Shown in pieces: positions 1-64,000 of a stretch of 64,000 nucleotides of DNA. Made by a program: the position numbers and the translations under genes. The notes beneath the pieces were generated by a model. The model was not told the DNA's origin. It saw only the letters and a list, made by a program, of their open reading frames with translations, and made no database searches. The DNA comes from Bacilli bacterium (GTDB lineage Bacteria > Bacillota_I > Bacilli_A > RFN20 > CAG-826): NCBI GenBank assembly GCA_051872335.1, contig JBJEDT010000025.1, forward strand, positions 51,365 through 115,364, in the 5' to 3' direction. How positions within the stretch are numbered: the first letter of the stretch is position 1; each line of letters starts with the position of its first letter.

Positions 1-471
1 GAAAATGTTATTAATGAAGCCATTGAAAAAGGAATAGCTGAAGATGATGCTCAACTATTATCATTTTTTTATACTGATGCTTCATTAATTGATAAATATG
101 TTGATGAGGGTGATTATCTATATGGTAAAGAATATGCTCTTTCAACAATTGAATCACTTTTAAAAAGTGATAGAGAAGCCGCTTTTTATATTCAAAGTGT
201 TGTCTCTAATAAATTAAAAACAAAAGAACAAGTTAGATTTTATTTAGATATACTTCAAGTACTATTTAGTGAAATGCTTAAAATCAAATCTAATGCTTCT
301 ACCATTATCACAAGTTATGATAAAATATTTAAAGAGTTATCTTCAAAAGTATCAAACATTGAAGATATACTTTCAGAGATTATGCTTACAAGAGGTCGTA
401 TTGACTTAAATCTATCTTTAAGTTCATTACTTGATCATATTGCTTTTACATTTATTAAAGGAGATGAATAA
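1..471 (+). CDS. holB: DNA polymerase III delta' subunit (HolB), C-terminal part; 5' end lies outside the window
   Basis: Frame 1 is open from position 1 with no stop until 469-471. Synteny holB-yaaT-rsmI is typical of Bacillota. The C-terminal helical domain is not diagnostic by itself. Confidence 0.4.
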   Translation, partial: ENVINEAIEKGIAEDDAQLLSFFYTDASLIDKYVDEGDYLYGKEYALSTIESLLKSDREAAFYIQSVVSNKLKTKEQVRFYLDILQVLFSEMLKIKSNASTIITSYDKIFKELSSKVSNIEDILSEIMLTRGRIDLNLSLSSLLDHIAFTFIKGDE

Positions 472-472
472 A

Positions 473-1306
473 ATGGCAGAAACAGTTTTAGATAATAACA
501 ATAATGAAAATCAATATTTTGTTGGTGTTAGATTTAATGAATCTGGTAAATCTTATTTTTTCTCAACAAATGAAAAACTTTTAAAGATTGCTGATAAAGT
601 TGTAGTCGAAACAGCTCGTGGTTTAGAAATTGGAATTGTTTCTATTTTACCTCAAGATATTTCAACCTATAATTTTAAATTAGAATTAAAACCTGTCTTA
701 CGTATTGCTACTGAAGAAGATATAGCAAAATTTGAAGAAAACATAAAACTTGCAAAAGAAAGTTTTATTACATGTTATAAAGAAGTAAATAATCTTGGAT
801 TAGATATGAATTTAACAAGTTGTGAATATACTCTTGATCGTACTAAAGTTATATTTTCATATCTTGCAAGTGAACGTGTCGATTTTAGAGAATTACTAAA
901 AGTTCTTGCTGCAAAACTTAAATGTCGTATTGAATTACGTCAAATTGGTACAAGAGATAAAGCAAAAATTATTGGAGGAATTGGAATTTGTGGCCTTCAA
1001 TTATGCTGCACTACTTTCCTAAATGAATTTGATGGTATCTCTATTAATCGTGCTAAAAATCAAATGTTATCACTTAATATTCCTAAACTATCAGGGCACT
1101 GTGGTAAATTAATTTGTTGTTTAAAATATGAAGATGATACATATACCAATCTTAAAAAAGACTTCCCTAACATTGGACATAAGTTCAATTATAATGGAGC
1201 TCAATATCGTGTATCATCAATGAATGTTATTACTCGTATTGTAAAGATTGAAACTCCTGATGATGTTCAATTTATTCCTTTAGATGAATTAAAGAAATAT
1301 CTCTAA
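473..1306 (+). CDS. yaaT: PSP1 C-terminal domain protein (YaaT/RicT family)
   Basis: Cys-rich PSP1-type sequence (…GICGLQLCCTTFL…GHCGKLICCLKYE…). RBS AAGGAG lies 9 nt upstream of the ATG at 473. The track start at 431 overlaps holB and is less likely. Confidence 0.7.
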   Translation: MAETVLDNNNNENQYFVGVRFNESGKSYFFSTNEKLLKIADKVVVETARGLEIGIVSILPQDISTYNFKLELKPVLRIATEEDIAKFEENIKLAKESFITCYKEVNNLGLDMNLTSCEYTLDRTKVIFSYLASERVDFRELLKVLAAKLKCRIELRQIGTRDKAKIIGGIGICGLQLCCTTFLNEFDGISINRAKNQMLSLNIPKLSGHCGKLICCLKYEDDTYTNLKKDFPNIGHKFNYNGAQYRVSSMNVITRIVKIETPDDVQFIPLDELKKYL

Positions 1307-1323
1307 AAGAAGGTAATTACAAT

Positions 1324-2175
1324 ATGAAACGCACACAAAATTTTGTAAATAATAAACCAACTTTATATTTGATAGCTACTCCTATTGGTAACTTAAGTGA
1401 GTTTACTCCTCGAGCAATTGAAGTATTAAAACAGGCTGATTATGTTGGTTGTGAAGATACTCGTAATAGTAAATCATTATTTGATCACTTTGGTATATCT
1501 TCCACATTAATTTCTTGTCATGAACATAATGAAAATGAAGCTAGTGAGCAATTAATATCTTATTTGTTAAATGGAAAAAACGTTTGCTATGTTTCCGATG
1601 CTGGTTATCCAGGAATTTCTGATCCAGGATCAAGACTAGTAAAAAAAGCTCTAGATAACGATATTAATGTTTCAGTTATTAATGGAAGTAGTGCTTTTTT
1701 AACTGCATTAGTTGCTTCAGGACTAGAAACAGATCATTTCTATTTTCATGGCTTTTTAGCGTCAAAAGAATCTCAAAGAGAAAATGAATTAAAAGAAATG
1801 ATACATAGAAAAGAAACATTAATCTTTTATGAATCTCCTCATCGAATTATGAAAACTTTAGTATCTATGCAAAAAATATTTGGTAATAGAAAAATATGTT
1901 TGTGTCGAGAATTAACTAAAAAATTTGAAGAATATATTAGAGGTACTCTTGATGAACTAGTTACCATTGATGAAAATACTTTAAAAGGTGAGATGGTAAT
2001 AATTGTTGAGGGCAATAAAGATGAAACTTCTTCTTTTGTAAGTGATGAAGATATTATGGCATATGTTAATTCATTAACGGAAGTTGGATTATCAACTAAA
2101 GATGCTATTAAAAATGCTGCTTCTACATTAAAAGTTAATAAGAACTATATTTATAAATTATTCCATACAAATTAA
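1324..2175 (+). CDS. rsmI: 16S rRNA (cytidine1402-2'-O)-methyltransferase RsmI
   Basis: N-terminus LYLIATPIGNLSEFTPRAIEVLKQADYVGCEDTR and the tetrapyrrole-methylase fold motifs match the RsmI family. Position after yaaT is conserved. Confidence 0.85.
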   Translation: MKRTQNFVNNKPTLYLIATPIGNLSEFTPRAIEVLKQADYVGCEDTRNSKSLFDHFGISSTLISCHEHNENEASEQLISYLLNGKNVCYVSDAGYPGISDPGSRLVKKALDNDINVSVINGSSAFLTALVASGLETDHFYFHGFLASKESQRENELKEMIHRKETLIFYESPHRIMKTLVSMQKIFGNRKICLCRELTKKFEEYIRGTLDELVTIDENTLKGEMVIIVEGNKDETSSFVSDEDIMAYVNSLTEVGLSTKDAIKNAASTLKVNKNYIYKLFHTN

Positions 2176-2182
2176 AAACTAT

Positions 2183-2224
2183 AGCAAAGAGTGTAAAATT
2201 TGATTTTCATTCTTTGCTTTTTTA
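2183..2224 (+). terminator. Hairpin (agcaaaga…tctttgct) followed by T6; putative rho-independent terminator of rsmI
   Basis: Inverted repeat with a long loop, followed by a T-tract, immediately after the rsmI stop. Confidence 0.35.
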
Positions 2225-2395
2225 AATTATACTTATTCAAGCAAAATTAATATTTTTAACATTATTACAATATTTATAAATTTTTCTATATTTTTAAATT
2301 ATTTAATTCCACATTTTATAGCAAGTCATCATTTTGCAAAATTAAATATTGTTTAAAAATGCGAAGTATATATAAAAAACTAAAGATAGAAAATA

Positions 2396-2620
2396 TGAAG
2401 ATTATATATAGAGAAAAGTATTTAAATCAATTAATAAATGTTAAAGATATTTCGGATAATAAAGTAATTACTGGAGTAAAAGAGCTGGAAAATCAAGGCT
2501 AATGGAAATGCACTATAATCATCTAACTTGTGAAAATAATAATATTATTAATATTAAACTGAATTTAAAAAAGTCTTCTAGTTTAACGGATGCTCAAAAG
2601 CTTATTATTTTATTATAAGT
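2396..2620 (+). pseudogene. Decayed N-terminal remnant of an AAA/DUF4143-type ATPase gene
   Basis: Short ORFs MKIIYREKYLNQLINVKDISDNKVITGV… and …IINIKLNLKKSSSLTDAQKLI… resemble the N-termini of the intact paralogs at 2684-4039 and 43035-44366 (…LIKVIIGIRRCGKS…, …IIKIKLDELSNS…). They are interrupted by stops before the Walker A motif. Confidence 0.3.
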
Positions 2621-2683
2621 TTTGTCTACACTCTTGCATGATACAAATGCCATTACTTTATGATTGATATATCTATTAAAAAA

Positions 2684-4039
2684 TTACTCATCCAATAAGA
2701 AAGCCATATAATATGGAAGTGTAGTTATTAAGCCATTTTGTCCTATATTATATTCACCAAATTTAATACATTTTTTAACATTATATTTATCTTTATTCGA
2801 TAATACTTCCATAGCAGATTTTGTATAACCAGTTGTAGATTTAACTTCAATAAGAGTAACTTCTCCATTATATTTAGTTATAAAATCTATCTCTAAACCT
2901 GAATCTTTATGGAAATAATATAATTTTTTTCCTTTTTTAGAAAAAGCATCAGCTATAATATTTTCAAATATTGCTCCTTTATAAACACCAAGATTTCCAG
3001 AAAGTATTTCTCCGGCCGTCCCTTTTTCAAGCATTGAAATGAATAATCCGCTATCTCTCATATATAATTTAAAAACGTTATCCATTTTATTGCCTTCCAA
3101 TGGTGTTTCTAAATTATGAAGATTAAAACATTGTGAAACAATTCCAGCATCTACTAGCCATTGAATAGCTTCTCTATATTCTGAGCTTCTGCCTTTTGTT
3201 TTAATTTTAGAATATTGGAATTTCTTATTTTCTTTTGCTAATTGGCTAGGAATCGAATCAAATACTTCCTCAATTCTTGCAAGAAGTAAATAATCAATTT
3301 CTTCATTTTCATTAGAGTCAAGATGCTTTCCAAAATCATCTTTATATTCTTCTAATATATCTCTTTGCTCTTCATAGACTCTATTCATATCACCTGTATT
3401 TAAGAAAGTGTTTACTGCTTCAGGTAATCCACCAACACAAATATATTCTTTAAAATATCTTATGATTGATTCATGAATTGCTTTTGAAATTGGGGTCATA
3501 TTATGTAAACTATCTTTTAAATATTGAATAATATCATTAGAAATTCCTTTTGCCCATAAAAATTCTTCAAAATCTAAAGGTTGCATATATATAATATGTT
3601 CTGATCCGGTAGGAACTCCCTTTCCCTTTTTTTTATTATATCCTTTAATACCAAGTAAAGAACCAGTTGCTATAACATCATATCTACCATCTTCAACAAA
3701 AGATTTTAGTGAAGCTCTAGCATTAGCACACTCTTGAATTTCGTCAAATATAATTAGAGTTTTATATGGATCTAATTTTATGTTTGGCATTTTAGCAGAA
3801 AGATCCATTAAAATTCTATCTACATTAAGATTTTCTTCAAACACAGATTTTAAATCATCACTATTTTTAAAATTAATATATATATAGTTACAGTAGTATT
3901 CCTTTGCAAATTGTTTAACAATATATGTTTTACCTATTTGTCTGAGTCCTTTAATAACAAGTGCTTTCTTTTTTGTTGTATTATTATTCTTCCACTCAAT
4001 CAATGTATTCATAATTTTACGCTTTAACATTTTAATCAC
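2684..4039 (-). CDS. AAA-family ATPase with DUF4143-like C-terminal domain
   Basis: Walker A GLRQIGKTY, Walker B IIFDEIQE, and the typical length and architecture of the widespread AAA+DUF4143 family. It is a paralog of 43035-44366. Confidence 0.7.
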   Translation of the reverse strand: MIKMLKRKIMNTLIEWKNNNTTKKKALVIKGLRQIGKTYIVKQFAKEYYCNYIYINFKNSDDLKSVFEENLNVDRILMDLSAKMPNIKLDPYKTLIIFDEIQECANARASLKSFVEDGRYDVIATGSLLGIKGYNKKKGKGVPTGSEHIIYMQPLDFEEFLWAKGISNDIIQYLKDSLHNMTPISKAIHESIIRYFKEYICVGGLPEAVNTFLNTGDMNRVYEEQRDILEEYKDDFGKHLDSNENEEIDYLLLARIEEVFDSIPSQLAKENKKFQYSKIKTKGRSSEYREAIQWLVDAGIVSQCFNLHNLETPLEGNKMDNVFKLYMRDSGLFISMLEKGTAGEILSGNLGVYKGAIFENIIADAFSKKGKKLYYFHKDSGLEIDFITKYNGEVTLIEVKSTTGYTKSAMEVLSNKDKYNVKKCIKFGEYNIGQNGLITTLPYYMAFLLDE

Positions 4040-4052
4040 CTAATTATAAAAT

Positions 4053-4138
4053 ACACTTTTTCAAGGGAAATTTCAATATTATTTTACACTTTTTCAAGGG
4101 AAATATTATCAACTTGTTACACTTTTTTCAAGGGAAAT
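4053..4138. repeat. Three direct copies of acac(t)5-6caagggaaat spaced 33 bp apart, in the leader/promoter region of the ATPase gene
   Basis: Copies at 4053-4071, 4086-4104 and 4119-4138, seen directly in the sequence. Confidence 0.7.
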
Positions 4139-4143
4139 ACCGT

Positions 4144-4530
4144 TTAAACACTACTACTTATAACATTAAATATATAAGTTAGAATATCTTTAAGTGATAA
4201 AAGATAACTATAAACGCATTCTTCATTATAATCATTTGCGTCCATAAATGAATTAAAAAGAGAAATACACTCATTAAGATGAAATAAAAATCTTTTTAAA
4301 TAACTTAATATTTCATTATTAATATATAAATAATTAATCTTATTAGAATAAAGAATTCTTATATTATTAAATAATCGAGTTGAAATATTAAGGTGTTTAA
4401 TAAAATCAACATAATTAACATGCGTTATTTGACATTTATTTAAAGTAACTCTTATATAGCGAAAATAATCACTAGCTGTTTTAATATACCAGCTCAGTTG
4501 TCTATCATCCTTTAAAGATAATCTAATCAT
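4144..4530 (-). CDS. Hypothetical protein (128 aa)
   Basis: ORF only; no recognisable motif. Confidence 0.35.
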   Translation of the reverse strand: MIRLSLKDDRQLSWYIKTASDYFRYIRVTLNKCQITHVNYVDFIKHLNISTRLFNNIRILYSNKINYLYINNEILSYLKRFLFHLNECISLFNSFMDANDYNEECVYSYLLSLKDILTYIFNVISSSV

Positions 4531-4553
4531 ACTATATCTTATGATTTAAAAAG

Positions 4554-5171
4554 TTATATATATGCTTTTAGCATATTAATAACTTCATTAACAGATTTAT
4601 TAATAAGACTAATATATGAAACATCATTTTCATTACATATATCACTTAATAATGAATCATAAGTATTTGATATATATGATTTAAATAATAATTCTTCAGG
4701 TCTTTCATATTCTTCACTATATAAAGGGCCTAATACTTTAATATTCTTATTATATTCTTCTTTTAAAACATAAATAATATGAGTTAAATTGTAATCAATT
4801 AACTCATATTGCTTTTTAATTCCTTCTTCATCTACATAGTTAACATTTGTAAAATCAATATAAGGTAATAATTCTTTATATGTGAAAAACAATAAAACAG
4901 GGTTTTTACTACGTTTTATTGTTTTTTTAATTTCTATCTTTTCATCATTATAATAAATAGAAGTATCATTCTCTATCATCTTATAAATATAATTAGAATG
5001 CATTGAAGATGATGTAAATAAATAATTTATATTATCTAAATTATTATTATCTAATTCAACCTTTAAAAAAGTAGGTATTTCTCCTAAAAGCAACAAATAA
5101 TTTCTAGAAGAACATCCACTACATAATAATAATATAAATATTAATATTAAACGAAAAGAATTATTCTTCAT
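4554..5171 (-). CDS. Putative lipoprotein
   Basis: N-terminal signal peptide ending LLLCSGCSS (lipobox-like Cys). Overlaps the murA stop by 11 bp. Confidence 0.5.
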   Translation of the reverse strand: MKNNSFRLILIFILLLCSGCSSRNYLLLLGEIPTFLKVELDNNNLDNINYLFTSSSMHSNYIYKMIENDTSIYYNDEKIEIKKTIKRSKNPVLLFFTYKELLPYIDFTNVNYVDEEGIKKQYELIDYNLTHIIYVLKEEYNKNIKVLGPLYSEEYERPEELLFKSYISNTYDSLLSDICNENDVSYISLINKSVNEVINMLKAYI

Positions 5172-6516
5172 AATAGATATCTGCTCCTATATTTTTTAGT
5201 TTATATAATATATTTTCATAACCTCTAAAAATATAATCAAAATCTTCAATTATAAACATACCTTTTTTAGATAGACATTTCATTAATAAACTAGCTGTAC
5301 ACCTTAAATCTTTACCTTGAACTTTAATAGCTACATTATCAAATTTTGATAATGTTCTCTCTTTTTCTTCTTTACTACTCACATTATCAATTTTTGATAA
5401 TGTTATATCTTCTATACCACTAGTGACATTATCAAATTTTGATAATGTGCTAGAGTTATTAATAATTAATAAATTACCATATTGAACAATATTAGTACCT
5501 ATTTTATTTAATCCTTCTACATGAGAAAATCGAGAAGCATAAATACGATCTTCAATTATAAACACATTATCAAAATCTGATAATGTGGCTGTTAATTGAG
5601 GCTGTAAATCTGTAGGAAAATAAGGGTATCTATCTGCAATCACATAAAGATTGTTCACATTATCAAATTTTGATAATGTGATACTATTCTTATAATATTT
5701 ATAATTTACTTTAAGTAAATTATATATAGTATGAAGTGATGATAAATATTTTAAAGGATAATGATTAATTTTTAAGTGATTATGATTCATTAGTGAAAGT
5801 AAAGAATAAGTTCCAGCTTCGATACGATCATAGATGTTATTGAATACTATTTCTTTATTAAATTCTCCTTTAATTACTGAATAAGATGTAGTATTTAATT
5901 TATTAATATTAACTCCTAGAACTTTTAAAAATTTAATAAAAACTGTAACTTCTGGTTCTAAAGCAATATTTTCTATAATAGTTGTTTTAGATAATGTTGA
6001 AGCATATAGTAAAACATTAATAGATGCTCCAAAAGAATGATGAACATCAACTCGTGATGATTTAACAATATTACTAGTGAAAGTTAAAATATTATTTTCT
6101 TCTTTAATATCTACACCCATTTCTTTAAAAGCATCAATATGATAATTAATAGGTCTTTTTTCAAAGTTACAACCACCTGGATAAGTAATTACACATTTCT
6201 TAAATAAACCTAAAAACAACCCAATAAAATAATAAGATGCTCTAAAAGTAGATATCTTTGACATTATCAAATTTTGATAATGTGGTATAGATGAATTGAT
6301 AATTATTGTATCTTTGTTTTTGATATATCTAACACCCACATTATCATAAATTGATAATGTGGTATTAATATCTTTAATATCTGGTATGTTTTTTAAAGTG
6401 ACTTTTTGATTATTTAATAATGCTCCAAATAAAAGACATAAAGCTAAATTTTTACTACCAGAAACATTTATATTACCATGTAAAGTTTTTCCACCATTTA
6501 TATATAATTGACCCAT
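5161..6516 (-). CDS. murA: UDP-N-acetylglucosamine 1-carboxyvinyltransferase (MurA) carrying in-frame palindromic insertions
   Basis: Collinear with E. coli MurA: the N-terminus (NGGK…SGSKN), the catalytic-Cys loop PGGCNFEKRP, FPTDLQPQ, RF.HV and the C-terminal RGYE are all present. The protein is 451 aa against about 420 aa typical, and contains five TLSKFDNV-type octapeptides plus HYQNLIM and TTLSIYDNV inserts. Confidence 0.8.
   Translation of the reverse strand: MGQLYINGGKTLHGNINVSGSKNLALCLLFGALLNNQKVTLKNIPDIKDINTTLSIYDNVGVRYIKNKDTIIINSSIPHYQNLIMSKISTFRASYYFIGLFLGLFKKCVITYPGGCNFEKRPINYHIDAFKEMGVDIKEENNILTFTSNIVKSSRVDVHHSFGASINVLLYASTLSKTTIIENIALEPEVTVFIKFLKVLGVNINKLNTTSYSVIKGEFNKEIVFNNIYDRIEAGTYSLLSLMNHNHLKINHYPLKYLSSLHTIYNLLKVNYKYYKNSITLSKFDNVNNLYVIADRYPYFPTDLQPQLTATLSDFDNVFIIEDRIYASRFSHVEGLNKIGTNIVQYGNLLIINNSSTLSKFDNVTSGIEDITLSKIDNVSSKEEKERTLSKFDNVAIKVQGKDLRCTASLLMKCLSKKGMFIIEDFDYIFRGYENILYKLKNIGADIYYEE
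5334..5679. repeat. Five copies of the 23-bp palindromic element acattatcaaa(a/t)tttgataatgt inside murA
   Basis: Copies at 5334-5356, 5381-5403, 5426-5448, 5564-5586 and 5657-5679. Each is read in-frame; four are translated as TLSKFDNV and the copy at 5564-5586 as TLSDFDNV. Confidence 0.85.
6261..6360. repeat. Two further copies of the same palindromic element inside murA, read in other frames or variant
   Basis: 6261-6283 encodes PHYQNLIMSK (a different frame). 6338-6360 (variant acattatcataaattgataatgt) encodes TTLSIYDNV. Confidence 0.8.
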
Positions 6517-6656
6517 TATTTATGTCCTTACTAAATATATGAATATTGTTAAATTTTTATTAAAATTTAAAAAAATTAAAAAATAACCTTAAATTTATAA
6601 AATAAATTTAATAAATATTGAGAATTTTTCGTATAAATATTGTAAACAACTTTAAT

Positions 6657-6684
6657 TTGACAACTTTTTAGTATAGAATATACT
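6657..6684 (+). promoter_or_regulatory. Sigma-A-like promoter TTGACA-16-TATACT for the plus-strand TasA-like gene pair
   Basis: Exact -35 hexamer and a near-consensus -10, about 45 bp upstream of the RBS/ATG at 6727. Confidence 0.45.
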
Positions 6685-6726
6685 AAAGTAGTGTCGAATT
6701 TGATAGTTACTTAGAAAGGATTAATT

Positions 6727-7701
6727 ATGGAAGAAAAAGGCTCAAAGAAAAAAAGCGCAATATTCTCAATGCTATTTTCTTTACTATGTGTCTTTTTAGT
6801 AACTATACCTACTTTAACATTTGCATGGTTTAAACAATATATGGATGTAACTAGTCAAACAATTACCATTACTTCTGGTGAATCTGTTGCTTACATTGAA
6901 ATTGAGATTTATACCTATCAAAATGATACAATTAATGGTCCATTAGCATATCATACATCTTTAGATTATGATTTAGATGTTAATTGTACTTCTAACCCTG
7001 ATGAAACTGGTACTGTAAATGTTACTTTTGGTAGTATTGCTGTAAACGAAGCTGATTTAACTAAAGGATATGGTGGTCTAGATAATCCTGACTTCTTTAA
7101 TCCAGATTGTTTACCAGAATTTATGATTGAATTTAGAATTATTAAGGAGTTATTCTCTTCATATGTAAAAAGTTCTGTAACTGTTATAACTAATACAGGC
7201 ACTAATTCTTTCTACGATACAAGTGGTAATGAATCTTCTTCTACATTAACAACACCATTTTTATTTAGACAAAAAATATTTACAAATAACGCTACAGAAG
7301 TTATTGGTTCATGTATTCAAAATAATACAAGTTCTAATACTGATGGTGACAATACAAACGTAGAAAGCATGCGTAACGTTTTGCCAACTGCAATGCCAGC
7401 AATTAGCAGTGAAACAAATTTATTTAATGACCTAGATTCACTTTATAATCAAGGTGCACCCGTTGAAGATGGAGTAAGTTATCCTAAACAACTATATGTT
7501 CCTCAATTTAATAAAAAGAAACCTGGTAGTGCAGACGATGTTGCTTATAGTAAAGCTATTATATATGATGTCTGTCTTGATCCAGCATTAATATTATTTA
7601 CAATGCAAGAGACAAATAAAGGCTCAATCTCAAAAATTATGTCATTTAATTTATCATTACAATTTTCATTTGAATTATCTAACGACCCATTTAGGTCATA
7701 A
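6727..7701 (+). CDS. TasA/camelysin-family secreted protein (SipW-cognate signal peptide)
   Basis: N-terminus …VTIPTLTFAWFKQ… parallels B. subtilis TasA …LVGGGTWAAFND…. The C-terminal LSLQFSFELSN resembles the TasA C-terminal QFSFEATQWNG. Confidence 0.65.
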   Translation: MEEKGSKKKSAIFSMLFSLLCVFLVTIPTLTFAWFKQYMDVTSQTITITSGESVAYIEIEIYTYQNDTINGPLAYHTSLDYDLDVNCTSNPDETGTVNVTFGSIAVNEADLTKGYGGLDNPDFFNPDCLPEFMIEFRIIKELFSSYVKSSVTVITNTGTNSFYDTSGNESSSTLTTPFLFRQKIFTNNATEVIGSCIQNNTSSNTDGDNTNVESMRNVLPTAMPAISSETNLFNDLDSLYNQGAPVEDGVSYPKQLYVPQFNKKKPGSADDVAYSKAIIYDVCLDPALILFTMQETNKGSISKIMSFNLSLQFSFELSNDPFRS

Positions 7702-7745
7702 AATGTTTATATAAAAATCATTAACTAAGAAAGGAGGTTTAATAA

Positions 7746-10181
7746 ATGAAAAAAAATACAAATTCAAAAATCTTATTTGCTTTATCATTAATGTTTGCTA
7801 CTTCAGCTTTAGGATTAATTTCTTTTGGGACAATGTGTGCTTTCCAAAATAAAGAACAACAATCTTTTGAATATCAAACAGATATTAAACCTTTAACTTC
7901 TTATTTTGATGGTGGAATAGGAACATTATCTAACCCATACATAATTAGTAGCGAAGAAACTTTTATAAACTTTCAAAAGCTAGTACAACTTGGATGTTTT
8001 ACATATAATACATACTTTAATTTAGGTGCAGATATTACTTTTAGTGATGATACTATTCTAGAACCTATCGGAACCGAAAACTGCCCATTCAATTCTCAAT
8101 TTGATGGTATGGGATATAAATTATCAAACATTAAAGTATCTTCTGTTAACCATGAGGATGTAGGTGTATTTGGGTATGTTGGTTCAGGTTCATATATTAA
8201 AAATTTAATTCTAGATACACCTTCAATTACTTCAACAGGTCCCTCAACAAAGGTTGATAACCCACTTGAAGGAATTGTACCTTCTAGTTCTATTACTACA
8301 CCAACATATACAACTACAAGTGTAACGATGTCTAGTCGTGTTGTTGAAGGGACAGATTCAAATAATTACACAGTATACTTCCGTTCTGCTAATAAAGGTA
8401 TATTAACTGATGATGGTGTTTTACAAACTGCTAATATTACAAATAATAAAAAGTTTGCAATTCATGTAGATGCTATTATTACAACCTCTATTCTAGTTAA
8501 TAATGAACCTATGGTTGTTACTTATGTAGCTGATAGATTCGCTGTGTATATAGAAAATAAAGCTATACTTGAAACTGAAGGCGTTGTAAGCTTATTTGAT
8601 AGGTCCGATGATGGTGATGGAACTTATACAACAAAAGATCCTCATTATTATGAGGATCAAAATGGTGCAAGAGTCTTAGATGATGTTGTATATTTAGGAC
8701 TATTTGTTGGGCATATTGATGGAGAAGCTTCTTATATTGGTGTATATAATGGCACTTTAACAGCTAATACCAGAGAAACTATATCACATTCATCAATAAT
8801 TGGAAAACATAAAGATGATACCTTACTTAATTCTCTTGATAATGATTACTACTATCAAGACATAAATTTTTCAGAAATGATTACTGCCGTCCCTTCATTG
8901 GGTGATACAGGATACGTAAATACTCAAAATTTTAGTGCTTCTACCGGGGTTGGTCATGACACTGATTTTACAACGATTTTTAATAACACAAACACGAATC
9001 TTGAAGATATTGGAATTGAAATTCCAAATGCTTTTAGAATCTACAATTCTTTTGGGGTTTCCCCATTAGATTCAATTAATACACGTCAATTAGATGAAGA
9101 AACAGGCGAAATCTCTACAGAAATAGAGCCTATGGAAGGTATATATCTAAAAGAGGATATTGAAGAATCCATTACATGGAAAACAGTTCAATATAGATTT
9201 TATATTGGTAATTATAGCACAATGCACACAGTTAAAAATTATGTCCTAAATAATACACTTTGGTTATGGGCAATGCAGGAATATTTAGCAAATGGAGATT
9301 CTACAATAAGCGATATTTTAGGTAATTTATTTGATGGAGAAACAACTGTCTACTTAACTTTAAAGATTTCTTATTCAGTTTCAAATTGTGAAGCGGCTAA
9401 AGATACCATATTTAAATTATATTCTGCTGGTTTCTCAACAAAGAGTGTTCCAAACGACACTTATAACAACAAATTGAGCGCAGATAGCATCGACCAATTT
9501 GGACATGCTAATAATTCTAATATTACAAAAAAAACTATTGTAACAGGAACTGATGAATCTGGTAATGATATTACAACGGAAGAATGGCACTTTACAGATA
9601 TGGAAAGTAGTATTGCTCCTGTTGAATATATTGATAGTGATGGCAATATACAAACAAAAGATTTTGATCCATTAATATGTAGTCAAAACACGAGTTATAG
9701 TAATGTTATTCAGTCAAAAACAATATCTGTTGTAGCTAATACAAGTTCATCTAGTAGTTTCTTTAATAGATCAACTTACGCTCCTCTTTTTGGATTAGGT
9801 CTAGAAGGAATTAATGGGACAAATGCACAACTTGATATTTATCGTATAGAAATTCTTATTTCTCACGATCAAGGTAATTTTTCATATTCATTAGATAAAG
9901 TTGATTTCTTATACGATTTAAATGCTACATATGATAGCAGTGCTGCTACTTGGACAGGATGGGCAAAAAAAGAGTCTGGTGTTAAAATTTACTTTATCCT
10001 ACAAGATCTTGAAGATGGAGATACAAATACTAACTTAAATACAGGTGTTGTAATTACATATACACGTTCTAGTGGATATGGTTATAGAGTAACTGCTACA
10101 TATACTGTATTAGGTGATGCATCATATGCCCCTACAAATACAAGTGGTGCTCAAACAGCAACAATTACTGATGGAACATAA
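7746..10181 (+). CDS. Large secreted protein (811 aa), possible beta-helix/GLUG-like adhesin or fibre-associated protein
   Basis: Signal peptide …ISFGTMCAFQN (possibly SipW-type). N-terminal pattern SNPYIIS…YFNLGADITF…PIG…FDGMGYKLSNIKV…GVFGYVGSGSYIKNLIL is typical of parallel beta-helix surface proteins. S/T/N-rich throughout. Confidence 0.45.
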   Translation: MKKNTNSKILFALSLMFATSALGLISFGTMCAFQNKEQQSFEYQTDIKPLTSYFDGGIGTLSNPYIISSEETFINFQKLVQLGCFTYNTYFNLGADITFSDDTILEPIGTENCPFNSQFDGMGYKLSNIKVSSVNHEDVGVFGYVGSGSYIKNLILDTPSITSTGPSTKVDNPLEGIVPSSSITTPTYTTTSVTMSSRVVEGTDSNNYTVYFRSANKGILTDDGVLQTANITNNKKFAIHVDAIITTSILVNNEPMVVTYVADRFAVYIENKAILETEGVVSLFDRSDDGDGTYTTKDPHYYEDQNGARVLDDVVYLGLFVGHIDGEASYIGVYNGTLTANTRETISHSSIIGKHKDDTLLNSLDNDYYYQDINFSEMITAVPSLGDTGYVNTQNFSASTGVGHDTDFTTIFNNTNTNLEDIGIEIPNAFRIYNSFGVSPLDSINTRQLDEETGEISTEIEPMEGIYLKEDIEESITWKTVQYRFYIGNYSTMHTVKNYVLNNTLWLWAMQEYLANGDSTISDILGNLFDGETTVYLTLKISYSVSNCEAAKDTIFKLYSAGFSTKSVPNDTYNNKLSADSIDQFGHANNSNITKKTIVTGTDESGNDITTEEWHFTDMESSIAPVEYIDSDGNIQTKDFDPLICSQNTSYSNVIQSKTISVVANTSSSSSFFNRSTYAPLFGLGLEGINGTNAQLDIYRIEILISHDQGNFSYSLDKVDFLYDLNATYDSSAATWTGWAKKESGVKIYFILQDLEDGDTNTNLNTGVVITYTRSSGYGYRVTATYTVLGDASYAPTNTSGAQTATITDGT

Positions 10182-10207
10182 AAATAGATTAATTTTATAA
10201 ACATATT

Positions 10208-10275
10208 AAAAGAGCCTTACCTAAATAATTCTTAATAAAAATAAGAATAATTTAGGTAAGGCTCTTTTTATTTAT
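10208..10275. terminator. Bidirectional rho-independent terminator between convergent genes (about 23-bp stem)
   Basis: aaagagccttacctaaataattc / gaataatttaggtaaggctcttt inverted repeat. It is followed by TTATTTAT on the + strand and by a T-rich run on the - strand. Confidence 0.7.
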
Positions 10276-10278
10276 ATA

Positions 10279-11187
10279 TTAACTAGCAAACAATGATAAT
10301 GCAGTAACTGAAAATGATAATAATTGATAACAGTTAGATGAACCATTTTCTTTATCTTTATAATAATATATATCATTACCAGAACGTCGAGAATAAGTAT
10401 AATATGTATCACTAGCATTTGAGAATTCTATTGTAAAGAATACAACAATTGTTTTTCCACTTAATGACGTTCCGGAAACATAAGATAAGTCAACTCCATC
10501 AAAGTTACTTCCATCTCCTGATTCATTAAATACGTCAGTTAATGAAGTATCTCTATCACTTAATTCATAACCATTTAAGAAATTTAATGCTGAAGTATTC
10601 ATAGTTGCATTATCTTCTTTTAGCATAGCTCCTGAATAAATATTAATAGCTTCTGATAAATATATACCACCTAATACTTCGTCAGTATCTTTATCTACTT
10701 TATACATAGTAAGGACATCTTCCTCAACTAGAGTAGCAGTATAATTTGTTGAAGTATATTTTGTAATAGAAAGACCTGCACGAGATATTTGAGAAGATGA
10801 ACTTATAGTTAATTCAAAAGCATAAGTATATCGTGTATCAGGGAATATATCAGTAATATTCCACAATTCAGATGCAGACTCACTCATTTCAATAAAATCA
10901 GATGAATATGTACAAGTACTTATCTCAGCATAATCTTGATAACCAGTATATTTAGTTATTCCGTCATCATCTGTAGTATAGTTTCCTGAATAATACATTA
11001 ATTTATAGTTTTCAACCGATTCATCAATAGTAATATTAGAATTTCCTAAATCTGCATTTCGATTAACAGTAAACCAAGCGAATGTTGCTGTTGCAGCTGC
11101 TCCAAAAGAAATGAGTAAAACAAAAGCACTAAGTAAAACTTGTTTTAATTTAAACTTATTTAGTTCAAGTTTCATACTTTTGTCCAT
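10279..11187 (-). CDS. TasA/camelysin-family secreted protein (SipW-cognate signal peptide)
   Basis: N-terminus …GAAATATFAWFTVNRN…. The C-terminal region is S/T-rich. Confidence 0.6.
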   Translation of the reverse strand: MDKSMKLELNKFKLKQVLLSAFVLLISFGAAATATFAWFTVNRNADLGNSNITIDESVENYKLMYYSGNYTTDDDGITKYTGYQDYAEISTCTYSSDFIEMSESASELWNITDIFPDTRYTYAFELTISSSSQISRAGLSITKYTSTNYTATLVEEDVLTMYKVDKDTDEVLGGIYLSEAINIYSGAMLKEDNATMNTSALNFLNGYELSDRDTSLTDVFNESGDGSNFDGVDLSYVSGTSLSGKTIVVFFTIEFSNASDTYYTYSRRSGNDIYYYKDKENGSSNCYQLLSFSVTALSLFAS

Positions 11188-11222
11188 CTCCTTTCTTTAT
11201 GTTGCTACAAATTAACTTAATT

Positions 11223-11948
11223 TTATTCAAATGGTTTATTAAAGTCTTGGAATAATAAGTTCAATAATTGTCCGATTTCAGGAGCTTGTTCAACCCCAAC
11301 ACGAACTCTTGATAATAATTGGTGATTGTTACCTACTTCATATGAACAAGCCTTAAAAACAACTAAAGGTATATCATATAAATAACATGCTGCAGCAAAG
11401 CCAGCAGCTTCGGTATCAACTGCAAGAACATTATTAATTTTACTAAAATGTTCTTGAATAGTAACTTTAACATCATCTAAATTAGAATGGAATTTATTTG
11501 ATGAAAGCAAAACACCTTGAACGATACGTTTGTTCTTATTCATACCATTTAAAGCATGAATAGTTTGAACAGTATCAAAATCTGAAGTATAGAACATTGG
11601 AAGTTCAGGTATTTGACCATAACGATATTTACCTAAAGCAAGTAGATCAACATCCATTGCATAAACTCTATCTGCAATAAATAAATCACCTTGGTCAAGG
11701 TTTGGTGAAATTGAAGAAACTGTTCCAATATTTACTACTAAATATGGTTTATATTTTTCAATTAATAATGCTGTAATCATAGCAGCCATTTCTTGTCCAT
11801 ATCCAGTCATGGCACATGCAATTTCTTTACCACCGAAAATTCCAATATAAACATCATAACGATTAGCTATGACTTCTACACGAGGGTCAATAATTCTTTT
11901 TTGAATATACTCGACATCATCTAAACGAGCACCAACAATTAAAATCAT
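11223..11948 (-). CDS. mtnN: MTA/SAH nucleosidase (MtnN/Pfs) family protein, possibly catalytically divergent
   Basis: Collinear with E. coli MtnN (ILIVGARLDDV vs IGIIGAMEEEV; AVDTEAAGFAAACYLYDIPLVVF vs [23 protein letters not shown]). The residue aligned by eye to the catalytic Asp197 (SD) is SY here. Confidence 0.6.
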   Translation of the reverse strand: MILIVGARLDDVEYIQKRIIDPRVEVIANRYDVYIGIFGGKEIACAMTGYGQEMAAMITALLIEKYKPYLVVNIGTVSSISPNLDQGDLFIADRVYAMDVDLLALGKYRYGQIPELPMFYTSDFDTVQTIHALNGMNKNKRIVQGVLLSSNKFHSNLDDVKVTIQEHFSKINNVLAVDTEAAGFAAACYLYDIPLVVFKACSYEVGNNHQLLSRVRVGVEQAPEIGQLLNLLFQDFNKPFE

Positions 11949-11960
11949 TAGTCATCCCTC

Positions 11961-13505
11961 CTATTTCTTACGTTCGAATTCATTATTCTTTAAGAATAAT
12001 TCGAACTCTTCTCTACTTAAAGGTTTTGAATAATAATAACCTTGAATGAAGTCACATTCTGAAGCCTTACAAATAGCAACTTGTTTAGCAGTTTGAATAC
12101 CTTCAGCAACAACTTTCATATCGAGAGCCTTTGCCATCGCAATAGTAGTTTTTGCAATATCACGTGACTTCTTATCAACTTCGACAGAATCAAAGAAAGA
12201 TTTATCAATCTTTAAAGTATCCATCGGTAATTTACGTAAGTTAGATAATGATGAATATCCAGTACCAAAATCATCAACAGCTAACTTAATGTGTAAAGCT
12301 TTTAATTGTTTAATAATAGATAATAAATATAGCATATCTCTACGAGCACTTGATTCAGTTAATTCAAGTTCAAGTTGTAAAGGAGATACCCCAAATTTTT
12401 CCATCGTTTCAGTTAAGAATTGAATAAGGTCAGTACGATAAATACCATTTCTTGAAAGGTTAACTGAAACATTAACTAAACGAGAACCTCTTTTTTTCCA
12501 GTATGCTAAGTCTTGGCAAACATGTTCAAACATATATCTATCAATTTCAATAATTTGATCATTACGTTCAGCAAATGGAATAAATGTTGCTGGGTTAACA
12601 ATACCTTTTGTTGGGTGTCTCCAACGAATAAGAGCTTCAGCACCAGTAAATTTTTCAGCTTTTAAATCAAATTTAGGTTGATAGAAAACTTCAAACTCAT
12701 GATTCTTAATTGCGTTTTCAATATCGTGAGCAAGTTCAAGTTCATCAATACTCTTTTGAATCATTGATTCTTCAAAAATAACAATGTTACCTTCTAGAGG
12801 CATATACATAGAGTTACGAGCAACTTCACAACGAGTAACAATATCATCAATAGATAATTTTTTATCATCTTCACATAAACATGTTTTATATGTTAATGTT
12901 GTAGGAACTCCTTTTTTATGAACATTAGAGTTAATAGCTTGATATAAAGCATCCATTTCTTTAATAATGGTTTTAGCATCATCAGCTTCCATATAAATTA
13001 AGAAAGCACCAGATGATCTTAAACCATATAATACGTTGTTAGCATTAACTTTGTAACGACCAACAATCGTTTCAGCAGCACAACGTGTCATTGCACGTGA
13101 AACATCTAAAGATGCTGTTGTAACACCACTACCGACAACATCAGAAGGCTTATCTAAATCAAGAGTTCCAATATAAGTAAATCTTCTATTTTTAATATTT
13201 CTTCTTTTTTCAACACCTAAATGAAAGTAGTTTTCATTATAAATATTATAATTACGATCGTAATAAGCAAGGTGATATTCACGAGATTCAGCAGCCCTTA
13301 CACGAACAGAACGTGCTGTGATTAACAAACCTAAAGCAATTAATATGCCAAGGAAAGAGCCACCTATATAGTAGTAATATGTTTGATCTAGTGGATGTCT
13401 TAAGAAAAACCATACTAATACACCAACACCAGCTGCAAAGAATAAATATCCAAAAATATTAAGTAAAATAATTTTTGTTTTAGCTTTTTTCATATTACTT
13501 ATCAC
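11961..13505 (-). CDS. Membrane-anchored degenerate-GGDEF/EAL c-di-GMP phosphodiesterase
   Basis: Two N-terminal TM helices. EAL-domain motifs EVFYQPK…GAEALIRW…, a DDFGTGYSS-type stretch and QG.Y are present. No intact GGDEF motif. The start overlaps the upstream sipW-like stop by 11 bp. Confidence 0.7.
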   Translation of the reverse strand: MISNMKKAKTKIILLNIFGYLFFAAGVGVLVWFFLRHPLDQTYYYYIGGSFLGILIALGLLITARSVRVRAAESREYHLAYYDRNYNIYNENYFHLGVEKRRNIKNRRFTYIGTLDLDKPSDVVGSGVTTASLDVSRAMTRCAAETIVGRYKVNANNVLYGLRSSGAFLIYMEADDAKTIIKEMDALYQAINSNVHKKGVPTTLTYKTCLCEDDKKLSIDDIVTRCEVARNSMYMPLEGNIVIFEESMIQKSIDELELAHDIENAIKNHEFEVFYQPKFDLKAEKFTGAEALIRWRHPTKGIVNPATFIPFAERNDQIIEIDRYMFEHVCQDLAYWKKRGSRLVNVSVNLSRNGIYRTDLIQFLTETMEKFGVSPLQLELELTESSARRDMLYLLSIIKQLKALHIKLAVDDFGTGYSSLSNLRKLPMDTLKIDKSFFDSVEVDKKSRDIAKTTIAMAKALDMKVVAEGIQTAKQVAICKASECDFIQGYYYSKPLSREEFELFLKNNEFERKK

Positions 13506-14262
13506 CTTCCCTTTCTTCTTTATCTTTTAAGTTTTCGTCTTTATTTTCTTTTTTTAATTCATCAAGAATTTGATTCTTCATTTCTTGTTTTAGTCTTTCC
13601 ATTTCTTCTTCGTGAGTCTCAAGACCTTCTTGTTTTCTTTTCTTTTCCATCTCATTTTCAACATGTACTAAACGTGCTTGTTTAATAAAATCAATAATGG
13701 AAACAATAAGAACATATCCTCCAGGAATCATTATTAGTAAAAATGAGACCAATGGTTTAGAAATAAATGAATAAACTACACCAAGTGAATAGGAATTTTT
13801 AACAACTTTACCAATAAGATAGTTACTATTAATAAAGTCATGTGGTTTTCCTTCACAACCACTTGTTCCACAAGATGAAGCTTCCATATTATCACCAAAA
13901 CATTCTAGTGTATATGTACCATCCTCATTTGCAGATATACCAACTAATCGATGAGTTACAATTTTATCATCGGATGTTCGATAAAATGTAATAATATCAC
14001 CTTCAACAATTATATTACCTTCTTCATCTACTTGTTTGGCAACTAATGTCGAAGGATCTACTTCTTTAACAATTACCATAGAATCAACTTTTAAAGTTGG
14101 CTCCATAGAATCAGTATAGACAATCAAAAATGATGTTTTACCAATTTGTGGTACTCCATAATTTCCTTGTCTTGATGTAAGTGAAATAATATTAATACCA
14201 AAGAAAAGGACTACAAAAACTGATAATAAAATTGATGCAATAATTTTAAGTTTCTTTTTCAT
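13495..14262 (-). CDS. sipW: SipW-type (archaeal/ER-type) signal peptidase I with C-terminal TM anchor and K/E-rich tail
   Basis: N-terminal TM, then catalytic-Ser motif YTDSMEPTLKVDSMVIV (SMEP, as in SipW). A second TM lies near residue 170, followed by a 60-aa K/E/D-rich tail. Confidence 0.7.
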   Translation of the reverse strand: MKKKLKIIASILLSVFVVLFFGINIISLTSRQGNYGVPQIGKTSFLIVYTDSMEPTLKVDSMVIVKEVDPSTLVAKQVDEEGNIIVEGDIITFYRTSDDKIVTHRLVGISANEDGTYTLECFGDNMEASSCGTSGCEGKPHDFINSNYLIGKVVKNSYSLGVVYSFISKPLVSFLLIMIPGGYVLIVSIIDFIKQARLVHVENEMEKKRKQEGLETHEEEMERLKQEMKNQILDELKKENKDENLKDKEEREGDK

Positions 14263-14282
14263 CAGTTTCTCCTTTCCTCATT

Positions 14283-16412
14283 TTATGCGTTATTGTTGTT
14301 ATCGTCAGAATATTCAAAGTCGAAGTCATCATCATCAAAAGATTCTTCATCTTCCTCTTCTTCAAATTGTTGATCAACAATTTTCTTAGCTTCTTCTTCG
14401 TTTTCAATGTAATCGCTGTTATCTTCTATTTCTTCTTCATTAGAATTATCATCTTCATTATTTTCTTCATTAATTTCTTCTTGTTCTAATAATGTAGATT
14501 CGTTGTCTTCTTCTAAAGAAGTAGAAGTTTCTAAAGTTTCAGATGATTCTTCTTGATTATCGATATTATTATCAATATCCTCTGCATAAGTAAAATCATC
14601 GTCTTCTTCATCAAATTCATCAAGTCCAGCGTTACGACGATATGCTTCTTGAGCCATACGCAATGCTTCTAGTTTTGCTTGAGCTTTAGCAATTAATTCA
14701 TTACGTAAAGATTGTTGACGACGTCTTTCTTCTTCAAGTAACATTTCACGTTGTCTTTGTTCACGTTCAAGTTTTGCTTGTTCACGTGCAGCAATCTTAT
14801 CCTCAATAGCTTTTTTACGAGCTTCTTCCTTAGCCTTAATTTCTTCCATTCGTGCTCTACGACTTTCTTCCTCGATTTTAAACATTTCTTCAGCTTCCTC
14901 AAGGAGTCGCTTTTCTTCTTCCTCTTCTTCAGTTAAGCCAGAAGGACGAAGAACTTTTAATTCGGCTAAACGATCTTGCTCAGCTTGACGTTTTGCATTT
15001 TCACGTGCACGATTTAATGCATCTCTTTCTGCATCAAGAATTGCCTTTTCACGAGCTTTCTCTCGAGCAATTCTTTCTTCTTCAAGACGTTTTGCTTCTG
15101 CTTTTTCAAAAGCAATACGTGCTCTTTCTTCTGCAGCTTTTTGTTCTGCACGCATTTTTGCAATACGCTCTTCTTCTTTTTGCTTTGCAAGAGCTCTTTG
15201 TTTTTCTCTTTCTAAACGTTTTTGTTCAAGCACTTTGAGTTTTGCTAATCGTGCTTGTTCTTGTTTCTTTCTTAGATTTCTCATTTTAGGAGTTAAGTTT
15301 CTAGAAATTTCACTGCTTCCAGTTCCACCAACATAACGACCCTCAATATCAAATTTAGAATCCAAGAAATCTTTATCAATTACTCTATTACCAATCTTTG
15401 GTTGAATACGATAAGCCTTAACTTTTGCAAGGTCTATCATACGAGTCTTGTTTGTTTGTAAGGATATAATTCCTCCAAACATATTTTTTTGTAATTCATC
15501 AACATAAGGTTCATCAAATTTAGCTGATGTTTCCTTAACATGAATTGAAATACCTAACTTATCGTATGACTCCATAAATTTCCATAAAATATGAGCTTTT
15601 TTATAGTTAGGGTTTTTAACAATAATGTTTGTTAACATAATAGGTGAGTTAACAGGTTTACAATCTTTTAATTGTTCCATAAACCAGCTTTGTGAAAGGT
15701 AAGCTAATCTACGACGAAGTAATGCAATCTTTTTTAAAAGCAATTCATTAGCTTCCCTATTACCTTCATCAGCTGAAGGAACAGAAATTTTAACTTTAGT
15801 TTCATATTCATATAAAACTTCACCAACTTGAACTTTGTTTTTAACGACAACTGCATCTGAGTCACGTGTATCAGCGTGTTTTGTAATATAATCATATCTT
15901 TTATTAATGAAGTTTAAAGCACGTTCAATACATGTTTTAATAAAACGGTTTTCATAAATTCCGTATTCATCTTCTGCAGTAACAGTAAGAATTTTATTAG
16001 GAATAATATTGCCATCTTTATCAATATCTTTAATATATTGAGTATGAGATGCTAAGTGAATAACTGATTCATTTGTAATTTTACGAGCTAATTCAATTGG
16101 TGTAATATAACGTTCAAGACGAATATGCTTTTTTGGATCTTTAGAAATGTTTTCTAAAGCAGGAATAGCATTTTCAAAGTGTTGAATCCAAAGTAGATCA
16201 TATTTTTTTGTCTCTGTACGAGATAATTGTGAAATTTCTTGATCTGGAGAATTTCTAATAGCAACTAAGAATTCACGTGAAGTTGGGTCACTATCAACAA
16301 CTTCATTAACTGCTTCAATATAGCGTTTATGAACATCATCAAATGGAGAAGGTCCTAGATTACTTAAATCAACAGGAGATTCTACTTGTTTGTTCTTTTC
16401 TTCATCTGCCAT
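14283..16412 (-). CDS. McrB-partner protein: unknown N-domain (about 370 aa) + roughly 230-aa K/E/R/A coiled coil + poly-acidic C-terminal tail
   Basis: Located 86 bp downstream of the McrB-like gene (the McrC position). N-domain contains DEYGIYENRFIK. Residues about 380-600 are REKAREKA…/AKRQAEQDRLAELK-type heptads. The C-terminus is …EEEEDEESFDDDDFDFEYSDDNNNNA. No PD-(D/E)xK nuclease motif was recognised. Confidence 0.6.
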   Translation of the reverse strand: MADEEKNKQVESPVDLSNLGPSPFDDVHKRYIEAVNEVVDSDPTSREFLVAIRNSPDQEISQLSRTETKKYDLLWIQHFENAIPALENISKDPKKHIRLERYITPIELARKITNESVIHLASHTQYIKDIDKDGNIIPNKILTVTAEDEYGIYENRFIKTCIERALNFINKRYDYITKHADTRDSDAVVVKNKVQVGEVLYEYETKVKISVPSADEGNREANELLLKKIALLRRRLAYLSQSWFMEQLKDCKPVNSPIMLTNIIVKNPNYKKAHILWKFMESYDKLGISIHVKETSAKFDEPYVDELQKNMFGGIISLQTNKTRMIDLAKVKAYRIQPKIGNRVIDKDFLDSKFDIEGRYVGGTGSSEISRNLTPKMRNLRKKQEQARLAKLKVLEQKRLEREKQRALAKQKEEERIAKMRAEQKAAEERARIAFEKAEAKRLEEERIAREKAREKAILDAERDALNRARENAKRQAEQDRLAELKVLRPSGLTEEEEEEKRLLEEAEEMFKIEEESRRARMEEIKAKEEARKKAIEDKIAAREQAKLEREQRQREMLLEEERRRQQSLRNELIAKAQAKLEALRMAQEAYRRNAGLDEFDEEDDDFTYAEDIDNNIDNQEESSETLETSTSLEEDNESTLLEQEEINEENNEDDNSNEEEIEDNSDYIENEEEAKKIVDQQFEEEEDEESFDDDDFDFEYSDDNNNNA

Positions 16413-16435
16413 TTTATAATCCTCCTTTCTTGAAA

Positions 16436-16498
16436 TTCATAATATATATAATAATGAAAATATAAATATATATAATATAAATAATATATATATAATAA
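16436..16498. repeat. (TA)n / ATA-rich simple-sequence tract in the McrB-like/partner intergenic region
   Basis: aatatatataataatgaaaatataaatatatataatataaataatatatatataataatt, seen directly. Confidence 0.7.
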
Positions 16499-18034
16499 TT
16501 AGCTTCCCACTTTCATTAAGTTTTCAATAAACTTCTTAGATTCAGGGAATGTGTTTTTACCAAATAAATGGTCAAGTTGTTCTATTAATTGACGTAATTC
16601 GTCTTTTAAGAAACCAATATTTAAGGATTCAAATTTCTTCAAAATCTTTGTTGAGAAGATATAGTCAAATCCATCAATTTCAGTACCACCACATGCAACG
16701 TACATTGGGACGAATAACTTTAATTGTTTCATAATACGGTTACCGAAAGCCAACTTGAAGTTTTTAATAACGAAGTCATCAAGTTTAGCAAATTTTTCAA
16801 TAATTTTATTTGAAACAGGATAGTTAGTTAATGCTTCTTGATATAGCTTATGTAAATATTCATAAGAAATATTTACTGGATCAGTAAAGTCTGCTTCAAA
16901 AGCAACACCTTTATTATTTAAGAAAATACAGATAGCACGGTCGTAAACCTTATCTGAAATAGTAAATGTAGAGTCATCGTTGTTAGCTGTTCCAATAAAC
17001 CATAGGTTTTGTGGAATTAATAATTTACCATCAGTAACATGTGCAGGGTCAGTTTTTGGATCTGGTGAAGAAATAAGTTCAACAATCCATTCATTAACGT
17101 TAGGCATTTCCATAATGGACAAGAATTCTGCAAAATAATACTCAATACGAGCTAAGTTCATTTCGTCGAGGACGATAACGTTACAGTCTTCACGATATGT
17201 ACATTCATAAATAATCTTTAAGAATTCAGTTTCATTAAATTTCTTTGTAAATTCGTTGTAATATCCGATAAGTTCTGAACGGTCACGCCAAGATGGTTGA
17301 ACAGGACAAATCTTTGTATCATTTTGGAAGAATTTTCCTAGTGCATATGGTAAGGAGGTTTTACCAGTACCAGAAATACCTTCTAGAATTAATAGTTTAG
17401 ATGCACCTAAACCAGCAAAGAAAGCACGAATAACTTTTAGTTCATAATATAGACCAAGTTGAGATGCAGCAAAGTTTCTAAAACGTTCACATAATTGTTC
17501 TAGAGATAGTTTATCAGCATCGTCCATTCGAACTGTCATATCAAGAGATTTATATTTAGCATCAACAAGAGCTAATTTTGTAAAACGACATTCAGTATTT
17601 GGACCTTTATCTTCTTCTTCCTCTTCTTCCTCTTCTTCAGGTAACTTACCACCTAAAGCATTAACTTTTAAGTTGAGAATTTTATTTCTTTCTTCTATAG
17701 CTTTATATAGTTCATAATTCAAACGTTCAACTTGTTGCATAAGTTCTTGTTGCTCTTGAACTTTTTTGCTAAAGCGGAATAATTTTCTAAATAGTAAAAA
17801 GAATAAGAAAATAATACCACCTATTAAAGCAGCAATAATGAGATAATAAATAACAAATAAAATCCATCCACCAGCACCGAATCCTGGTTTATATAGAATT
17901 AATAAATCGTTATAATCTCTAAAATTTTGACCGACTTCAGACCATGGATCTACAAATGTTAATTTGAGGAATCTTACAAGGTCTTGTATAAATAGTTGCC
18001 ACATGGCAGCTACATATTGGAAAAAGTCATTCAT
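16499..18034 (-). CDS. Membrane-anchored McrB-like AAA+ (AAA_5) GTPase
   Basis: One TM helix (GWILFVIYYLIIAALIGGIIFLFFLLF), a coiled coil and an E9 tract, then a McrB-type NTPase. Motifs are Walker A LEGISGTGKTSL, VIVLDEMNLARIEYYFAEFLSIME (compare McrB IFIIDEINRANLSKVFGEVMMLME) and WFIGTANNDDSTF (compare McrB IIGLMNTADRS). Confidence 0.7.
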   Translation of the reverse strand: MNDFFQYVAAMWQLFIQDLVRFLKLTFVDPWSEVGQNFRDYNDLLILYKPGFGAGGWILFVIYYLIIAALIGGIIFLFFLLFRKLFRFSKKVQEQQELMQQVERLNYELYKAIEERNKILNLKVNALGGKLPEEEEEEEEEDKGPNTECRFTKLALVDAKYKSLDMTVRMDDADKLSLEQLCERFRNFAASQLGLYYELKVIRAFFAGLGASKLLILEGISGTGKTSLPYALGKFFQNDTKICPVQPSWRDRSELIGYYNEFTKKFNETEFLKIIYECTYREDCNVIVLDEMNLARIEYYFAEFLSIMEMPNVNEWIVELISSPDPKTDPAHVTDGKLLIPQNLWFIGTANNDDSTFTISDKVYDRAICIFLNNKGVAFEADFTDPVNISYEYLHKLYQEALTNYPVSNKIIEKFAKLDDFVIKNFKLAFGNRIMKQLKLFVPMYVACGGTEIDGFDYIFSTKILKKFESLNIGFLKDELRQLIEQLDHLFGKNTFPESKKFIENLMKVGS

Positions 18035-18081
18035 ATTTAACCCTCCTAAATTTCAAGTACTCAAATTAGAAAAAATGATAA

Positions 18082-18864
18082 TTACTTTGTGCTAGATTGA
18101 TTATCCTCAATTCCTAACTCTTTTAATATTTCAGCTCTCATAGCTTCTTTTTCTTTTGCTCTTTCTTCTTCAGAAATAGCTGTTTTTTCTTTAGCTAACT
18201 CCTTAGCGTTTTCTTCTTTTGTTTCTATGATTGTAACTATTAACTTATATCCTTTATATAAGAATAGACAAAACATAGGAACTAAAACACATAATGCAAA
18301 TCCCCATGCATAAGGAGTATCTAATAAAAAGCCATAGACAGCTCCAATACCAGGTACTCGTGTTCCGTTATATACCCCTATAACGGATGAATAAGTGACT
18401 GTTTGTGTTGCTAGTACATCCCCATCTTCGACATAAGTACCTTTTGTGACGAAGAGAGCCCCCTTGTTTTGAATTTCAATAACTTGGTGGGTAACAATTT
18501 CACTTTGTCCATCACCATCAATATCATAAAAGAATGATATAATAGTTTCATTTTCAATAATTTCAATACTTGGTTTCAAATATTGAGTTGCATCATCGTA
18601 TCTAAATGATACTTTTTCAACAACAATCAAATCCCCTTTATTGATTGTGCCTTTCATTGAGCTCGTTTGAACTCTTAAATAAGACTTATTATTTATAGTA
18701 GGAACCCCATAATTATTCTTTGAAGTAAGAGAAACCGCAACAAGAAACACTGATAGTAATACCATTACTACCGTGAAAACATTAATGACAATATTTATAA
18801 TTTTAGAAAACAAAGATTCTTTTTCATCTTTAACATTTTCATTTTGTACTTTTTGTTTTTTCAT
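18082..18864 (-). CDS. sipW: SipW-type signal peptidase I, paralog 2, with C-terminal TM and K/E-rich tail
   Basis: TM, then QTSSMKGTINKGDLIVVEKV (S-M motif), a C-terminal TM (WGFALCVLVPMFCLFLY) and a tail KEENAKELAKEKTAISEEERAKEKEAMRAEILKEL. Confidence 0.65.
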   Translation of the reverse strand: MKKQKVQNENVKDEKESLFSKIINIVINVFTVVMVLLSVFLVAVSLTSKNNYGVPTINNKSYLRVQTSSMKGTINKGDLIVVEKVSFRYDDATQYLKPSIEIIENETIISFFYDIDGDGQSEIVTHQVIEIQNKGALFVTKGTYVEDGDVLATQTVTYSSVIGVYNGTRVPGIGAVYGFLLDTPYAWGFALCVLVPMFCLFLYKGYKLIVTIIETKEENAKELAKEKTAISEEERAKEKEAMRAEILKELGIEDNQSSTK

Positions 18865-18901
18865 TTACTTCCTCGTTCAAATAATAGTTAAGTTTTGTTT
18901 T

Positions 18902-20197
18902 TTAGTGTCCCCATTCATCTTGGCTGTTTACATCTCTACCATTCAAAATAATATTTGCAATAAAACTCGAATCAGACGAATCACTGCTGCAATCTAAATC
19001 CCATCCTTCTGCCCACATAGTGACAATTAATTTTTTAGCTTCTCTACGTGTAACATAAGTTAAAGCATTATCTATTCGTTTATATGCGTTAGTAGATGAA
19101 GATGTTGTTCTTTTTTTATCTAAAGCATCTTCTTCATAAAGAATTAGATTTTCCCCATTAACAACTTTAGATTGTTCAACATCTATAGGATTTGCATTTC
19201 CCCATGAATTTGCAAAGAAACCACCTACAAGTTCATGCTTTTCAAGTCCTGATGCACGAGCATTTTCTGAATATACTAGATTTGCACCATTTAGCAAACT
19301 ATATCTACCATAAAGAATTTCATTCTTTCTATATTCAGTTGCCCCATCATCAATAGAAGGATATACATCATAATATCCATCCTGAGGATCAGCATCTAAA
19401 CGACCATAATATTTTGTTTTTTGAAGAATAGAATTTTCATATGTTGGATTTCCATCAAATATATTATAAGTAAATCTATTGGTTCTATTTCCATCATCAT
19501 CTGTGTAATCTAATTCACTAAAAAACCCAATTCTAATATAGTTACTAACTTTATTTAATCGTTCTTCAGTATAACTAGAAACTGCTGCTTTTTCAGCGTT
19601 TTTTTCAGTATCTGGAAGAATAGATATATTTGAAGATAAAAAGACAAATACAGGAACATTTGTTGCTCTAACATAGAACTCAAATTCATAGTAATAATCT
19701 TTTACTTCGTTTCGTGTAACAGTAGTTCTACCACCAATATCAGTTAATGTTGGCATTTTAGTATAAACAGGCCTTGTTGATTCTAAACTAGTGGCATTAT
19801 TAAGCCATTCATCATAATAAGCATTTGAAATTGGTTGAAGTTTTGTACCTTCATCATATTGACCAAAATCAGTTAATACATCTGTATTAATATGAAATTC
19901 AGTATCAGTAAAATAATATATATCATCAACCCACTCACCAGTATCATCACTATATTTTTCTTTTAGTGAAGATAAGGATTCAGCAGGTGCTTTTAAACCA
20001 AGTTGCAAAACTCCCTCATCATCATAAATGGTATAAGATAAGTTATCAACCTGCAAAGCATTTGAAAATTCATACCACGCAACTGTAACAGTTACAAGAG
20101 ATGCTACAGCAAGAACAAACGAAGAGAAAGCTGCCATTACTTTATAATTTATTTTCTTATTCATATTGGTAGCTTCCTCCTTTCGTTTAATTTTCAA
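18902..20197 (-). CDS. TasA/camelysin-family secreted protein (SipW-cognate signal peptide)
   Basis: N-terminus …VASLVTVTVAWYEFSN…. C-terminal motif VTMWAEGWDLDCSSD. Confidence 0.6.
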   Translation of the reverse strand: MKIKRKEEATNMNKKINYKVMAAFSSFVLAVASLVTVTVAWYEFSNALQVDNLSYTIYDDEGVLQLGLKAPAESLSSLKEKYSDDTGEWVDDIYYFTDTEFHINTDVLTDFGQYDEGTKLQPISNAYYDEWLNNATSLESTRPVYTKMPTLTDIGGRTTVTRNEVKDYYYEFEFYVRATNVPVFVFLSSNISILPDTEKNAEKAAVSSYTEERLNKVSNYIRIGFFSELDYTDDDGNRTNRFTYNIFDGNPTYENSILQKTKYYGRLDADPQDGYYDVYPSIDDGATEYRKNEILYGRYSLLNGANLVYSENARASGLEKHELVGGFFANSWGNANPIDVEQSKVVNGENLILYEEDALDKKRTTSSSTNAYKRIDNALTYVTRREAKKLIVTMWAEGWDLDCSSDSSDSSFIANIILNGRDVNSQDEWGH

Positions 20198-20244
20198 AGT
20201 GTAGTATCGTTAAAATATTATCTACCTAATAAATGAATTTTTTA

Positions 20245-21840
20245 TTAATTACCTAGACCTGGAGCATGGAAACAAATACTACCTGTGAATGGTGCTTTGT
20301 TGTCATTTACAGAATTTGTATCCCAACCTTCTGTCCAAATCTTAATTGTTACTTCAGCATAACCTCTAGAATCAGTAATTGCTAAAGGATGATTTTTTGA
20401 TGCATCTTCGTGATATACGAAGTAATCAATACCATGTGCATCTTGTGTTTTAGCTTTGACTTTTTCACTGTATTTGAATGAAATTGATTCATATGCAGTT
20501 CCATCAGTCTTAACAAATTTACCAACGAATGCATTTTTATTAGCACCAATAACTGGTGTAGTAATATCAGATCCACCATTATCAACTACAACACTATATG
20601 TGTCATCATATAATGTATCGCCAGGTAATTCTAAATCTTCATGTTCACCATACCATTTATGGTCAAATCTCTTATAAGTTCCATCTGTTAAGTTATCAAC
20701 AACAGAACTATCAATTGATACGAAATCATCATTTTCTGTATCCCATGCAAATGCATGTCTTGTTGTAACATCATCAACAGTTGTATCGTAGTAATATACT
20801 TTTCTTGTATCTACTGTACCTTTTGCAGCTTCTAATCCATCTGCATCAGTAACATTAACAAAGTAAGTTGATTTATCTGAATCAGAAATGTTTGTAGTGT
20901 TGTAATCCCAAACACCATCAGCATCTAAATCTAGATATCCACCAACATTAGTTGAAACTTTATCATAACTAAAGTTAGATGGTGAATAAATATAATTGTT
21001 ATAATCAGATTCAAATGAAACACGTAAAGTTTTAACAACGTTATGTGTTACAGTTTGATTACCTTGTGTACCACCAATAAAATATGTACTTGCGTTATCT
21101 AAATAAATTGGTTGGTTAGCTACACCATTTGTATTAAATACTAAAGTGAAAGACATATACTTTTCTTTAATTGCTTTAATACCATCATTATAAGCTGTTA
21201 AATCAAGTGCATATTGAGCTAATTCAGCTTCTGAAGCATCATCACCAGGATATACAGGAGCAGTGTAAATTGCTGTATTACTATCATAATTTCCAGTAGC
21301 ACCTGCCAAAGCATTTCTATCTGGAATATCATAAAGTAATACATCATCATTTTTATCTAAACCAGTTCCTAATGCTAAAGATTGATCATTAAAATGACGT
21401 GAAGTAACTGGAGCTATAAAGTTCTCAGATTCTCTATCGGTATAACCATCATTGTAGTAAACAGCACGTAAATGACTTGCTTTGATTTGGTTACCTTTTT
21501 CAGTAAAGTTACTACCTTCTTGATAGTTCCAATAAATGTCGTTAATTTCAACTTCAGTATTTCCACCATCATAAGTAGGAATATCTTCATCACCAACTGC
21601 TTCAACTTTGAATTCATCTCCATTGGTATCACCAAATTGAGCAATTAATGCTTTAGCACCTTCAATAGTGTGTGGTTTAATACCAATAGTCAATGAACCA
21701 TCAATTTTAGCTGTTGTACCTGAGATTGTTGCTGTACCAGTATTTGATACAACGTACCAAGCAAATGTACCACCAACTAAGCAAAGTGTTGCTGCGCCAA
21801 ATGATGCAACCGATAATCCTAATTTCTTAGTATTCTTCAC
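20245..21840 (-). CDS. TasA/camelysin-family secreted protein (SipW-cognate signal peptide), 531 aa
   Basis: N-terminus MKNTKKLGLSVASFGAATLCLVGGTFAWYVVSN is nearly superimposable on TasA MKKKLSLGVASAALGLALVGGGTWAAFND. C-terminal TIKIWTEGWDTNSVND. Confidence 0.7.
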   Translation of the reverse strand: MKNTKKLGLSVASFGAATLCLVGGTFAWYVVSNTGTATISGTTAKIDGSLTIGIKPHTIEGAKALIAQFGDTNGDEFKVEAVGDEDIPTYDGGNTEVEINDIYWNYQEGSNFTEKGNQIKASHLRAVYYNDGYTDRESENFIAPVTSRHFNDQSLALGTGLDKNDDVLLYDIPDRNALAGATGNYDSNTAIYTAPVYPGDDASEAELAQYALDLTAYNDGIKAIKEKYMSFTLVFNTNGVANQPIYLDNASTYFIGGTQGNQTVTHNVVKTLRVSFESDYNNYIYSPSNFSYDKVSTNVGGYLDLDADGVWDYNTTNISDSDKSTYFVNVTDADGLEAAKGTVDTRKVYYYDTTVDDVTTRHAFAWDTENDDFVSIDSSVVDNLTDGTYKRFDHKWYGEHEDLELPGDTLYDDTYSVVVDNGGSDITTPVIGANKNAFVGKFVKTDGTAYESISFKYSEKVKAKTQDAHGIDYFVYHEDASKNHPLAITDSRGYAEVTIKIWTEGWDTNSVNDNKAPFTGSICFHAPGLGN

Positions 21841-23011
21841 TATCGTTTACCTCCTTTTTAAAATTTTTATTCATATTAGTTAAATTTTTCATATCAATAT
21901 TTGTAAAGTTTTTATTTTCGTTAAGTACTATCATTCCTGATTCTTCGTTCATTAAACCGGCTGTTTCTTCTTCCGTATCGAATTCATCACGAAGTGCAAT
22001 ATACATTGAAAGTTGTATACCAGCACCACTAGGAACATTCCCTGTAGCTTCTAAATCATATCCATCAATCCATACAATAATTGTGAAACGAATTGTTTCT
22101 TGCCCTTCGATGTAATCTTCATTTGATTTTAAAATATAATCACTATCATAGAATGGTTCAGCAAATCCTTTATTGATTTCCTTTTCACCAGTACATATTA
22201 GAAGACCATCATCAGTTTTTACGTATCTAGAAATACATTCTCTAGATTCATTATCACTAGTTTCAGTTTTTACAGGTTCAGATCTAACTTTTGCATATGT
22301 TACCATATCATGAGTTTGATCTTCTTCATGAATCAATCCATCACTTCCATATATAACAGAGTTCTTGTAGAATCGTAATCTAATAACATTATCAATTGTG
22401 ATATTAGATTCAGTTGAAACAGTCATATCGTCAATTTTGATATGAAAGTCATAACCTGCTCTTCTACTACCAACATTGCGAATATAGAAAGTATATGCTA
22501 AGAAAGAGCCACCATAAATTTCAGAAGTTCCATTATGTGATCCACCTTGAATTGGATCAATAATATCTTCGTCAGGAAGTTCATCAGCAGCCATTGCATA
22601 AGTTGATCTAGATGACTCAGCTCTTAAACGAGTTGTCTTGTTTTCAAAATAGCCATCTTCGCTCATAGTTAAAGCAAGTTGGTCACGTTCAAGTTGAACT
22701 GTTAAGTTACCAACAAGTGAACTTAAATATGCAATAGTAATGATAATACAAAGTATAACTACAGAAAGAGATAAGAAAAAGTTTACAAACATCTTTTTTC
22801 TGTAACGTGAAGCTACAGGATCTTTGTAATTTTTGAACTTCTCATAAGGGTTATCAATTTCAACGAGTCTTTTCGACTTCTTTTTAGGTTGTTCTTCAGC
22901 CTTGTCTTTATCGTCAGTTTTAGATGAAGGATCAATGTTTTCACTTTCCTCATCCAAAATAGATTTTAGTTCATCTGAAGATAACTCTTCTAATTGATCC
23001 TTTTTAGCCAT
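21827..23011 (-). CDS. Membrane-tethered TasA-like protein: charged N-terminal cytoplasmic tail + single TM + TasA-like ectodomain
   Basis: Residues 1-75 are K/D/E-rich, then a TM FFLSLSVVILCIIITIAYLSS (a degenerate T.AY motif). C-terminal RFTIIVWIDGYDLEATG matches the family IW.EGWD motif. Confidence 0.55.
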   Translation of the reverse strand: MAKKDQLEELSSDELKSILDEESENIDPSSKTDDKDKAEEQPKKKSKRLVEIDNPYEKFKNYKDPVASRYRKKMFVNFFLSLSVVILCIIITIAYLSSLVGNLTVQLERDQLALTMSEDGYFENKTTRLRAESSRSTYAMAADELPDEDIIDPIQGGSHNGTSEIYGGSFLAYTFYIRNVGSRRAGYDFHIKIDDMTVSTESNITIDNVIRLRFYKNSVIYGSDGLIHEEDQTHDMVTYAKVRSEPVKTETSDNESRECISRYVKTDDGLLICTGEKEINKGFAEPFYDSDYILKSNEDYIEGQETIRFTIIVWIDGYDLEATGNVPSGAGIQLSMYIALRDEFDTEEETAGLMNEESGMIVLNENKNFTNIDMKNLTNMNKNFKKEVNDSEEY

Positions 23012-23326
23012 AGTTATCTCCTTGTTTTTTTAATAACGAAAAAAAGTGTAAATGTTCTCCTATTTTTTAATTTTTTACATCAACGACTTCGTATTGATCT
23101 CTCAATACACCATTAGAAGTGAAATCATTAACGTAACAATTAAGAAACAATTGATACATCAACATAGTATTTGGAATAAATCCTATTCAGTTGTAACACA
23201 ATATTAATGCCCTAAATCAATATCATGCTAGATTGATAGATTATTATAAATAATCTTTCAACCTATAAATAATATAACATAATAATTTTATAAGAGTATT
23301 ATTTTTACACAATTTTTTTAAGAAAA

Positions 23327-23359
23327 CATTAAAAAAAGGTACCAAAATCGGTACCTTTT
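23327..23359 (-). terminator. Rho-independent terminator after the sipW paralog 3
   Basis: aaaaggtacc-aaaatc-ggtacctttt hairpin with U7 on the minus-strand transcript, 17 bp past the stop at 23376. Confidence 0.7.
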
Positions 23360-23375
23360 AATAACATTTTAGTGT

Positions 23376-24191
23376 TTATTCGGATTTTTTATCCTTTTCT
23401 TTCTCTTTTTCTTTCATCTCTTTCTTGAGTTCCTCTAAAGCTAAACGCTTAGCTTCCTCAAGAATTTGAGCTTTTTCTTCTTCATGTTGCATAGTTATTT
23501 CTTCAATAGCAGCATCTTTCTTTTGAACAAAGATTAGTCTAATGAATGAATAACCATTCCAGATGAATAATGCAATAAGAGGAAGAACAATTACACAAAA
23601 CATTAATGTAGTATTTGATTGTAATCCATAGACAATAGTGCCCATACCATTTACATGGCCTTTATATTTAGCAATGATTTTATCAGTGGAAATATTAATT
23701 ACATTTGTAGAAATATCTTCTTCAGCATCACCACGTGTGTAAATACCATAAGTTACACTTCCACTTTCTGTAATAATTTCACGAACTTCACGGATTCGGT
23801 GGGTAACAACAGCTTCTTGACCATTAACATATGACCAATACATAATGATGTCACCTTTGTTTTCTCCTAAACTATCATCACCTTTTAAACTCTCAATTTG
23901 TTCTCTTCTTTCAGTAGGATCATTTGAGAATTGTTTACCATAAACTAAATCGCCTTTTTTAAAGGTAGGTGCCATAGAATCAGATAAAACAGGGAATAAT
24001 GAATTACCTGTAATAGGATTACTAGCAACTGAAGATGTATTACTACTTGTTGTTCCCATTGTTAATATAGAAACGATCAATAAGAATACAACTAACAAAC
24101 ACTCAGCGACAGTCAAAGATGTATTAACAATCTTTTTTACTTTTGCTTTTTTATTTTTAGCAACTTCAACATTTTCGACTTGTTGTTCCAT
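23376..24191 (-). CDS. sipW: SipW-type signal peptidase I, paralog 3, with C-terminal TM and K/E-rich tail
   Basis: TM, then FPVLSDSMAPTFKKGDLVYG, a C-terminal TM (LMFCVIVLPLIALFIW) and a tail …EEKAQILEEAKRLALEELKKEMKEKEKEKDKKSE. Confidence 0.65.
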   Translation of the reverse strand: MEQQVENVEVAKNKKAKVKKIVNTSLTVAECLLVVFLLIVSILTMGTTSSNTSSVASNPITGNSLFPVLSDSMAPTFKKGDLVYGKQFSNDPTERREQIESLKGDDSLGENKGDIIMYWSYVNGQEAVVTHRIREVREIITESGSVTYGIYTRGDAEEDISTNVINISTDKIIAKYKGHVNGMGTIVYGLQSNTTLMFCVIVLPLIALFIWNGYSFIRLIFVQKKDAAIEEITMQHEEEKAQILEEAKRLALEELKKEMKEKEKEKDKKSE

Positions 24192-24251
24192 GCTAGCACC
24201 TCACTTTCATTTATTTTATAACAATAAATGTAGAATTCAATTTGTTATAAA

Positions 24252-25247
24252 TTAAGCAGCAGGCATGAATGAAGAGAATTGTAAAGTAGTATTAAATGAA
24301 CCATTTCTAACATCACCTGAGCAATCTTCATCTGTACCTTCAACCCAAATTCTAACACCAATATAGCCTAAATAAGCATCTTGTTCTACACCATTAGCGT
24401 TTGTAAACTTAATGTTATTGCCATCTTCGTCTTGAGCAGTTGCTAAAGTACAAACTTTTAATGAATTAACGGCAGAAGATGTAACTTTATCAGCAATAGG
24501 TGAAAGAATTGGAGTAATTTCACATAAAGAAGTAAAATCATTATATCCAGTATTAAATGAAGTTCCTGTCTTTACACTTGTACTAGTTGCTGAAGTACTT
24601 GTTATGAAATTATAGCCTTTGTCACCCTCTGAATCAGTACCAACAAAAACTCCTGTTAATGTCTTATTTTCACCATTTGATACAAAACCACCACTTTGAT
24701 TAGACTTTAAATCAAAGAAAGCAACTCTAGCACATTGGCTTAGACCCCAAGATTGAGCTACTTCATCTTCAGCAGCGCCAGGTTTTTTAACAGCGTTCTC
24801 TGTTAATTGTGTTTGAGATCCTAACCAAACTTCATAAGCTTTATCAGAACGGAAGCCAAGTACTATTTCATGTACATAAGTATACATTTTATCGCTTGAA
24901 CTAGTTGCCCCAGAAACATCAGCTACATTTGTAAAATTAGTACCATCAGAAGCAATATTTGGTTTAAAGAAAGAGACACCATCTCCTGAAACATCTTGAA
25001 CAGCTTTACCAGTTAAAGCTAAATCAGAGTAAATGCCCCAATCTTTAGCTGCCAATGTATAAGCAGTACCATTGTAAGAAACAACTCTCATTTCTAAGTT
25101 TGAATCTTGTTGAATAGTGACGTTATTTAAAGAAATTTGTGATTGACGTGTTGTTGTAAACCATGCATATGTAGCTGTTGACATTGCAACAGTTGACATT
25201 GCGAGTAATAAACCAGATGTGATTAATAATCTGTGATTTAATTTCAT
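24252..25247 (-). CDS. TasA/camelysin-family secreted protein (SipW-cognate signal peptide)
   Basis: N-terminus …AMSTVAMSTATYAWFTTTRQ…. C-terminal GVRIWVEGTDEDCSGD. Confidence 0.65.
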   Translation of the reverse strand: MKLNHRLLITSGLLLAMSTVAMSTATYAWFTTTRQSQISLNNVTIQQDSNLEMRVVSYNGTAYTLAAKDWGIYSDLALTGKAVQDVSGDGVSFFKPNIASDGTNFTNVADVSGATSSSDKMYTYVHEIVLGFRSDKAYEVWLGSQTQLTENAVKKPGAAEDEVAQSWGLSQCARVAFFDLKSNQSGGFVSNGENKTLTGVFVGTDSEGDKGYNFITSTSATSTSVKTGTSFNTGYNDFTSLCEITPILSPIADKVTSSAVNSLKVCTLATAQDEDGNNIKFTNANGVEQDAYLGYIGVRIWVEGTDEDCSGDVRNGSFNTTLQFSSFMPAA

Positions 25248-25552
25248 AATTTTTTTCTCCTTTATAAATTTTAATTTTTAATTTTAAATTTCTAATGGAT
25301 TTTTTTCGTTTATTAGGTCTAACGAAAACTACACTTAAATAATGAAAAGTTAGGGCCAATTCAATATTCTAATATAGCAACTTTATTATATATCTTTAAC
25401 TACGTTAAAACAATAAAATTTAGTAATTTTTTAGTAATTTAAACTAAAAATAAAGAATTTTTGTTAAATATATAATATATATTTAAGTATTTTTTTACAT
25501 TTAGTAATCAAATTTCACAAAAATTAATATTTATTATTCAATTTTTTAAAAC

Positions 25553-25584
25553 AAAAAAAAGAAACTATACGTTAATATAGTTTC
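25553..25584 (-). terminator. Rho-independent terminator downstream of the 1008-aa EAL gene
   Basis: gaaactata-cgttaa-tatagtttc hairpin followed by U8 on the minus strand. Confidence 0.65.
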
Positions 25585-25626
25585 TTAATTTTAAGTAATA
25601 TTGTTGAATCTTATTACTTAGATTTA

Positions 25627-25700
25627 TTTCACCTCTAAACCTAAATGGTAGACCGTTAGTACGCAATCATTAAAAGTAACTAACGGTCTAAGAGGTGAAA
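25627..25700. repeat. Long imperfect inverted repeat (tttcacctct…gaccgttagt / actaacggtc…agaggtgaaa) with a 14-nt bulge and an 18-nt loop
   Basis: Seen directly. It lies between the EAL gene stop (25719) and the terminator. Confidence 0.6.
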
Positions 25701-25718
25701 AACTAGCGTGAAGTTAAA

Positions 25719-28700
25719 CTAGTTTTTCGCATTGAAATTCAAGTATTTTAAGTATTCTCTAATAGGAATAGGTTTAGAGAATAAGTAACCTTGTGCTTCG
25801 TCAAAGTTCATATCTTTTAAAATACTGAATTGCCCTTCGGTTTCAACACCTTCGGCAACAAGTCCAAATTTTGACTCTTTAGCAAAGTCAACAATATAGG
25901 ACAAAGCAACTTTAGAACGTTGAGAACGTTCAATATCCATAATACATGTACGGTCAACCTTAATTTGATCAACAGCTAGGTCTTGGAAGACCTTGTTAGA
26001 TTGAACAGACATACCATAGTTATCTATAGCCCATGATACTCCTTTTTCTTTTAAAATCAACATAACATTTCGAACTGTTTGCAAATTATCAACAACAACA
26101 CCTTCATTTACCTCGAATTTTAAGAATCCTGAAGGGAAACGGTGCTTATTCAATAAAGCAGAAACACGAGCGATAAAATCAGGGTTTGTAATTGAGTTTG
26201 AAGAAATGTTAATTGAAATATTTGTAACACCAATTTGTTGGAAAATTTCATAACCATGTGCTTTCCATAATTCACCAATAGAATCAATAATATATTGCTC
26301 AATTTCAAACATCATATTATTTTTAACAGCGATAGGAACAAATTCTGAAGGTGGAATATATCCACGAGCTGGATCGTTTAAACGTAATAAAGCTTCAGCA
26401 CCAATTGGTTTACGATCAGATATTCTTAAAACAGGTTGTAAGAAAACTTCAAATTTGTCTTTAGCAATAGCATCCTTAATGATATCAAGAATGTAGTCTT
26501 CACGATTAAGTTTACGGACATCTTTTTCACCGTAAATATACAAGTTATTCAAACCAATATTTTTTGCATCTTCTAAAGTTGTATTAACAGCACTATCAAA
26601 TTGTTCAATATCCAAAATATCACCAGGATATGGAATTAAAGAAGCATGGAATTCAATTCTAAATGTATCTTTATCACCAGTCATTGGTTCAATCATTTTA
26701 TTAAAGATATTTTCGACAAGTGTTAATACTTCTTTACGAGTATAACGTTTTAAAATAAGAGCAAGTGTTGTTTTATTATATCGATATACTTCATCTTGGA
26801 AATCAAGAATTTCAAATCTTCGTAACAATTCTTGTAAAATTTTTCTTTCACCTTCAACTTCAAACATTGGGATCCAATGTTCAAATTCGTGAATATCAAT
26901 GAAGAAAATATAACCCATTCCTTTAGTTTGTAGTTCACGTTCATAGTCACTTTTAAGTTTGACATCGTTGTAAATATGTAATAATGGGTCGTAGAAGTTA
27001 GCATCAAGTCTTTTTCTAGCTTCGTTATTTTCTAGTAAAATCAAAACTTCGTTTTCTTCAGTTGGTAAAGCAGCTAAAGTTGAAACCATAATTTCTTCAC
27101 CAAGTTTTGGTAAGAAAGCAAGACCATTACCAACTTTTAAAGGACAATAGTCACAAACTCTATTTCCTTGAGTATTAAAAATGTTATAACACTTAACACC
27201 ACGTCTAGCATTTGGATATATCTTAGCTAAACCTGTGGAAACATATGTTAATTCATTTGTCTTATTGTTAATACCATAAACATATTTTTCATCACGTTTT
27301 AACAATGTAGAAAGAATTAATTCTTGTCTTTCAACATCTTTTGCTGACATATACATATCTACCATTGCAAATATAATATCGGCAGCACATAACATAATTT
27401 CTCTATCGATAATAGTAAAAGGTGGTTGTTCATTTACGTTGTTAAAATAAATAATACCTTTTAATGTAGGACCTTTAGTCATCTTAAAGTGATAGTAACG
27501 TTCAATTGATAAATTGTAAAAAACAGATCTAACTGAGAATGGTAAGTTTTCTACTGTATTACCAAATAAAGATGAAGAACTATCAAATAAGTTCAAATAT
27601 TCATTTAAACGAGAAATTTGTAAAGAATCATAAGTAATAAAACCACTAGTATCTGGTGAAGAAGAGTGCTCAAACCAAGGAACAAGTCGACGTCCTGAGT
27701 CTTGAACTAACATAATGCCACCATTATCAAAGCCCATCATATTACAATAAAGTTTAACAGAGTTTTGAATTTCACGATTCAAGTCTTTAAAAGTAACACA
27801 ACGTACTAAATTTTTATTAATAGCTTCTAGATATAAAATTGATCTTCTATATCTTTCTTGAGAATCAAGAACAGCATCATTATTTGGTTCGAATAATCCA
27901 TAGTCTTGAACACCAACATTTTTAGTAGAGTCAAGAGCTTCAACAGCATCATTTATAATTCTTTCACTACTTGAGAAAGGATATATAGCGACACCAGCTT
28001 TACATGAATATAGAATTTGAGAACCATCACGTAAAATTTCTGTAATGTGATATTCAGATAATAAAGTTCTTAATTCAGAAATTAAGATTGATGTATTAGT
28101 AACTGATGATATATATAACAAAATCGTTTCGTGATCAAATTCACCAATCATTGTTGGTTTTAAAACTTCTTTAGCACGATTTACAAGTTCATATAAATAT
28201 TCAGGTTTTTCACTACCAATCATCTGTACTGCTATAACAGCTGAGTGATATAAATATTGCTTTGCAATAAGTTTATTCAAATTTGCTTGGAAACTATTAA
28301 ACGTTAATATATCATCACGAACAAAATCGGCTTCTTCTAAGTTAAGTGTTGTTTCAACAGCTGAGTAGCTTCGGTGTTCGAAAGCTTTAATTGTTTCATT
28401 AACGTAGTTTCTTAATGATTCAATTTCATTAATAGATAATTTTGTATTAATAGGTTTAAATTCAGTTTTAGATAATTGTTCAATAGAATCATTAACAATT
28501 TCAAGTTCATTTGTTACATGATTTGTAACTTTTTTAATTCCTTTACGATAAACTAAAATAAATATGAATTCGAAAATACCTGTTAGTGTCAATGCTCCTG
28601 CAATCACATAAGCGCTTCTATAAACGAAGAAGTAAACAAGTACTCCAATTAATATAAAAAGCGTCGATAGAACAGTTAATACTACCGGTTTAGTTAGATT

Positions 28701-28745
28701 CTTTTTAAGATAATTAGGAAACTTCATAGCATTCCTCCCTCGCAA
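25719..28745 (-). CDS. Large membrane-anchored signalling protein with C-terminal EAL c-di-GMP phosphodiesterase domain (1008 aa)
   Basis: Two N-terminal TMs and a long central region of unknown sensor type. EAL motifs EVFLQPVLRISDRKPIGAEALLRL…, DNYGMSVQS and QGYLF are present. No intact GGDEF. Confidence 0.7.
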   Translation of the reverse strand: MRGRNAMKFPNYLKKNLTKPVVLTVLSTLFILIGVLVYFFVYRSAYVIAGALTLTGIFEFIFILVYRKGIKKVTNHVTNELEIVNDSIEQLSKTEFKPINTKLSINEIESLRNYVNETIKAFEHRSYSAVETTLNLEEADFVRDDILTFNSFQANLNKLIAKQYLYHSAVIAVQMIGSEKPEYLYELVNRAKEVLKPTMIGEFDHETILLYISSVTNTSILISELRTLLSEYHITEILRDGSQILYSCKAGVAIYPFSSSERIINDAVEALDSTKNVGVQDYGLFEPNNDAVLDSQERYRRSILYLEAINKNLVRCVTFKDLNREIQNSVKLYCNMMGFDNGGIMLVQDSGRRLVPWFEHSSSPDTSGFITYDSLQISRLNEYLNLFDSSSSLFGNTVENLPFSVRSVFYNLSIERYYHFKMTKGPTLKGIIYFNNVNEQPPFTIIDREIMLCAADIIFAMVDMYMSAKDVERQELILSTLLKRDEKYVYGINNKTNELTYVSTGLAKIYPNARRGVKCYNIFNTQGNRVCDYCPLKVGNGLAFLPKLGEEIMVSTLAALPTEENEVLILLENNEARKRLDANFYDPLLHIYNDVKLKSDYERELQTKGMGYIFFIDIHEFEHWIPMFEVEGERKILQELLRRFEILDFQDEVYRYNKTTLALILKRYTRKEVLTLVENIFNKMIEPMTGDKDTFRIEFHASLIPYPGDILDIEQFDSAVNTTLEDAKNIGLNNLYIYGEKDVRKLNREDYILDIIKDAIAKDKFEVFLQPVLRISDRKPIGAEALLRLNDPARGYIPPSEFVPIAVKNNMMFEIEQYIIDSIGELWKAHGYEIFQQIGVTNISINISSNSITNPDFIARVSALLNKHRFPSGFLKFEVNEGVVVDNLQTVRNVMLILKEKGVSWAIDNYGMSVQSNKVFQDLAVDQIKVDRTCIMDIERSQRSKVALSYIVDFAKESKFGLVAEGVETEGQFSILKDMNFDEAQGYLFSKPIPIREYLKYLNFNAKN

Positions 28746-29475
28746 AATATAGGTAAAAATTTATCAATATTTTTGTACATAAAAAAACAGTTAGGCCTCT
28801 AACCTATATTTAGAATAACATAAAAATTTTTAAAAATGAATAAAAGCAAACGATTTATTTTTAGTTATTGCATAAATTTTTCAATAATTATTGTTATTTT
28901 CTTTAAACTATAGTTTAAATAATGCCCTAATCTATTTAAAAAGATAAATGCGATTATTTTGTGTATCAATAGGAATTGTTTTGATAAATAAAGAAATTGT
29001 TTTATAAAATCAAATATTGTGCCAAAAAAATCACTATGATTAAATAGTTAAATAAAAAAGTATAAGATAAAAATTCTAAAGACCTACTAATAATATTTAT
29101 CAATTACAAGCGAAGATTTCATTGATTATTTATCAATGATTTTATTCTCGAATATTTTTGAAATAATAAAGGCTGCGAATATTTTTTAATTAAATTATAT
29201 AAATCAATATATGCACGAAAAATGAATGTGATATTGTTCGTACAAATGATAAAGCCAAACGTGACTGTAATTATATCCGAAGGATATTGTTATAAGTAGT
29301 GATTATATATATTTTCCATATTATAAATAAATTTTTATATAAATATCTTCTAATATTAACAGCTGGATTGATTCTAGTTACTTCATAAGATTATGCATCT
29401 TACTTTTTTGTTGACTTAATAAATCCATTTGACCGTATAAAGCAAAAAGAAATCTTAAGTTTTAGCTGAAATACT

Positions 29476-30124
29476 TTAATTGAATTCTTTGCTGTTTATC
29501 ATTTTAAGATAATTCTTCTTTAAATGTCTCGAATCAATAAACTTCAATTCAGACTTTGAAAGTTCATTATTCTTTTGCTTTAATTCTAACAATCGCACAG
29601 TAGATATAAAATCAGCAACTTGAAATAATCTATAGTTATAAGGATGAACTTCTTTCTTAAAATCGTAATCTAATCCTGTAATAGCTAATGAATTATTTAA
29701 AACTCTAGTTATATGATGTTGACCATTATCATAGTACAAAATAATTTTATAATTTTTAAACTCATCATAATTATCAGTAAAAAAAGTATATAATTCTCTG
29801 ATCATACATCTTTCCAATTTTAATATATCATTATTAAACTCATTTTTATAAAAGTAAAAGTTTTGCATTTTATTGGTAACCCCATTGTAAAAACAGACTG
29901 AAATATTTTTTTCTATTTTCTATTGATTCATCTTCAAATGGATATTCTCTCCTAATAATTGGTCCGGCATGAAACACAGGTTTATCCTTAATTTTTTCAA
30001 TATTAGGATTTATATCAATACTTTGGTTATGAAATACTAATGTTATTAAATAATATTTAGATGCATCTTTAATGAATCCAAAATCCCCTGATTCATCTAT
30101 AAATACGCTAAGAATTTTCTTCAT
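29476..30124 (-). pseudogene. DUF3800-family gene split by a +1/-1 frameshift (ORFs 29870-30124 and 29476-29868)
   Basis: N-terminal half has the DUF3800 signature SVFIDESGDFG. C-terminal half has the RLFQVADFI (QLADL-type) motif. The two frames overlap between 29870 and 29913, near an A7/T7 homopolymer at 29904-29912. Confidence 0.5.
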
Positions 30125-30140
30125 TAAAACATCTCCTTCA

Positions 30141-30168
30141 TAAAATAAAAACGGGACTATTTCCCGTT
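30141..30168 (-). terminator. Hairpin aacggga-ctattt-tcccgtt plus U-rich tract, placed immediately upstream of the DUF3800 RBS
   Basis: Stem-loop followed by UUUUAUUUU on the minus-strand RNA. Acts as a terminator or leader hairpin. Confidence 0.4.
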
Positions 30169-30734
30169 GTTGGTGGACCTAGGCAAAAGCCAGCCCAGTG
30201 TCATATGACACTATATTGTATGTTCTTTTTGCAAAAACATACCTCACATTTGTATTTTACCATATATATTGTTATTTTCAACAACAATTTTCAAAAAATC
30301 ACATTTTAATTATATTAACTTTACATTGATATTGCTCTTTATTTTCATTGCATACTACTTATATTAAAGAATTAATCTTTCGATAAAAGTTCTATCTTAT
30401 TAGTAGTAATAAACTTATCATTATTAGTGAATAGTAAAAGAAATAAAAGATTTTCTTAATGTTATCAGTAATTCAACAAATTGAATACTTATTAGAAAAA
30501 TAAAGAAATCTATTCATGTTATATAAGAAATAACGCCATCTTTTTTCAACTATACATTGCTATAAAAATAAAGAAATTCTCTTTCCAAATCTCTTTTTTC
30601 ATAGAATTCTATGGTTTTGTCGATTAGAAAAGAAAAATTAAATCATTATAAACTTAAAATTATGAGCATCATACAAATTAATAAATAAAATATTTAATAA
30701 AATATAAAATTTAACTTTAAATATTTTTACCAAT

Positions 30735-31736
30735 TTATTTTCTTTTTTTCTTATTTTTTGAAGCATTTTTATTTTTCTCATGTGGATTATATTCAACAAA
30801 ATTTTCTTTAAAAATATCATTAAACTTTTCTGGAATTGGTGCTTTAAAATTGTATTTTTTCTTATTTACAGGATGAATAAATTCAAGTTCATAAGCATGT
30901 AAACCCAACCTATTAATTGGATTTTTAGTTGATCCATATTTATCATCACCAACAACATTATGACCGATATCTTTCATATGAACTCTAATTTGATTTTTTC
31001 TACCAGAATGTAGATTTATATCTAATAAAGAATATCCATTTTTTTCTTTTAAAACACTATAATCAGTAATGCTTTCTTGTCCATCACCAGGTTTAAAAGA
31101 TGAATACATAATATTAGTCTTAGTTTGACGAAGCCACGATTTGATGGTTCCTTTTTTATCCTTTAAAGTTCCTTCAACAATAGCATAATAGCCTCTTTTT
31201 GATACGATATCATTCCATACATTTTGAAGTTTATCACGTATTTCTTCATTTTTGGCAACCATTAAAACTCCAGATGTGTCTTTATCTAAACGATGAACTA
31301 CATAAATACGATTATGTGGGTTTTCACGTCGATAATAATCCATCAAAAGTCGATAAGCTGTCATTCCTTTTTCATTATCAGATGCTATCGATAATAATCC
31401 TGAAGGTTTATTAATAACAATAAATTCATCATCCTCATATATAATATCTAATGCTTTTCTTTTTTGAAGAGGAATTTTAAAAGAATTTTTGCCAATCATA
31501 ACAACATCATCTTTAGTAAGCATAAAATCAAATTGTGAAACAGCAGCACCATTAACTGCTACTTGTTTTCGTGTTAATAAAGATTTGATATTATTCCTCG
31601 ATAAAGATGTTAAATTTTCCATCAAAAAATCCATTAACAAGCAAGGCTTTTTAACAACGAATTCTTTTAAAATATTTGTATCTTTTTTTGAATAAGCACT
31701 ACTTTTTGTAGTTTCTTTTTTTACATTCTTTTTCAT
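30735..31736 (-). CDS. RluA-family 23S rRNA/tRNA pseudouridine synthase (RluD-like, S4 + catalytic domain)
   Basis: Catalytic motif HRLDKDTSGVLMVAKN and an N-terminal S4-like segment. Confidence 0.8.
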   Translation of the reverse strand: MKKNVKKETTKSSAYSKKDTNILKEFVVKKPCLLMDFLMENLTSLSRNNIKSLLTRKQVAVNGAAVSQFDFMLTKDDVVMIGKNSFKIPLQKRKALDIIYEDDEFIVINKPSGLLSIASDNEKGMTAYRLLMDYYRRENPHNRIYVVHRLDKDTSGVLMVAKNEEIRDKLQNVWNDIVSKRGYYAIVEGTLKDKKGTIKSWLRQTKTNIMYSSFKPGDGQESITDYSVLKEKNGYSLLDINLHSGRKNQIRVHMKDIGHNVVGDDKYGSTKNPINRLGLHAYELEFIHPVNKKKYNFKAPIPEKFNDIFKENFVEYNPHEKNKNASKNKKKRK

Positions 31737-31741
31737 AATTT

Positions 31742-33145
31742 TTATAAAACACTTCTAAATAATAGCATTGCTAGACCATAATAAGAAACAATACCAACGA
31801 TATCATTTAATGTTGTAATAAGTGGTCCACTTGCTACAGCAGGGTCAATTTTAATTTTTTTGAAAATAATAGGAACAATACAACCAATAAAACTAGATAA
31901 AATGAAAGCAGGAATTAATGCTCCACTAACACATCCAGCAACTAATAAAAGATCATTAATTCTTAACACTTCTCCTAATATTGGAGTATTTCTAACATAC
32001 AAAAATAATGATACTGCACCAAAAGAAATAATAGATAAAATCAAACCATTTGTTAATCCAACTCGTACTTCTTTAAATACCATCTTTGCAATCTTTTTAC
32101 GAGATAAATCTTCGTCCATTAATCCTCTAATTGTAACAGCAAGAGATTGTGTACCAGCATTACCTGACATACCTAAAATTACAGATTGGAAAAATACAAT
32201 CATAGGTATACCATCAATAACTGTTTCAAATTGTGAAACAACAAGCGAGATAAACATACCTAATATTAAAAGACATACTAACCATACAATACGTTTTTTT
32301 ACCGATTTAAAAACAGGTTCATCAATTTCTTCAGCTTCATTTAAACCAGCAAGTTTTGCATAGTCTTCAGTAAGTTCATCTTCAACTACTTCTACTAAAT
32401 CGTCTTGAGTAATAACACCGATTAATTCATCATCTTTATTTAAAACAGGATATAAATCAAGAGATGCATCTTTTAAATCGTTAATACATTCTTCAATTAA
32501 TTCAGTTGAATATACATAAGGATATTGAGTGTGAATAATATCTTCCAAATCATCATCTTCACGAGCTCTTATTAAATCTTTTAAATCAATAGAACCATAA
32601 AATTTACCATTTTCATCTTTAACGAAAAGAGTATAAATATTATCATTTTCTTTTGAATACTTAATAAGATGCTTCATAGCACTTTTAATAGTATCGGTTT
32701 TCTTAACAATGATATAGTTGGTAGTCATTTTACTACCAATTTGATCATCTTCAAAAGAAGCTAATAAGCGAACATCTTCTAGAGCTTCTTTTTCCATTAA
32801 TGATGTAATTTGTTTTTTATCTTCTTCTTCAAGTTCTTGTAAGACATCAAGAGCATCATCAGCATCCATTAATTCAATTAAGTCAGCTGCTGCTTCATTT
32901 TCAAGTTCTGCAATATAATCTTCAACATTTTCTAGATAAGTAAAAACATTAGATACTCTTTCCTTACCTAATATACGATATAACTTTTTTCTTTCTTTCT
33001 CAGTTAAATAACAAATTACTTCTGCAATATCCGAATCATGATAATTTTCTAATTCTTCCTTAATGTAGCTCGGTTTAGATTTCGAACGAATTAGACTTAA
33101 TAATTCTTGTAATTCTTCTTGTATTTCTTCCATAATTTCACACAT
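31742..33145 (-). CDS. mgtE: Magnesium transporter MgtE
   Basis: MgtE N-domain, CBS pair, and TM domain with the GNAGTQS motif. Confidence 0.85.
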   Translation of the reverse strand: MCEIMEEIQEELQELLSLIRSKSKPSYIKEELENYHDSDIAEVICYLTEKERKKLYRILGKERVSNVFTYLENVEDYIAELENEAAADLIELMDADDALDVLQELEEEDKKQITSLMEKEALEDVRLLASFEDDQIGSKMTTNYIIVKKTDTIKSAMKHLIKYSKENDNIYTLFVKDENGKFYGSIDLKDLIRAREDDDLEDIIHTQYPYVYSTELIEECINDLKDASLDLYPVLNKDDELIGVITQDDLVEVVEDELTEDYAKLAGLNEAEEIDEPVFKSVKKRIVWLVCLLILGMFISLVVSQFETVIDGIPMIVFFQSVILGMSGNAGTQSLAVTIRGLMDEDLSRKKIAKMVFKEVRVGLTNGLILSIISFGAVSLFLYVRNTPILGEVLRINDLLLVAGCVSGALIPAFILSSFIGCIVPIIFKKIKIDPAVASGPLITTLNDIVGIVSYYGLAMLLFRSVL

Positions 33146-33281
33146 TATTCAACTCAGTTTGACTTATGATTGAATAACTTTACTCCTTTCCAAAGTACAT
33201 TTTAAATAATAAATCATCTGAAATTTATTTATATTTATTTGCTGAAATATCACAAATTAACTATTAGTTTTATAAACAAAA

Positions 33282-34715
33282 TTATTTCTCTATCTTACTA
33301 TAATATTTTTGTAATGAGCTTTTTGGTTTTTCTGGAATAGTTAATAACAATTCACCTTTTTCGACAAGAGGTTGAATAATTTGAGATATAACATGATTTC
33401 TACTCAAACCCAAATATGCAACTATTTCATCACGTGATCTAGGAATATGGCAAAAAGATATAACTTTTTCATTATAAGAATTAGAATTATCATCAAACGA
33501 TTTCTTAATTATTGTTTTAAACTGACCATTTTTAGAAATAAAAATAGGTGCAGGCATATTGTTTTCTAATAATTCTTTTCTAATTGTAGGTATTCCAGAA
33601 TATCTATTTTCTGTAATATGTAAAAGTTCTAAAATATTTGAAAGAATGATATTTCTGGTCTCAGGTCTTGCTATTCCTAATTGCTCAACAGAAATACCTC
33701 CAAATAAAACACCAGGATTAGTAATTTCAATTCTATCAGAATATATTTCTAAACTAACAGGAATGCCTTCAGTATATCTACTATAATCTCTATGTACTAA
33801 AGAGTTAAGTAAAGCCTCTCTTATAGCTTTCAAAGGATATTCATATTTGTCTTCTCTTTGTCCTAAATTATTAATGATAGTATATGATTTAATATTCTTT
33901 CTTATAAAATTCATACCTTCTTCTATCATCTCGTCTATTGGTCCTGTTATTCTTCTGTTATCAATAAATCTTTCATTACTAGTCCCAACATCACCTTTTT
34001 GAATACCTGGAATACAAACAGCAGTAATTGAATATTGTGGGAAATATGCTTGTGGGTATTTTGAAAACACCACAATAGCAGCTAAAGTTGGTTTGCCACC
34101 TTTTGATATTCCCATAAGTTCATTAATATTATTGTCTGAAAGAATTTTTGCTAAATTAGTTCTTTCTTCCTTTACAGCAGTTAAGTACTTATTATATTTA
34201 ATGTCATCAAATAATTTAATTTGGGTGTCATCAACTATTCTAAGATCATCTTTGATTCTTTGTTTATATGACTCATAAGAATATATCTCGTATTCTGTCA
34301 TTTGTTCGTCAGCTTCGCCAACACGAATATACGAGCCTTTATATTTTCCAATGCCTTTGTAATAACAAGGTCTATTATAATAATCAATACCAGGTATCTC
34401 TGCAGATACCACTTTTTTATCATTATAATTAGCAACTGTGAATAGAGCTCGAACAGGAGGTTCCATTTGTTTACATTGTTCTGATATTTTTTTTATTAAG
34501 TCATTAACATCATAGACACCACAAACGAAGTAATCCTTTTTTTCGTCGATTCCAAACACTATAGTACCACCATTATCTTGATTAGAAAAAGAAGATAATG
34601 TATCATAGAGCTTCTCAGGGCATCCTTTAAAAGCAGATTTTATTTCTAAATTATTTAATTCGGTTTTAATACTTTTAATATTATTAATTAATTTTAGTAA
34701 TTCTTCTACTTGCAT
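33282..34715 (-). CDS. Divergent-AAA (AlbA_2/Schlafen-like) + HATPase_c_4-type putative DNA-binding regulator
   Basis: N-terminal …DNGGTIVFGID… AlbA_2-like region, and a C-terminal wHTH-like segment (…IVAYLGLSRNHVISQIIQPLVEKGEL…). Confidence 0.55.
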   Translation of the reverse strand: MQVEELLKLINNIKSIKTELNNLEIKSAFKGCPEKLYDTLSSFSNQDNGGTIVFGIDEKKDYFVCGVYDVNDLIKKISEQCKQMEPPVRALFTVANYNDKKVVSAEIPGIDYYNRPCYYKGIGKYKGSYIRVGEADEQMTEYEIYSYESYKQRIKDDLRIVDDTQIKLFDDIKYNKYLTAVKEERTNLAKILSDNNINELMGISKGGKPTLAAIVVFSKYPQAYFPQYSITAVCIPGIQKGDVGTSNERFIDNRRITGPIDEMIEEGMNFIRKNIKSYTIINNLGQREDKYEYPLKAIREALLNSLVHRDYSRYTEGIPVSLEIYSDRIEITNPGVLFGGISVEQLGIARPETRNIILSNILELLHITENRYSGIPTIRKELLENNMPAPIFISKNGQFKTIIKKSFDDNSNSYNEKVISFCHIPRSRDEIVAYLGLSRNHVISQIIQPLVEKGELLLTIPEKPKSSLQKYYSKIEK

Positions 34716-34766
34716 ATTGTTTCACCCACCAATATTTTATTATTTTAGTAAGAATTAATCAATAAT

Positions 34767-34816
34767 TTTGAACGATAAAATTCAAGTTTGAACGATAAAA
34801 TTCGAGTTTGAACGAC
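34767..34816. repeat. Tandem 20-bp direct repeat tttgaacgataaaattc(a/g)ag, about 2.5 copies
   Basis: Copies at 34767-34786 and 34787-34806, with a partial copy at 34807-34816. Upstream of the AlbA_2-type gene. Confidence 0.7.
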
Positions 34817-34844
34817 TTAGCTTTATATTTCATCAATAAAAATA

Positions 34845-35360
34845 TTAAATTTTCTTATATCCTAATAATCCTTTAAACAATTCTTGAACACGATTTGTAT
34901 CTTCAATACTTTCAAAACCACTTTTTTCAATAAAGTATCCTTGTTGATTTGGTAATACTAAAACGAATAAATCTTTAGTTTCTAGAATTTGAATGAAATC
35001 ACTATATTCATTTACTAATTCATTAGATGCGCCTTCAAATGTTAAAACTGCTCTAATTTTTGTTTCTTCAATGAAAAAGTGACAATCAATTTCTTCAAAG
35101 CCTTCTACCTTATCATTAGCCGTCTTCTTTAATGTACGATAGAATAAAAAGTAAGTAACAAATGGATAAGCAATCATAATAACTCCTAGAACAATTGCAA
35201 TCCAATATTTATCAATATAAAAAGCTAACACAAGTGCTATAACAAAAGCACTTAAAAGTTCGACAATTAATAATGATTTTTTAAAACTTTTCATAAATAA
35301 AGTTTTGGAAAAATTAACTTGTATTTCTTTAGTTAATTTTGAATGGTTTCTAATTTCCAT
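34845..35360 (-). CDS. YcxB-like membrane protein
   Basis: Two central TM helices and a YcxB-like layout. Low-information call. Confidence 0.45.
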   Translation of the reverse strand: MEIRNHSKLTKEIQVNFSKTLFMKSFKKSLLIVELLSAFVIALVLAFYIDKYWIAIVLGVIMIAYPFVTYFLFYRTLKKTANDKVEGFEEIDCHFFIEETKIRAVLTFEGASNELVNEYSDFIQILETKDLFVLVLPNQQGYFIEKSGFESIEDTNRVQELFKGLLGYKKI

Positions 35361-35447
35361 AATTCATCATCTCCACTTTGTTAGTATAGCACATAATTAA
35401 AATAAAAGTCTTTATATTTTAAAACGTAAACTACCTTGTGACAAAGT

Positions 35448-36356
35448 TTATATATTTTCTTGTAAATCTTTTTTATTATTTTTTATATAAGAAAAAATTA
35501 ATAAGACTAAATTACCTAATAATACAAATCCATATATAATAAACCAATATAAAATACTATAAGATTTACTTGTTAAAGTGATTAAAGTAATTAATAAACC
35601 TAAAGACAAAGTACATAAAACAATATTAATCACAAATCCTATACTTTTCAAATTAAAACTATTAATAATGGAAGTAATAAGTGGTAAAGCCACTAGTAAA
35701 TAAAATAAATAGAAAACAGGAATACTCTTATTTAATAAAATATCAAAGATAGTTAAAGTAGTTTCTTCATCTACATATACTAAAGGAATAGTAAAGAACA
35801 TAACAGCTGATACACAAGTTAATGCATAAGATATTAATTGAAGTGAACTTAATTTTGATGGTTCACTTTTTCTAGTAGATCCTATTAATTCCATTAATGC
35901 ATTATTATTTTCTAATCCTTTAAATAAAGGATAACCGATAATAGTAACACATACAAATTCTCCAACTGCAACTTCAAGAACTGTAATAAAGAAAGGAATT
36001 TCATAAACTATGCTTAATTCTGCTCCAACAATTAAACCGACAAATAAAGTAGGCCATAATGATGCAATAAAAAGCCTTTTACTTAAACATATAAAAATAC
36101 ATGGAAGTATTGTTGATAATGTACCAAACACAATATCAACCCATCCTAAAGGTGAAAAACAGTTAGCAATTAAACATCCTAATGAAATAGAATATCCATA
36201 TTTTTTATTATAAAAACATAAAAGAATTAACGCTTCTGAAATTCTAAATTGAAGAGGACCATAACTTAAAGGTGCAATACCTACAGTTAAGGCAACATAC
36301 ATAGCACAAATAATTGCTATACTAGAAAGATCTTTAATAATATTTTTTCTAGTCAT
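35448..36356 (-). CDS. queT: Queuosine-precursor transporter QueT-like protein with about 140-aa C-terminal multi-TM extension
   Basis: Motif PLSYGPLQFRISEALILL matches the QueT (COG4708) FG..QFR.SEAL signature. The likely start is the ATG at 36356 (RBS AAGAGGTG) rather than the GTG at 36365. Confidence 0.6.
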   Translation of the reverse strand: MTRKNIIKDLSSIAIICAMYVALTVGIAPLSYGPLQFRISEALILLCFYNKKYGYSISLGCLIANCFSPLGWVDIVFGTLSTILPCIFICLSKRLFIASLWPTLFVGLIVGAELSIVYEIPFFITVLEVAVGEFVCVTIIGYPLFKGLENNNALMELIGSTRKSEPSKLSSLQLISYALTCVSAVMFFTIPLVYVDEETTLTIFDILLNKSIPVFYLFYLLVALPLITSIINSFNLKSIGFVINIVLCTLSLGLLITLITLTSKSYSILYWFIIYGFVLLGNLVLLIFSYIKNNKKDLQENI

Positions 36357-36379
36357 GGTAAACACCTCTTTTCAAGCAT

Positions 36380-36410
36380 GAAAAAAGAACAGTATTCAAT
36401 AAACCGTTCT
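36380..36410 (-). terminator. Intrinsic terminator hairpin (AGAACGG…CUGUUCU + U6) in the queT leader; riboswitch expression platform
   Basis: A 7-bp stem, 11-nt loop and U6 lie directly upstream of the RBS. Confidence 0.6.
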
Positions 36411-36443
36411 TTGTAATAAATAACATAAAATTCATAAAAATAC

Positions 36444-36492
36444 ACCCCTTGTTTTGTTATTTTAGAAGATGGTTATGCAAGGAACATCTTCT
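36444..36492 (-). promoter_or_regulatory. preQ1-I-type riboswitch aptamer
   Basis: Minus-strand RNA reads AGAAGAUG-UUCCUUGCAUAAC-CAUCUUCU-AAAAUAACAAAACAAGGGG. This is a P1 stem plus an A-rich tail (UAACAAAACAAGG), nearly identical to the T. tengcongensis preQ1-I tail UUAACAAAACAAGG. The tail CAAGG can pair with loop CCUUG (pseudoknot). It sits upstream of queT, the canonical genomic context. Confidence 0.6.
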
Positions 36493-36523
36493 TGCTAATA
36501 TTGTATATCAATTATTTAAAAAA

Positions 36524-37570
36524 TCAATTAAGAAATCCATATTTTATTGCAAGGAAAATAAAAGCAATAAAAATACCTAAGCAAATAAAGAAAACAAATA
36601 AATTGACAATTGTTGATTTTTTTCTTCTTTGAGTATTTTTTAAAAGAGTTTTATATCCATCTGAACTGATACCTTCTCTAATACATTCATCTAAGACATT
36701 TCGATATTCAGCCATATTACCAAATGGTTTACCAGCTTTTACTAAATCAGTGTCACTTACACAACCACGTTTACATAATAAAATCATCCAATAACATGTA
36801 GAACATTTATAATCATTTCTTATTAAAGATTGATAGATTGGTATTGCATCACTAAATAAAGTAGCTTCTCTAAATTTATGTGCTAATCCCATAACAATTT
36901 CAAAACGCTCTTTATATTGGGAAGGAAAGAAAGTAATGAGAGTATTAATGATATCAATAATGTTTAAATAGTCAATTATCTCTTTATAATGTTCAATAGC
37001 TTGGTAACAAGCATCAATTACAAATTCGATACTTTCATATTGTTCTTTATAAGAACCATGTAAATTAACAATAGCTTTTACTTTACTTAAATCACGTAGT
37101 TTAGAAACACGAAGATAAAATTCGTGCTTGTTATTACAAGATGCCTGACAATAAATAGCATATTTTAAGCAAACATAATCATTAGGAATGTGTTCTAAAT
37201 AAATCTTAATGTACTTTGATGCATTATCAAAATCATTATATTTAAATATAGCAAGGTTAATATGTTCAAGTAATAAACTATATAATCTTTCATCTTTATT
37301 TCTAATAAAATATTGTACTAATTCATCATAGGCTGTTTCTGTAAGAACAGTATTTAAGGAATTACATGATACTAATAATTGGTAATATGGAATATGATTA
37401 TCAAGTACTTCATATTGTGATGATAATTTTAAAATTTTATCTAGTTTATCAAATTCTCCTTTTTTAATTAATGAATTAGCAAGCAAAGAAAAATCATCAA
37501 TATACCCAATAATATCTGGTATATTTTCTTGTTCAAATAATTCAATTAATTTTGAATAAGATAACTTCAT
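36524..37570 (-). CDS. Hypothetical protein with C-terminal TM anchor (348 aa)
   Basis: ORF with a C-terminal hydrophobic helix IVNLFVFFICLGIFIAFIFLAI. Helical repeat-like N-region. Confidence 0.4.
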   Translation of the reverse strand: MKLSYSKLIELFEQENIPDIIGYIDDFSLLANSLIKKGEFDKLDKILKLSSQYEVLDNHIPYYQLLVSCNSLNTVLTETAYDELVQYFIRNKDERLYSLLLEHINLAIFKYNDFDNASKYIKIYLEHIPNDYVCLKYAIYCQASCNNKHEFYLRVSKLRDLSKVKAIVNLHGSYKEQYESIEFVIDACYQAIEHYKEIIDYLNIIDIINTLITFFPSQYKERFEIVMGLAHKFREATLFSDAIPIYQSLIRNDYKCSTCYWMILLCKRGCVSDTDLVKAGKPFGNMAEYRNVLDECIREGISSDGYKTLLKNTQRRKKSTIVNLFVFFICLGIFIAFIFLAIKYGFLN

Positions 37571-37586
37571 AAGAACTCACCACTCT

Positions 37587-38477
37587 CTAATAATCTTTGT
37601 TATATACTTTTTTACAAATATATTTTGCGTATAATAAAGCAATATTTACTCCTGTACTAGATTCAATTCCATTAAAGAAAGCATTCGAATCTACATCACA
37701 AATAATAGGTTGCCCATGATCTCCAATTAAAAGATCTACTCCACAGTAATCTAAATCTAATAATTCAGCAGCTTTTTCAGCAACTTCTTGATAAGCTTCA
37801 GGTAAAATGAAATTAACGTGACTTAGTGAACTAAATTCATTATTTGACATAAAATCATCTTTTGTTTTTCTATCAATAGATGCAACAACTTTCTTATTTA
37901 TTAAGATTGCCTTATAGTCATGTCCTCTTGATGATTCGACATATTCTTGATAATAATGCTTTTTATATATCATTCTTTCTTCGACATCTTTTAGTTCTCT
38001 ATCATTACCAATTAAAATAGTTTGTGCTGCTAAAGAAGAATAAGATTCTTTACATACAAGAGGATATTTCATATGTTTTTTTATAACTTTATAAAATTCA
38101 AATTCATTTATATTTCTAGAACAAAATGGTGCAGAAATCGTAGTAGGAGTTTCAATGCCATGTCCTGCTAAACAAATATTAGCATGCATTTTATCATCGC
38201 ATAACATCATACTAGCTACATTATTAAAAACAGGTATGCCAGTCTTTTCAATTAATTTTGCAATATAAAAATCTTTATCTAAGTACACTACAAAATCATA
38301 GTCGCCAATATTATTAACGATTTCACCATTTTTGATATAACAAGCAAGAAAATTATTTTCTCTAATGTCAACATCAATTCCTAAATTTTTAAATTCAATT
38401 CCTAGTCTTTTTGCTTGGTGCTCAACACTAGCGTATACGCAATAAGCGTTTACTATAATTAGTCCTTTATTAAACAT
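37587..38477 (-). CDS. RimK-like ATP-grasp ligase, paralog A
   Basis: Architecture and motifs of the RimK/alpha-L-glutamate-ligase-type ATP-grasp family (…YKAILINKKVVAS…DYCGVDLLIG…). 296 aa. Confidence 0.55.
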   Translation of the reverse strand: MFNKGLIIVNAYCVYASVEHQAKRLGIEFKNLGIDVDIRENNFLACYIKNGEIVNNIGDYDFVVYLDKDFYIAKLIEKTGIPVFNNVASMMLCDDKMHANICLAGHGIETPTTISAPFCSRNINEFEFYKVIKKHMKYPLVCKESYSSLAAQTILIGNDRELKDVEERMIYKKHYYQEYVESSRGHDYKAILINKKVVASIDRKTKDDFMSNNEFSSLSHVNFILPEAYQEVAEKAAELLDLDYCGVDLLIGDHGQPIICDVDSNAFFNGIESSTGVNIALLYAKYICKKVYNKDY

Positions 38478-38552
38478 AATGTACTCCTAATTAAATTATA
38501 ACAAATATTTATATTAATTGTAGATAAAATAAAATAATGGAATGTTTTTCCA

Positions 38553-38933
38553 TTATTCTTTGTCTTTACAATCCTCGCAAATACCATAAAAAGTTAATTC
38601 ATAACTAAAGATTTCATCATTACCAATCATGGAAGGATAATCAACTTTTATACTTGGATCATTTGCGTCTATATCATAGACATTGCCACATTTTTTGCAC
38701 ACAAAATGATAGTGTTCATCTTTTACTGTTTCATAATAAATTTGTCCATTAGCACTAATAATTTTAATTAATCCAGCATCAACTAATACTTCTAAATTAC
38801 GATAAATAGTTGCTACAGAAGCTTTATTTGATGTTTTTTGAATATAATCAATTATATCTGCAATAGATGAATGCTTCAATTCATGAATAGCATTATAAAT
38901 TACTGCTCTTTGACTTGTGTTTCTTTTAATCAT
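38553..38933 (-). CDS. Fur-family transcriptional regulator (Fur/PerR/Zur type)
   Basis: N-terminal wHTH (TSQRAVIYNAI…ADIIDYI…ATIYRNLEVLVDAGL) and C-terminal metal-site pattern HYHFVCKKCG…CEDC. Confidence 0.75.
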   Translation of the reverse strand: MIKRNTSQRAVIYNAIHELKHSSIADIIDYIQKTSNKASVATIYRNLEVLVDAGLIKIISANGQIYYETVKDEHYHFVCKKCGNVYDIDANDPSIKVDYPSMIGNDEIFSYELTFYGICEDCKDKE

Positions 38934-39227
38934 ACTTTATAACCTCTAAGAAAATAAAATTATCAATCATTCTATCAACTTATTGCTTATATGTTCGAGA
39001 GTAAAAATAATGTTTATTTAAATTGGAACATAAAAGAGTTGGGAATAAGAAAGGGATAGGGAATTGATTTAGTTTTTTAAACTATACTTCTATTTTAAAT
39101 GAAATTAAATATATTTCAATACTATAAAACACTTAATATTTGAATTAACAATTTTAGAAAATGTAGTTTACTACAATTTTTTAAAATAAATAATGTGCTC
39201 AATAGTAACTCTTTAATTTTTTTATAA

Positions 39228-40115
39228 TTATTTATAAATTTCTTTAATAATATATTTTACATATTCGATAGCTACATTCTTTTTTGAATACTTTTCAATT
39301 GGTTCTAAATATGCGTTAGCATTCACTTCACATAAGATTGGCTCATTATTTGGTCCATATAATAAATCAAGTCCACAATAATCAAGACCTAAAATAGAAG
39401 CAACTTTGATAGCTTCTTCAGCAAATTCTTTTTCTAAAGTAGGTTGAAGTCCTACTCCTCCAGTTTCAATATTAGATCTAAATTCATCATCATTTTGAGC
39501 AACACGTTGCATATGTGCAACAACTTTACCTCCAATTACAACAACACGCATATCTTTACCAAATGATGATGCAATATATTCTTGATAAATATGAGGTCTA
39601 TCATTAATTTTATTTTCTACTTCTTCAAGTTCTTGCTCATTATGAACTAAATATACTTGTTCACCTAAAGATCCATAAACTTCTTTTACAATAAAAGGAA
39701 AAGAAAGAATATTCATAACATTATGTAAAAATTCTTTTTTACTACCTTCAGCATATTTTAAAGGAAAAGGAATTGTAATAGGCATTTTAATGCCATTATT
39801 AGAAAGTATTAAATGTGTAAGCATTTTATCATCACAATATCTAATTGATTCAGCTTTATTAAATAAACGATAGCCAGCTTTTTCTAACATAGTAGAAATA
39901 TAATAATCTTTATCAAGAAAAATTATAAAATCGTATGGTAAATCTTTTGATTTGATATTACCTATTTTATCAATATAAACTAAAATTTCAGAATTACTTT
40001 TAACATCCATTTCAATTCCAAATGATTTGAATTCATCTTGTAAACGTTTCACCATATGAAGAACTGAATCCCATACTTTAAAAGCATTTGTAATAATTAA
40101 TCCTTTTTTAAACAT
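39228..40115 (-). CDS. RimK-like ATP-grasp ligase, paralog B
   Basis: Paralogous to 37587-38477: MFKKGLIITNAF vs MFNKGLIIVNAY, and a shared DYCG(L/V)DLL motif. Confidence 0.55.
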   Translation of the reverse strand: MFKKGLIITNAFKVWDSVLHMVKRLQDEFKSFGIEMDVKSNSEILVYIDKIGNIKSKDLPYDFIIFLDKDYYISTMLEKAGYRLFNKAESIRYCDDKMLTHLILSNNGIKMPITIPFPLKYAEGSKKEFLHNVMNILSFPFIVKEVYGSLGEQVYLVHNEQELEEVENKINDRPHIYQEYIASSFGKDMRVVVIGGKVVAHMQRVAQNDDEFRSNIETGGVGLQPTLEKEFAEEAIKVASILGLDYCGLDLLYGPNNEPILCEVNANAYLEPIEKYSKKNVAIEYVKYIIKEIYK

Positions 40116-40486
40116 AAAAACACTTCCTATCTTTTTTATTATAAATTGTTTTTATCTTTTGTGTTAAGAAGTCTTTAAATTATTTTTTTGTTTATCAAAA
40201 TATTCTTTAAGTTTATTGATAAATCTTTAACTACTTTATAATATGAAGATATGTTTAAAAGCAATCTATTTAATTTCAACATTTTCATATTTAAAATTGA
40301 TATGTTGTAAAAATATGTAAAAATCATTTATCTCAAATGCATTACAACATGCATTTTTTTAAAAAATTTTATAAAAATTAGAAAGGTGATTTTTATAGAC
40401 TTAAGAGAATTTGAATATTAAAAAAATGTGCTTTAATATGGGATATTTTCACAACAAAATATTTATATCAATTTTAAGATGGTTTT

Positions 40487-41569
40487 TTGGGAAACAATGC
40501 ATATGTGCTTTTAAATTATTGTAGATTATGGAGAAATGTTATGGAAAATAATATAATTAATGCCGATTTTAAAATATGGGTTAATGAAATAAGTAAAAAG
40601 TACAAACAAGCTCAAATTAAAGCAGCAATAAGTGTGAATAGTGAAATGCTTAAATTTTATTTTGAACTTGGAAAAGAGATTGCTAACAATTCTTTTAAAG
40701 CTACATATGGTTCGAAATTTTATGATTCATTAAGTAAGGAACTAATTGATCAACTTCCTACGGTGAAAGGATTATCTGTAATCAATTTAAGATATATGGA
40801 AAGGTTTTATCTCTTTTATAAAAATAAAATTTCAATTATTCCACAACTTGTGGAAGAATTGTTTTCAATCCCTTGGGGTCACCATCGATATATTATCGAT
40901 AAATGTAAAGATGTTGAAAAAACACTGTTTTTTGTAAGGAAAATTCATGAAAACAATTGGTCAAGAGATGTATTATTAAATTTTTTATCAACTGATTTAT
41001 ATGAAAGAGAAGGAAAAGCAATTAACAATTTTGAATCAGCTTTACCAGATGTAAATAAAGATTTAGCAAAGCAAATTACAAAAGACCCATATAATTTTGA
41101 TTTTTTATCATTAACTAATGATTATAATGAGAAAAAACTTAAGGAGGCTTTGATTGATAACATCCAAAGATTTTTATTAGAGTTAGGAGAAGGATTTGCG
41201 TTTGTTGGAAGAGAATCAAGATTATTAATTGGAGAAACGGAGTTCTTTACTGATTTATTATTTTACAATATTAAACTTCATGCTTATGTCGTTATTGAAG
41301 TAAAAATTACAAAATTTAATCCTGGTGATTTAGGCCAATTAAGTACATATGTTTCATCTGTAAATCATTTATTAAAAGGCGAAAATGATAACCCGACCAT
41401 CGGAATTCTTATTTGTAAAGATAAAGACAAAATAGTTGCTGAATACTCTCTTGAAAATTATAACATTCCATTAGGAATATCGTCCTATGAACTCAATAGA
41501 TTATTACCAAAAGAATTAAAAGACTCCTTGCCTTCAATCGAAGAACTTGAAAGTAAGTTAGTAGAATAA
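40487..41569 (+). CDS. DUF1016/YhcG-family PD-(D/E)xK nuclease-domain protein
   Basis: Conserved YhcG-like N-terminus and a C-terminal DLLFYN…AYVVIEVKI (D…E.K) motif. Confidence 0.6.
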   Translation: MGNNAYVLLNYCRLWRNVMENNIINADFKIWVNEISKKYKQAQIKAAISVNSEMLKFYFELGKEIANNSFKATYGSKFYDSLSKELIDQLPTVKGLSVINLRYMERFYLFYKNKISIIPQLVEELFSIPWGHHRYIIDKCKDVEKTLFFVRKIHENNWSRDVLLNFLSTDLYEREGKAINNFESALPDVNKDLAKQITKDPYNFDFLSLTNDYNEKKLKEALIDNIQRFLLELGEGFAFVGRESRLLIGETEFFTDLLFYNIKLHAYVVIEVKITKFNPGDLGQLSTYVSSVNHLLKGENDNPTIGILICKDKDKIVAEYSLENYNIPLGISSYELNRLLPKELKDSLPSIEELESKLVE

Positions 41570-42231
41570 TCATTATGAATTCTCAACATGAAATAATTAC
41601 TAAGATAATAAAAATTAAATATTCTATTAATATTAAATGTTTTTGCAAAGCAATTGATTTTAAATGAGGCACATATTGAATTACATTATTATAAAAAATG
41701 ATATGAACATAGAAAATCACTAATTACATATCGTAATTGCAAAATATTTTAATCAAATACATTGCGTTTTTGTGATTTTTTAGTACATAAATAAATTGCG
41801 TATTTGTATAAGAACTAATGTGGATGATTATCATACTTTTTAAAAGAAAAATATTTGGTGAATTATAAAAATGAAAAAATAACTTTAAAGGTAATTTTTT
41901 ATGCCATTAGTGAATCTAGATATGATAAAAAAAGCAAATATTACAGCACTTAAATCAGTGATTAGTTTAATTTTCGTATTATGCATTTATATATTAATAA
42001 TGTAATTATTAGTTAAATTTCACAAATGTGTTAAATAAAATAGCACAAATGTGTTAAACAAACATTCACAAATTTGTAAAGTGTGATATACTATCTTAAT
42101 TTTTCTTTTGATCTATTTATAAAAATATTTATAAAATGTATATCAAAATAAACGAATAATTATAATAAAGAATAACAATGAATAATATTTGTGCTATAAT
42201 ATTAACGCAAATTTAATTAAGGAGATTTTTT

Positions 42232-42951
42232 ATGGGAAGAGCACACGAAGTTAGAGCAGCTTCAATGGCTGCAACTGCTGCTAAAAAAACAGCTCTATAT
42301 AATAGAGCATCAAAAGAAATTTACATGGCAGCAAAATCAGGTGATCCAGATCCAAATTCAAACCTTGCTTTAAGAGCTGCAATTGAAAAATATAAAGGTC
42401 AAAACATCTCTAAAGATGTTATTAATAGAGCTATTGAAAAAGCAAAAGGTGGATCAGCTGAATCATATATTGAAGGAAGATATGAAGGCTTTGGTCAAGG
42501 TAACTGTTACATTATTATTGATACATTAACTGATAATGCAAATAGAGCATATACAAATGTTAGAACAGCAGTTAATAAAAAAGGTGGACACTTAGGTACA
42601 CCTGGATCAGTAGCATTTAACTTTGAACAATTAGGCGTTATTACTTTTGAAACATCTAAATCAGCTGAAGAATTAGAAGAATTACTCATTATGGGTGATG
42701 TTGATTTAAGAAAAGTTGAAAAAGATGATGACTATGCTGAAGTCTTAGTTGCTCCTGAAGCTTTAGATGCAGCTAAAGAAGTATTAAATGGTGAAGGAAT
42801 CAGTGAATTCCAAAAATGCGAAAAGAGTATGATTCCAAACGAATATGTTACTTTAGAAGGTGAAGATCTAGAAAAATTTCAACAATTACTAGATATCCTT
42901 GATGAAGTAGAAGATGTCCAAGCTGTATATCATAATGTAGAAAACGCATAA
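42232..42951 (+). CDS. yebC: YebC/PmpR-family probable transcriptional regulator
   Basis: MGRAHEVRAASMAATAAKKTALYNRASKEIYMAAKSGDPDP is the canonical YebC N-terminus. Confidence 0.85.
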   Translation: MGRAHEVRAASMAATAAKKTALYNRASKEIYMAAKSGDPDPNSNLALRAAIEKYKGQNISKDVINRAIEKAKGGSAESYIEGRYEGFGQGNCYIIIDTLTDNANRAYTNVRTAVNKKGGHLGTPGSVAFNFEQLGVITFETSKSAEELEELLIMGDVDLRKVEKDDDYAEVLVAPEALDAAKEVLNGEGISEFQKCEKSMIPNEYVTLEGEDLEKFQQLLDILDEVEDVQAVYHNVENA

Positions 42952-43034
42952 TTAATTTTTGTAAAAAAAAGAGATATTGTGGAAAACCATAATATCTCTT
43001 TTTCATTTTAAAATAAGAGCAAAATGTAAGTTTC

Positions 43035-44366
43035 TTATTCAATAATCTTTGGGTTCATAAGAAAATTATATAAACCAACTATAATAATGCCTTGTTCATT
43101 ATATAATGGTTTTTTATAACCTTTGACAATAATAATCTTTTTAAAATTATCATCTATTCGTAATAATGAATTTTGCTCTTGCTGCAATTTATCATTATTT
43201 GGTAGGTCAAGTGTAGATTGAATATAAATTCTTTTATTTCCATCATTTACTATGAAATCAATTTCATAATTGATTCGTTTTGTTGTTTGCGAATTTTTTT
43301 CTTTAGTAAAGGCTTCTACTAATCCAACATCTACTGAATACCCTTGTCTTAATAATTCAATATAAATTATATTTTCCATTAAATGTGATTCTTCAACTTG
43401 TCTAAAATTTAATCGAGCATTTCTTAAACCTGTATCAATAAAATAATATTTACTTTGAGTCCCTATATATTTTCTTCCTTTAACATCATAACGATTTGCT
43501 TCACGAATAAGGAATGAATTTTCTAAGTACTTAAGATATTTTGCAATAGTATTATCACAAATGTTACTAATATTATTAGATTTAAAAGTATTTTCTATTT
43601 TTCTAACATTAATAGGTGATCCAATAGAAGATGCAATAATATTAGTTATATTATCTATTGATACATCAGAATTCAAGTTATATCTTTCAACAATATCTTT
43701 ATAATATGTACCAACAAATAAGTCTTTTAAATATTTTTGTTTTTCTTGAATATTTGGCTCAAGAACAGCAAGTGGCATACCACCATAAGTAATGTACTCA
43801 TCCCATAATTCATCATATTCTTTATAATTAAATGATTCTTTAATTTCTTTAAATGATAAAGGATAAACTTCAATATTATAATTTCTATTTCTAAATTCTG
43901 TTGGAAGATCGGAAGATAATAAACGAGAATTGCTTCCAGTTACATAACAATCGACTTGATTATTATTTAATAGTTCATTAAGAACATCATGGTATGTTAT
44001 CCATTGTTCATTCTCACTAATTCCTTTAATAAGTTGATTATTATCATCTATAAAAGCTGGATTTACAATTTTGACACATTCTTGAATCTCATCTAGCAAA
44101 ACATAGTATTTACCATTATCAACAATTTTTCCTTTGATATATTCTAAAAGTTTTACCGGATTTCTTAAATAAGAATTACTTAATTCATCTAATTTAATTT
44201 TAATAATATGATTATCTTTAACCCCTATTGATAATAAATAATCAACGAATAATTTAAAAAGTAAATAAGATTTTCCACAACGTCTTATTCCTATAATTAC
44301 TTTAATTAATGGTGAACTCATTGACTCAATTAATTTATTTAGTAAATCTGTTCTTTTGATTTCCAT
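43035..44366 (-). CDS. AAA-family ATPase with DUF4143-like C-terminal domain, paralog 2
   Basis: Walker A GIRRCGKSY and Walker B LLDEIQE. The track start at 44405 would read through repeat copy 1. The ATG at 44366 has RBS AGGAGA and gives MEIKRTDLL…. Confidence 0.65.
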   Translation of the reverse strand: MEIKRTDLLNKLIESMSSPLIKVIIGIRRCGKSYLLFKLFVDYLLSIGVKDNHIIKIKLDELSNSYLRNPVKLLEYIKGKIVDNGKYYVLLDEIQECVKIVNPAFIDDNNQLIKGISENEQWITYHDVLNELLNNNQVDCYVTGSNSRLLSSDLPTEFRNRNYNIEVYPLSFKEIKESFNYKEYDELWDEYITYGGMPLAVLEPNIQEKQKYLKDLFVGTYYKDIVERYNLNSDVSIDNITNIIASSIGSPINVRKIENTFKSNNISNICDNTIAKYLKYLENSFLIREANRYDVKGRKYIGTQSKYYFIDTGLRNARLNFRQVEESHLMENIIYIELLRQGYSVDVGLVEAFTKEKNSQTTKRINYEIDFIVNDGNKRIYIQSTLDLPNNDKLQQEQNSLLRIDDNFKKIIIVKGYKKPLYNEQGIIIVGLYNFLMNPKIIE

Positions 44367-44385
44367 ATCTAAGTCTCCTGTAAAA

Positions 44386-44493
44386 ATTTTTGTGTATATA
44401 CACATTTTTGTTTACTTCATATTATTATTTTTATTCCATTTTGTCAATTATATACGATAAATTTTTTTGTGTATATACACATTTTTGTTTACT
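44386..44493. repeat. Two direct copies of a 31-bp element tttttgtgtatatacacatttttgtttact (contains the palindrome GTGTATATACAC), 77 bp apart, in the leader of the ATPase gene
   Basis: Copies at 44386-44416 and 44463-44493, seen directly. Confidence 0.75.
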
Positions 44494-44516
44494 AGCATTG
44501 TTTTCATAAATAATAT

Positions 44517-45344
44517 TTAATGTAAACAAAGAAGAATTATTGCTAAGATAATTCGATAAATTCCAAAAATGATAAGAGTATGTTTTTTAATATATTTTAA
44601 TAAAAATCTAATTACTACTAGAGAAAATAAATATGAGATAACACATCCAATTAAAAGAAGAATAATATTATTTTCAGTGAATACATCTACATTTTTTATT
44701 ATTCTTAAGAAAGATGCTCCTATCATAATAGGTAAACTCATTAAAAAAGAAAAACGAATTACATCTTCTTTTTTATATCCAAGAATTAATCCACCGATTA
44801 AAGTAATTCCACTTCTTGATGTCCCAGGAAATATCATTGCAATACATTGAAATAAACCCAAAAAGAGTGAATCTAAATAAGTCACATTATCAGATTTTTT
44901 TAATCTAACTACTTTTTCAATAAACAAAAATACGATACCTAAGACAAATAATGCAATTATTATAATAATTAAATTTTCTTGAAAAGAACTAATAATTTGA
45001 TCTAAGAGTAATCCTAATATTAAACATGGAATCATTGAAATAATTAACTTTATATAAAGTGGTAATCTAATTTTAAATTCCTCCTTATTTTTAAAAAATA
45101 ATTCTTTATTAAATATTTGAATAACTGCTAAACAAGATGCAAGTTGAATAACAACTAATAAAACATTAAAAAAATCTGTATCTAAAATATCATTAAAAAA
45201 ATAATTTACAATAATTAAATGTGCGGTACTAGAAATTGGTAACCACTCAGTAAAAGCTTGTACAATTCCTAAAATAATAACAAGTATTAATTCTATTAAT
45301 CTAATCATATTCAAGTATATGAATAAAACTAATATTATAGACAA
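44517..45344 (-). CDS. uppP: Undecaprenyl-diphosphatase (UppP/BacA)
   Basis: Motif GIVQAFTEWLPISSTAHLII is the BacA/UppP signature. Multi-TM. Confidence 0.8.
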   Translation of the reverse strand: MSIILVLFIYLNMIRLIELILVIILGIVQAFTEWLPISSTAHLIIVNYFFNDILDTDFFNVLLVVIQLASCLAVIQIFNKELFFKNKEEFKIRLPLYIKLIISMIPCLILGLLLDQIISSFQENLIIIIIALFVLGIVFLFIEKVVRLKKSDNVTYLDSLFLGLFQCIAMIFPGTSRSGITLIGGLILGYKKEDVIRFSFLMSLPIMIGASFLRIIKNVDVFTENNIILLLIGCVISYLFSLVVIRFLLKYIKKHTLIIFGIYRIILAIILLCLH

Positions 45345-45369
45345 AAAAACCAGCGATATATTTCGCTGG
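45343..45369 (-). terminator. Rho-independent terminator of adhE
   Basis: ccagcga-tatatt-tcgctgg hairpin plus U7 on the minus strand, 13 bp after the adhE stop. Confidence 0.65.
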
Positions 45370-45381
45370 CATATAGTAAAA

Positions 45382-47988
45382 TTAATACATTTTCTTTAGC
45401 ATTACTTTCATATCTTCAACCATTGGTACACGTGGGTTCGCAGGTGAACATTGGTCTTCATATGCTAATGTAGCAATGGCATCGATTTTTTCATTCCATG
45501 CATTTTCTTCAATTCCTAACTCAGAGAACTTTGTTGGTAAATTGATATTTTTAGCTAAGTCTTCACAAGCCTTTGCTAATGATTCAACTCCTTCTTCTGG
45601 AGTATCAGCTTTTAAACCTAAAAGCTTAGCAATTTCTTGATATTTTTTATCAGCACAATAGTGATTATATTTTGGCCATACTGATAATTTTGTAGGTACT
45701 TGACCATTGTATCTAATTACATAAGGTAGGCAGATTGAACATGTAACACCATGGACTGTATGGAATTCTCCACCAATTTTATGAGCTAATGAGTGAGCCA
45801 TACCTAAGAATGCATTAGCAAATGCCATACCTGCAATTGTTGCTGCGTTATGCATTTTCTCACGTGCTTCTAAATCGTTTTTACCATTGTGAACACAACG
45901 AGGCAAATATTCAAATATTAATTTAATTGCTTGTAAAGCAAGGCCATCAGTAAAGTCATTTGCTAAAACTGAAACATAAGCTTCAATAGCATGAGTTAAG
46001 ACATCCATACCTGTCATAGCAGTTGGTACACTTGGTAAATTAGTAGTAAATTCAGGATCAACAATAGCAATTGTTGGAGTTAATGAATAATCAGTTAAAG
46101 GATATTTTTTATTGTTTTGTTTATCTGAAATAACAGCAAATGGAGTAACTTCAGATCCTGTACCAGATGTTGTAGGAATACAAATTAACTTCGATTTCTT
46201 ACCAAGTTCAGGATAGCGGAATGCTCTTTTTCTAATATCCATAAATTTTTGTTTTAAATCATCAAAATTTACTTCTGGATGTTCATAGAATAACCACATA
46301 CCTTTAGCAGCATCCATAGGTGAACCTCCACCAAGAGCAATAATAGTATCAGGTTGGAATGCTTGCATTAATTTTGTACCACGTTTTACTGTTTCAATAT
46401 CTGGATCTGGTTCAACATCACAGAATAATTGAATTTGAACAGGATTTCTTCTTAAATTTAATTGTTCTGTAATTCTACTTACAAAGCCTAAATCAACCAT
46501 TGATCTATCAGTAACTACGAAGACTTTATTTATATCACGAGCAGATTGTAAATATTGAATTGAATTTCTTTCAAAATAAATTTTACTTGGAACTTTAAAC
46601 CATTGCATATTATTTCTTCTTTTACCTACTTTCTTAATGTTTAATAAATTAACGGCACTAACATTTCCACCAACTGAGTTATGTCCATATGATCCACAAC
46701 CTAAAGTAAGCGAAGGTAAGAAAGAATTGTAGACATTTCCAATTCCACCAAATGTAGAAGGTGAATTCCATATAATTCTCATTGCCTTAACTCTATCGCC
46801 AAAGTCATCTGCCATTTTTTGTGTTTTACAGTGAATAGCAGCACTATGACCTAAACCATTAAAATTAACCATTTCCTCAGATAATTTAAAGCCTTCTTCA
46901 GTTGTTTTTGCTTTTAATATTGCTAATACTGGCGAGAGTTTTTCTCTTGTTAATGGTTCTTGAGGACCTACTGATTTACAATCAACTGCAATAATACTTG
47001 TATCTTCATCAATTTTAAAACCAGCTTGTTCAGCAATCCAAGAAGCTTTTTTACCAACAATATCAGGATTTAATTTAGCAAGAGAGGTATCTTTATCTTC
47101 ACTTGTTACACCAAACATATATTTTTCTAATTTTTTCTTTTCTTCTTTAGTAGCAAAATGTACTTTGAATTTTTTAAATAGAGATACTGCTAGATCATAA
47201 ACTTTAGCATCAATAATAGCTGCTTGTTCAGAAGCACAAATCATACCATTATCAAATGATTTAGAAATAACAATATCATTAACTGCTTGTTCAACATCTG
47301 CATCTTCAGCAATAAACGCAGGCACATTACCAGCACCAACACCTAAAGCTGGTTTACCACAACTATATGCTGCTTTAACCATTGCATTGCCACCTGTAGC
47401 TAAAATTGTAGCAACATTAGGATGATTCATTAAAGCATTTGTTGCAGCCATTGAAGGATGTTCAATCCATTGAATACAGTTTTTTGGTGCACCTGCTGCA
47501 ACTGCTGCATCTAAAATAACTTTAGCAGCAGCAACACTACATTTTTGAGCATTTGGATGAAATGCAAAAATAATAGGATTTCTAGTTTTTAAACATATTA
47601 ATGCTTTGAATATTGCTGTTGAAGTTGGATTAGTAACAGGAGTTAATCCAGCAACTATTCCTACAGGTTCAGCAATTTCAGTAATTCCTGTAACTGAATC
47701 TTGTGATATAATTCCGACAGTTTTTAAGTGTCTCATATTATTAACAACGTATTCACATGCAAATAAGTTCTTAGTAGCTTTATCTTCAAAGACACCTCTT
47801 TTTGTTTCTTCAATTGCAAGTGCAGCTAATGAACCATGATTATCAAGTCCAGCAACGCTACACTTAGCAACAATGTAATCAATTTGTTCTTGTGTGAATG
47901 TTTCAAATTCTTTTAAAGCATCCATAGCTTTTTCTACTAATGCATTTACTTCATTAATAGCTTCTAGATTTAAATCTTTTTCTTCCAT
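45382..47988 (-). CDS. adhE: Bifunctional acetaldehyde-CoA/alcohol dehydrogenase AdhE
   Basis: 868 aa. N-terminal ALDH domain and C-terminal Fe-ADH domain (…[10 protein letters not shown]…). Typical AdhE length. Confidence 0.9.
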
Positions 47989-48156
47989 AGTAATTCTCCT
48001 TAGTCAGTATTTGAATACCGATATAATATTATGCATAAATAAATAGAAATGCAATACTTTATCAGTATTTTTTTATTGATAACGCTTTCAATTATATTCT
48101 CCTCATAAAAAATACGTTATCAAATCGATAACGTATTAATTAATAGAATTTTTTTA

Positions 48157-50268
48157 TTAGTCTTCCATATTTTCTTCATATAAGACAACTTTATTTTTAC
48201 CATCTCTTTTTGCTTTATACAAAGCTTTATCAGCATGGAGGTATAAATCATCGTATTTACGTAAATAATGATTAGAAATACAAATTCCTATAGAACATGT
48301 AATATTATAATTTTGGAAAGAAATCTGTTTTACTTTTTCACATATTCTATTAGCTTCCTTAAGAACACCTTCCTCATTTACAACGTTAATGAATAATGCG
48401 ACAAATTCATCTCCACCTAAACGAGCAACAATATGAGGAGGTTTAATTTCTTCTTTTAAGACATTAGCAATTTTACGTAACAAGATATCACCTTGAATAT
48501 GTCCATGAATATCATTTACATTTTTAAAGTCATCTATATCAATAATAAAGAATGCACACTTTCCCTTTTCATTTAATAAAAGATTGATGTGACTTTTAGC
48601 AAATATCTCAAATGAACTACGATTGTTAAGCTCTGTTAATGAGTCTTTATTAGCTTTCTCAAAAATCTCAATTTCTTCTTTTTTCTTTTTATCAATATCA
48701 TTAATAATTACAAAAATATGTACATGATGATCATAAGGATTAACTATTATTGATAATCTAAACAATGCATAATGATATGTTTTATGAGCAACTAATATAC
48801 GAGCTTCAATAGAACGAGTTACATCTTTTTGAATAAAATCAGAAGTTTTAAGATCATTAACAGCATTTAATATCAGTTCTTTATCATCAGGGTGAATTAA
48901 TCCACCAAAGAAATTATTTAGAGATACAAAAGAATTAATTGAAGTTTGGCAAGACTCAAATAAAGGACCAGATTTGGAAATTACTTCACGTTCATCAAGG
49001 TCAATTTCAAATGAGGCAAGTGAATTACTTGTTAAAACTTTTCTTAATTTAATTTCATTGTCAAAATATCGTTTAGCTTTAACAACTTGCGTAGCATCCT
49101 TGCCAACAAAAATAGCACAAATAGGATTCTTATATTCGTCTTTGATGATTTGATACTGTAATTCAGTCCATTTCTCAAGTTCACCTTTATATTTATAAAG
49201 TACAACACCATAGTCTTCAACTTGATTCATTGCATTATAGAAAAACTTTTTTATGTCTTTCAAGTAATCTTCATCTATTTTTTCAAAATTCAAAGTACAT
49301 TCATTTCTATCGTTTACTTGAAGTATTACAAAATTACCATTAAGAATTGATAATTTAGAATCAAAATAGTTATATTCAGCTAAATATACTTTAGCTAATT
49401 CACAACTAATTTTAAATTTATCATTGGCAAACTTAAGTTTTTGTTCAGTTTGTTTAATATTTGTTGTATCTAGAAATAAAAATTGATAAATAGTATTTCC
49501 GGAAACATCTTGTGTTTCATTAACATAACCAACAAGCCATGTTAATGTATTTTTATTATTTAAAAATGATAATTCAAAATTATCGAATGGATTATGTTCT
49601 TCTTGAGTATGAGTCTTTATAATAGATTCTTTTAAAATTTTAATTTTATCACTTGTGAAAAAATTATTTAGTGAGTTATTTTTATTATTTAAAAATTCCC
49701 TACTACTTCTAAAACCAAAAGCATGTGCAGCATATGAGTTAGCATACATTGGAATTAAATCTTCTAAATTATTAAATTGAATTAATCCACACATCAAAGA
49801 AGATGCAGCTTTAACAAAGACTTCTTGACTTTGACTAATAAGATTTTCTTGCTCATGTAACTTTAATTCTTGATTATGTTCAATTGTTTTATCGTAATAT
49901 ACAGATTGAAAATAAAGTTTTCCATTATATGCAACCACTTTACTTATATCGTGTAAATATAAGACACGTCCACTTTTGGAATTCAATTTATATTTAAGTA
50001 ATTTAATATCACCAATTTTTACTTTATTACCATCTAAACTTCTTAAGTTCTTCAAATCTTGTTCTTCATAAAAATCAGTAGCACGATATTCATGCTCTTC
50101 AAAATCTTTACGTGTAATACCTAATAAATCAAGCATTAAATCATTAACGTAAACAAAACGAGGATTTGATTCTAAAGTTGATATTGAAAAAGGTGTTTGC
50201 AAATTATCCAAAACCTCTCTTAAATTATTTATTTCTTCAAACACTGATTGTGTATTTTCATCACTCAT
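48157..50268 (-). CDS. PAS-domain sensor diguanylate cyclase (GGDEF)
   Basis: C-terminal LTELNNRSSFE…FIIDIDDFKNVND…RLGGDEFVALF (intact GGDEF). N-terminal PAS-like repeats. Confidence 0.75.
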   Translation of the reverse strand: MSDENTQSVFEEINNLREVLDNLQTPFSISTLESNPRFVYVNDLMLDLLGITRKDFEEHEYRATDFYEEQDLKNLRSLDGNKVKIGDIKLLKYKLNSKSGRVLYLHDISKVVAYNGKLYFQSVYYDKTIEHNQELKLHEQENLISQSQEVFVKAASSLMCGLIQFNNLEDLIPMYANSYAAHAFGFRSSREFLNNKNNSLNNFFTSDKIKILKESIIKTHTQEEHNPFDNFELSFLNNKNTLTWLVGYVNETQDVSGNTIYQFLFLDTTNIKQTEQKLKFANDKFKISCELAKVYLAEYNYFDSKLSILNGNFVILQVNDRNECTLNFEKIDEDYLKDIKKFFYNAMNQVEDYGVVLYKYKGELEKWTELQYQIIKDEYKNPICAIFVGKDATQVVKAKRYFDNEIKLRKVLTSNSLASFEIDLDEREVISKSGPLFESCQTSINSFVSLNNFFGGLIHPDDKELILNAVNDLKTSDFIQKDVTRSIEARILVAHKTYHYALFRLSIIVNPYDHHVHIFVIINDIDKKKKEEIEIFEKANKDSLTELNNRSSFEIFAKSHINLLLNEKGKCAFFIIDIDDFKNVNDIHGHIQGDILLRKIANVLKEEIKPPHIVARLGGDEFVALFINVVNEEGVLKEANRICEKVKQISFQNYNITCSIGICISNHYLRKYDDLYLHADKALYKAKRDGKNKVVLYEENMED

Positions 50269-50339
50269 AATATATCACCACTCAATTCAAATTCATTTTT
50301 ATTGTCTTTTCAAAACTTATAAAACCAAATATAATATTT

Positions 50340-51074
50340 TTGGTGATATACATGGATATTAAAGCTTATAAAAAACAATTTACATATTCTTATAGTCTAG
50401 GAGCTTTTCCGACAATTGAATTACTTAAATCTAATAAAGTTTGTCTTAAATATATTTTAATACATTCTAGCTTTGAAAATAAAGAGATTTTATCATTAAT
50501 AAACCAATTGGCAGCACAAAATAAAGTAGAAATTATTCATAATGATAAACTTATAAATAAACTTTCACCTAAAGAAAACTGTTTTATCATTGGTGTTTTT
50601 GAAAAATATGAAATGAAGTTAGATGAATCTACTAATCATATTTTATTAGATAATCCATCGGATATGGGAAATTTAGGAACTATAATTCGAACATCTCTAG
50701 GATTTGGAATAAAGAATATTGGTATTATTAAACCAGGAGTAGATATATTTAATCCAAAAGTTATTAGAGCATCTATGGGTGCAATTTTTAATGTCAATAT
50801 TGAATACTTTGCTAGTTACGAGGAATATAAAAATAGATTTAAAAAGCATATTCCTTATTCTTTTATGTTGCAAGCTAAAAATACTTTACAAGATATTAAG
50901 TTTACTAACAATTTATCTACATTAATATTTGGAAATGAAGCAACAGGTCTAGATCAAAAATACCTTACAGAAAATAGTATTATTATTAGCCATACAAAAA
51001 ACATCGATTCCTTGAATCTACCAACTGCTGTAGGTATTGCAATTTATGAATTAACTAAACAACAAAGTATATAA
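50340..51074 (+). CDS. TrmH/SpoU-family RNA 2'-O-methyltransferase
   Basis: SpoU methylase motifs LDNPSDMGNLGTIIRTSLGFG and FGNEATGL. An alternative start at 50352 (MDIKAY) is possible. Confidence 0.7.
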   Translation: MVIYMDIKAYKKQFTYSYSLGAFPTIELLKSNKVCLKYILIHSSFENKEILSLINQLAAQNKVEIIHNDKLINKLSPKENCFIIGVFEKYEMKLDESTNHILLDNPSDMGNLGTIIRTSLGFGIKNIGIIKPGVDIFNPKVIRASMGAIFNVNIEYFASYEEYKNRFKKHIPYSFMLQAKNTLQDIKFTNNLSTLIFGNEATGLDQKYLTENSIIISHTKNIDSLNLPTAVGIAIYELTKQQSI

Positions 51075-51081
51075 CGAAAAA

Positions 51082-52278
51082 CTACTTATTAATAGAATCG
51101 GCAATTACTTTGCTGCATGAAAAACAAAACATTAAATTATTGCCACCACATAAGCCATCTATATTTAATATTTCTCCACCAAAAAATACATTTTTTTCAT
51201 GCAATGATTCTAAACTATTTTTATTAATATTTGATATTTCTAAACCACCAACTGTAACTTGTGAATTATCAAAACTATAGAAATTTTTAAAAGTAAATGT
51301 TAATTTCGAAAGACTTTGATAAATATCTTCTATTGATAATTTTTCGATATCTTTAATTAACAATTCGAAATACTTAACTAATTGATCGTGAAATAAGCCT
51401 GATAACAAAGGCTTTTTATTTTCCATATTAAATTTTAAAACAGTTCTAAATTCATCTAGTGAAATACTATCAACACAATCTAGAACAATTTTAAAAGAAG
51501 TATTATTTTTATTATTTAATATATTTCTAGCAATGATAGAACAAATATTCATTATACAAATTCCAGATAAACCATTATCTTTAAATAAAACTTCTCCAGA
51601 TTCAATATATAAATTCTTATCATTTGAAATTAAAGTAGCTTTACACTTTAATCTTAATCCATTTACAGGAGCTGTTATTTCGTTAGTACATATAGGTGCT
51701 AATCCTGGATAAAGTTTACTTATCTTATATTGATGATTTGATAACATGTTAAAGACATAACCATCAGTTCCCATTTTTGGTGAAGACGCTCCACCTGTGG
51801 TAATTACTAATTTATCAAAAACATCATTATTTAATCGTGGAGCAGTGATTACATTTATTTTATTATCATTAATCTTATAATCAAAGAATGTTGTTTCTAA
51901 AATAAAATGAACTCCTAACTTTTTTGCATAATTAACTAATCCATTAATAAAAGAAGATGCACTTTCAGAAGATGGATAACATAAATCATTTACAATTTTT
52001 GTAGCAAATCCATTTGTTAAAAAGAAATCTCTTTGATCTACTATATTAAATCTATCAAGTAAAGATAATGCAAAATCATCATTATATATTTCATCCTTTG
52101 TTAAATAGTAAGTATTACCAATATTACATTTTCCATTACCAGTAGCGTATAATTTCTTGGCAATTTTATTATTTTTTTCAATAACAAAAACTTCATTATT
52201 ATTTTGTTTTTTATTTAGTTTTAATAATATAGATAATAAAAGTCCAGTGGCTCCAGATCCAATAATACAAATTCTCAT
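51082..52278 (-). CDS. NAD(P)/FAD-binding protein of the HI0933/YhiN (aminoacetone-oxidase-like) family
   Basis: N-terminal Rossmann ICIIGSGATGL and the family length and layout. Confidence 0.55.
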   Translation of the reverse strand: MRICIIGSGATGLLLSILLKLNKKQNNNEVFVIEKNNKIAKKLYATGNGKCNIGNTYYLTKDEIYNDDFALSLLDRFNIVDQRDFFLTNGFATKIVNDLCYPSSESASSFINGLVNYAKKLGVHFILETTFFDYKINDNKINVITAPRLNNDVFDKLVITTGGASSPKMGTDGYVFNMLSNHQYKISKLYPGLAPICTNEITAPVNGLRLKCKATLISNDKNLYIESGEVLFKDNGLSGICIMNICSIIARNILNNKNNTSFKIVLDCVDSISLDEFRTVLKFNMENKKPLLSGLFHDQLVKYFELLIKDIEKLSIEDIYQSLSKLTFTFKNFYSFDNSQVTVGGLEISNINKNSLESLHEKNVFFGGEILNIDGLCGGNNLMFCFSCSKVIADSINK

Positions 52279-52395
52279 ATTGATAACCTCACACTATAAT
52301 ATTTTAAATAATTTGTTAATTAAATGAAATAACATTTAATATGAAAAGTATTTATCTTTTGAACAAAATATAAAAATAAGGAATTGAATAATTCC

Positions 52396-54498
52396 TTATT
52401 TATTATCTTCATCAAAGAATATATGACCTTTACCTAAAGATTTAGATTTATATAATAATTTATCAGCTGTACGTAATGCCTTTTCGTGTGAACTTGATTT
52501 TTTACATCTTGCTACACCTGCTGAAAAACCAATACTAAATTCTTTACCTTGGCGATTATATTTACGAGAAACAAACTCAGTTTTAAACATTTCTAAAACT
52601 TTTTCTAATTCTTCTCTTTCTAGAGTAGAAAGAACAATAAATTCTTCTCCACCAAAGCGAGCAACATTCTCACTTCTAAAATAAACTGTTAATTCGTAAG
52701 CAAAATCTTTTAAAATTTCATCACCAGTTAAATGTCCATAATTATCATTAATAGATTTAAAATTATCAATATCAAAAACAACTAGGTCATAAGAAGAAAC
52801 TTTTTGATTTAATTCTTGAATACGTTTAGCTAAACCATGACGATTATTAACTTGTGTTAAATAATCAATAGTTGCAATATTTACAGCATTACTATATTTT
52901 TCAAGTGTAATTAACATTTTTCTAATGTGATCACATATTAAAGGTAATAATGAATCTTCATCTTCTTTATAAATTAAATCGAAGTTAGAAGTAACCCATA
53001 AAACAGCTAACAATTTATTACTATCATCATAGAATGGAATTAAAGTAGAATTAGTTCCAATCTCACCATCATAATATTTTGCTAATTCACAATTAATAGA
53101 AAGAATATTAATAATTTCATGATTTTTAATGAGGTTATCCATTAATGGTTCGTTAAATTCTTTAAAATCTAAAACAGTATTTTTTCCGTTATGATAAACA
53201 AAAAATTCATATAAATTATCATCATTGTGTGCAAAGAATAGTTCACAAGATGAAGCATCAATTACTTGCTTAATATCTGAAGAAATAATCGATGAAATAT
53301 CAATTGTAGTAGCTAAAGGATTTAACTTATTAAAAATTAAAGTAAGTTGTCTTGCTTTATTATATAAAATTTTGTAAGCTTCCTTATCAAAAGCTTCAGC
53401 TGTTGCTGATAAATCACTATATTGAGAAACAACTTTCAAATATTTAGCTAAAAAAGTTTCACTTTCTTTTTTAGCTTTAAATGCTCTTTCATAATCATTA
53501 ATCGAAGCATAGAATTCACTAATCTTAGAAAGGATTTTAGCTTTGTCACCTAAATAGTTATATATATTATCGTATATATAATCATATGTCTTTTCAGCTT
53601 CATCAATATCTTGAATATATTCATAGTATTTAGCAAAAACAATATAAACAGAAACACGATCATCAATTGAAATATTTGTTAATTGTTTTAATCCTGTTTG
53701 CATTTCATTAAATATTTTTTTAGCTTCAGACTTATCATCGTTAGAAATGTAATAATCTAATAAAAAGCGAGAATAAATACATTTTTTATTTGATTTAAAT
53801 TCTTTATCTTTTTTTAATAATTCAAATGACCATTTATATGCTTCATCATACATATGTTCATTTAAAAGACAATCAACATATAACTCTATTGTAGCTAATG
53901 CTAAATAGTTTGGTAGATAAGCAAGATTATTAATGGATTCTTGTAAATTTTTAATACATAGTTTTGGTAATCCAATAATGTTTAATAAATAAGAAAAATT
54001 ATTTGAGAACGGTGCAATATATTGATATAAATTATATTTTTTAGCAATACCTAAACCTTCACGTGCACATGCGTAAGCTTTTTCAATATCTCCAGTAGAA
54101 TTGTAAGCAATTAAGTAGTTATTTAAAACAGATAAATAACCTCTGGATTTTTCATAGTTATCAATCTTTTTAAATAATTTATCAGCTTCATTATTGTATT
54201 CTAAAGCACGATCTAAATCGTCAACATAGTAATTCCAAAAAAGCATAGCAAAAGAAAAAGCATAGTCTTCACTGTTATTCAATTTCTCAGCCTCATCTCT
54301 AAAAGTGGAAATACATTTCAAATATTCTTTACTATTTGAAATATTATTTAACATTAAAGATACAATAGGCTCACTAGAAATTTTACCAAGACTATAATCA
54401 TGAATTAATAGATCAAATTCCGCTTGAAAATTCATAATAGCACTTCTCCTTTTATTGCATATGTTATTACAATACATTAAATTTTGACAAATTTCCAC
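52396..54498 (-). CDS. TPR-like/GAF-like sensor diguanylate cyclase (GGDEF)
   Basis: C-terminal LTQVNNRHGL…VVFDIDNFKSINDNYGH…RFGGEEFIVL. Confidence 0.7.
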   Translation of the reverse strand: MEICQNLMYCNNICNKRRSAIMNFQAEFDLLIHDYSLGKISSEPIVSLMLNNISNSKEYLKCISTFRDEAEKLNNSEDYAFSFAMLFWNYYVDDLDRALEYNNEADKLFKKIDNYEKSRGYLSVLNNYLIAYNSTGDIEKAYACAREGLGIAKKYNLYQYIAPFSNNFSYLLNIIGLPKLCIKNLQESINNLAYLPNYLALATIELYVDCLLNEHMYDEAYKWSFELLKKDKEFKSNKKCIYSRFLLDYYISNDDKSEAKKIFNEMQTGLKQLTNISIDDRVSVYIVFAKYYEYIQDIDEAEKTYDYIYDNIYNYLGDKAKILSKISEFYASINDYERAFKAKKESETFLAKYLKVVSQYSDLSATAEAFDKEAYKILYNKARQLTLIFNKLNPLATTIDISSIISSDIKQVIDASSCELFFAHNDDNLYEFFVYHNGKNTVLDFKEFNEPLMDNLIKNHEIINILSINCELAKYYDGEIGTNSTLIPFYDDSNKLLAVLWVTSNFDLIYKEDEDSLLPLICDHIRKMLITLEKYSNAVNIATIDYLTQVNNRHGLAKRIQELNQKVSSYDLVVFDIDNFKSINDNYGHLTGDEILKDFAYELTVYFRSENVARFGGEEFIVLSTLEREELEKVLEMFKTEFVSRKYNRQGKEFSIGFSAGVARCKKSSSHEKALRTADKLLYKSKSLGKGHIFFDEDNK

Positions 54499-54565
54499 AA
54501 AAAAACAATTTAATACTGATAAAAATTTGCAAAAAATATACTAAAGTAGACAAAATTATTAAAAC

Positions 54566-55780
54566 TTATAGTAATGTAAACATTGTTAAAATTACTTCAA
54601 CCATCTTTTCCATATCATCTAAATCTGCAAACTCATATGGACCATGGTAGTTTCCACAACCTGTTCCTAGATTTGGACAAACAATACCATTAAAAGATAA
54701 AGTAGCACCATCTGTACCACCTCTTATTGGTTCAAACTTATGTTCAATACCTAATTTTTTTAAAGCTTCAACTGGTAAATCAAGTACTTCTTTATGCTCA
54801 TTAACGATATCTACCATATTAAAATAACTATCTTTTAATGTTGTGACAAAAGTACCTTCACCGTATTTTTTATTCAATTTATTAGTTATATTAATGAAAT
54901 CTTGTTTTTGCTCTTTAAACTTATCCATATCATGATTACGAATAATATATTTTAAAGTAGTCTTAGTAACATCACCTGACATACCATGTAAATGATTAAA
55001 TCCTTCATATCCTTCTGTATTTTCAGGTCGTGCATTTTTTGGTAAAAGTCCATTAAATTCCATAGCTAATAATTGACTATTGACCATAATATTCTTTGCA
55101 CTTCCTGGATGAATAGATACTCCATTTACGATGACTTCGGCTGAAGCAGCATTGAAGTTTTCAAAATTAATAATATTAATATCATCACCATCAAGAGTGT
55201 ATGAATAAAGACTTTTAGTATCTTTTTTAAAATATTCATAATTAAAATGTTCAGTACCTCGACCTACTTCTTCATCAGGAGTAAAAGCAATATTGATAGC
55301 AGGATGTTTAATATTTTTATCTTGATAAAGCATTTCTACAATTTCCATAATAATAGCAATACCAGCTTTATCATCTGCACCTAAAAGAGTAGTACCATCA
55401 GTATGAATAATGCGATGTCCTTTATGATTAACTAATGTTTTTTCATTAATGTACATTTTAAGTTCTTCATTAATTAAAATATTACCTTCTTTATAGTCGA
55501 CAACTTTTGCTTTAACGTCTTTTCCACTTGCATCAGGTGAAGTGTCCATATGAGCAATTAAACCAAGAGTAACATCACTATTAATGTTACTTGGTATTTT
55601 TCCATATACATAACCAAAGTTATCTAAATAAGCATTCTTAACACCATATTTTTTTAGTTCTTTTACTAAATATGCTCCAAGTAATTTTTGTTTTTTTGTA
55701 CTTGGTGAAGATATTGAATCTTCATCTGATTGCGTATCAAATGATACATACTTTAAAAATTTATCTAATATTTTACTCAT
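54566..55780 (-). CDS. pepT: Peptidase T (tripeptide aminopeptidase, M20B)
   Basis: N-terminus LDKFLKYVSFDTQSDE, GLIAHMDTSPD, and the overall PepT length. Confidence 0.8.
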   Translation of the reverse strand: MSKILDKFLKYVSFDTQSDEDSISSPSTKKQKLLGAYLVKELKKYGVKNAYLDNFGYVYGKIPSNINSDVTLGLIAHMDTSPDASGKDVKAKVVDYKEGNILINEELKMYINEKTLVNHKGHRIIHTDGTTLLGADDKAGIAIIMEIVEMLYQDKNIKHPAINIAFTPDEEVGRGTEHFNYEYFKKDTKSLYSYTLDGDDINIINFENFNAASAEVIVNGVSIHPGSAKNIMVNSQLLAMEFNGLLPKNARPENTEGYEGFNHLHGMSGDVTKTTLKYIIRNHDMDKFKEQKQDFINITNKLNKKYGEGTFVTTLKDSYFNMVDIVNEHKEVLDLPVEALKKLGIEHKFEPIRGGTDGATLSFNGIVCPNLGTGCGNYHGPYEFADLDDMEKMVEVILTMFTLL

Positions 55781-56783
55781 ATTTTTCCTCCATTAAATCT
55801 TCTACTCTTTTAATATATTCTTTTTCATCTCTATAAAAAGATTCCCCATGTGTAGCGCCATTAACAACTAACATATCTTTGTAAGTGGAACTACAATCTC
55901 TATATAATGTATCTGTTTCATGTGTACCATTTGTATCAGCTGAGCCAATAATAAATAACATTGGTACATCAGTATTTTTAATACATTCTTCAGGATTAAT
56001 TTCTTTTATACTAAATCCATAATGCTTTTTAGAATATTTATCAGCATAATATAGTGACTTCTCTAATTTCTTTGGATTATTTATACTTCCAACTAAAGAT
56101 TTAGAAATTAATTCTTCTCCACCAATAAAACCTGAATCTACTATAATTCCTTTTACTAATGAATTATTAACTTTATCAGCACACATCATTACTACACATG
56201 CACCTAGAGAAATGCCGTGTAAATAAATCTTATATTTATGTTTAAAATATTCATCAACAAAGTCAATCCAATCTAATAAATCTTTATGTTCATTTACTCC
56301 AAAAGAAATAACTTCTCCTTCACTTTTGTTATGGCCTCTTTGATCAATAATTAATACATTATATCCTTTCTTATAATAGTAATTTGTTAAACATGCAAAT
56401 TCTCTTAATGCATATGAATGACATCCATGAACTAAAATAACTGTTCCTTTAGCTTTTGTTTTTTTATAAAGATAACCAACAAGTTTTAGATTATCAAAGG
56501 AATTGATAGTAACTTCTTCACATTTAATACTTTCTAATTCTTTCAAATTTTCACGCATTTTTAAAATATTACTATACCAAGATGTTCCTATTGGAGCATC
56601 TTTATATGCACCCTCAACATCTGTTCTTTTATATAATTCTTTAATGCACATTCTTCCTTGTATCATTGGATTAATAACATAATTTAATAAACAAATTGTT
56701 CCTACAAATAATAAAACAATAAGAATATAATAAAGAACCTTAATATCAAAAATAGATACCGCTTCATCTAATATAACCATCAC
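55773..56783 (-). CDS. Alpha/beta-hydrolase fold protein (membrane-anchored)
   Basis: N-terminal TM and the nucleophile elbow HGISLGAC. Confidence 0.55.
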   Translation of the reverse strand: MMVILDEAVSIFDIKVLYYILIVLLFVGTICLLNYVINPMIQGRMCIKELYKRTDVEGAYKDAPIGTSWYSNILKMRENLKELESIKCEEVTINSFDNLKLVGYLYKKTKAKGTVILVHGCHSYALREFACLTNYYYKKGYNVLIIDQRGHNKSEGEVISFGVNEHKDLLDWIDFVDEYFKHKYKIYLHGISLGACVVMMCADKVNNSLVKGIIVDSGFIGGEELISKSLVGSINNPKKLEKSLYYADKYSKKHYGFSIKEINPEECIKNTDVPMLFIIGSADTNGTHETDTLYRDCSSTYKDMLVVNGATHGESFYRDEKEYIKRVEDLMEEKYE

Positions 56784-58489
56784 TTGCCTCCTTGTAATTT
56801 TTTCATAACTTCTGATACTTTATTTTCATCGACTTTTAAAACTTTACGATCATAAGTTAATAAACCATTGATTTCATCTTCAACATCACTAACTTGTGTG
56901 TATATTATAGCCGATAATTTATCTTTTATTGGAATAATTTCATTTTTATATAGATTTATAAAACCTTCTTCAAAATCTTCTTTAGTGTTGAAAAATTTAT
57001 ATCCGTAAGCATGGTTAGGATTAAAAATATGGTTTTTAACTTTATAAGAATATCCTCCAAATTCACTAATATAAATTGGTTTATCAATATCTTCTTTTAT
57101 ATTTATCTTCTTAAAATAAATATGTAAAGATTTAAACATGTTAGACTTTTGTTCAAACCAACCAGATGTATCATCAATTAATCTTGTATCATCATATGAT
57201 AATAATAATTCGTGCATTTTATCGGCATTATGTTGCCCCCATCCTTCGTTATAAATAGTCCATAAAACAATAGAAGGAAAAGGTTTTAAAAGTTCAACAG
57301 TTTTAATCATACCTTCTTTAAATATATCATTATATTTTTTATGCCTATGCTTATCAGATAAATGTAGATTTTTTATGACAGTTGGTAAAGCTGTATCAAT
57401 AATAAAACTATATGGAGCATTATTAACCATATCTTGGAATACAAGCATTCCATAAACATCACACATATAATAAAAATATAAAGGTTCAATTTTAATATGC
57501 TTTCTTAATGTATTAAAACCTAAATTTTTCATTGATAAAATATCAAACGCATAAGCTTTATAAGAAGCTGGTGTATAAATGCCATCAGGAAAATAACCTT
57601 GATCTAATACACCATTACAAAAATACTTTTTGTTATTTAAATAAATCTTATTATCTTTGATTTCAATTTTTCTTAAACCAAAATATGATGTAACATCATC
57701 TTCTTTAGTTTCTATATGTAAATCATATAAAAAAGGATCTTCTGGACTCCATAAATGAGGTTTATCTAGTTTTATTGTCAAATCATTGTCTTGGGTATTG
57801 ATTGAATAAATAATTTTATCTTCAATTTGAACACTAATTAATTTATTTTTTGCATTTGTATCAATGTGTAACAAAATACCATCTAAAGTTGGTAATACTT
57901 TTATATCAATATTTTTAATATATGTATTTGCTACACTTTCATACCAAACTGATTTCCAAATACCAGAACAAGGTGTATACCACATTCCACCTCTGTTTTT
58001 CTTTTGTTTACCATAGCAATATTTTTTATTAAGACTATCTTTAACTTTCACGATTAATTCATTTATACCATTAACCATAAATTTAGTTACATCATAACTT
58101 GATGGGATATAACCATTATTAGATAGTCCTACTAATACTCCATTAAGATATATTTCTGCGCATTGATCAACTCCATCAATGTGTAAAATATCTATATCTT
58201 TTCTAAAACTTTTATCGACAAAAAATTCTAATTTATAAAACAAATATTCATTGCTTTTTAATTTTCTTTGAACCCCTGATAATTCACTTTCAAGCGGATA
58301 AGGAACAGTAATTTTCCCTTCATAAGTTTTAGGAAATATACCTGTTTTATTAATAGCATAGTCCCACTGACCATTTAAATTAAGATAAGAAGCTCGACGT
58401 AAATTTGGTCGAGGATATTCTTGAAGTGGTGCGTCTTTATTAAAATCATCAGCAAAGGAAGTTCTCAAATTAACAAATTTATTCTTCAT
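56780..58489 (-). CDS. Glycoside hydrolase family 2 protein
   Basis: GH2 sugar-binding N-domain (…LNLNGQWDY…HIDGVDQCAEIYLNGVLVG) and the catalytic-acid region WTIYNEGWG. Confidence 0.6.
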   Translation of the reverse strand: MKNKFVNLRTSFADDFNKDAPLQEYPRPNLRRASYLNLNGQWDYAINKTGIFPKTYEGKITVPYPLESELSGVQRKLKSNEYLFYKLEFFVDKSFRKDIDILHIDGVDQCAEIYLNGVLVGLSNNGYIPSSYDVTKFMVNGINELIVKVKDSLNKKYCYGKQKKNRGGMWYTPCSGIWKSVWYESVANTYIKNIDIKVLPTLDGILLHIDTNAKNKLISVQIEDKIIYSINTQDNDLTIKLDKPHLWSPEDPFLYDLHIETKEDDVTSYFGLRKIEIKDNKIYLNNKKYFCNGVLDQGYFPDGIYTPASYKAYAFDILSMKNLGFNTLRKHIKIEPLYFYYMCDVYGMLVFQDMVNNAPYSFIIDTALPTVIKNLHLSDKHRHKKYNDIFKEGMIKTVELLKPFPSIVLWTIYNEGWGQHNADKMHELLLSYDDTRLIDDTSGWFEQKSNMFKSLHIYFKKINIKEDIDKPIYISEFGGYSYKVKNHIFNPNHAYGYKFFNTKEDFEEGFINLYKNEIIPIKDKLSAIIYTQVSDVEDEINGLLTYDRKVLKVDENKVSEVMKKLQGGK

Positions 58490-59810
58490 TACTTTCTTCC
58501 TCTATAACTTCTTTTTTTGATTTCAAATTTTTATTAATAAAGATAATAACAATAATACATACTAACGAAACAATTGCACCAGCTAAAAACATCATACTAG
58601 AAGGAGTGTAGTCATCACCAACTACACCAAAACCAGCATTAACACCACTTGATACTAAACTACCAATCCATGGTCCTACTAACATTGGAATTAAAACAGC
58701 AACAACAATTCTAATACCTTGAAATAAACCTACCTTTTTAGAAGGAGTATAATCACGTATCATTGCACCATGAACAGCATTTGATCCTAAAAATCCAGAA
58801 ATCATTAGTAAAGAACCAATAAAAATTACTATTGAATTAGTGAATGTTGTTAGCAGTATAAGCCCAACAACAAATAAGACTAAAGGAGTAATAATACCTT
58901 TTACAAAGCCTAACTTATCAATTAAGCGACCATATAAAACAGTAAAGACAGCAGCTAAAACAATTGCTGGAGCCATAATAAATACATAATTACTACCTAA
59001 CATAATATTTAAATAGATAACATAGTAAGGCATAAAAACTTGTTGCGCAATTGAAAAAATACAAAAAGATAAGAATACTAAATATAAAATTTTATTTTCT
59101 TTAATAACAGATGGTTTGAAACCATAAAAGATATTTTTAAAATATGGTTCTTCATTATTAGGAGATATATTAGGTTCCTCTATTAAAAAGAAACTTCCTA
59201 CTCCAACAAGTAAAACGGTTATACCTATAATAATAAATAAAACATCATATTTATAAGATAAGCCATCATCTGTAGTTAAAAACATTGCTCCACCAAAAAC
59301 AAGCAACATTGCAAGTAAAGGCATTGCACTGTTAACTCCTTCGATTTTTCCTCTATTTGTTTCATCACTAATATCAGTCATCCAAGCATTAAAACATGCA
59401 TCATTTGCTGAACTACCAAAGAATGTCATAATACAGTCAAAAATAATAACAAGAGATACACCAATTGTAGTAAATGATACACCTGTAGCAACACTCAAAT
59501 TATCGGCAAATTTTTGTAACAGTGCAAAACAAATAATTGTTACTCCCCATAAAATATAACCAGTAGCAATAAAAACTTTTCTTTTACCTAATTTATCAGA
59601 TAGAGCTCCAATAAATAAAGTTGTTAACGTTGCAGCAATAGCACTAAGAGAAACCATCAATGCAATTTGATTTAAGTTCGCACCAAAGACATCTCTTATA
59701 TATAAATTGAAAAAATTATTTTCAATAGCCCAAGCAACTTGACCAAATAAACTAATAATAACAATAACTAACCATGTTTTACCTTTTAATTTTGTTTTAA
59801 TGTTTTCCAT
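58479..59810 (-). CDS. MFS transporter (glycoside/GPH-type likely)
   Basis: 12-TM profile. Adjacent to the GH2 gene. Confidence 0.6.
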   Translation of the reverse strand: MENIKTKLKGKTWLVIVIISLFGQVAWAIENNFFNLYIRDVFGANLNQIALMVSLSAIAATLTTLFIGALSDKLGKRKVFIATGYILWGVTIICFALLQKFADNLSVATGVSFTTIGVSLVIIFDCIMTFFGSSANDACFNAWMTDISDETNRGKIEGVNSAMPLLAMLLVFGGAMFLTTDDGLSYKYDVLFIIIGITVLLVGVGSFFLIEEPNISPNNEEPYFKNIFYGFKPSVIKENKILYLVFLSFCIFSIAQQVFMPYYVIYLNIMLGSNYVFIMAPAIVLAAVFTVLYGRLIDKLGFVKGIITPLVLFVVGLILLTTFTNSIVIFIGSLLMISGFLGSNAVHGAMIRDYTPSKKVGLFQGIRIVVAVLIPMLVGPWIGSLVSSGVNAGFGVVGDDYTPSSMMFLAGAIVSLVCIIVIIFINKNLKSKKEVIEEESNEE

Positions 59811-59880
59811 AATTTTAGTCCTTTCTATTTATTTTAAAAAAGCATAAACCAATTCTATTGTATTTATGCCTAAATCTTTT

Positions 59881-60516
59881 CTATTTATCTGTTAATTTAT
59901 GTGATAAAACAGCTAACGAGCTTGCAAGGTTAACTGTTTCAATTACTACATCTTCTGGAGCACTAATATGAACATTTGCAAAATTCCAAATACCTTTAAT
60001 TCCACAATCTACCAAACGATCTACTACTCCTTGAGCTACATCACTAGGTACAGTAATAATAGCAATTTTTACATTTAATTGACTAATTAATTTTTCAAGA
60101 TTAGTCATTGAATATATTTTTTTGCCATTAATAATTTTTCCTACTTTTTTAGAAGCAATATCAAAACCGGCAAGAATTTCTAAACCATATTCAAGAAATC
60201 CTTCATACTTCATAAAAGCTTCACCTAAATGACCACAACCGATTATAACAGCACCCGTTGTATCACCATATCCTAAAAACTCATTTATATCACGAATAAG
60301 CTCATCTATTACACGACCTGCTTTAGGTTTGCCAGAAGATTTAGTAACAACTTGTAAATCTTTTCTAACTTGTTCTTCACTAAAGCCTAAAACAGCAGCT
60401 ATTTGTGGAGCAGATGTGTTAATTTTACCTTCCTTTTTTAAAGCAAGTAAATGATTTAAATATATAGGAAATCTTTCTAATTGTTTTGTTGATACAAGTC
60501 TTGTTACATCTTTCAT
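59881..60516 (-). CDS. rex: Redox-sensing transcriptional repressor Rex
   Basis: N-terminal wHTH (…RFPIYLNHLLAL…SAPQIAAVLGFSEEQVRKDL) and a Rossmann IIGCGHLG. Confidence 0.85.
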   Translation of the reverse strand: MKDVTRLVSTKQLERFPIYLNHLLALKKEGKINTSAPQIAAVLGFSEEQVRKDLQVVTKSSGKPKAGRVIDELIRDINEFLGYGDTTGAVIIGCGHLGEAFMKYEGFLEYGLEILAGFDIASKKVGKIINGKKIYSMTNLEKLISQLNVKIAIITVPSDVAQGVVDRLVDCGIKGIWNFANVHISAPEDVVIETVNLASSLAVLSHKLTDK

Positions 60517-60644
60517 TATTTATAGTCTCCTTAATTCATTAATAAAGTAATTTTTTACTTAATTTATTTTAAATCAATATAAGCCTTTTGTGAATAGTAA
60601 ATCAGTAAAAAAAAGAAAAATAAGCATTTTATCAGTAAAAATGC

Positions 60645-61721
60645 TTATTCATTATTTAGTTTATCAAATTCATTTATAAGATTATTTGCATATTCTTTAA
60701 ATCCTAAACTATTAGGGTGTAAATACCCATCAAAATACAAATCATAATTATGAGGAACTAAGTCTTTACCATTGATGATCATTACATTAGAATAATTTTT
60801 ACATATATTTTTTAAGTCTTTATGAATTAAAGAAAATTTTCCAACCTTTGTATCCTCATTTTTATCAGCTCTCCAAATTGGAGTTATTACATAGATTGGA
60901 GTGTTTTCAAACTTCGCAGTTAACTTATCAAAATATTTAGTGGCATTAATAATAAATTTTTCTTCACTTGAGCATAAGTTCCAGTCATTTGTTCCATAAG
61001 CAACAGTTATATAATCTGGTTTTATAAAAGAAGAAATATCTTTTATACTATGATGATTAAAATAATATCCTGCAACTCCTTGATTTAATATTCGAACATG
61101 TTTTTGTCTTTCAAAAAAAGTAATATAGTTTTTTGAAGGTCCAGAACTATAACAACCTTGAGTAATCGAATCTCCTAAAGCTAAAACTGTTTGATACTCA
61201 TTATCATTTTTAAAATACTTCTTATTAGTTTTTACATATTTTATACCTGTTTCTATATATAAAGGTAAGTATATTTCTACAAGTACTTTTTCTTTATTCT
61301 TATTTTTAAACTTAACGACAAATTTACTCTTGGTAAAACCTTGTTTACGTTTGACTAATTTATCATTAACTCTTATATCAAATCCATCAAAAAATTTTTC
61401 TTTACGCTTTGATTTGTTTTTAATACCATCCTTATTTTCTTTAGAAAATTCAAAAAGTGTTTTAAAACCTTCTTCTCTTAAAACACTAGAAACACCTTTA
61501 AAAATATGACGATGTTGAAACTTAATCTTTATTTTATTACCTGTTGTATAAAAAGAAATAATAACACCTGATGTTCCATGAGACATTAATTTAAAAAACG
61601 CTTTTTTATTATATTCACTAAATTGTTTTTCACTAAAACGATAAAAATAATAATAACCTTTTTTAGTTTTCTCATAAAAAACATAATTTGAAGTGAAATC
61701 AACAAGAGGAATTTTTTTCAT
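60645..61721 (-). CDS. SGNH/GDSL-type hydrolase domain protein
   Basis: LALGDSITQG (block I), AYGTNDW, and DGYLHP (block V). The start was moved to the ATG at 61721 (RBS AAAGGTGA); the track start at 61829 gives a junk-like extension that overlaps the divergent gene. Confidence 0.6.
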   Translation of the reverse strand: MKKIPLVDFTSNYVFYEKTKKGYYYFYRFSEKQFSEYNKKAFFKLMSHGTSGVIISFYTTGNKIKIKFQHRHIFKGVSSVLREEGFKTLFEFSKENKDGIKNKSKRKEKFFDGFDIRVNDKLVKRKQGFTKSKFVVKFKNKNKEKVLVEIYLPLYIETGIKYVKTNKKYFKNDNEYQTVLALGDSITQGCYSSGPSKNYITFFERQKHVRILNQGVAGYYFNHHSIKDISSFIKPDYITVAYGTNDWNLCSSEEKFIINATKYFDKLTAKFENTPIYVITPIWRADKNEDTKVGKFSLIHKDLKNICKNYSNVMIINGKDLVPHNYDLYFDGYLHPNSLGFKEYANNLINEFDKLNNE

Positions 61722-61789
61722 AATGTCACCTTTTCTTTTACTAATCTTTATCTTTATAATATAATATTTTCTATAAAGAAGGTGTAAAA

Positions 61790-62782
61790 ATGAAAAAAAA
61801 TAAACTACAAGTAAATAAAAAAGACACATCTGATCAAGAAATTAATGTAATATCTAAAGCTTCACGTCGTGCGTGGACAACCTTTGGAATTATTGCTTTT
61901 ATATTAATGACTATCTTCTTAGTAGCATGTATTATTGATATCTATCAATTTTTCTATTCTCTTAATGAAATTGCAGGTTATGTATCATTAGGAGTGATTA
62001 TCTTAGTTTTACTAATCTTTGTTGTTCGACCTATAGTTGTTGCTTTGTCTTCTCCTTGTTTTACTTTAGATGTTGTAGAAGAAGGTAACTTAAAAAAGCT
62101 TAATAAAAAGAATTATCGTAAACTTAAAAAAGTTGCTCAAAATTTACTTAATTCAAAAAATGTTTCTGATGAAAGCAAAAATTTAATAAAAAAATCATTA
62201 GGAAGTCATAAAAAATTAAATGAAACTTTAAAAAATATTTATGATAAAGAAATTACTAAAGATATTAATAAATTAATTAATCAAAAAGCAAGTGAAGTAT
62301 TACTTGCAACAGCTATTTCTCAAAATAGTAAATTTGATGCTTTATCAGTAATGTTAGTTAATATTCGTCTTATTATGCAAATAGTTGTTAGATGTGGTTA
62401 TCATCCATCTTATTCTCAACTTTCAAAACTTGTTATTAAAGTATTAAGAAATTCTTTAATTGCCTATACTGTTCAATCATTACATTTAGAAGATATTGTT
62501 GTTACAGGAATTAATAAGCTTGTTAAAGGAACTTTAACTGCAATTCCTGCTTTAAATGAAATCGCTAAAGGTTTAGTCCAAGGATCTGCAAATGCTTTAT
62601 TAACATTACGTATCGGTATTTTAACTCGTAAATATTTATATGAAGAATATAATATTCAACAATATCTACAAAACAAAGAAGAAATCAATCAAACAATTCT
62701 TGAAGATGCTCTTAATGAATCAAATAATAATATTGATTTAATCATTAATGAGTGCAAAAAAAAGAAAGTTGCTAATGCTTAA
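61790..62782 (+). CDS. Membrane protein, possibly DUF697/YcjF-like
   Basis: Two TM helices near the N-terminus and a long amphipathic helical C-domain. The family call is tentative. Confidence 0.35.
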   Translation: MKKNKLQVNKKDTSDQEINVISKASRRAWTTFGIIAFILMTIFLVACIIDIYQFFYSLNEIAGYVSLGVIILVLLIFVVRPIVVALSSPCFTLDVVEEGNLKKLNKKNYRKLKKVAQNLLNSKNVSDESKNLIKKSLGSHKKLNETLKNIYDKEITKDINKLINQKASEVLLATAISQNSKFDALSVMLVNIRLIMQIVVRCGYHPSYSQLSKLVIKVLRNSLIAYTVQSLHLEDIVVTGINKLVKGTLTAIPALNEIAKGLVQGSANALLTLRIGILTRKYLYEEYNIQQYLQNKEEINQTILEDALNESNNNIDLIINECKKKKVANA

Positions 62783-62790
62783 ACTTAAAT

Positions 62791-62843
62791 AAAAAAAATA
62801 GCCTTTTAAGTTAATTATCTTACTTAAAAGGCTATTGTTTTTT
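62791..62843. terminator. Bidirectional terminator hairpin between convergent genes
   Basis: atagccttttaagt…acttaaaaggctat stem, with T6 on the + strand and A8 (U8 on the minus transcript) on the other side. Confidence 0.65.
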
Positions 62844-62857
62844 AAAGAATTTAAATG

Positions 62858-63256
62858 TCATTTTACACGGTTTTTGCGGCACTCAATCTCATTGTTACCG
62901 AGAGCTCTAAGCATAATTTCAGCACTATTCATATTTGTTGCTAAAGGAATATTAGCAACGTCACATAATCTTAATAAAGCTGAAACATCAGGTTCATGAG
63001 GTTGTGCTGTTAATGGGTCACGTAGAAAAATAACTAAGTCGAGTTTGTTTTCTGCAATCATTGAACCAATTTGTTGGTCTCCACCAAGTGGACCCGAAAG
63101 CATACGATTGATTTTTAAGCCAGTTTCACCCATTACAAGAGTACCTGTTGTACCAGTTGCATACAAATCGTGTTGAGCTAAAATATCTTTATATTTTATA
63201 GCTAAATCAATCATTTTATTTTTCTTTTTATCGTGAGCAATAAGTGCAATCTTCAT
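62858..63256 (-). CDS. mgsA: Methylglyoxal synthase
   Basis: [12 protein letters not shown]…ATGTTG…[10 protein letters not shown]…[12 protein letters not shown] is the canonical MgsA pattern. 132 aa. Confidence 0.85.
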
Positions 63257-63347
63257 ATTCGTCCTCCTACATTTAAAGTATATCTTAATTAATAACTAAC
63301 TTCAAATTTTGTAAGCACATTCATTATCATTTATTCTTAAAACACAA

Positions 63348-63911
63348 TTAAAGTTCGTAACCACCAAAGATTAATTTATAAGCGACGCCAGAAGTTTTCT
63401 CGTTTAGTTCAATTTCTCCACGAAGTATTCTTACTGCAAAATGTAATAAAGACTCCATTGATAAATAATAGAAAATAATACATTGATCATCAGTTAATCC
63501 TGGATTTTTAACTTCTAAAGCATTTCTTACAATCTTTAAATAGAATTCTCTAAATTCATTTGGTACTCTTTCACCATATTTTGAATGAATAATATTATAG
63601 AGTAATTTTGTTAAAACTGGATTATTCACAAAATATTTGACAATCTCATCCCATTTTTCATGGAAATCTTCAGGAGTGCCTTTAATATCTAGAGTTTTAG
63701 CACTTTCATAAAGATCACTACAAATCTTTTTATAAACTTCTGCCATTAAATTATCCATTGTTTTAAAATGAACAAAAACTAATGGGTCAGTGATACCACA
63801 AATTTTTGCAATTTTACGAGATGTGATTGCATCAACACCTTCTTCACTTCCAATTTGAATTGCTGCATTAAGCATTTTTTCATCAATATTTTCCAATGTT
63901 CTTCTTGCCAT
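63348..63911 (-). CDS. TetR/AcrR-family transcriptional regulator
   Basis: N-terminal HTH …GVDAITSRKIAKICGIT…. 187 aa. Confidence 0.7.
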   Translation of the reverse strand: MARRTLENIDEKMLNAAIQIGSEEGVDAITSRKIAKICGITDPLVFVHFKTMDNLMAEVYKKICSDLYESAKTLDIKGTPEDFHEKWDEIVKYFVNNPVLTKLLYNIIHSKYGERVPNEFREFYLKIVRNALEVKNPGLTDDQCIIFYYLSMESLLHFAVRILRGEIELNEKTSGVAYKLIFGGYEL

Positions 63912-64000
63912 ATTAAAACACCTCTTTTTTTAATTATGGTAAAAATAAGAAAGTTTTTCAATAAAAATAATTAAAATTTTTATAATGCTAAATAATTAAT

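Follow-up and report, generated by a model that had tools for sequence, protein, structure and literature searches.

Rickettsia palindromic elements (RPEs) are reportedly about 100-150 bp long and dispersed in tens of copies over unrelated genes, RNA genes and spacers; they are said always to add residues to the host protein and to decay over time. REP elements are extragenic and present in hundreds per genome, with a 5' GTAG and a linked RAYT gene. Short dyad sites can also coexist with coding sequence and be conserved at the nucleotide level, as in intragenic parS, the sopC sites of the F plasmid and the ram sites of RacA in Bacillus subtilis. Cis-sites of this kind that share their sequence with a protein code usually occur singly and in degenerate form; the murA gene analysed here contains seven perfect ones, placed in two reading frames. 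This gene is essential and structurally constrained, and the palindromes have been held constant while the surrounding synonymous sites turned over. They look like recognition sites written into murA, and not like a jumping element.

The gene resides in a 64-kb stretch of DNA, referred to below as the window. The host is an uncultured gut bacterium. A search of the window, allowing up to three mismatches, returned exactly seven matches to a 23-base palindrome of the form ACATTATCA-N5-TGATAATGT, all within one 1.05-kb stretch of the murA ORF, against 0.01 matches expected by chance from dinucleotide shuffles (seven were reached in 0/100 of these). The original prediction of seven near-identical palindromes in this ORF was therefore borne out; six of the positions that it gave were exact, and the remaining one, 5334, was off by a single nucleotide (5333). 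The gene and the palindromes, numbered in gene order and given with no strand, are as follows.

5161..6516, minus strand: murA ORF, 451 aa, UDP-GlcNAc enolpyruvyl transferase family
6338..6360, no strand: palindrome copy 1, TLSIYDNV, aa 53-60, helix end; centre ATTTA on the gene strand
6261..6283, no strand: palindrome copy 2, second frame, PHYQNLIMS, aa 78-86
5657..5679, no strand: palindrome copy 3, TLSKFDNV, aa 280-287, spanning a strand and a loop
5564..5586, no strand: palindrome copy 4, TLSDFDNV, aa 311-318, immediately past the conserved FPTDLQ motif
5426..5448, no strand: palindrome copy 5, TLSKFDNV, aa 357-364, opening a loop insertion; pLDDT <50
5381..5403, no strand: palindrome copy 6, TLSKIDNV, aa 372-379, within the loop insertion; missing in 435-aa variants
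5333..5355, no strand: palindrome copy 7, TLSKFDNV, aa 388-395, closing the loop insertion

The 9-bp arms ACATTATCA and TGATAATGT are the same in all seven copies and the differences are confined to the central 5 bp, the entire 23-mer being identical in four copies. Six copies are read in frame 1, as TLSKFDNV (three times), TLSIYDNV, TLSDFDNV and TLSKIDNV, and copy 2 is read in frame 2; the third frame of the palindrome is shut by TGA/TAA on both strands. Two-fold symmetric half-sites separated by a free spacer are the layout of a dyad-symmetric operator or binding-site array. When folded together with its 5-nt flanks, each copy has a predicted energy between -8.3 and -14.8 kcal/mol, and its z-score relative to shuffled sequences lies between -3.9 and -5.9.

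The protein that carries these sites is apparently a divergent but functional MurA. It matches the Pfam family EPSP_synthase (PF00275) at 4.9e-44 and, in the PDB, Aquifex MurA (2yvw) at 5.6e-56, and its scores with the NCBIfam murA models (289-292 bits) fall slightly under the curated cut-offs. The AF2 model has a pLDDT of 87 and a TM-score of 0.85-0.93 against solved MurA structures. As anticipated, the ORF is collinear with MurA and the catalytic residues are kept: in a 54-sequence alignment that includes the murA product, K22, R92, G114-G115-C116, R121-P122, D303, D403-L404-R405 and R431 are invariant, and these cover the catalytic and substrate-binding positions, which in the E. coli enzyme we take to be K22, R91, the C115 loop, R120, D305, D369/R371 and R397. 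Variation between strains by codon position 1, 2 and 3 is 10.9%, 8.4% and 33%, and therefore points to purifying selection on the MurA protein. The product is longer (451 aa) than most homologues (412-426 aa).

It had been proposed that an alignment of orthologues would map the copies to inserts, perhaps in surface loops. This holds for copies 5-7, which alone occupy an insertion relative to 49 distant homologues:

5335..5448, minus strand: lineage-specific loop insertion, aa 357-394, about 33 aa, carrying copies 5-7

The loop is gapped in all 49 of these homologues and is predicted to be disordered, with pLDDT <50 across aa 357-394. A phmmer search with the residues covering it (aa 350-400) against 1.84 billion representatives recovered only its own family and one unrelated low-complexity protein (P0121). 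Copies 1-4 lie in ungapped columns, within the ordered fold and in differing structural contexts (helix end, loop, strand); there they replace native residues with no change in protein length. In the distant homologues, the segment of copy 1 (pLDDT ~96) reads LIKILNRLN, that of copy 2 IKYxDLLND and that of copy 4 LLSQINGT. At copy 3, the homologues natively read T-I-S-K-F/T-N and 15 of 23 bases are identical in the outgroup DNA, on account of which this copy may be the founder site.

Within the loop the copies are spaced by 45 and 48 bp, and their number is polymorphic. The 435-aa variants P0003, P0004 and P0005 are one unit (copy 6) short, through a natural deletion of 16 aa whose breakpoints lie inside the palindromes. 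As judged from the variant sequences, copy number changes by palindrome-to-palindrome deletion.

The arrangement of copies 5-7, three 23-bp palindromic repeats with spacers of 22 and 25 bp, resembles a CRISPR array. Unlike CRISPR repeats, they are translated as part of a conserved, uninterrupted ORF, and the units number only three; moreover, the Pfam matches of the window ORFs that were scanned include no Cas family.

Five strains from two species (87% nucleotide identity) were aligned by codon, which gave a depth of only the two species plus within-species variants and placed all copies at matching positions in the sister species. Only 3/126 columns of the 9-bp arms are variable, compared with 209/1189 (17.6%) in the remaining gene (Fisher p=3.7e-7), and at third-codon positions the arms show no variation at all (0/42), compared with 133/400 (33%) elsewhere in murA (p=1.6e-7). 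The 5-bp centre varies in 9/35 columns (26%) and the 6-nt flanks in 21/84 (25%). On the evidence of this alignment, the arms, and not the centre or the flanks, are under nucleotide-level purifying selection, conserved beyond the coding constraint as the sites of a binding array are. All three arm changes fall at the outer ends (positions 1, 2 or 23): T23 to C in copy 2 and A1 to T in copy 7 of the sister species, and C2 to U, with a G-U pair kept, in copy 5 of L062. The strictly conserved core is C-ATTATCA-N5-TGATAAT-G. The combination ACA-TTA-TCA and GAT-AAT has, by codon usage alone, a per-copy probability of about 0.07, and a non-palindromic STLSKT site of murA does vary (ACA/ACT). The different reading frame of copy 2 is retained across all strains. 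With two frames in use, identical codons and frozen synonymous sites, the repeat behaves as an entity at the DNA level, as originally suggested.

The copies are confined to one gene in the sequences searched and, by the same comparison, orthologous between the species; they predate the species split, none of them having decayed. The idea that the motif is a conserved native segment of MurA in this lineage is thus only partly correct, since the copies are conserved within the lineage and absent from its next relatives (40% identity). Mirrored (symmetric) arm changes do not occur in the strain alignment, and orthologous centres are more alike than paralogous ones. Hairpin-templated correction, ongoing gene conversion and concerted evolution are disfavoured for these reasons as the source of arm identity.

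No further copy of the palindrome was found elsewhere in the window: relaxed scans (up to 4 arm mismatches, spacers of 3-8) gave only background outside murA, similar to Markov controls, which upheld the earlier observation on the 64 kb. About 21 kb of additional flanks (~85 kb examined in all) likewise contained none outside murA, nor did L001-L004, L060 and L184, and the sole match in the related MAG SUG2458 (the one in GTDB) is its murA fragment, L052. Other palindrome families were found neither in the window nor in the outgroup. When the exact pattern was run against GTDB genomes (55 stretches), IMG/VR (19) and metagenomes (97), only single-copy matches came back, 171 in all, and no multi-copy locus. 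A genome-wide or cross-taxon element was rejected on these grounds, the translated GTDB and viral matches all being unrelated. The gene with the same copies recurs in over 40 sequences that were assembled independently (ENA, Logan, NCBI MAGs), and for this reason the copies are not an assembly artefact, the outcome that had been named as a possible refutation.

We tentatively interpret the palindromes as a dyad-symmetric array of sites for a putative sequence-specific dimeric protein, dual-coded into a functional, divergent MurA, a reading that is plausible more than it is probable. The seven palindromes would be cis-acting recognition sites with a 9-5-9 dyad, bound by a putative homodimeric protein reading double-stranded DNA. 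By dual coding, the arms spell T-L-S and D-N-V in frame one and H-Y and I-M in frame two. Four sites replace tolerant segments of the native fold, and the three in the disordered loop may gain or lose units by recombination between copies. The occupied array might act on murA as a roadblock, or through looping control of the transcription of the murA operon; alternatively, it could anchor a nucleoprotein complex, like intragenic parS or centromere arrays. Stem conservation around an unconstrained centre is the hallmark of a dimer reading the major groove, and recognition of RNA hairpins usually reads the loop. Conserved arms around a free centre hence favour a dimer-bound DNA site. Similarly, a maintained cis-site fits better than a spreading parasite, given that every copy is orthologous and the arms are strongly constrained.

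Comparable known sites are of two kinds. The murA palindromes resemble the parS, sopC and ram sites in being short conserved dyads, for which clustered arrays at a spacing of ~43-48 bp are possible, and differ from them in that their sequence is unrelated to parS and all sites lie in one gene. Within the window, TGTTNCACGTGNAACA is matched at best with 2 mismatches, outside the palindromes. The second kind is found among operators. The Fur box of B. subtilis has a 7-1-7 organization, TGATAATnATTATCA, in contrast to the 7-5-7 organization of the murA palindrome. Because the heptamers of the latter are everted, a Fur/PerR link is a lead only, and the window shows no clear enrichment of canonical 7-1-7 boxes (43 versus 30±5.7). 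The winged-helix repressor LugJ binds ACATTATCATTATCAATAATGATAATG, and the AT-rich dyad has a precedent in that this operator is built from identical CATTATCA half-sites, spaced by N10 instead of the N5 of murA (PMC11980582). Both the LugJ operator and the Fur box share with the murA sites the half-site letters (CATTATCA/TGATAATG), an AT-rich dyad and a footprint of ~21 bp, and both are located at promoters, unlike the intragenic murA sites. A literature search with the arm sequences and for palindromes in murA returned only the LugJ operator and general papers on RPEs, MITEs and PARCELs.

Several points count against the cis-site array. No candidate for the binding protein was identified (a PerR-like gene of the Fur family is located ~12 kb away, and its expected box geometry does not fit), and no promoter within the ~85 kb examined contains a copy. 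Natural operator sets are usually degenerate, and seven perfect sites suggest a copy-paste origin. We know of no reason why murA should bear such an array. If the binding protein exists, the locus would be an unusually clean natural case of dual coding, and the first committed step in making peptidoglycan would gain a new point of regulatory or organisational access in a gut lineage that is still uncultured.

The gene context of murA comprises:

6670..6697, minus strand: promoter-like site upstream of murA (TCGACA, 16 nt, TATACT), weak, found by consensus scan only, 10/12 positions
4144..5171, minus strand: two co-oriented genes downstream of murA, for a 205-aa putative lipoprotein, whose gene overlaps the murA end, and for a protein of 128 aa

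The downstream pair is free of palindromes and belongs to a conserved operon context. Orthologues of both genes (33% and 24% identity) also follow murA in the palindrome-free outgroup L063, and we therefore ruled them out as palindrome-specific partners. The promoter and terminator scan flags some copies solely through their AT-rich context, and a role of the copies as terminators or promoters was rejected.

RNA hairpins, a locally spreading repeat and recombination sites are the rivals of the site array. In the first case, 9-11-bp stem-loops in the murA mRNA would modulate its stability, RNase cleavage or ribosome transit. The predicted folding energies agree with this, the variable centre can be equated with a loop and the conserved arms with a stem, and the lone internal arm change (that of L062) retains pairing. 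A hairpin of RNA or single-stranded DNA selected for stability likewise conserves its arms and frees its loop. However, selection for pairing alone should permit other stems and compensatory or wobble changes, and what is observed is a frozen sequence. Perfect two-fold symmetry of the DNA would be unneeded, destabilising one stem of seven should matter very little, and no Rfam family matched anywhere in the window. We consider RNA-level hairpins unlikely.

A selfish or neutral palindromic repeat of RPE or MITE type that multiplied inside murA through templated repair or short-patch gene conversion and is merely tolerated there is decidedly improbable, and the RPE-like colonisation of the original prediction was not sustained. 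The likeness to RPEs is real: a palindromic DNA repeat lies in-frame inside an intact gene and the host protein remains functional. Identical 18-nt arms suggest copying instead of independent point mutation, both usable frames are in use, the loop copy number is polymorphic with breakpoints within palindromes, and the stops of the third frame mean that only tolerated insertions would survive. The differences are more numerous. The murA element measures 23 bp, against about 100-150 bp and a long hairpin for RPEs, and is restricted to one gene in the window, its flanks, the related MAG and public collections; four of its seven copies add no residues. All copies are older than the species split and undecayed, and the arms, under purifying selection, are far more conserved than synonymous sites, which is not true of the centre and flanks. 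The features of MITEs (terminal inverted repeats, target-site duplication, 50-500 bp, transposase) are absent, and nothing is common to the flanks of the seven copies; Pfam detected no transposase or RAYT in window ORFs of at least 150 aa or in the 128-aa gene adjoining murA. REP/BIME sequences are comparable as short hairpin-forming palindromes (20-40 nt), but the murA palindromes have no extragenic site, hundreds of copies, 5' GTAG or RAYT link. PARCELs, described in Mollicutes and other low-GC microbes, are also protein-coding repeats whose DNA has dyad symmetry. They are, however, 25-residue (75-nt) tandem domains (DUF285/TIGR02167) of surface or unknown-function ORFs, with imperfect, statistical symmetry, spread by HGT, and the murA repeat is a dispersed, perfect palindrome of 8 residues; Pfam and NCBIfam scans of the murA product gave only EPSP_synthase, murA and aroA models. 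Repeats confined to a gene should thus not be classed as mobile elements by analogy with RPEs.

That the murA coding sequence is a platform for a cis-site system, either a centromere- or operator-like array through which a dimeric protein senses or throttles murA or a set of sites that reversibly inverts or deletes part of it, also seems improbable. If inversion or deletion were true, wall synthesis would be switched off in a low-GC lineage that has the wall-less Mollicutes as neighbours. Core sites of a site-specific recombinase, causing programmed inversion or deletion and a phase-variable murA, are very improbable as an explanation of the palindromes. The 8-7-8 geometry resembles tyrosine-recombinase cores, any pair of palindromic copies forms both inverted and direct repeats, and the 16-aa deletion variants break within palindromes. 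In addition, in one contig (L182, k141) copy 3 runs into the reverse-complemented copy 6, at 98% identity across 286 nt. The junction predicts a truncated MurA of 313 aa. On the other side, three independent contigs show a simple fold-back at copy 3, with a tail that is the reverse complement of the preceding flank at 84 of 87 nt. Such a fold-back is a typical chimera when a palindrome exceeds the smallest k-mer of the assembler, and L182 is on this account probably an artefact of the same type. We judge the inversion and fold-back contigs to be probably assembler chimeras rather than evidence of recombination. No recombinase was found near murA among the Pfam-annotated genes of the locus, and the centres differ among copies, which would block strand exchange. 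Perfect palindromes of 23-27 bp break or scramble short-read assemblies of murA.

The view that TLSxxDNV is a selected short linear motif (e.g. for a partner protein or protease adaptor) and the DNA palindrome incidental draws on six of seven copies sharing a frame, on the AT-rich codons for TLS and DNV being mutually reverse-complementary, so that the peptide automatically yields ACATTATCA..TGATAATGT, and on most of the single-copy matches, as translated for the GTDB and viral collections, being exactly TLSxxDNV in unrelated proteins, but copy 2 is kept in the other frame (HYQNLIM), synonymous arm positions are invariant (see above) and copies 1-4 occupy unlike structural contexts, making it a most improbable one. 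Among the translated GTDB and viral matches, mostly TLSxxDNV in other proteins, one family of roughly 300 aa carries IPILxDTLSxYDNV.

Exactly seven matches to the pattern ACATTATCAAAWTTTGATAATGT (up to three mismatches) were found in the 64-kb window, all seven within the murA ORF, while 0.01 would be expected from shuffled sequence, which confirms the originally predicted palindromes. Their positions in the gene and in the encoded protein are as follows.

5161-6516, minus strand: murA ORF, 451 aa
6338: copy 1, aa 53-60, helix end
6261: copy 2, aa 78-86, loop
5657: copy 3, aa 280-287, strand and loop
5564: copy 4, aa 311-318, helix end and loop
5426, 5381 and 5333: copies 5-7, spaced by 45 and 48 bp, in a lineage-specific insertion (aa 357-394)

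The 9-bp arms ACATTATCA and TGATAATGT are the same in every copy, and only the central 5 bp differ. Six copies are translated as TLS-xx-DNV and one, in the next frame, as PHYQNLIMS; the third frame, read directly from the sequence, has TGA and TAA whichever strand is taken, so that neither of the two open frames is left unused. Outside murA, a relaxed scan (four arm mismatches, spacers of 3-8) added only background hits, similar in number to those of Markov controls (12-20 hits), and the claim that the window holds no further copy stands. No second palindrome family was detected in the window, two relatives or the outgroup.

Judged from sequence matches and a structural model, the 451-aa protein is a divergent yet intact MurA, as had been proposed from its collinearity with canonical MurA and its conserved Cys loop. 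It matches Pfam EPSP_synthase (4.9e-44) and, in sequence searches, solved MurA structures (down to 5.6e-56), and scores slightly under the cut-offs of the NCBIfam murA models. Superposed on MurA structures, its AlphaFold model (pLDDT 87) gives TM 0.85-0.93, and a 54-sequence alignment shows no variation in the catalytic Cys loop or at K22, R92, R121, D303, D403/R405 and R431. Among strains, 10.9%, 8.4% and 33% of first, second and third codon positions vary, a pattern indicating purifying selection on the protein. The source organism is an uncultured 'Bacilli bacterium' (~26% GC) found in gut metagenomes, those of pigs among them; the undecaprenyl-diphosphatase gene that the window carries points to a walled cell.

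A codon alignment of five strains (that of the window having ~87% DNA identity to the other four) revealed 3 variable columns among 126 in the arms versus 209 of 1189 in the rest of the gene (Fisher p=3.7e-7); at third codon positions the figures are 0/42 and 133/400 (p=1.6e-7). All three arm changes affect the outermost positions. The 5-bp centres (9/35 columns) and the six bases either side of the palindrome (21/84) do vary, as does, synonymously, a non-palindromic T-L-S site in murA, and codon usage alone would yield the observed arm codons only ~7% of the time for any one copy. The simplest reading of this comparison, which covers two species only, is that the arm sequence is itself under selection. 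The data show that the palindrome is a nucleotide-level, gene-confined, selectively maintained dyad, notable for its perfect repeats, two-frame use and confinement to an essential gene.

Homodimeric DNA-binding proteins read conserved arms, with centre and flanks free, over ~21 bp, while the loop is what an RNA-binding protein normally reads. Since the murA copies combine conserved arms with free centres and flanks over this length, we tentatively favour an array of putative binding sites embedded in murA by dual coding. Such an array may control the murA operon by acting as a roadblock or by looping, or alternatively anchor a nucleoprotein complex like intragenic parS or centromere arrays. 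A role at the mRNA level is a serious rival, because every copy is also a good predicted RNA hairpin (-8 to -15 kcal/mol).

The half-site of the murA palindromes corresponds to the Fur-type heptamer TGATAAT and to the LugJ operator half-site, with spacing or polarity wrong for either; the arms hold TGATAAT in an everted 7-5-7 geometry. A PerR-like Fur-family regulator (129 aa), adjoining a PTPS/QueD-like gene, lies outside the window, ~12 kb to the left of murA (positions 1931-2917 of the flanking locus L184). These likenesses and the nearby gene are leads, not evidence. A near-perfect canonical Fur-type 7-1-7 box (one mismatch), TGATACTCATTATCA, is located at 61192-61206 of the window, inside a GDSL-lipase ORF (60645..61829).

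The original prediction of a selfish, RPE-like repeat colonizing murA was borne out in part. In the alignment of MurA orthologues that it called for (49 homologues, ~35-43% identity), copies 5-7 occupy an insertion, the sole region where the model's pLDDT falls below 50, whereas copies 1-4 lie within the fold, in wholly ungapped columns where native residues are swapped one for one; most copies are thus not insertions, unlike those of a transposing element. Resemblance to the left arm is already present in native sequence at sites 3 (T-I-S-K) and 4 (L-L-S). Throughout the close family (P0001-P0007; >40 sequences at 83-90% identity from ENA, Logan and NCBI MAGs) all copies are held at the same positions, except in 435-aa variants lacking exactly one unit, by a deletion spanning palindromes 6 to 7. 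No MurA relatives between this family and 40% identity were found in the protein database; those at 40% keep murA and the same two downstream genes, without palindromes or insert.

Spreading of the repeat was not upheld. The exact pattern ACATTATCA-N5-TGATAATGT occurs only as single copies in GTDB representative genomes (55 stretches), IMG/VR (19) and a metagenome collection (97), and every translated hit from GTDB or the viral set is unrelated, most of them encoding TLSxxDNV in other proteins. In MAG SUG2458, the one relative in GTDB, the match is confined to a 2.3-kb contig ending inside murA, and there is thus no exact copy elsewhere in this MAG; ~21 kb of additional flank also contain none. 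A profile-free search with aa 350-400, covering the insert, among 1.84 billion representative proteins retrieved only its own family and one unrelated low-complexity protein. An unrelated ~300-aa protein conserved across Bacillota (L008, L009, L012, L015-L018, L021, L022, L031, L037, L041, L047 and L055) carries IPILxDTLSxYDNVxVI, i.e. the same 18 specified bases once, which shows that AT-rich codons for T-L-S and for D-N-V are by their nature mutual reverse complements.

On their respective defining tests RPE, MITE, REP, CRISPR array and PARCEL were each rejected, the sole feature shared with RPEs being a palindrome tolerated in-frame. We rate the array as a variant of two known kinds, palindromic repeats lying in-frame and arrays of intragenic binding sites. 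Gene conversion or hairpin-templated self-correction is unlikely as the cause of the arm identity, since orthologous centres are conserved among strains while paralogous ones differ, and mirrored arm changes are absent among the compared strains.

Public short-read contigs are scrambled exactly at the palindromes (L183, 929-1038; L182, 1171-1456; proteins P0007, P0137, P0142 and P0006). In L182 copy 3 is fused to copy 6 in reverse-complement orientation, fold-backs at copy 3 occur in three independent contigs (protein tail ...DNVILFL*), and several MAG contigs, e.g. L052 of SUG2458, terminate inside murA. As the smallest k-mer of the assemblers used is shorter than these 23-27-bp palindromes, chimeras arising in assembly or library preparation are the probable cause, a simpler explanation than real inversion.

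Gene orientation and GC skew both flip from positive to negative around murA (window 1-10000; L184 5513-11703): a dnaX-ybaB-recR-tmk-holB-PSP1-rsmI cluster on the plus strand lies to the left, and 10-64 kb is minus-strand. This may be a convergent, terminus-like pattern or mere coding-strand composition. About a dozen large ORFs (6727-25247), mostly without Pfam match and several apparently secreted, part murA from MgtE and pseudouridine-synthase genes, both near murA in the outgroup. The perfect hairpin ATACGTTATC-N5-GATAACGTAT (48112-48136), with a T-run behind it on the minus strand, represents an ordinary terminator following a GGDEF gene (48157..50268), its arms only superficially similar to those in murA. 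The low-GC stretch at 28.7-30.7 kb has no ORFs apart from two adjacent small ones (29476-30124; 84 and 130 aa), which start MKK..IDESGDFG and resemble a split DUF3800-type gene. Across the window, five genes code for GGDEF/EAL proteins and two for DUF4143 AAA ATPases.

Follow-up and report, generated by a model that had tools for sequence, protein, structure and literature searches.

Tailed SipW-like signal peptidases of a CoCoPALM locus from a Bacilli bacterium: a conserved cytoplasmic module as putative adaptor to a McrBC-like pair

SipW of Bacillus subtilis, encoded in the tapA-sipW-tasA locus, is a Ser/His signal peptidase I of the ER type, in which two transmembrane segments (TM1 and TM2) flank an external domain and a charged cytoplasmic tail follows. 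The neighbouring genes encode TasA-type substrates with a G-T-x-A-x-F-like motif in their signal peptides, and the locus described here shares all of these features. Deletion of residues 170-190 of B. subtilis SipW leads to an adhesion defect, and a peptidase-independent role of the tail is attributed to the enzyme (Terra 2012, as reported in PMC13566338). Clostridium perfringens likewise encodes a SipW together with TasA-like subunits (SipW-BsaA); these subunits, still anchored through their signal peptides, form polymers by donor-strand exchange, and cleavage by SipW is the proposed release step (PMC11580942). Unlike the locus analysed here, that system is described without a McrBC-like GTPase, and help in export is ascribed to type IV pilus proteins (PMC11580942). 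A third relevant system, CoCoPALM, received its name in a single paragraph by Bell et al. (2024), who deferred its analysis. It comprises a McrB GTPase of the NxD type that is fused to a TM and a coiled coil, with an FtsB-like N-terminus, a DUF2357 McrC homologue with a coiled coil, and associated genes of the signal peptidase family (Bell et al., 2024). Our literature search found no CoCoPALM paper after this publication.

The window analysed here is a stretch of 64,000 nucleotides from a Bacilli bacterium with a G+C content of 27-32%; all features named below lie on its minus strand. Three ORFs encode SipW-like, ER-type signal peptidases, SipW-A (255 aa, 13495..14262), SipW-B (260 aa, 18082..18864) and SipW-C (271 aa, 23376..24191), identified from HMM matches, hydropathy, catalytic motifs and, for SipW-B, an AlphaFold2 model. 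The NCBIfam SipW model NF046067 matched them with E-values of 1.4e-13, 2.5e-14 and 1.9e-10 (50.8, 53.3 and 40.6 bits; curated equivalog cut-off 190 bits), and the archaeal/ER-type signal peptidase I model TIGR02228 with E-values of about 1e-10 to 1e-12 (45.3, 45.0 and 39.7 bits; cut-off 51.85 bits). Because the E-values of 1e-10 to 1e-14 go along with scores below both cut-offs, we classify the three proteins by sequence as a divergent SipW-like (ER-type) subfamily, homologous to SipW yet not SipW equivalogs. The catalytic SM and TH(R/Q) motifs are invariant in SipW-A, SipW-B and SipW-C, as are S-M and H in all 87 SipW-like sequences of related loci. The Asp of the GDN motif (D106 in B. subtilis SipW) is kept in SipW-A (GDN) and SipW-C (GDA) and replaced in SipW-B (GTY); it is also replaced in about 25% of the homologues (GIN, GVN), including clades in which such a protein is the sole full-length SipW of the locus.

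By Kyte-Doolittle hydropathy, each protein has one TM near the N-terminus and one towards the C-terminus (residues 1-31 and 159-194 in SipW-A), and in the AlphaFold2 model of SipW-B (mean pLDDT 77) a beta core is flanked by helices 18-50 and 187-249. In this model TM2 and tail form a single continuous helix (187-249). The predicted topology comprises a cytoplasmic N-terminus, TM1, an external catalytic domain, TM2 and a cytoplasmic tail. The ORFs, coordinates, two TMs and charged tail given in a first-pass annotation of this DNA were confirmed; its description of the C-terminal TM as "extra" did not stand, since canonical SipW has one too, plus a short tail (literature; Bacillus sipW-tasA locus).

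Several neighbouring genes encode candidate substrates. A putative secreted fibre subunit of 331 aa (24252..25247) carries the TasA-type signal-peptide motif TATYAWF. Corresponding motifs are found in paralogues of 531 aa (20245..21840; GGTFAWY, with a C-terminal W-x-EGWD and a weak Peptidase_M73 match), 431 aa (18902..20197; TVAWY) and 302 aa (10279..11187; TATFAWF, downstream of the nucleosidase gene named below). A membrane-anchored paralogue of 394 aa (21827..23011) has a cytoplasmic N-terminus of about 75 aa, one TM and a C-terminal W-x-DGYD, and is devoid of the T-x-AW[FY] cleavage-type motif. A TasA-like fold of the substrates was shown; Pfam and PDB sequence searches with the substrate profiles yielded nothing useful. 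With TasA-family substrates bearing the cognate motif at the same locus, SipW-A, SipW-B and SipW-C are predicted to be signal peptidases for the neighbouring pre-proteins. SipA/LepA of Streptococcus pyogenes (PDB 4N31, among the weak fold matches) has a signal-peptidase fold, as the SipWs described here do, and is employed as a pilus assembly factor essential for polymerisation. SipA is a LepB-type (P-type) homologue without catalytic residues and acts with sortase-assembled pili; in contrast to it, the SipWs of the window are of the ER type and keep Ser and His. Further genes encode a TM-anchored EAL-domain protein (11961..13505), whose place directly after the downstream SipW is kept in related loci, a nucleosidase-like PNP_UDP_1 protein (11223..11948) and, at the upstream border of the locus, a TM protein of 1008 aa (25719..28745), an orthologue of which matches EAL and, faintly, GGDEF. 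Rfam revealed no riboswitch or other RNA family within the window, and a promoter scan of the window gave no signal above shuffled sequences.

Between sipW-B and sipW-A lie the genes of the McrBC-like pair. The McrB-like AAA+ GTPase (511 aa, 16499..18034) matches AAA_5 and, in a profile search, E. coli McrB (6HZ4, E 2e-4), and shows 49% identity to a distant homologue. Its Walker A and Walker B motifs read GISGTGKT and VLDEMN, and it also contains GTANNDD. The pattern GTAN[NKR]DD occurs in every McrB-like homologue examined (40 unique sequences) and fits "NxD then D/E", although N-N-D-D can also be read as NxxD. An N-terminal TM (about residues 57-85) is followed by a conserved, putative juxtamembrane coiled coil, and all McrB-like homologues possess a TM (about 50-89) with a conserved juxtamembrane helical segment of about 40 aa. 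The McrC-like protein (709 aa, 14283..16412) begins with a DUF2357 domain (PF09823, E 3e-8, 33.7 bits against a cut-off of 23.3), which was matched in 16 of 16 homologues, and aligns to a DUF2357 protein with E 5e-39. A PDB sequence search with the McrC profile yielded nothing, the Pfam match having been obtained with the isolated N-terminal domain. Its C-terminal 350 aa or so consist to 66% of K/E/R/D/A/Q; across 69 loci this region measures 110-573 aa, a coiled coil being suggested by composition, and a nuclease domain was detected neither in the protein nor across these loci. The first-pass annotation had called it a K/E-rich coiled-coil protein and missed the McrC homology and the published CoCoPALM system. 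With its TM/coiled-coil McrB GTPase, its K/E-rich DUF2357 McrC and its signal peptidases, the locus is, judged from the predicted proteins, a CoCoPALM system.

CoCoPALM loci are plentiful in metagenomes from gut, rumen and digesters. A single scan yielded over 413 relatives of the McrB-like protein, and 80 loci were retrieved. A scan of genome contigs found only one close relative. SipW genes bracket mcrB-mcrC. In 39 of the 48 loci with room for one, the gene immediately behind mcrC encodes a SipW. Of the 25 loci for which 5 kb or more of upstream sequence is available, 23 have a SipW or a short relative (mini-SipW, see below) on that side; three further homologue contexts show the same SipW-McrBC linkage. 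In the window, sipW-A comes immediately behind the gene for the McrC-like protein and shares 11 nt with the start of the EAL gene, while sipW-B ends 48 nt upstream of the McrB-like gene. The gene of SipW-C forms a two-gene unit with that of the 331-aa substrate, in which it stands second, and an intrinsic-terminator-like hairpin (11-bp stem and T run, 23334..23359) lies just 3' of its stop codon. Only these two genes have the appearance of a dedicated pair, with a terminator closing the unit, as the earlier proposal of one peptidase per substrate group would have it. As a general layout this proposal is only weakly supported, because SipW genes are positioned relative to mcrB and mcrC instead of substrates, and SipW-A has no adjacent substrate.

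The cytoplasmic tails comprise residues 195-255 of SipW-A (61 aa, 13498..13680), 211-260 of SipW-B (50 aa, 18085..18234) and 223-271 of SipW-C (49 aa, 23379..23525). They are net negative, with K, E, R and D making up 57%, 48% and 59%, respectively, and the tail strings KEKEAMRAEILKEL and EEAKRLALEELKKEMKEKEKEKDKK were confirmed in the proteins. The earlier description of all tails as rich in K/E/A applies to the charged residues, whereas alanine is enriched only in SipW-B and SipW-C, the tail of SipW-A containing a single Ala. The canonical Bacillus SipW (about 190 aa) has a tail of about 16-20 aa. Tails of at least 30 aa are present in 64 of 72 non-redundant SipWs from related loci, and in a survey of the closest SipW relatives, for which the query profile did not contain the tail, 138 of 147 representatives with a C-terminal TM had tails of this length (median 57). 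Since some downstream SipWs of CoCoPALM loci (L084, L060, L065, L051) have tails of 6-15 aa, the tail is not obligatory on every SipW copy. No correlation was found between SipW tail length and McrC coiled-coil length (Spearman -0.07 and 0.09). In L084 both SipW tails are short and McrC is the shortest.

Within the tails, 13-41 residues after TM2, we identified a motif of nine residues, h-[KR]-x-[EQD]-h-h-x-[ED]-h. It reads MKNQILDEL in SipW-A (about 13555-13581) and MRAEILKEL in SipW-B (about 18115-18141), where it stands at the end of the continuous helix, while SipW-C carries the variant EEAKRLALEELKKE (about 23418-23459), which is of the same class as the tails of mini-SipWs. The strict 9-mer was found in 29 of the 72 non-redundant tails, whereas 1000 rounds of residue shuffling gave 0.1 +/- 0.3 and never more than 2, an enrichment of about 300-fold; other tails belong to several variant classes (IKQKAIEEYL, EEAKRQALEEL and a GIDxNDE class). 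By ORF class, 51 of 110 SipW-family proteins contain it, but none of 75 McrB and 57 EAL proteins, only 3 of 910 other ORFs and not one of the 69 K/E-rich McrC proteins. A seemingly equal motif in the N-terminus of the 394-aa protein was discarded, its register being off by one residue. Opposite-charge pairs at i/i+3 and i/i+4 showed no excess over shuffled tails, nor was the helical hydrophobic moment exceptional against shuffles; as neither signal rose above the shuffles, an ER/K single alpha-helix or strong amphipathicity is not claimed.

Among orthologues, conservation of the tails is similar to that of the cores: tail and core identities amount to 94/58/64/46% and 93/76/56/54% for SipW-B, 65/61/53% and 55/56/47% for SipW-C, and 84/34/62% and 95/55/71% for SipW-A. 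A lack of such conservation, which the first-pass annotation had named as speaking against its docking proposal, was thus not observed. Glu249 in the tail of SipW-B is 78% identical across the 72 non-redundant homologues (below 80% mutual identity) and is surpassed by six catalytic-core positions (S69, M70, H126, G142, V65, R127) and a few others (G59, G163, G174, D107). Mini-SipWs of 117-142 aa, which occur in at least 15 loci, keep TM1, TM2 and tail but have no catalytic domain. Their matches to the SipW HMM cover TM2 and tail (E 1e-6 to 1e-17), and they are kept specifically where no SipW stands directly upstream of mcrB. Since these TM hairpins with tail are devoid of a catalytic domain, they argue, at the level of sequence, for a peptidase-independent role of the tail module. 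Because of the motif, the conservation among orthologues and the retention in mini-SipWs, we regard the tail as a selected module. Bell et al. (2024) are silent on the peptidase tails, their motif, the mini-SipWs, the TasA-fold substrates and the linkage to EAL and PNP_UDP_1 genes.

The best-supported reading, though an inferential one, is that the tail docks on the McrBC pair. As the motif recurs in dozens of clusters with a McrBC-like GTPase, the tails may link fibre-subunit processing to this motor; the docking, the partner and the gating role are all conjectural. To the overall proposal that TM2 and tail of these CoCoPALM peptidases form an adaptor to McrB/McrC, gating fibre-subunit cleavage, we assign a probability of about 0.5. 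It has to be weighed against a module intrinsic to SipW and independent of McrBC, either a regulatory element as in B. subtilis, where the SipW C-terminus controls the expression of matrix genes without requiring the peptidase activity, or an oligomerisation helix pairing paralogues (homo- or heteromeric), so that the link to McrBC would be one of operon sharing only. We consider this possible, though on the unlikely side. The canonical Bacillus SipW likewise has a short K/E-rich tail, the motif is shared by several paralogues within a locus, which pairing would predict, and a Clostridia locus (L006/L007) encodes two similarly tailed SipWs without McrBC within 10 kb. However, this is the only case of missing McrBC among eight homologue contexts and 80 McrB-query loci, the motif is weak in L006 and its strict form absent from the Bacillus tail, and the placement of mini-SipWs relative to mcrB speaks against an intrinsic module as well.

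Docking elsewhere, on the TM-EAL phosphodiesterase or the general secretion machinery (Sec translocon, ribosome), appears improbable. The order SipW-EAL-PNP_UDP_1, conserved in at least 21 loci, and the overlap of sipW-A with the EAL gene would fit such a partner, but in many CoCoPALM loci (L046-L087 and others) SipWs are tailed and yet no SipW is adjacent to an EAL gene, and the SipW upstream of mcrB bears the motif though it is not beside the EAL gene. Strongly disfavoured, and hardly credible to us, is the view of the tails as functionless low-complexity K/E extensions due to AT-rich codon bias: the low G+C content, the simple composition and the charge-pair and amphipathicity values at shuffle level would fit it, but it conflicts with an enrichment of the motif far beyond composition, its absence from equally K/E-rich McrC regions, core-like conservation and the persistence of the tail in proteins that have lost the catalytic domain.

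The locus combines fibre subunits of the TasA fold, which bear SipW-type signal peptides, with a McrB-like GTPase anchored in the membrane, c-di-GMP phosphodiesterases and a nuclease-less McrC-like protein whose C-terminal region is long and K/E-rich. Under the McrBC-docking reading, the tail, a helical extension of TM2 with the conserved motif at its end, would form with TM2 a protein-interaction adaptor which holds the peptidase, or in some relatives the TM hairpin alone, at a cytoplasmic McrB/McrC assembly. The state of the GTPase, perhaps together with c-di-GMP, would set the place and time at which the signal peptides of membrane-tethered subunits are cut and thereby control polymerisation and release of the fibre. 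As an analogy only, TM2 and tail resemble FtsB/FtsL in having an outside-to-inside TM followed by about 40 helical residues, whereas the coiled coil of FtsB/FtsL is periplasmic. Since the McrB N-terminus, described as FtsB-like by Bell et al. (2024), shares this layout, a parallel SipW-McrB TM-helix zipper would be geometrically possible.

The extracellular assembly of TasA-type fibres is thought to need no energy source. A bolder proposal, which we hold to be rather unlikely, is an NTP-driven fibre-assembly machine: an exapted, nuclease-less membrane McrBC GTPase would bind the tail motif of SipW or mini-SipW, and GTP hydrolysis under c-di-GMP control would gate or power cleavage and donor-strand polymerisation of the TasA-like subunits. 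If true, such a machine would have been uncharacterised until now in Bacillota, and analogous to the pairing of prepilin peptidase and ATPase in type IV pili, though evolutionarily unrelated.

CoCoPALM loci set SipW peptidases beside a membrane-anchored GTPase of restriction-system descent. The tail motif, which is conserved like much of the core and outlives the catalytic domain, would offer a mutable handle on the control of fibre assembly by nucleotide hydrolysis and c-di-GMP, and the tail module could help to explain the long-puzzling peptidase-independent function of the SipW C-terminus in B. subtilis.

The three SipW-like signal peptidases of the window, SipW-A (13495-14262, 255 aa), SipW-B (18082-18864, 260 aa) and SipW-C (23376-24191, 271 aa), are all encoded on the minus strand. 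They matched the NCBIfam SipW model NF046067 with E values of 1.4e-13, 2.5e-14 and 1.9e-10, respectively, and the model of archaeal/ER-type signal peptidase I, TIGR02228, with about 1e-10 to 1e-12, in both cases below the curated cut-off, and their Pfam S24/S26 matches were marginal. Pairwise identity amounts to just 28-32%, and the S-M and T-H motifs are common to all three. Coordinates and hydropathy agree with the architecture proposed in the first-pass annotation, i.e., a single N-terminal TM, a catalytic domain, a single C-terminal TM and a K/E-rich tail. The tails of SipW-A, -B and -C comprise 61, 50 and 49 aa, of which 57, 48 and 59% are K, E, R or D, and are net negative. Since access to signal peptides requires an outward-facing catalytic domain, and since the N-termini of SipW-B and SipW-C are K-rich, topology rules would place the tails in the cytoplasm. 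An AlphaFold2 model of SipW-B (30-sequence alignment, mean pLDDT 77) consists of a confident beta core and a single continuous helix (residues 187-249) which is formed by TM2 and tail and ends at the close of the sequence MRAEILKEL.

The second TM, which the annotation had regarded as extra, is an ordinary element of the family. Published accounts of SipW place one TM at either end of the protein and a tail in the cytoplasm (PMC13566338). The 189-aa SipW of a Bacillus sipW-tasA-calY locus recovered in this analysis has a C-terminal TM that is followed by approximately 16 tail residues (RSIDGEKKEKKVEQSV). The window enzymes differ from it in length and content of the tail and are a long-tailed variant of SipW. 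According to the same source, removal of residues 170-190 from B. subtilis SipW impaired surface adhesion and did not abolish TasA processing (Terra et al., 2012). In Bacillus sp. N5-665, a canonical sipW-tasA-calY locus contains between tasA and calY a further gene (L091:4286-5125) for a TM protein of 279 aa with K/E repeats of the (KVEEQK)n type, a further example of a K/E-rich accessory protein associated with TasA.

Conservation of the tails among orthologs, suggested earlier as a check, was confirmed: tail and MRAEILKEL are retained in SipW-B orthologs of 93, 72, 59 and 56% identity, and for all three peptidases the identity of the tail follows that of the core. A profile of the three cores, excluding the tails, yielded 5,781 relatives among 1.84 billion representatives (E up to 0.001). 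Within the best 149 of these, 147 carry a C-terminal TM and 138 a tail of at least 30 aa (median 57), and SipW relatives of about 190 aa have tails of 7-15 aa. The strict form of the sequence, a 9-mer defined as [LIMVF][KR]x[EQD][LIMVA][LIMV]x[ED][LIMVFY], occurs as MKNQILDEL in SipW-A and MRAEILKEL in SipW-B, and SipW-C carries the variant EEAKRLALEELKKE. Loci fetched with the McrB-like protein of the window as query contributed 72 non-redundant SipWs (<80% identity), 64 of them with tails of at least 30 aa and 29 with the strict 9-mer, which was found in 0.1 +/- 0.3 shuffled tails. The motif is present in 51 of 110 SipW-family ORFs vs. three of 910 other ORFs, and was detected in none of 69 McrC-like, 75 McrB-like and 57 EAL ORFs. 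The Glu equivalent to E249 of SipW-B is 78% identical in the alignment, a value exceeded by S69, M70, H126, G142, V65 and R127 of the catalytic core and by G59, G163, G174 and D107.

SipW-B is followed by an McrB-like AAA_5 protein (16499-18034, 511 aa) with the motifs GISGTGKT (Walker A), VLDEMN (Walker B) and GTANNDD, whose profile matches E. coli McrB structures (E 2e-4). Its N-terminus contains a very conserved TM (residues ~57-85) and a juxtamembrane helix of about 40 residues. The adjoining 709-aa McrC homolog (14283-16412) matches Pfam DUF2357 above the gathering score within its first 360 residues (E 3e-8), as do 16 of 16 homologs, and its residues 75-320 align with a DUF2357 protein of a distant locus (E 5e-39). 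The C-terminal 350 residues are composed of K, E, R, D, A or Q to 66%, and no nuclease domain was detected in the protein. This architecture is that of CoCoPALM as described by Bell et al. (2024), according to whom an NxD-clade McrB GTPase is fused to an FtsB-like TM/coiled coil, the McrC homolog bears coiled coils and signal peptidases are associated, and who left the analysis to a later paper. The window locus is a member of this named but uncharacterized system. At L050:3335-5629 a short McrC homolog (420 aa) is followed by a 333-aa K/E/R-rich protein encoded on its own, which looks like a coiled-coil region that has become a separate gene. At L002:10880-11158, between sipW-B and mcrB, a 92-aa ORF repeats the TM region found at the N-terminus of the McrB-like protein.

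More than 413 relatives of the McrB-like protein turned up in a metagenome scan, from which 80 loci with 45-66% identity were obtained; in these loci, mcrB-mcrC is bracketed by SipW-like genes. Of 59 loci with sufficient room, 25 have a SipW at a distance of about 15-200 nt (typically 30-50) from mcrB on its upstream side, and of 48 loci with room on the other side, 39 have one immediately downstream of mcrC; where the upstream sequence extends to 5 kb or more, an upstream SipW-family gene of some kind is present in 23 of 25 loci. Related loci contain up to three SipWs and as few as one, in the latter case with a mini-protein in addition. Five additional contexts (P0003, P0006, P0180, P0175, P0167) all showed a tailed SipW adjoining a 511-532 aa McrB-like gene and an McrC-like neighbor, for which DUF2357 is on record in three. 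The order mcrB-mcrC-sipW-EAL-PNP_UDP_1 (the last nucleosidase-like) is found in at least 21 related loci (sipW-EAL-PNP_UDP_1 at 11223-14262 of the window; also L002, L009-L057, L088 and L089), and 11 nt are shared by sipW-A and the start of the EAL gene. The conserved order ties the system to c-di-GMP turnover and perhaps also to nucleoside salvage. Ser and His are kept in all SipW copies, and the Asp of the G-D-N motif (D106 in B. subtilis SipW) is replaced in SipW-B (residue 143) and its orthologs, which read G-T-Y, and in about 25% of CoCoPALM SipWs (GIN, GVN); some copies may therefore differ in activity.

In at least 15 loci without a SipW directly upstream of mcrB, the region upstream of mcrB contains an ORF of 117-142 aa, here termed mini-SipW, in which TM1 is joined by a short loop to TM2 and the tail bears the motif (...ELLEEAKRQAREEL...). 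The SipW HMM matches these proteins across TM2 and tail (E 1e-6 to 1e-17). Both segments align with those of SipW-C, whose tail is similar, and the proteins have no catalytic domain. Examples are L010:6285-6686, L011:1104-1505, L013:1212-1568, L019:212-625, L025:8013-8411, L026:1683-2057, L028:7129-7530 and L034:7984-8391; further loci exist. That hairpin and tail persist although the peptidase domain has been lost is an argument for a function of this module in its own right.

Putative substrates with an N-terminal T-x-A-W-[FY], which resembles GGGTFAFFSD of Bacillus TasA/CalY, are encoded at 10279-11187, 18902-20197, 20245-21840 and 24252-25247. The last one (331 aa) and its paralogs also share a near-invariant C-terminal W-x-E-G-[WT]-D...C. 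No Pfam model was found for this family. The 331-aa sequence recurs unchanged in an NCBI hypothetical protein of "MAG: Bacilli bacterium", and the closest genome match is likewise a Bacilli MAG. A 394-aa fiber-subunit paralog (21827-23011) with a charged cytoplasmic N-terminus of about 75 aa and a single TM lacks the T-x-A-W-[FY] motif and may thus serve as a base subunit or as a membrane anchor that is not cleaved; comparable proteins are encoded at L002 (5333-6703, with Big_2) and L004 (8121-8921). The cluster edge also carries a divergently oriented gene for a putative secreted protein of 811 aa without an assigned family (7746-10181, plus strand). The proposed assignment of one peptidase to each substrate group found partial support: a strong terminator-like hairpin (23334-23359, minus strand) directly after sipW-C sets this gene and the 331-aa gene apart from the remaining cluster, like a sipW-tasA unit, but SipW positions are conserved relative to mcrB/mcrC and not to substrates, and SipW-A has no adjacent substrate. 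The literature searched contained neither the later CoCoPALM paper nor another SipW-McrB link, and the tail motif, its SipW-family specificity, the mini-SipWs, and the TasA-fold substrates and SipW-EAL-PNP_UDP_1 synteny of these loci were not found there.

That the tails dock onto the McrB-like motor or the K/E-rich McrC-like protein, as had been proposed, is plausible but unproven. Linkage of tailed SipW genes to the mcrB-mcrC pair speaks for docking, as does the TM and juxtamembrane helix of the McrB-like protein, similar in layout to SipW TM2 and tail. Against it, or neutral, are a Clostridia locus (L006/L007) with two tailed SipWs and no McrBC within 10 kb, several downstream SipWs with tails of 6-15 aa, the lack of correlation between SipW tail length and McrC coiled-coil length, and the lack of an ER/K-type salt-bridge excess in the tails. 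A single locus (L084:9214-15975) hints at McrC as the partner, with tails and McrC coiled coil going together: both SipW tails are very short (6 and 14 aa), no other McrC homolog observed is as short (370 aa), its K/E-rich extension is almost absent, and TM and coiled coil of McrB are intact.

In a possible mechanism, pre-subunits would be exported by Sec and remain tethered via their signal peptides. In analogy to BsaA of C. perfringens (PMC11580942), cleavage by SipW may follow donor-strand exchange and would then release the growing fiber. The TM2-tail module would place the peptidases, or their hairpin-only remnants, at a membrane-anchored McrB/McrC assembly, and cleavage and polymerization could be gated by GTP hydrolysis and by c-di-GMP turnover through the flanking EAL proteins. 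The tail motif makes the docking idea directly testable.

Follow-up and report, generated by a model that had tools for sequence, protein, structure and literature searches.

The two adjacent genes at positions 14283 to 18034 of the window (the whole 64,000-nt stretch of DNA analysed here) encode a membrane-tethered McrB-type NTPase and a McrC homolog, and we have little doubt that the pair belongs to the type of system named CoCoPALM and that its restriction function has been lost. The 511-aa protein, an AAA+ NTPase of the McrB branch, NxD subtype, is anchored to the membrane through a single TM helix and a helical stalk; of McrC, the 709-aa homolog keeps only the presumed ring-binding DUF2357 domain, to which a long charged helix is added. 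Both genes are adjacent and co-inherited with genes for SipW, pilin-like and EAL (c-di-GMP phosphodiesterase-type) proteins in hundreds of species of Bacilli and Clostridia. Taken as a whole, the reading that we somewhat favor is that of a CoCoPALM module which derives from the McrBC restriction motor, has neither DNA reader nor nuclease, and resides in a SipW-dependent pilus or fibre operon, where it would act by the mechanism outlined below. Considered by itself, a role of the pair in assembly or regulation of the fibre falls slightly short of an even proposition. The preliminary description of these genes had reached an interpretation that is largely right but not new, the CoCoPALM type having been named already in 2024.

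Bell et al. (eLife 2024; PMC11090510) named the class in one paragraph, without analysis, defining it by an NxD-type McrB GTPase with a TM segment and coiled coil, by a McrC homolog that has a coiled coil as well, and by neighbouring signal-peptidase genes, and reported FtsB homology for the N-terminal region of the GTPase. We found no other treatment or follow-up of CoCoPALM in the literature. The window shares with the class the NxD McrB-like GTPase, the TM and coiled-coil architecture, the coiled-coil-extended DUF2357 McrC homolog and the association with signal peptidases, and no feature of the window contradicts membership. The CoCoPALM paragraph of Bell et al. (PMC11090510) mentions neither the complete loss of the nuclease nor the pilin-like set, the paired SipW proteins and their charged tails, the EAL/c-di-GMP genes or the acidic tail of the partner studied here.

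The reading frames of the GTPase and its partner lie exactly where they had been described, on the minus strand, with lengths of 511 and 709 aa. The GTPase consists of an N-terminal amphipathic segment, a single TM helix, a helical stalk, an acidic linker with an E9 tract and the AAA+ domain, as follows.

16499..18034, minus strand: predicted CoCoPALM GTPase, 511 aa; ORF for an AAA+ protein of the McrB branch, membrane-anchored at its N-terminus
17789..17866, minus strand: single TM helix, aa 57-82, by hydropathy and within AF2 helix 53-126
17657..17788, minus strand: helical stalk or coiled coil, aa 83-126, with conserved VERLNxELY...KILNLKV and from AF2
17597..17653, minus strand: acidic disordered linker with the E9 tract, aa 128-146 (pLDDT <50)
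16502..17587, minus strand: AAA+ GTPase domain, aa 150-511, with Walker A, Walker B and the NxD signature

Hydropathy revealed only one strong TM segment in this protein (top 19-aa window, aa 64-82, 2.85), and AF2 modelled aa 53-126 as one unbroken helix. The sequence RKLFRFSKK, directly after the TM helix, suggests by the positive-inside rule that the C-terminal side of the helix is cytoplasmic. Among homologs the E tract falls in gapped columns of the family alignment and is a variable linker. No DNA-binding family was found in the N-terminus, which holds the amphipathic segment, TM helix and stalk instead; the earlier proposal that a TM helix, a coiled coil and an E9 tract have taken the place of the DNA-reader domain is borne out by hydropathy, the AF2 helix and the disordered linker. 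The McrB/AAA_5 motifs recognised at the outset are likewise present, and GISGTGKTS, VLDEMNLARIEYYFAEFLSIME and FIGTANNDDSTF are invariant across 21 homologs. Walker A corresponds to G219-T226, Walker B to D290-E291, and the NxD signature to N351-N352-D353, which is followed by D354. When the GTPase family was aligned with its nearest long coiled-coil relatives, the motif column read GTAN-x-D-(D/E)-ST, with N351 and D353 invariant; the "deletion" that defines NxD is visible only in this family alignment, and in a pairwise alignment with E. coli McrB an NxxD reading is possible as well. All 21 family members matched Pfam AAA_5, the window protein matched the PADLOC model PDC-M26A (E=5e-38), and the sole matches of the family profile to all PDB sequences were E. 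coli McrB chains (E=7.6e-5).

The partner has no TM segment by hydropathy and is divided as listed here.

14283..16412, minus strand: nuclease-less McrC homolog, 709 aa; ORF, cytoplasmic
15438..16412, minus strand: whole folded N-domain, aa 1-325, of helices and a long beta-hairpin at 183-212
15864..16220, minus strand: Pfam DUF2357 core, aa 65-183 (33.6 bits), with invariant residues P138, Y153-E154-N155 and R172
14613..15302, minus strand: aa 371-600, helical and rich in K/R/E/A, as a coiled coil or an ER/K single helix
14286..14612, minus strand: lineage-specific, poly-acidic tail with a net charge of -50, aa 601-709

At full length this protein matched nothing relevant in Pfam, NCBIfam, PADLOC, PHROGs or the PDB sequences; the missing Pfam match is probably due to biased composition. 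The similarity to DUF2357, which is the McrC N-terminal domain, emerged only once the charged tail was removed: aa 1-380 alone scored 33.6 bits against a cut-off (GA) of 23.3 (E=3.2e-8), and most partner homologs matched the same family. The N-terminal part, which the preliminary description had taken for an unknown domain of 370 aa, is thus a recognisable DUF2357 domain. We also observed no canonical McrC nuclease fold in the N-domain. Its AF2 model contains no alpha-beta nuclease core and beyond aa 212 is helical with one strand, no nuclease family in Pfam matched the partner, and no conserved D...(D/E)xK residues were found among 74 partner homologs, so that the reported lack of a PD-(D/E)xK motif stands. 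A cryptic nuclease at aa 183-212 ('ETK' in YEYETKVK) was considered and rejected; this stretch is a variable, unconserved beta-hairpin. For the region thought to comprise roughly 230 aa of K/E/R/A heptads, the composition was as described (K/R/E/A make up 66% of aa 371-600), but the heptads are weak, with about 4 of 8 a/d positions hydrophobic per 28-aa window, and a single helix of the ER/K type may therefore be present in place of a classical coiled coil. A K/R/E/A region of very variable length is found in partner homologs too; the shortest complete partner has 394 aa and the longest 2247. The poly-acidic tail is real, and a strongly acidic C-terminus occurs in only 5 of 76 partner homologs.

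The DUF2357 homology, the McrB profile matches and the TM helix together agree with the original view of a membrane-associated, McrBC-derived NTPase pair that has no nuclease. Compared with canonical McrBC from E. coli and T. gammatolerans (PDB 6HZ4, 6UT5), the window GTPase has a TM segment and stalk in place of the DNA-binding N-domain and an NxD rather than an NxxD signature, the partner lacks the PD-(D/E)xK nuclease, and the pair, with its GTPase tethered to the membrane, is located in a fibre operon rather than a defence island. The NxD branch is common to the window GTPase, CoCoNuT (CnuB/CnuC) and PDC-M26A, with 40-46% identity in the GTPase domain, and CoCoNuT resembles the window pair in having coiled coils fused to its components. 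The CoCoNuT GTPases, however, carry long soluble coiled coils, whereas the window GTPase has a TM anchor and a short stalk, and the long helix is on the McrC homolog.

Genes on both sides of the pair, also on the minus strand, are as follows.

21827..23011, minus strand: membrane-anchored homolog of pilin-like proteins, first operon gene, with an uncleaved TM segment at aa 78-96
18902..21840, minus strand: genes for pilin-like proteins of 531 and 431 aa, both secreted, bearing SipW-type signal peptides and C-terminal WxEGWD
18082..18864, minus strand: upstream SipW paralog, 260 aa, with a K/E-rich cytoplasmic tail (NCBIfam SipW, E=2.5e-14)
13495..14262, minus strand: downstream SipW paralog, 255 aa, with a K/E-rich cytoplasmic tail (NCBIfam SipW, E=1.4e-13)
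10279..13505, minus strand: distal operon genes for a membrane EAL protein (514 aa), a PNP_UDP_1/MTAN-like protein (241 aa) and a further pilin-like protein (302 aa)

No strong terminator-like site was found on the coding strand from 23011 to 10279. Strong Shine-Dalgarno sequences precede the GTPase start at 18034 (AGGAGG), the partner start at 16412 (GGAGG) and the downstream sipW at 14262 (AGGAG), and these sites, with the NCBIfam matches, support the description of the pair as flanked by sipW genes with ribosome-binding sites. Both flanking paralogs match NCBIfam SipW and sigpep_I_arch and keep the catalytic Ser and His (S52 and H104 in the downstream paralog); in their homologs the Ser is conserved in 97 of 99 and the His in 99 of 99. 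For the SipW tails the median length is 47 aa and the charged fraction 48%; 91 of 103 proteins have a tail of 30 aa or more.

The product of the first operon gene aligned with the pilin-like family by hhalign (98% probability, E=3e-13), and 35 of 43 loci have a membrane-anchored homolog of this kind no more than 5 kb upstream. The 531- and 431-aa proteins have SipW-type signal peptides (GGTFAWY and VTVAWYEF), pilin-like homologs occupy the equivalent position in other loci, and the family has a C-terminal motif of its own, RIWxEGxDxDC. The distal genes were assigned by BLAST to genes of loci L001 and L003 with Pfam EAL and PNP_UDP_1. All operon genes fall into the pilin-like, SipW, GTPase, DUF2357, EAL or PNP_UDP_1 categories, and no nuclease family was found among the scanned operon proteins. 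The label "TasA-like" that had been given to the neighbours proved weakly founded: Peptidase_M73 matched one window pilin-like protein below the cut-off (E=0.0017) and 1 of 25 family members, cognate_SipW matched 2 of 25 marginally, and the family profile had no TasA match among PDB sequences. As in the tapA-sipW-tasA operon of B. subtilis and the sipW-bsaA operon of C. perfringens, Ser/His SipW is encoded beside secreted proteins with SipW signal peptides. Those operons are not known to contain an NTPase and the window operon has one; its pilin-like proteins form their own family with only marginal similarity to Peptidase_M73/TasA, and its SipW is duplicated, with long charged tails.

Synteny of the pair with SipW and pilin-like genes was observed in 81 species-level loci from Bacilli to Clostridia. 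In 70 of 74 loci the GTPase gene is followed immediately by that of the DUF2357 partner, and 73 of 81 loci contain SipW, which immediately precedes the pair in 44 of 73 loci and immediately follows the partner in 41 of 62. Random insertion of a defence island was rejected on these statistics (partner 70/74, SipW 73/81), and pairs in unrelated defence-island contexts without sipW/tasA were not what we observed. The GTPase is the best-conserved operon protein, with 56-58% identity between genomes as opposed to 22-40% for neighbouring genes; with the synteny of the 81 loci, this value of about 57% upholds the earlier argument that the pair is integral to the sipW operon. Members of the GTPase family are encoded in at least 582 species genomes of Bacilli and Clostridia, with more than 8000 full-length homologs and, at E<=1e-30, 758 clusters at 50% identity. 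Carriers include RF39-like Bacilli, Acholeplasmatales, Oscillospiraceae and Christensenellaceae, many of them from human or animal gut and without a cultured model, and all 80 carrier genomes examined are MAGs.

In our best reading, the module would be a GTP-driven cytoplasmic device, coupled to a SipW-dependent pilus or fibre under c-di-GMP control and not engaged in restriction. By analogy with the solved McrBC complexes, the GTPase would assemble into a hexameric ring held at the cytoplasmic surface of the membrane, and NTP hydrolysis would be stimulated by the partner's DUF2357 domain, inserted into this ring. The charged helix of the partner would project into the cytoplasm, where it may dimerise or contact the K/E-rich tails present in all SipW paralogs of the system. 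Nucleotide-driven motion might then be relayed through the bundle of TM segments and stalks to the site of SipW and pilin assembly, and could gate or drive the steps by which the fibre is processed, assembled or turned over, c-di-GMP being the putative upstream signal; the module would be a housekeeping accessory of the surface-fibre system. A bolder version, which we consider rather unlikely as it stands, makes CoCoPALM a nucleotide-driven pilus machine of gut Mollicutes-related Bacilli and Clostridia, in which a McrB-type ring and a McrC-derived shaft would power or gate, under c-di-GMP control, the assembly (or retraction) of SipW-processed fibres of the donor-strand type. It would be equally tentative to regard such a machine as an exapted restriction motor whose function parallels that of the PilB/PilT ATPases in type IV pili but whose evolutionary origin is separate. 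The TasA fibres of B. subtilis are not known to need an NTPase, so that an energy-requiring step is not obviously needed.

Among the alternatives, the one to which we give most weight, still at low probability, is a conflict or defence system, in which a membrane-tethered McrBC-like sensor would keep watch on the envelope or pilus, with pilus-dependent phages as one conceivable threat, and trigger an unrecognised effector; the asset under guard would be the pilus operon. Descent from restriction systems would accord with this, as would the nearest relatives of the GTPase, which are CoCoNuT-like proteins with long coiled coils that match PDC-M26A, a model from the PADLOC library of known and candidate anti-phage defence proteins; in one MAG (L003) the operon is immediately preceded by a CoCoNuT-like pair. 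The partner, moreover, evolves fast (22-47% identity for all except the closest relatives), and this, with its wide range of lengths, is a pattern that fits conflict systems too. Yet the conserved operon encodes no nuclease, HEPN or other effector. Bell et al. (PMC11090510) state that the McrC homologs of CoCoNuTs often have no active nuclease, and that nuclease-less CoCoNuTs always have a nuclease nearby (HEPN or another), unlike the window operon. Also, gene order is fixed, identity to the window declines from Bacilli to Clostridia in a manner roughly consistent with vertical descent, and of all genes at the locus that of the GTPase is conserved best, unlike typical defence genes, which are patchy.

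A role in cell division, membrane organisation or the cytoskeleton, with the ER/K helix as a spacer or ruler and the pilus linkage reflecting co-regulation only, seems to us improbable. The FtsB homology reported for the N-terminal region (Bell et al., PMC11090510), the long, stiff-looking partner helix of highly variable length, and the many genome-reduced, Mollicutes-related Bacilli among the carriers would suit such a role. FtsB/DivIC, however, gave no Pfam match at E<=10 to aa 1-150 of the GTPase or to its 21 family members, division genes are absent from the conserved block, and co-regulation alone would hardly account for a proximity to SipW and pilin-like genes that is so tight and near-universal. 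About as improbable, or slightly more so, is a MoxR-like chaperone or remodelling ATPase that matures or inserts a membrane partner, with an incidental similarity to DUF2357. The best fold match of the window AAA+ domain is indeed to the MoxR/RavA chaperones, but MoxR proteins have VWA partners, do not have the N-x-D signature, and include no PDB sequence that matches the profile of the GTPase family; the operon contains no VWA domain, and the neighbour of the GTPase is the DUF2357 protein.

SipW/TasA-type fibres are thought to assemble without energy input. Should the CoCoPALM module truly act together with the fibre system, it would be the first NTPase connected with fibres of this type, and the first McrBC-type motor shown to serve a non-defence, cell-surface function. 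Given its occurrence in at least 582 species genomes, the system may be a major adhesion or biofilm apparatus of the microbiota, and the conserved gene set and residue-level features offer concrete handles for experiments on the class.

Beyond the first operon gene, the window contains further genes of the same kinds.

23334..25247, minus strand: separate upstream unit for a pilin-like protein (331 aa) and a third SipW (271 aa), with a strong terminator at 23359-23334
25719..28745, minus strand: EAL-containing membrane signalling protein, 1008 aa

In related genomes, a homolog of the 1008-aa EAL protein is encoded at the distal end of the same operon.

We observed that every ORF called between 10279 and 28745 lies on the minus strand, and that the GTPase (511 aa) and its partner (709 aa) occupy exactly the two ORFs that a preliminary description had assigned to them. 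A strong terminator is present on the coding strand at 23359-23334 and none of comparable strength was found on that strand between 23011 and 10279; the pair therefore occupies the middle of a long operon, with a sipW gene on either side, as had been proposed.

Genes of the operon and its upstream neighbours (coordinates, strand, description)
25719-28745, -, EAL-containing signalling protein, 1008 aa, beyond the separate upstream unit
24252-25247, -, pilin-like gene of the separate upstream unit (23376-25247)
23376-24191, -, third SipW, same upstream unit
21827-23011, -, operon gene 1, membrane-anchored pilin-like protein, 394 aa
20245-21840, -, operon gene 2, secreted pilin-like protein
18902-20197, -, operon gene 3, secreted pilin-like protein
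18082-18864, -, operon gene 4, SipW upstream of the pair
16499-18034, -, operon gene 5, GTPase, 511 aa
14283-16412, -, operon gene 6, partner, 709 aa
13495-14262, -, operon gene 7, SipW downstream of the pair
11961-13505, -, operon gene 8, EAL membrane protein
11223-11948, -, operon gene 9, PNP_UDP_1/MTAN-like protein
10279-11187, -, operon gene 10, pilin-like protein

Strong Shine-Dalgarno sites precede the GTPase, partner and downstream sipW genes. The 86-nt spacer between GTPase stop and partner start (16413-16498) is nearly pure A/T of low, TATATA-like complexity and is followed by a GGAGG ribosome-binding site; the median in related loci is only about 15 nt. Also, G+C content is 0.29-0.32 over the operon region (8001-28000), compared with 0.21-0.28 in most other sequence of the window, a rise that could come from the residue make-up of charged proteins or from a history of its own. 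Adjoining the distal end of the operon on the opposite strand (7746-10181, +) is a gene for a protein of 811 aa whose N-terminus is a signal or anchor sequence.

The McrB/AAA_5 motifs recognized in the preliminary description held up on comparison: Walker A (GISGTGKTS), Walker B (VLDEMNLAR) and the signature GTANNDDST were invariant across 21 homologs of 57-79% identity, Pfam AAA_5 was matched by 21/21 family members, and the family profile, searched against 177,635 PDB sequences, matched only E. coli McrB chains (E=7.6e-5 to 1.7e-4). When the family was aligned with its nearest long coiled-coil relatives (alignment A7), N351 and D353 were invariant and were followed by D or E, the NxD signature. 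The TM helix and E9 tract reported earlier were likewise recovered: in the structure model, residues 53-126 form a single unbroken helix comprising TM segment and stalk (top hydropathy window, aa 64-82), and residues 128-146 form a disordered acidic linker that contains the E9 tract and differs among homologs. A basic cluster, RKLFRFSKK, follows the TM segment and suggests a cytoplasmic location for the stalk and AAA+ domain.

The full-length partner gave no match in sequence searches of Pfam, NCBIfam, PADLOC, PHROGs or PDB. Its N-terminal domain had been described as unknown, which proved incorrect: taken by themselves, residues 1-380 score above the Pfam threshold for DUF2357, the N-terminal domain of McrC (33.6 bits vs 23.3, E=3.2e-8, match at aa 65-183), and most partner homologs carry the same annotation. 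P138, Y153, E154, N155 and R172 were invariant among 74 homologs, and no D...(D/E)xK pattern was conserved among them, in agreement with the missing PD-(D/E)xK motif noted before; the partner is a McrC homolog that has lost its nuclease. As for the reported K/E/R/A heptads and acidic tail, the composition (K/R/E/A, 66% of aa 371-600) and the tail (net charge -50 over aa 601-709) were confirmed, but heptad character was weak. In all partner homologs the charged helical tail is long (median 324 aa), complete proteins span 394 to 2247 aa in related loci, and an acidic C-terminal end is rare (5/76). One DUF2357-containing homolog (P0133, 617 aa) turned up among the eukaryotic transcriptomes of EukProt (Anaeramoeba ignava) and probably stems from an associated bacterium.

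We assign the pair with high confidence to CoCoPALM, a type of system already named in the literature. Bell et al. (eLife 2024;13:RP94800) gave the type its name in a single paragraph, on a clade of NxD-branch McrB GTPases described as fused to an FtsB-like TM and coiled coil, and left the analysis for a later publication; in the literature searched we found no further paper on the class, and in the supplementary text searched no CoCoPALM details. The window pair shares with CoCoPALM the NxD signature (A7), the TM-plus-helix architecture of the GTPase, a DUF2357 partner with helical extension and the association with signal peptidases, although FtsB homology of the GTPase N-terminus was not reproduced with Pfam. 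In contrast, the DNA reader, nuclease and NxxD signature of canonical McrBC are all absent from the pair, and the CoCoNuT-associated nuclease is absent from the locus. The pair is one more member of an uncharacterised class, to which we add a residue-level and operon-level description and distribution figures. In one related MAG locus (L003; GCA_964416485.1, CAYQEK010000001.1), the CoCoPALM operon is directly preceded by a second pair (1-2984) that resembles a CoCoNuT-type system: its McrB-like GTPase is long (910 aa, truncated where the locus ends), and the other protein, of 522 aa, has a DUF2357-like core plus a zinc ribbon.

We mapped the window proteins to ORFs of 81 non-redundant loci, using as denominators the loci with enough sequence. 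The DUF2357 partner was the next gene after the GTPase in 70/74 (median gap 15.5 nt), and at least one SipW was present in 73/81. The GTPase gene was directly preceded by SipW in 44 of 73 loci and by a pilin-like gene in 15; the partner was directly followed by SipW in 41 of 62, with SipW elsewhere within 5 kb after it in 8 more. An anchored pilin-like gene lay within 5 kb upstream in 35/43, and EAL genes occurred in 40/81. Adjacency is near-obligate, and the pair is co-inherited with the genes for SipW, the pilin-like proteins and EAL proteins. When the window proteins were compared with those of two divergent genomes, identity was 56-58% for the GTPase, 33-34% for the partner, 35-40% for EAL, 23-31% for pilin-like proteins and 22-29% for SipW. 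Throughout the RF39-like subset (L001, L003 and others), a PNP_UDP_1 (MTA/SAH-nucleosidase-like) gene, at 11223-11948 in the window, is fixed in the operon between two EAL-domain genes, which places it beside c-di-GMP enzymes.

Both SipW groups flanking the pair retain the catalytic Ser and His. All 3 window paralogs have a K/E-rich cytoplasmic C-terminal tail of 55-75 aa past the last TM helix; in SipW-like ORFs of related loci the charged tail has a median of 47 aa (48% K/R/E/D) and reaches at least 30 aa in 91/103. The charged helix of the partner could dock on these tails. The pilin-like proteins form a family of their own, marked by TxAW[FY] as a SipW-type signal motif and, at the C-terminus, by the conserved motif RIWxEGxDxDC, and their similarity to TasA/camelysin is marginal only. 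The uncleaved, anchored protein of 394 aa and the secreted members are homologous (hhalign 98%, E=3e-13) and have the C-terminal motif in common.

By analogy with McrBC complexes of solved structure, and judging by the architecture described here, the GTPase would form a hexameric ring on the inner side of the membrane, and entry of the DUF2357 domain into the ring would activate hydrolysis. The long charged helix of the partner would be a cytoplasmic arm, which may dimerise or bind the SipW tails, and conformational work would pass through the TM/stalk bundle to the site of SipW/pilin assembly. In the preliminary description, the pair was seen as a membrane-associated, McrBC-derived NTPase, which was essentially right. 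That it works with the fibre system, helping to assemble or regulate it, is our tentative reading, at a little short of an even chance. The nearest non-CoCoPALM relatives of the GTPase, 600-870-aa proteins with N-terminal coiled coils, match PADLOC PDC-M26A, as does the window GTPase core; we nevertheless regard a defence system as unlikely. A division or spacer role and a MoxR-like chaperone role seem to us about equally improbable, and the rest of the probability falls to other functions.

Close full-length GTPase homologs number more than 8000 (90% clusters), with 758 clusters at E<=1e-30 (50% clusters), and at least 582 species-representative genomes carry the GTPase. The 80 retrieved loci, all from MAGs, come from Bacilli (RF39-like, Acholeplasmatales, Izemoplasmatales, Anaeroplasmataceae) and Clostridia (Oscillospiraceae, Christensenellaceae, Ruminococcus and others); one MAG, 'Bacilli bacterium SUG2458' (L005), is 99% identical to the window. 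The labels of several operon contigs (L007, L009, L010, L019, L047, L072), whose GTPases are 50-59% identical to that of the window, read Bacteroides uniformis, Paludibacteraceae, Hallerella, Bacteroidales or Lachnospiraceae; mis-binning or mislabelling of MAG contigs is the likely cause, and the named taxa are probably not the hosts.

Follow-up and report, generated by a model that had tools for sequence, protein, structure and literature searches.

A McrB/McrC-like gene pair among SipW- and TasA-like genes

The window, the whole 64,000-nucleotide stretch of Bacilli DNA that was analysed, contains a cluster of genes that all lie on the reverse strand (Table 1). Among them is an open reading frame of 709 codons, preceded by a ribosome-binding site, AGGAGG, that is graded strong. 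It follows directly on a gene for a 511-residue McrB-like NTPase, and the two are bordered on both sides by genes for SipW-like signal peptidases. Further genes of the cluster encode secreted proteins with TasA-type signal motifs, a membrane protein with a charged cytoplasmic N-terminus, and membrane proteins with GGDEF and EAL domains.

Table 1. Features of the locus, listed in order along the reverse strand (window coordinates)
Feature	Position	Strand	Basis or remark
Membrane GGDEF-EAL protein, 1008 aa, upstream edge of cluster	25719..28745	-	position kept in L001, L003
Secreted protein, 331 aa, TasA-type signal motif TATYAWFT	24252..25247	-	
Third SipW-like signal peptidase, 271 aa, charged tail 229-271	23376..24191	-	
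Membrane protein, 394 aa: charged cytoplasmic N-tail (7-73), one span, extracytoplasmic domain	21827..23011	-	
TasA/camelysin-like secreted protein, 531 aa, signal motif GGTFAWYV	20245..21840	-	weak Peptidase_M73 (E 0.0017)
Secreted protein, 431 aa, TasA-type signal motif VTVAWYE	18902..20197	-	
SipW-like signal peptidase, 260 aa, two membrane spans and cytoplasmic tail, adjoins McrB-like gene upstream	18082..18864	-	
Motif EKEAMRAEILKEL, conserved, in the tail of the 260-aa SipW-like protein (238-250)	18115..18153	-	
Partner McrB-like AAA+ NTPase, 511 aa, membrane-anchored	16499..18034	-	motifs, PADLOC, hhalign
Shine-Dalgarno AGGAGG, 8 nt 5' of ATG at 16412	16421..16426	-	
Whole ORF, 709 aa: McrC-like (DUF2357), charged helical arm, acidic tail	14283..16412	-	ATG start
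Globular N-domain, residues 23-330, helical bundle and long beta-hairpin "stalk"	15423..16346	-	
PF09823 match (DUF2357, McrC N-terminal domain), residues 65-183	15864..16220	-	E 2.8e-8
Low-confidence linker, residues 331-374	15291..15422	-	pLDDT <50 for 321-373
Helix 1, residues 375-487, net charge +12	14952..15290	-	AlphaFold2
Hinge, residues 488-495, LRPSGLT then E6 run	14928..14951	-	AlphaFold2 and alignment
Helix 2, residues 496-595, near-neutral charge	14628..14927	-	AlphaFold2
Acidic disordered tail, residues 596-709	14286..14627	-	composition and AlphaFold2
SipW-like signal peptidase, 255 aa, immediately downstream of 709-aa gene, charged tail 191-255	13495..14262	-	
Membrane EAL-domain protein, c-di-GMP phosphodiesterase type	11961..13505	-	position kept in L003/L004
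Secreted protein, 302 aa, TasA-type signal motif ATATFAWFT	10279..11187	-	

The 709-residue protein had been described, in a sequence-only reading, as a globular domain, a charged helical region and an acidic tail, and both the reading frame and this three-part layout are borne out by the ATG start, the AGGAGG sequence, the composition and the AlphaFold2 model. Residues 1 to 375 have the composition of a globular protein (K+R 0.15, D+E 0.15, 34% hydrophobic), residues 376 to 600 are rich in charge and alanine (K+R 0.28, D+E 0.24, Ala 0.16, one Pro), and residues 606 to 709 are acidic (K+R 0.02, D+E 0.45, a net charge of -45 over 104 residues). AlphaFold2 predicts helices of 113 (375 to 487) and 100 (496 to 595) residues in the charged region (pLDDT ~73-82), almost equal in length, and disorder beyond residue 595 except for one short helix at residues 667 to 687. 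The repeated peptide motifs quoted earlier are also present, REKAREKA at ~450-457, EAKRLEEERIAREKAREKAILDAERDALNRARENAKRQAEQDRLAELK at 439-486, EEARKKAIEDKIAAREQAKLEREQRQREM at 529-557 and LRMAQEAYRRNA at 584-595. An origin of these motifs in tandem DNA repeats was rejected, since a search of the open reading frame found only short units of 12-21 nt in ~2 copies.

The McrC-like domain and its partner

What the sequence-only reading missed is that the N-domain is a DUF2357 McrC finger domain and that the adjacent gene encodes a McrB-like NTPase. When the N-domain is scanned alone against Pfam, it matches DUF2357 (PF09823) with an E value of 2.8e-8 and 33.8 bits, against a cut-off of 23.3; the match lies above the curated cut-off in the window protein and in all 14 family members, and PF09823 is present in the precomputed annotation of several homologs. 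The full-length protein matches nothing in Pfam or PADLOC. In the Pfam scan the low-complexity tail masks DUF2357, and the lesson for method is that strongly biased proteins are better scanned one domain at a time. The family is large: clustering at 50% identity gives ~1,000 clusters with E <= 1e-30. It includes a variant of 1,596 residues (L012) with repeated ~100-residue domains, for which Pfam gives no match.

AlphaFold2 models the N-domain as a helical bundle with long beta-hairpins, which resembles the finger domain, helical bundle and beta stalk of canonical McrC from E. coli and T. gammatolerans (6hz4, 6ut5); in the canonical systems, too, the mcrC gene directly follows that of its McrB partner. 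Searches of PDB chain sequences with the single sequence or a profile return nothing relevant, a Foldseek search of the full-length model against the PDB gives uninformative TM-scores of <=0.1, and NCBIfam has no match to the N-domain. An hhalign comparison of the N-domain profile with E. coli McrC yields no significant alignment; E. coli McrC belongs to a Pfam family other than DUF2357, PF10117. Residues that are invariant across the family N-domains include K140, Y153-E154-N155-R156, R172, T261 and N267. A stimulatory residue of the finger domain is Arg263 in T. gammatolerans McrC and Lys157 in E. coli McrC, and K140, R156 (within the YENR motif) and R172 are, on conservation, candidates for stimulatory or catalytic residues of the present family.

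Canonical McrC carries a C-terminal PD-(D/E)xK endonuclease, and canonical McrB an N-terminal domain that binds DNA or reads modified bases. Neither has a counterpart here. Pfam detects no domain in residues 346 to 709, PD-(D/E)xK nuclease included, and AlphaFold2 gives only helices and disorder C-terminal to residue 330. The nuclease of canonical McrC is absent, and ~220 residues of predicted charged helix and a disordered acidic tail stand in its place. At the N-terminus of the 511-residue partner no DNA-binding or modified-base reader domain was found; there, a membrane span (residues ~50-89) is followed by a heptad coiled coil (~88-130, with 0.62 of a/d positions hydrophobic in the best frame) and an acidic linker with a run of nine Glu, and the AAA+ NTPase comes last.

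The NTPase itself has a Walker A motif (GISGTGKTS), a Walker B motif (LDEMNLAR) and the signature GTANNDDS. An hhalign comparison matches it to E. coli McrB along the AAA+ core with a probability of 94.5% (E 8e-8), and brings Walker A, Walker B (DEMNLAR) and the N..D signature into register. It also matches the PADLOC model PDC-M26A (5e-38) over the AAA+ core only (residues 192 to 317), and scores 19-20 bits against Pfam AAA_5, just under the cut-off of 22. The pairing recurs, wherever the contig allows, at nearly all of 84 related loci, with the DUF2357 gene 0-130 nt 3' of a McrB-like gene of ~510 codons whose product is 45-62% identical. The 709-residue protein is very probably the McrC-type partner of this NTPase.

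The charged arm and the acidic tail

The charged region had been labelled a heptad coiled coil, a label that its statistics do not support. They show no 3.5-residue repeat of hydrophobic positions (z -0.8 for residues 376 to 487 and -0.15 for residues 494 to 596), and bulky hydrophobics fill only 0.25-0.5 of the a/d positions in the charged helices. Helix 1, which starts basic (+8 within its first 28 residues), is aperiodic, with z <0 for spacings of 3.5, 3.6, 3.67 and 7 residues. Helix 2 has a weak 3.67-residue hydrophobic periodicity (z 4.4) that is lost after correction for 24 tests, and a 3.5-residue signal of z 2.3 if Ala is counted as hydrophobic. Opposite-charge pairs at i/i+3 and i/i+4 are enriched relative to shuffled sequences (z 2.3 and 3.5). 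The lack of a 3.5-residue periodicity together with the excess of potential salt bridges brings the predicted arm, residues 375 to 595, closer to a single alpha-helix than to a coiled coil.

ER/K single alpha-helix (SAH) domains occur in myosin VI, myosin X and caldesmon. The arm shares with them a predicted helix that is long, unbroken and full of E, K and R, the enrichment of opposite charges at i/i+3 and i/i+4 and, in helix 1, the lack of a hydrophobic seam. It differs in being less pure than the textbook examples, with more Ala (16%), more hydrophobic residues (20%) and a weakly amphipathic helix 2; moreover, it is bacterial, and its monomeric state is putative. A hairpin in which helix 1 folds antiparallel onto helix 2 is not supported, as the charge complementarity of the two is null (r -0.01, controls sd 0.17).

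In canonical McrBC, the nuclease domain of McrC dimerises the complex into a tetradecamer. A two-chain coiled coil could replace the lost nuclease in this job by dimerising the 709-residue protein and bridging two McrB-like hexamers, much as McrC dimerisation connects two McrB hexamers in the work of Niu et al. (2020). Bell et al. name such regions coiled coils, and many homologs from Acholeplasmataceae do have hydrophobic periodicity at 3.5 or 3.67 residues (z 2-5), which the signals in helix 2 of the window protein recall. Nevertheless, such a dimer is unlikely here, given the aperiodic helix 1, the poorly occupied a/d positions, salt-bridge pairs that favour a single helix, and a 3.67-residue signal that does not survive correction; the window's own clade (L005-L009) likewise ranges only from z -1.1 to +0.6 at 3.5 residues.

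All 77 of the complete homologs analysed have a charged helix, 64-333 residues long. In three relatives whose N-domains are 97%, 77% and 72% identical, helix 1 has identities of 98%, 68% and 66% and aligns without gaps; the middle pair of values (68% for helix 1, 77% for the globular domain) is that of L006. Helix 2 is less conserved than helix 1, and the hinge, LRPSGLT with its run of six Glu, is kept in L005, L006, P0001 and P0003. Because the helix occurs in 77 of 77 homologs and helix 1 has changed little more than the N-domain, the charged helix appears to be under selection. The sequence-only reading had named poor conservation, or absence in orthologs, as the outcome that would speak against a role for the charged region. 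Neither absence nor drift is seen for the helix, and the idea of a spacer or tether gains from its two long predicted helices, its SAH-like statistics and its retention in homologs; for the acidic tail, poor conservation is largely what is found.

The C-terminus of the protein is acidic, as quoted earlier, but it is not built of D and E only: 45% of its residues are D or E, 14% are Asn, and Ser, Thr, Ile, Leu, Phe and Tyr also occur, partly in acidic-aromatic motifs such as DDDFTY (601-609) and DDDDFDF (693-699). Tail identity is 71%, 35% and 36% in relatives whose N-domains are 97%, 92% and 77% identical; in the first of these, the other regions are 94-100% identical. P0003, with 72% identity in the N-domain, lacks the tail, and elsewhere in the family basic, Pro-rich or repeat-bearing tails take its place, such that only ~7 of 80 loci have an acidic C-terminal end and most homologs end basic. 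By these comparisons the acidic tail is lineage-specific and fast-evolving. Since its charge is not conserved, a role that depends on a polyanion cannot be general. The proposal that the tail is a DNA mimic or binds polycations or metal has the composition in its favour, the net charge noted above, and nothing beyond it; the family has not kept the acidity, and at this locus, where a membrane anchor on the McrB-like protein replaces the DNA reader, there is no DNA-binding component for a mimic to compete with. Such a function is very improbable.

A tail that is predicted to be disordered, is the fastest-evolving part of the protein, can be lost and is acidic at so few loci might also be a drifting, low-complexity appendix without specific function, at most an entropic bristle or solubility tag, in which case only the helix and the N-domain would matter. 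This is somewhat unlikely. The short motifs persist, in the forms DDDFTY(A/I)E and DDDDFDF(E/A)Y, in the window protein, L005, L006 and P0001, and unrelated lineages have independently built acidic-amphipathic tails from repeats, with ~six copies of QAEDDEFLAALDAIPEA in L068 and three copies of DDLSDEELEALLxxNG(M/L) in L082. Such repeats resemble multivalent short linear motifs more than pure drift.

The neighbourhood and a possible role at the membrane

All three SipW-like proteins are recognised by the NCBIfam SipW model (E 1e-10 to 1e-14) and by TIGR02228, and they run on for ~30-50 residues past the end of the former. SipW-like ORFs also flank the McrB/McrC-like pair at related loci, where 72 of 78 of the proteins keep a cytoplasmic tail of at least 30 residues that is ~52% charged. 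The paralog just upstream of the McrB-like gene carries a sharply conserved, family-wide tail motif, E[KR]E[KR][IM]Rxx[IL]LxE[LM], found in 50 ORFs at related loci where shuffled sequences would give 0.005. The charged segments pointed out earlier, in the tails of all three SipW-like proteins, at the N-terminus of the 394-residue protein and in the McrB-like linker, are real, and the network of interactions proposed to join them gains real but indirect backing from the conserved motif and the retained tails.

In Bacillus, the tapA-sipW-tasA operon of B. subtilis and the CalY/camelysin genes of B. cereus combine a SipW-like peptidase with TasA-type secreted proteins. We know of no McrB/McrC-like pair in these Bacillus operons. 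The window shares with them an archaeal-type SipW-like peptidase gene beside secreted proteins with signal motifs of the type G-T-(F/Y/W)-A-x-(F/Y), and an aromatic P2' residue has been described at TasA-type signal peptides (PMC10269814). The TasA-like assignment rests on these signal motifs and one weak Peptidase_M73 match, while NCBIfam gives no match to the TasA-like proteins. TasA-type signal motifs are found at 58 of 84 loci, in 83 ORFs on the same strand and 1 on the opposite strand. The order TasA-like, SipW, McrB, McrC recurs in genomes labelled Bacilli, Acholeplasmataceae, Anaeroplasmataceae, Erysipelotrichaceae and Clostridia. Carriers that can be cultured are Acholeplasma equifetale ATCC 29724 (L077), Peloplasma aerotolerans M4Ah (L022) and Mycoplasmatota strain zrk2 (L071).

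The descent of the pair from McrBC, the match of the partner to a candidate defence model of PADLOC, and the place of the locus within a clade that contains CoCoNuT systems could suggest an anti-phage function, as could serine recombinases located ~6 kb downstream in L003/L004. The pair would then be a nuclease-less derivative of Type IV restriction with the helix and tail as sensor or scaffold, and the fibre genes bystanders or related to phage receptors. This is quite improbable. Neither the 709-residue protein nor its neighbours carry a nuclease or other effector, with no nuclease family found between 10279 and 28745, the PADLOC match is confined to the AAA+ core, the surroundings consist of housekeeping and c-di-GMP genes rather than a defence island, and the order of fibre and Mcr-like genes is conserved across the groups named above.

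With its DUF2357 N-domain and McrB-like partner, the locus fits the CoCoPALM class, which Bell et al. (eLife 2024) named and described in a few sentences, deferring its analysis. The features present are a nuclease-less DUF2357 McrC homolog with a long helical extension, an adjacent McrB-like GTPase homolog with a transmembrane span and coiled coil, and genes of the signal peptidase family; the coiled-coil feature comprises the heptad segment of the McrB-like protein and the long helices on the McrC side, the latter without heptad periodicity. Bell et al. describe the transmembrane and coiled-coil part of the McrB homolog as FtsB-like, and the NxxD signature as shortened to NxD. No FtsB/DivIC family is detected in residues 1 to 165 of the partner at E values up to 10. 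The signature reads GTAN[N/R]DDS at three loci, which fits NxD with a further D behind it, as Bell et al. describe, although a gapless comparison with NTAD of E. coli reads N-N-D-D, that is, NxxD. The acidic tail, the SAH-like helix statistics, the SipW tail motif, the TasA-type substrates and the c-di-GMP genes are absent from the CoCoPALM description. The text of the supplementary files of Bell et al. contains no CoCoPALM list, and literature searches on CoCoPALM, McrB with TasA, and SipW/TasA/Acholeplasma found no follow-up study. CnuC of the CoCoNuTs (Bell et al. 2024) is similar in belonging to a McrBC branch with helical or coiled-coil fusions in which the McrC nuclease is often lost. 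However, a nuclease, HEPN or another, always accompanies CoCoNuTs, often together with RNA-binding domains, and neither is found at the window locus. Some CnuC proteins also have their coiled coil inside DUF2357, whereas the helix of the window protein is C-terminal.

Together, the gene neighbourhood and the domain assignments suggest that the 709-residue protein is probably the McrC-type subunit of a two-protein NTPase, derived from McrBC, which a TasA-like fibre ("pilus") assembly locus has co-opted. By homology with solved McrBC complexes, one copy of the McrC-like protein would place its finger and stalk in the central pore of a McrB-like hexamer and stimulate NTP hydrolysis. In those complexes the C-terminal domain of McrC and the N-termini of McrB share one face of the ring, its "top" (Niu et al.). 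Because the N-termini of the McrB-like protein are in the membrane, the charged arm would emerge into the gap between ring and membrane. It would share this space with the conserved cytoplasmic tails of the SipW-like peptidases and with the poly-Glu linkers and coiled coils of six McrB-like subunits. There the arm may act as a semi-rigid spacer, much like a single alpha-helix, with the tail as a multivalent, lineage-tuned element for docking or repulsion. We infer an adaptor and tether function that links the cytoplasmic NTPase to fibre assembly, and propose tentatively that arm and tail couple or gate the NTPase relative to the membrane machinery that processes and polymerises TasA-like subunits. 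The flanking GGDEF and EAL genes suggest that the cluster is under c-di-GMP control.

To our knowledge, accounts of TasA-family fibres to date have them assemble extracellularly, without a dedicated cytoplasmic motor. A bolder and rather unlikely possibility is that the McrB/McrC-like pair is not a defence enzyme but the cytoplasmic engine or gate of an NTP-driven, TasA-type donor-strand fibre assembly. The McrC-like finger would then turn or step inside the membrane-tethered hexamer, and the single-helix arm would pass the state of the finger to the cytoplasmic tails of dedicated SipW-like peptidases, in a previously unrecognised machine with a host range that spans Bacillota and the wall-less Mycoplasmatota.

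The odd composition of the 709-residue protein is explained as the standard architecture of a large family, already named in 2024. The locus is a clear example of a restriction-enzyme motor that has lost both nuclease and DNA reader and become linked to genes for membrane functions and fibre assembly. To this class the analysis adds handles that can be tested: the candidate catalytic residues K140, R156 and R172, the SAH-like helix of the window's clade, the sharply conserved tail motif on the SipW paralog beside McrB, and carriers that can be grown in culture.

The 709-aa protein, its N-domain and its partner

A Shine-Dalgarno sequence, AGGAGG, lies 8 nt upstream of the ORF for the 709-aa protein. 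The three-part architecture proposed in the sequence-only reading (globular N-domain, long charged stretch, acidic tail) is borne out by composition. Residues 1-375 contain K+R at 0.15 and D+E at 0.15, with 34% hydrophobic residues; residues 376-600 contain K+R at 0.28, D+E at 0.24, Ala at 0.16 and one Pro; and residues 606-709 contain K+R at 0.02 and D+E at 0.45, with 14% Asn and a net charge of -45. All the peptide motifs quoted in that reading are found in the protein. Tandem DNA repeats as the source of the repeated peptides were rejected by repeat analysis.

A Pfam scan of the full-length protein gives zero matches, evidently because the charged tail suppresses the match to DUF2357. Scanned alone, the N-domain matches DUF2357 (E 2.8e-8; 33.8 bits, cut-off 23.3), as do 14 of 14 aligned family members (best 2e-14), and as a query it retrieves 24 homologs (26-90% identity), several of them bearing precomputed PF09823. 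DUF2357 is the N-terminal domain of McrC and serves to bind McrB and activate it (Bell et al. 2024). The N-domain is predicted by AlphaFold2 to form a helical bundle with long beta-hairpins (pLDDT 75.6), and this model matches the McrC finger domain, a "helical bundle and beta-sheet stalk" (Niu et al. 2020). Residues K140, Y153-E154-N155-R156, R172, T261 and N267 (709-aa numbering), among others, are invariant across the family. No PD-(D/E)xK nuclease of canonical McrC is recognisable after the N-domain by Pfam or in the AlphaFold2 model. A Foldseek search with the full model was uninformative.

From its N-terminus, the 511-aa partner has a single membrane span, then a clean heptad coiled coil (residues 88-130), then a poly-Glu linker and finally an AAA+ domain. 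The last aligns with E. coli McrB (hhalign, 94.5%), and the alignment takes in Walker A, the Walker B region (DEMNLAR) and the N..D signature. The spacer between the McrB-like stop and the start of the 709-aa ORF is 86 nt, nearly all (TA)n / ATAATATAT repeat, and may influence how stable the transcript is or how translation is coupled.

Among species-representative genomes, 143 have a relative, the closest match (97%) being a Bacilli MAG; their labels include Bacilli MAGs, Acholeplasmataceae, Anaeroplasmataceae, Erysipelotrichaceae, Clostridia, Peloplasma aerotolerans, Acholeplasma equifetale and others. Within 84 related loci that were compared, a McrB-like gene (~510 aa, 45-62% identical) lies 0-130 nt upstream of the DUF2357 gene in essentially every case the contig permits, and the C-terminal extension (130-1257 aa) is never missing. 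An exhaustive profile search yields 2,424 clusters (50% identity) at E ≤ 1e-3 and 1,016 at E ≤ 1e-30; in the best 150 clusters the N-domain is at or near the N-terminus in nearly all, with a total length of ~290-1,375 aa. Family members also occur in an archaeal MAG bin, on a 1013-nt contig labelled Candidatus Woesearchaeota (L025), and in an Anaeramoba ignava transcriptome (P0013), more likely through mis-binning or as bacterial symbiont or contaminant sequence than as true archaeal or eukaryotic genes.

Charged helices and C-terminal tails

In the AlphaFold2 model of the 709-aa protein, built on a 14-sequence alignment, the folded N-domain is followed by a low-confidence linker (321-373) and two unbroken helices (375-487 and 496-595; pLDDT ~73-82) separated by a hinge, LRPSGLT. 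Beyond helix 2, disorder is predicted save for a short helix at 667-687. The earlier description of the charged region as a heptad repeat fails: the 3.5-residue hydrophobic periodicity is absent (z -0.8 and -0.15 for helices 1 and 2), and even in the best a/d frame only 25-50% of positions hold bulky hydrophobics. Pairs of opposite charge spaced i/i+3 and i/i+4 are more frequent than in shuffles (z 2.3 and 3.5), and there is evidence that the helices behave like a single alpha-helix in the window's clade. A less probable alternative is a dimerising coiled coil bridging two hexamers; in its favour, two hexamers are linked by McrC dimerisation in McrBC (Niu et al. 2020), and against it stands the missing periodicity. 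Packing of helices 1 and 2 as a hairpin is unsupported by charge complementarity. The start of the charged arm is strongly basic, +8 over 28 residues.

A charged helical stretch (64-333 aa, ~50% charged) is present in 77 of 77 complete homologs analysed. Identity to the 709-aa protein in the N-domain, helix 1, helix 2 and acidic tail is, respectively, 97, 98, 94 and 71% at related locus L005 and 77, 68, 47 and 36% at L006; for the homologous protein P0003, it is 72, 66 and 42%, the acidic tail being essentially absent. The helix 1 alignment is ungapped in all three, and thus helix 1 evolves nearly as slowly as the globular domain. Together with the count in complete homologs, this makes the helix a selected, universal feature.

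To call the tail "D/E-only" was an overstatement, as it also has Asn, Ser, Thr and aromatics, and the tail motifs of the window's clade are acidic-aromatic (DDDFTY, DDDDFDF). In the family, the C-terminal end is acidic in only ~7 of 80 proteins and basic in the majority. Tails at other loci carry E/P repeats (L036), ~6 copies of QAEDDEFLAALDAIPEA (L068), three of DDLSDEELEALLxxNG(M/L) (L082), Asp/Glu runs separated by DPKELLRRRREAIRQKALA units (L038, L051, L072) or histone-H1-like AKKP (L033). The 1596-aa DUF2357 protein of an uncultured Erysipelotrichaceae MAG (L012) has four ~100-aa globular repeats (~700-1596), with Pro/Glu-rich linkers between them; the repeat contains …FQEKYAEIDPDIKAKVDGLREYL…LLFRLRSDLSYRRAISLIDELM… and has no Pfam match. 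The tail is a variable, lineage-specific module, often with short repeated motifs, and the repeated-motif tails (L068, L082, L038, L051, L072 and others) suggest multivalent short linear motifs. Alternatively, the acidic tail may be without function; its divergence speaks for this reading and the repeated motifs of its counterparts against it. That it is a DNA mimic is very unlikely: its net charge would fit, but acidic tails are rare in the family.

The surrounding cluster and the SipW-like tails

The McrB/McrC-like pair has around it three signal peptidases of the archaeal, SipW-like type (NCBIfam SipW, E 1e-10 to 1e-14). Near it are four secreted proteins, each with a TasA/CalY-like G-T-(F/Y)-A-W-(F/Y) motif at the end of its signal peptide and one with a weak Peptidase_M73 match, and a membrane protein of 394 aa whose N-tail is cytoplasmic and charged. 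At related loci, too, SipW-like genes lie beside the pair, and TasA-type signal motifs occur at 58 of the 84 loci, in 83 ORFs on the same strand versus 1 on the opposite. Between the third SipW-like gene and the 394-aa gene is a strong terminator-like hairpin (11-bp stem and T run), and therefore the cluster may form two transcription units.

EAL and GGDEF-EAL proteins stand at both cluster ends. The 64 kb encode no fewer than four proteins with GGDEF and/or EAL domains, an unusual density of c-di-GMP signalling genes around the fibre locus. A defence role for the pair is an unlikely alternative: the match of the 511-aa protein to PADLOC PDC-M26A (5e-38) speaks for it, but the surroundings are no defence island, the rest of the window being housekeeping genes (EPSP-synthase family, pseudouridine synthase, MgtE, AdhE) and further GGDEF proteins. 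One ORF that is not related to the cluster encodes 477 aa with Schlafen AlbA_2, HATPase_c_4 and Fic-like C-terminal domains; its product looks like a putative transcriptional regulator or a protein of defence type.

Features of the window
Feature	Position	Strand	Remarks
ORF adjoining cluster	6727-7701	plus	324 aa; no Pfam match at E ≤ 1e-5
ORF adjoining cluster	7746-10181	plus	811 aa; no Pfam match at E ≤ 1e-5
GGDEF and/or EAL protein	11961-13505		
709-aa ORF	14283..16412	minus	ATG start
(TA)n / ATAATATAT spacer	16439-16499		
McrB-like partner gene	16499..18034		511 aa; directly upstream of 709-aa gene
SipW tail motif, EKEAMRAEILKEL	18115-18153	minus	residue 238 of 260-aa protein
Terminator-like hairpin	23334-23359	minus	
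GGDEF and/or EAL protein	25719-28745		
Schlafen AlbA_2 ORF	33282-34715	minus	477 aa
GGDEF and/or EAL protein	48157-50268	minus	
GGDEF and/or EAL protein	52396-54498	minus	

The earlier reading also pointed to charged tails on neighbouring proteins, rightly so by composition. Among 78 SipW-like ORFs at related loci with a detectable C-terminal membrane span, 72 have a cytoplasmic tail of at least 30 aa (median 44 aa, ~52% charged), reaching further than the NCBIfam SipW model does. The paralog whose gene comes just upstream of the McrB-like one has a sharply conserved motif, E[KR]E[KR][IM]Rxx[IL]LxE[LM]. It is borne by 50 ORFs at related loci (for example L022 7720-8385 and L034 4120-4893), where shuffled tails would give 0.005, and is found in none of the McrB- or McrC-like proteins nor in the window's other two SipW paralogs. 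The motif is a specific conserved cytoplasmic element and, so far, the leading candidate for the place where the NTPase pair would dock.

Relation to known systems and a putative tether

CoCoPALM is a clade of CoCoNuT-like systems whose GTPase carries, as a fusion, an FtsB-like domain with transmembrane and coiled-coil parts; the analysis of the clade was deferred to later work (Bell et al., eLife 2024). In a literature search, the name appears in no later paper, and a McrB-TasA or McrB-SipW link in none. On the testable features of CoCoPALM, the window locus agrees with the class. FtsB homology of the McrB-like protein was not detected by Pfam, and its signature, N-N-D-D, fits "NxD followed by D", yet also aligns gap-free with E. 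coli NTAD. Canonical McrC bears a nuclease whereas the 709-aa protein has none, and thus the latter is not a canonical McrC; likewise, CoCoNuT systems have an associated nuclease and the window locus does not, so it is not a CoCoNuT. The finding is real but largely explained; the 709-aa protein belongs to a named, abundant family. What is new is the domain assignment, previously masked by composition; evidence for a helix under selection that, in this clade, resembles a single alpha-helix, and for a lineage-specific acidic tail; and the conserved SipW tail motif.

A mechanism can be proposed around the features established here (domain identity, strict gene pairing, nuclease loss, helix conservation and the SipW tail motif). 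In McrBC, the McrB hexamer is asymmetric and has one McrC finger threaded through its pore; a conserved Arg/Lys of the finger stimulates hydrolysis, at a single site each time. The C-terminal domain of McrC is placed "atop" the ring, near whose top the N-terminal domains of McrB also show as density (Niu et al. 2020). By analogy with these structures, six N-terminal anchors would suspend the McrB-like ring from the membrane, and the charged arm of the 709-aa protein would exit toward the membrane side, its basic start beside the anionic surface of the membrane and the six poly-Glu linkers. As a fully extended alpha-helix, the arm would, at 0.15 nm per residue, span ~17 nm plus ~15 nm and terminate in a disordered, highly acidic, motif-bearing tail. 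The 709-aa protein would then be an adaptor and tether that couples or gates the NTPase relative to the SipW/TasA-like fibre machinery, and this coupling may be under c-di-GMP control. The SipW tail motif makes the proposed cytoplasmic interaction network testable.
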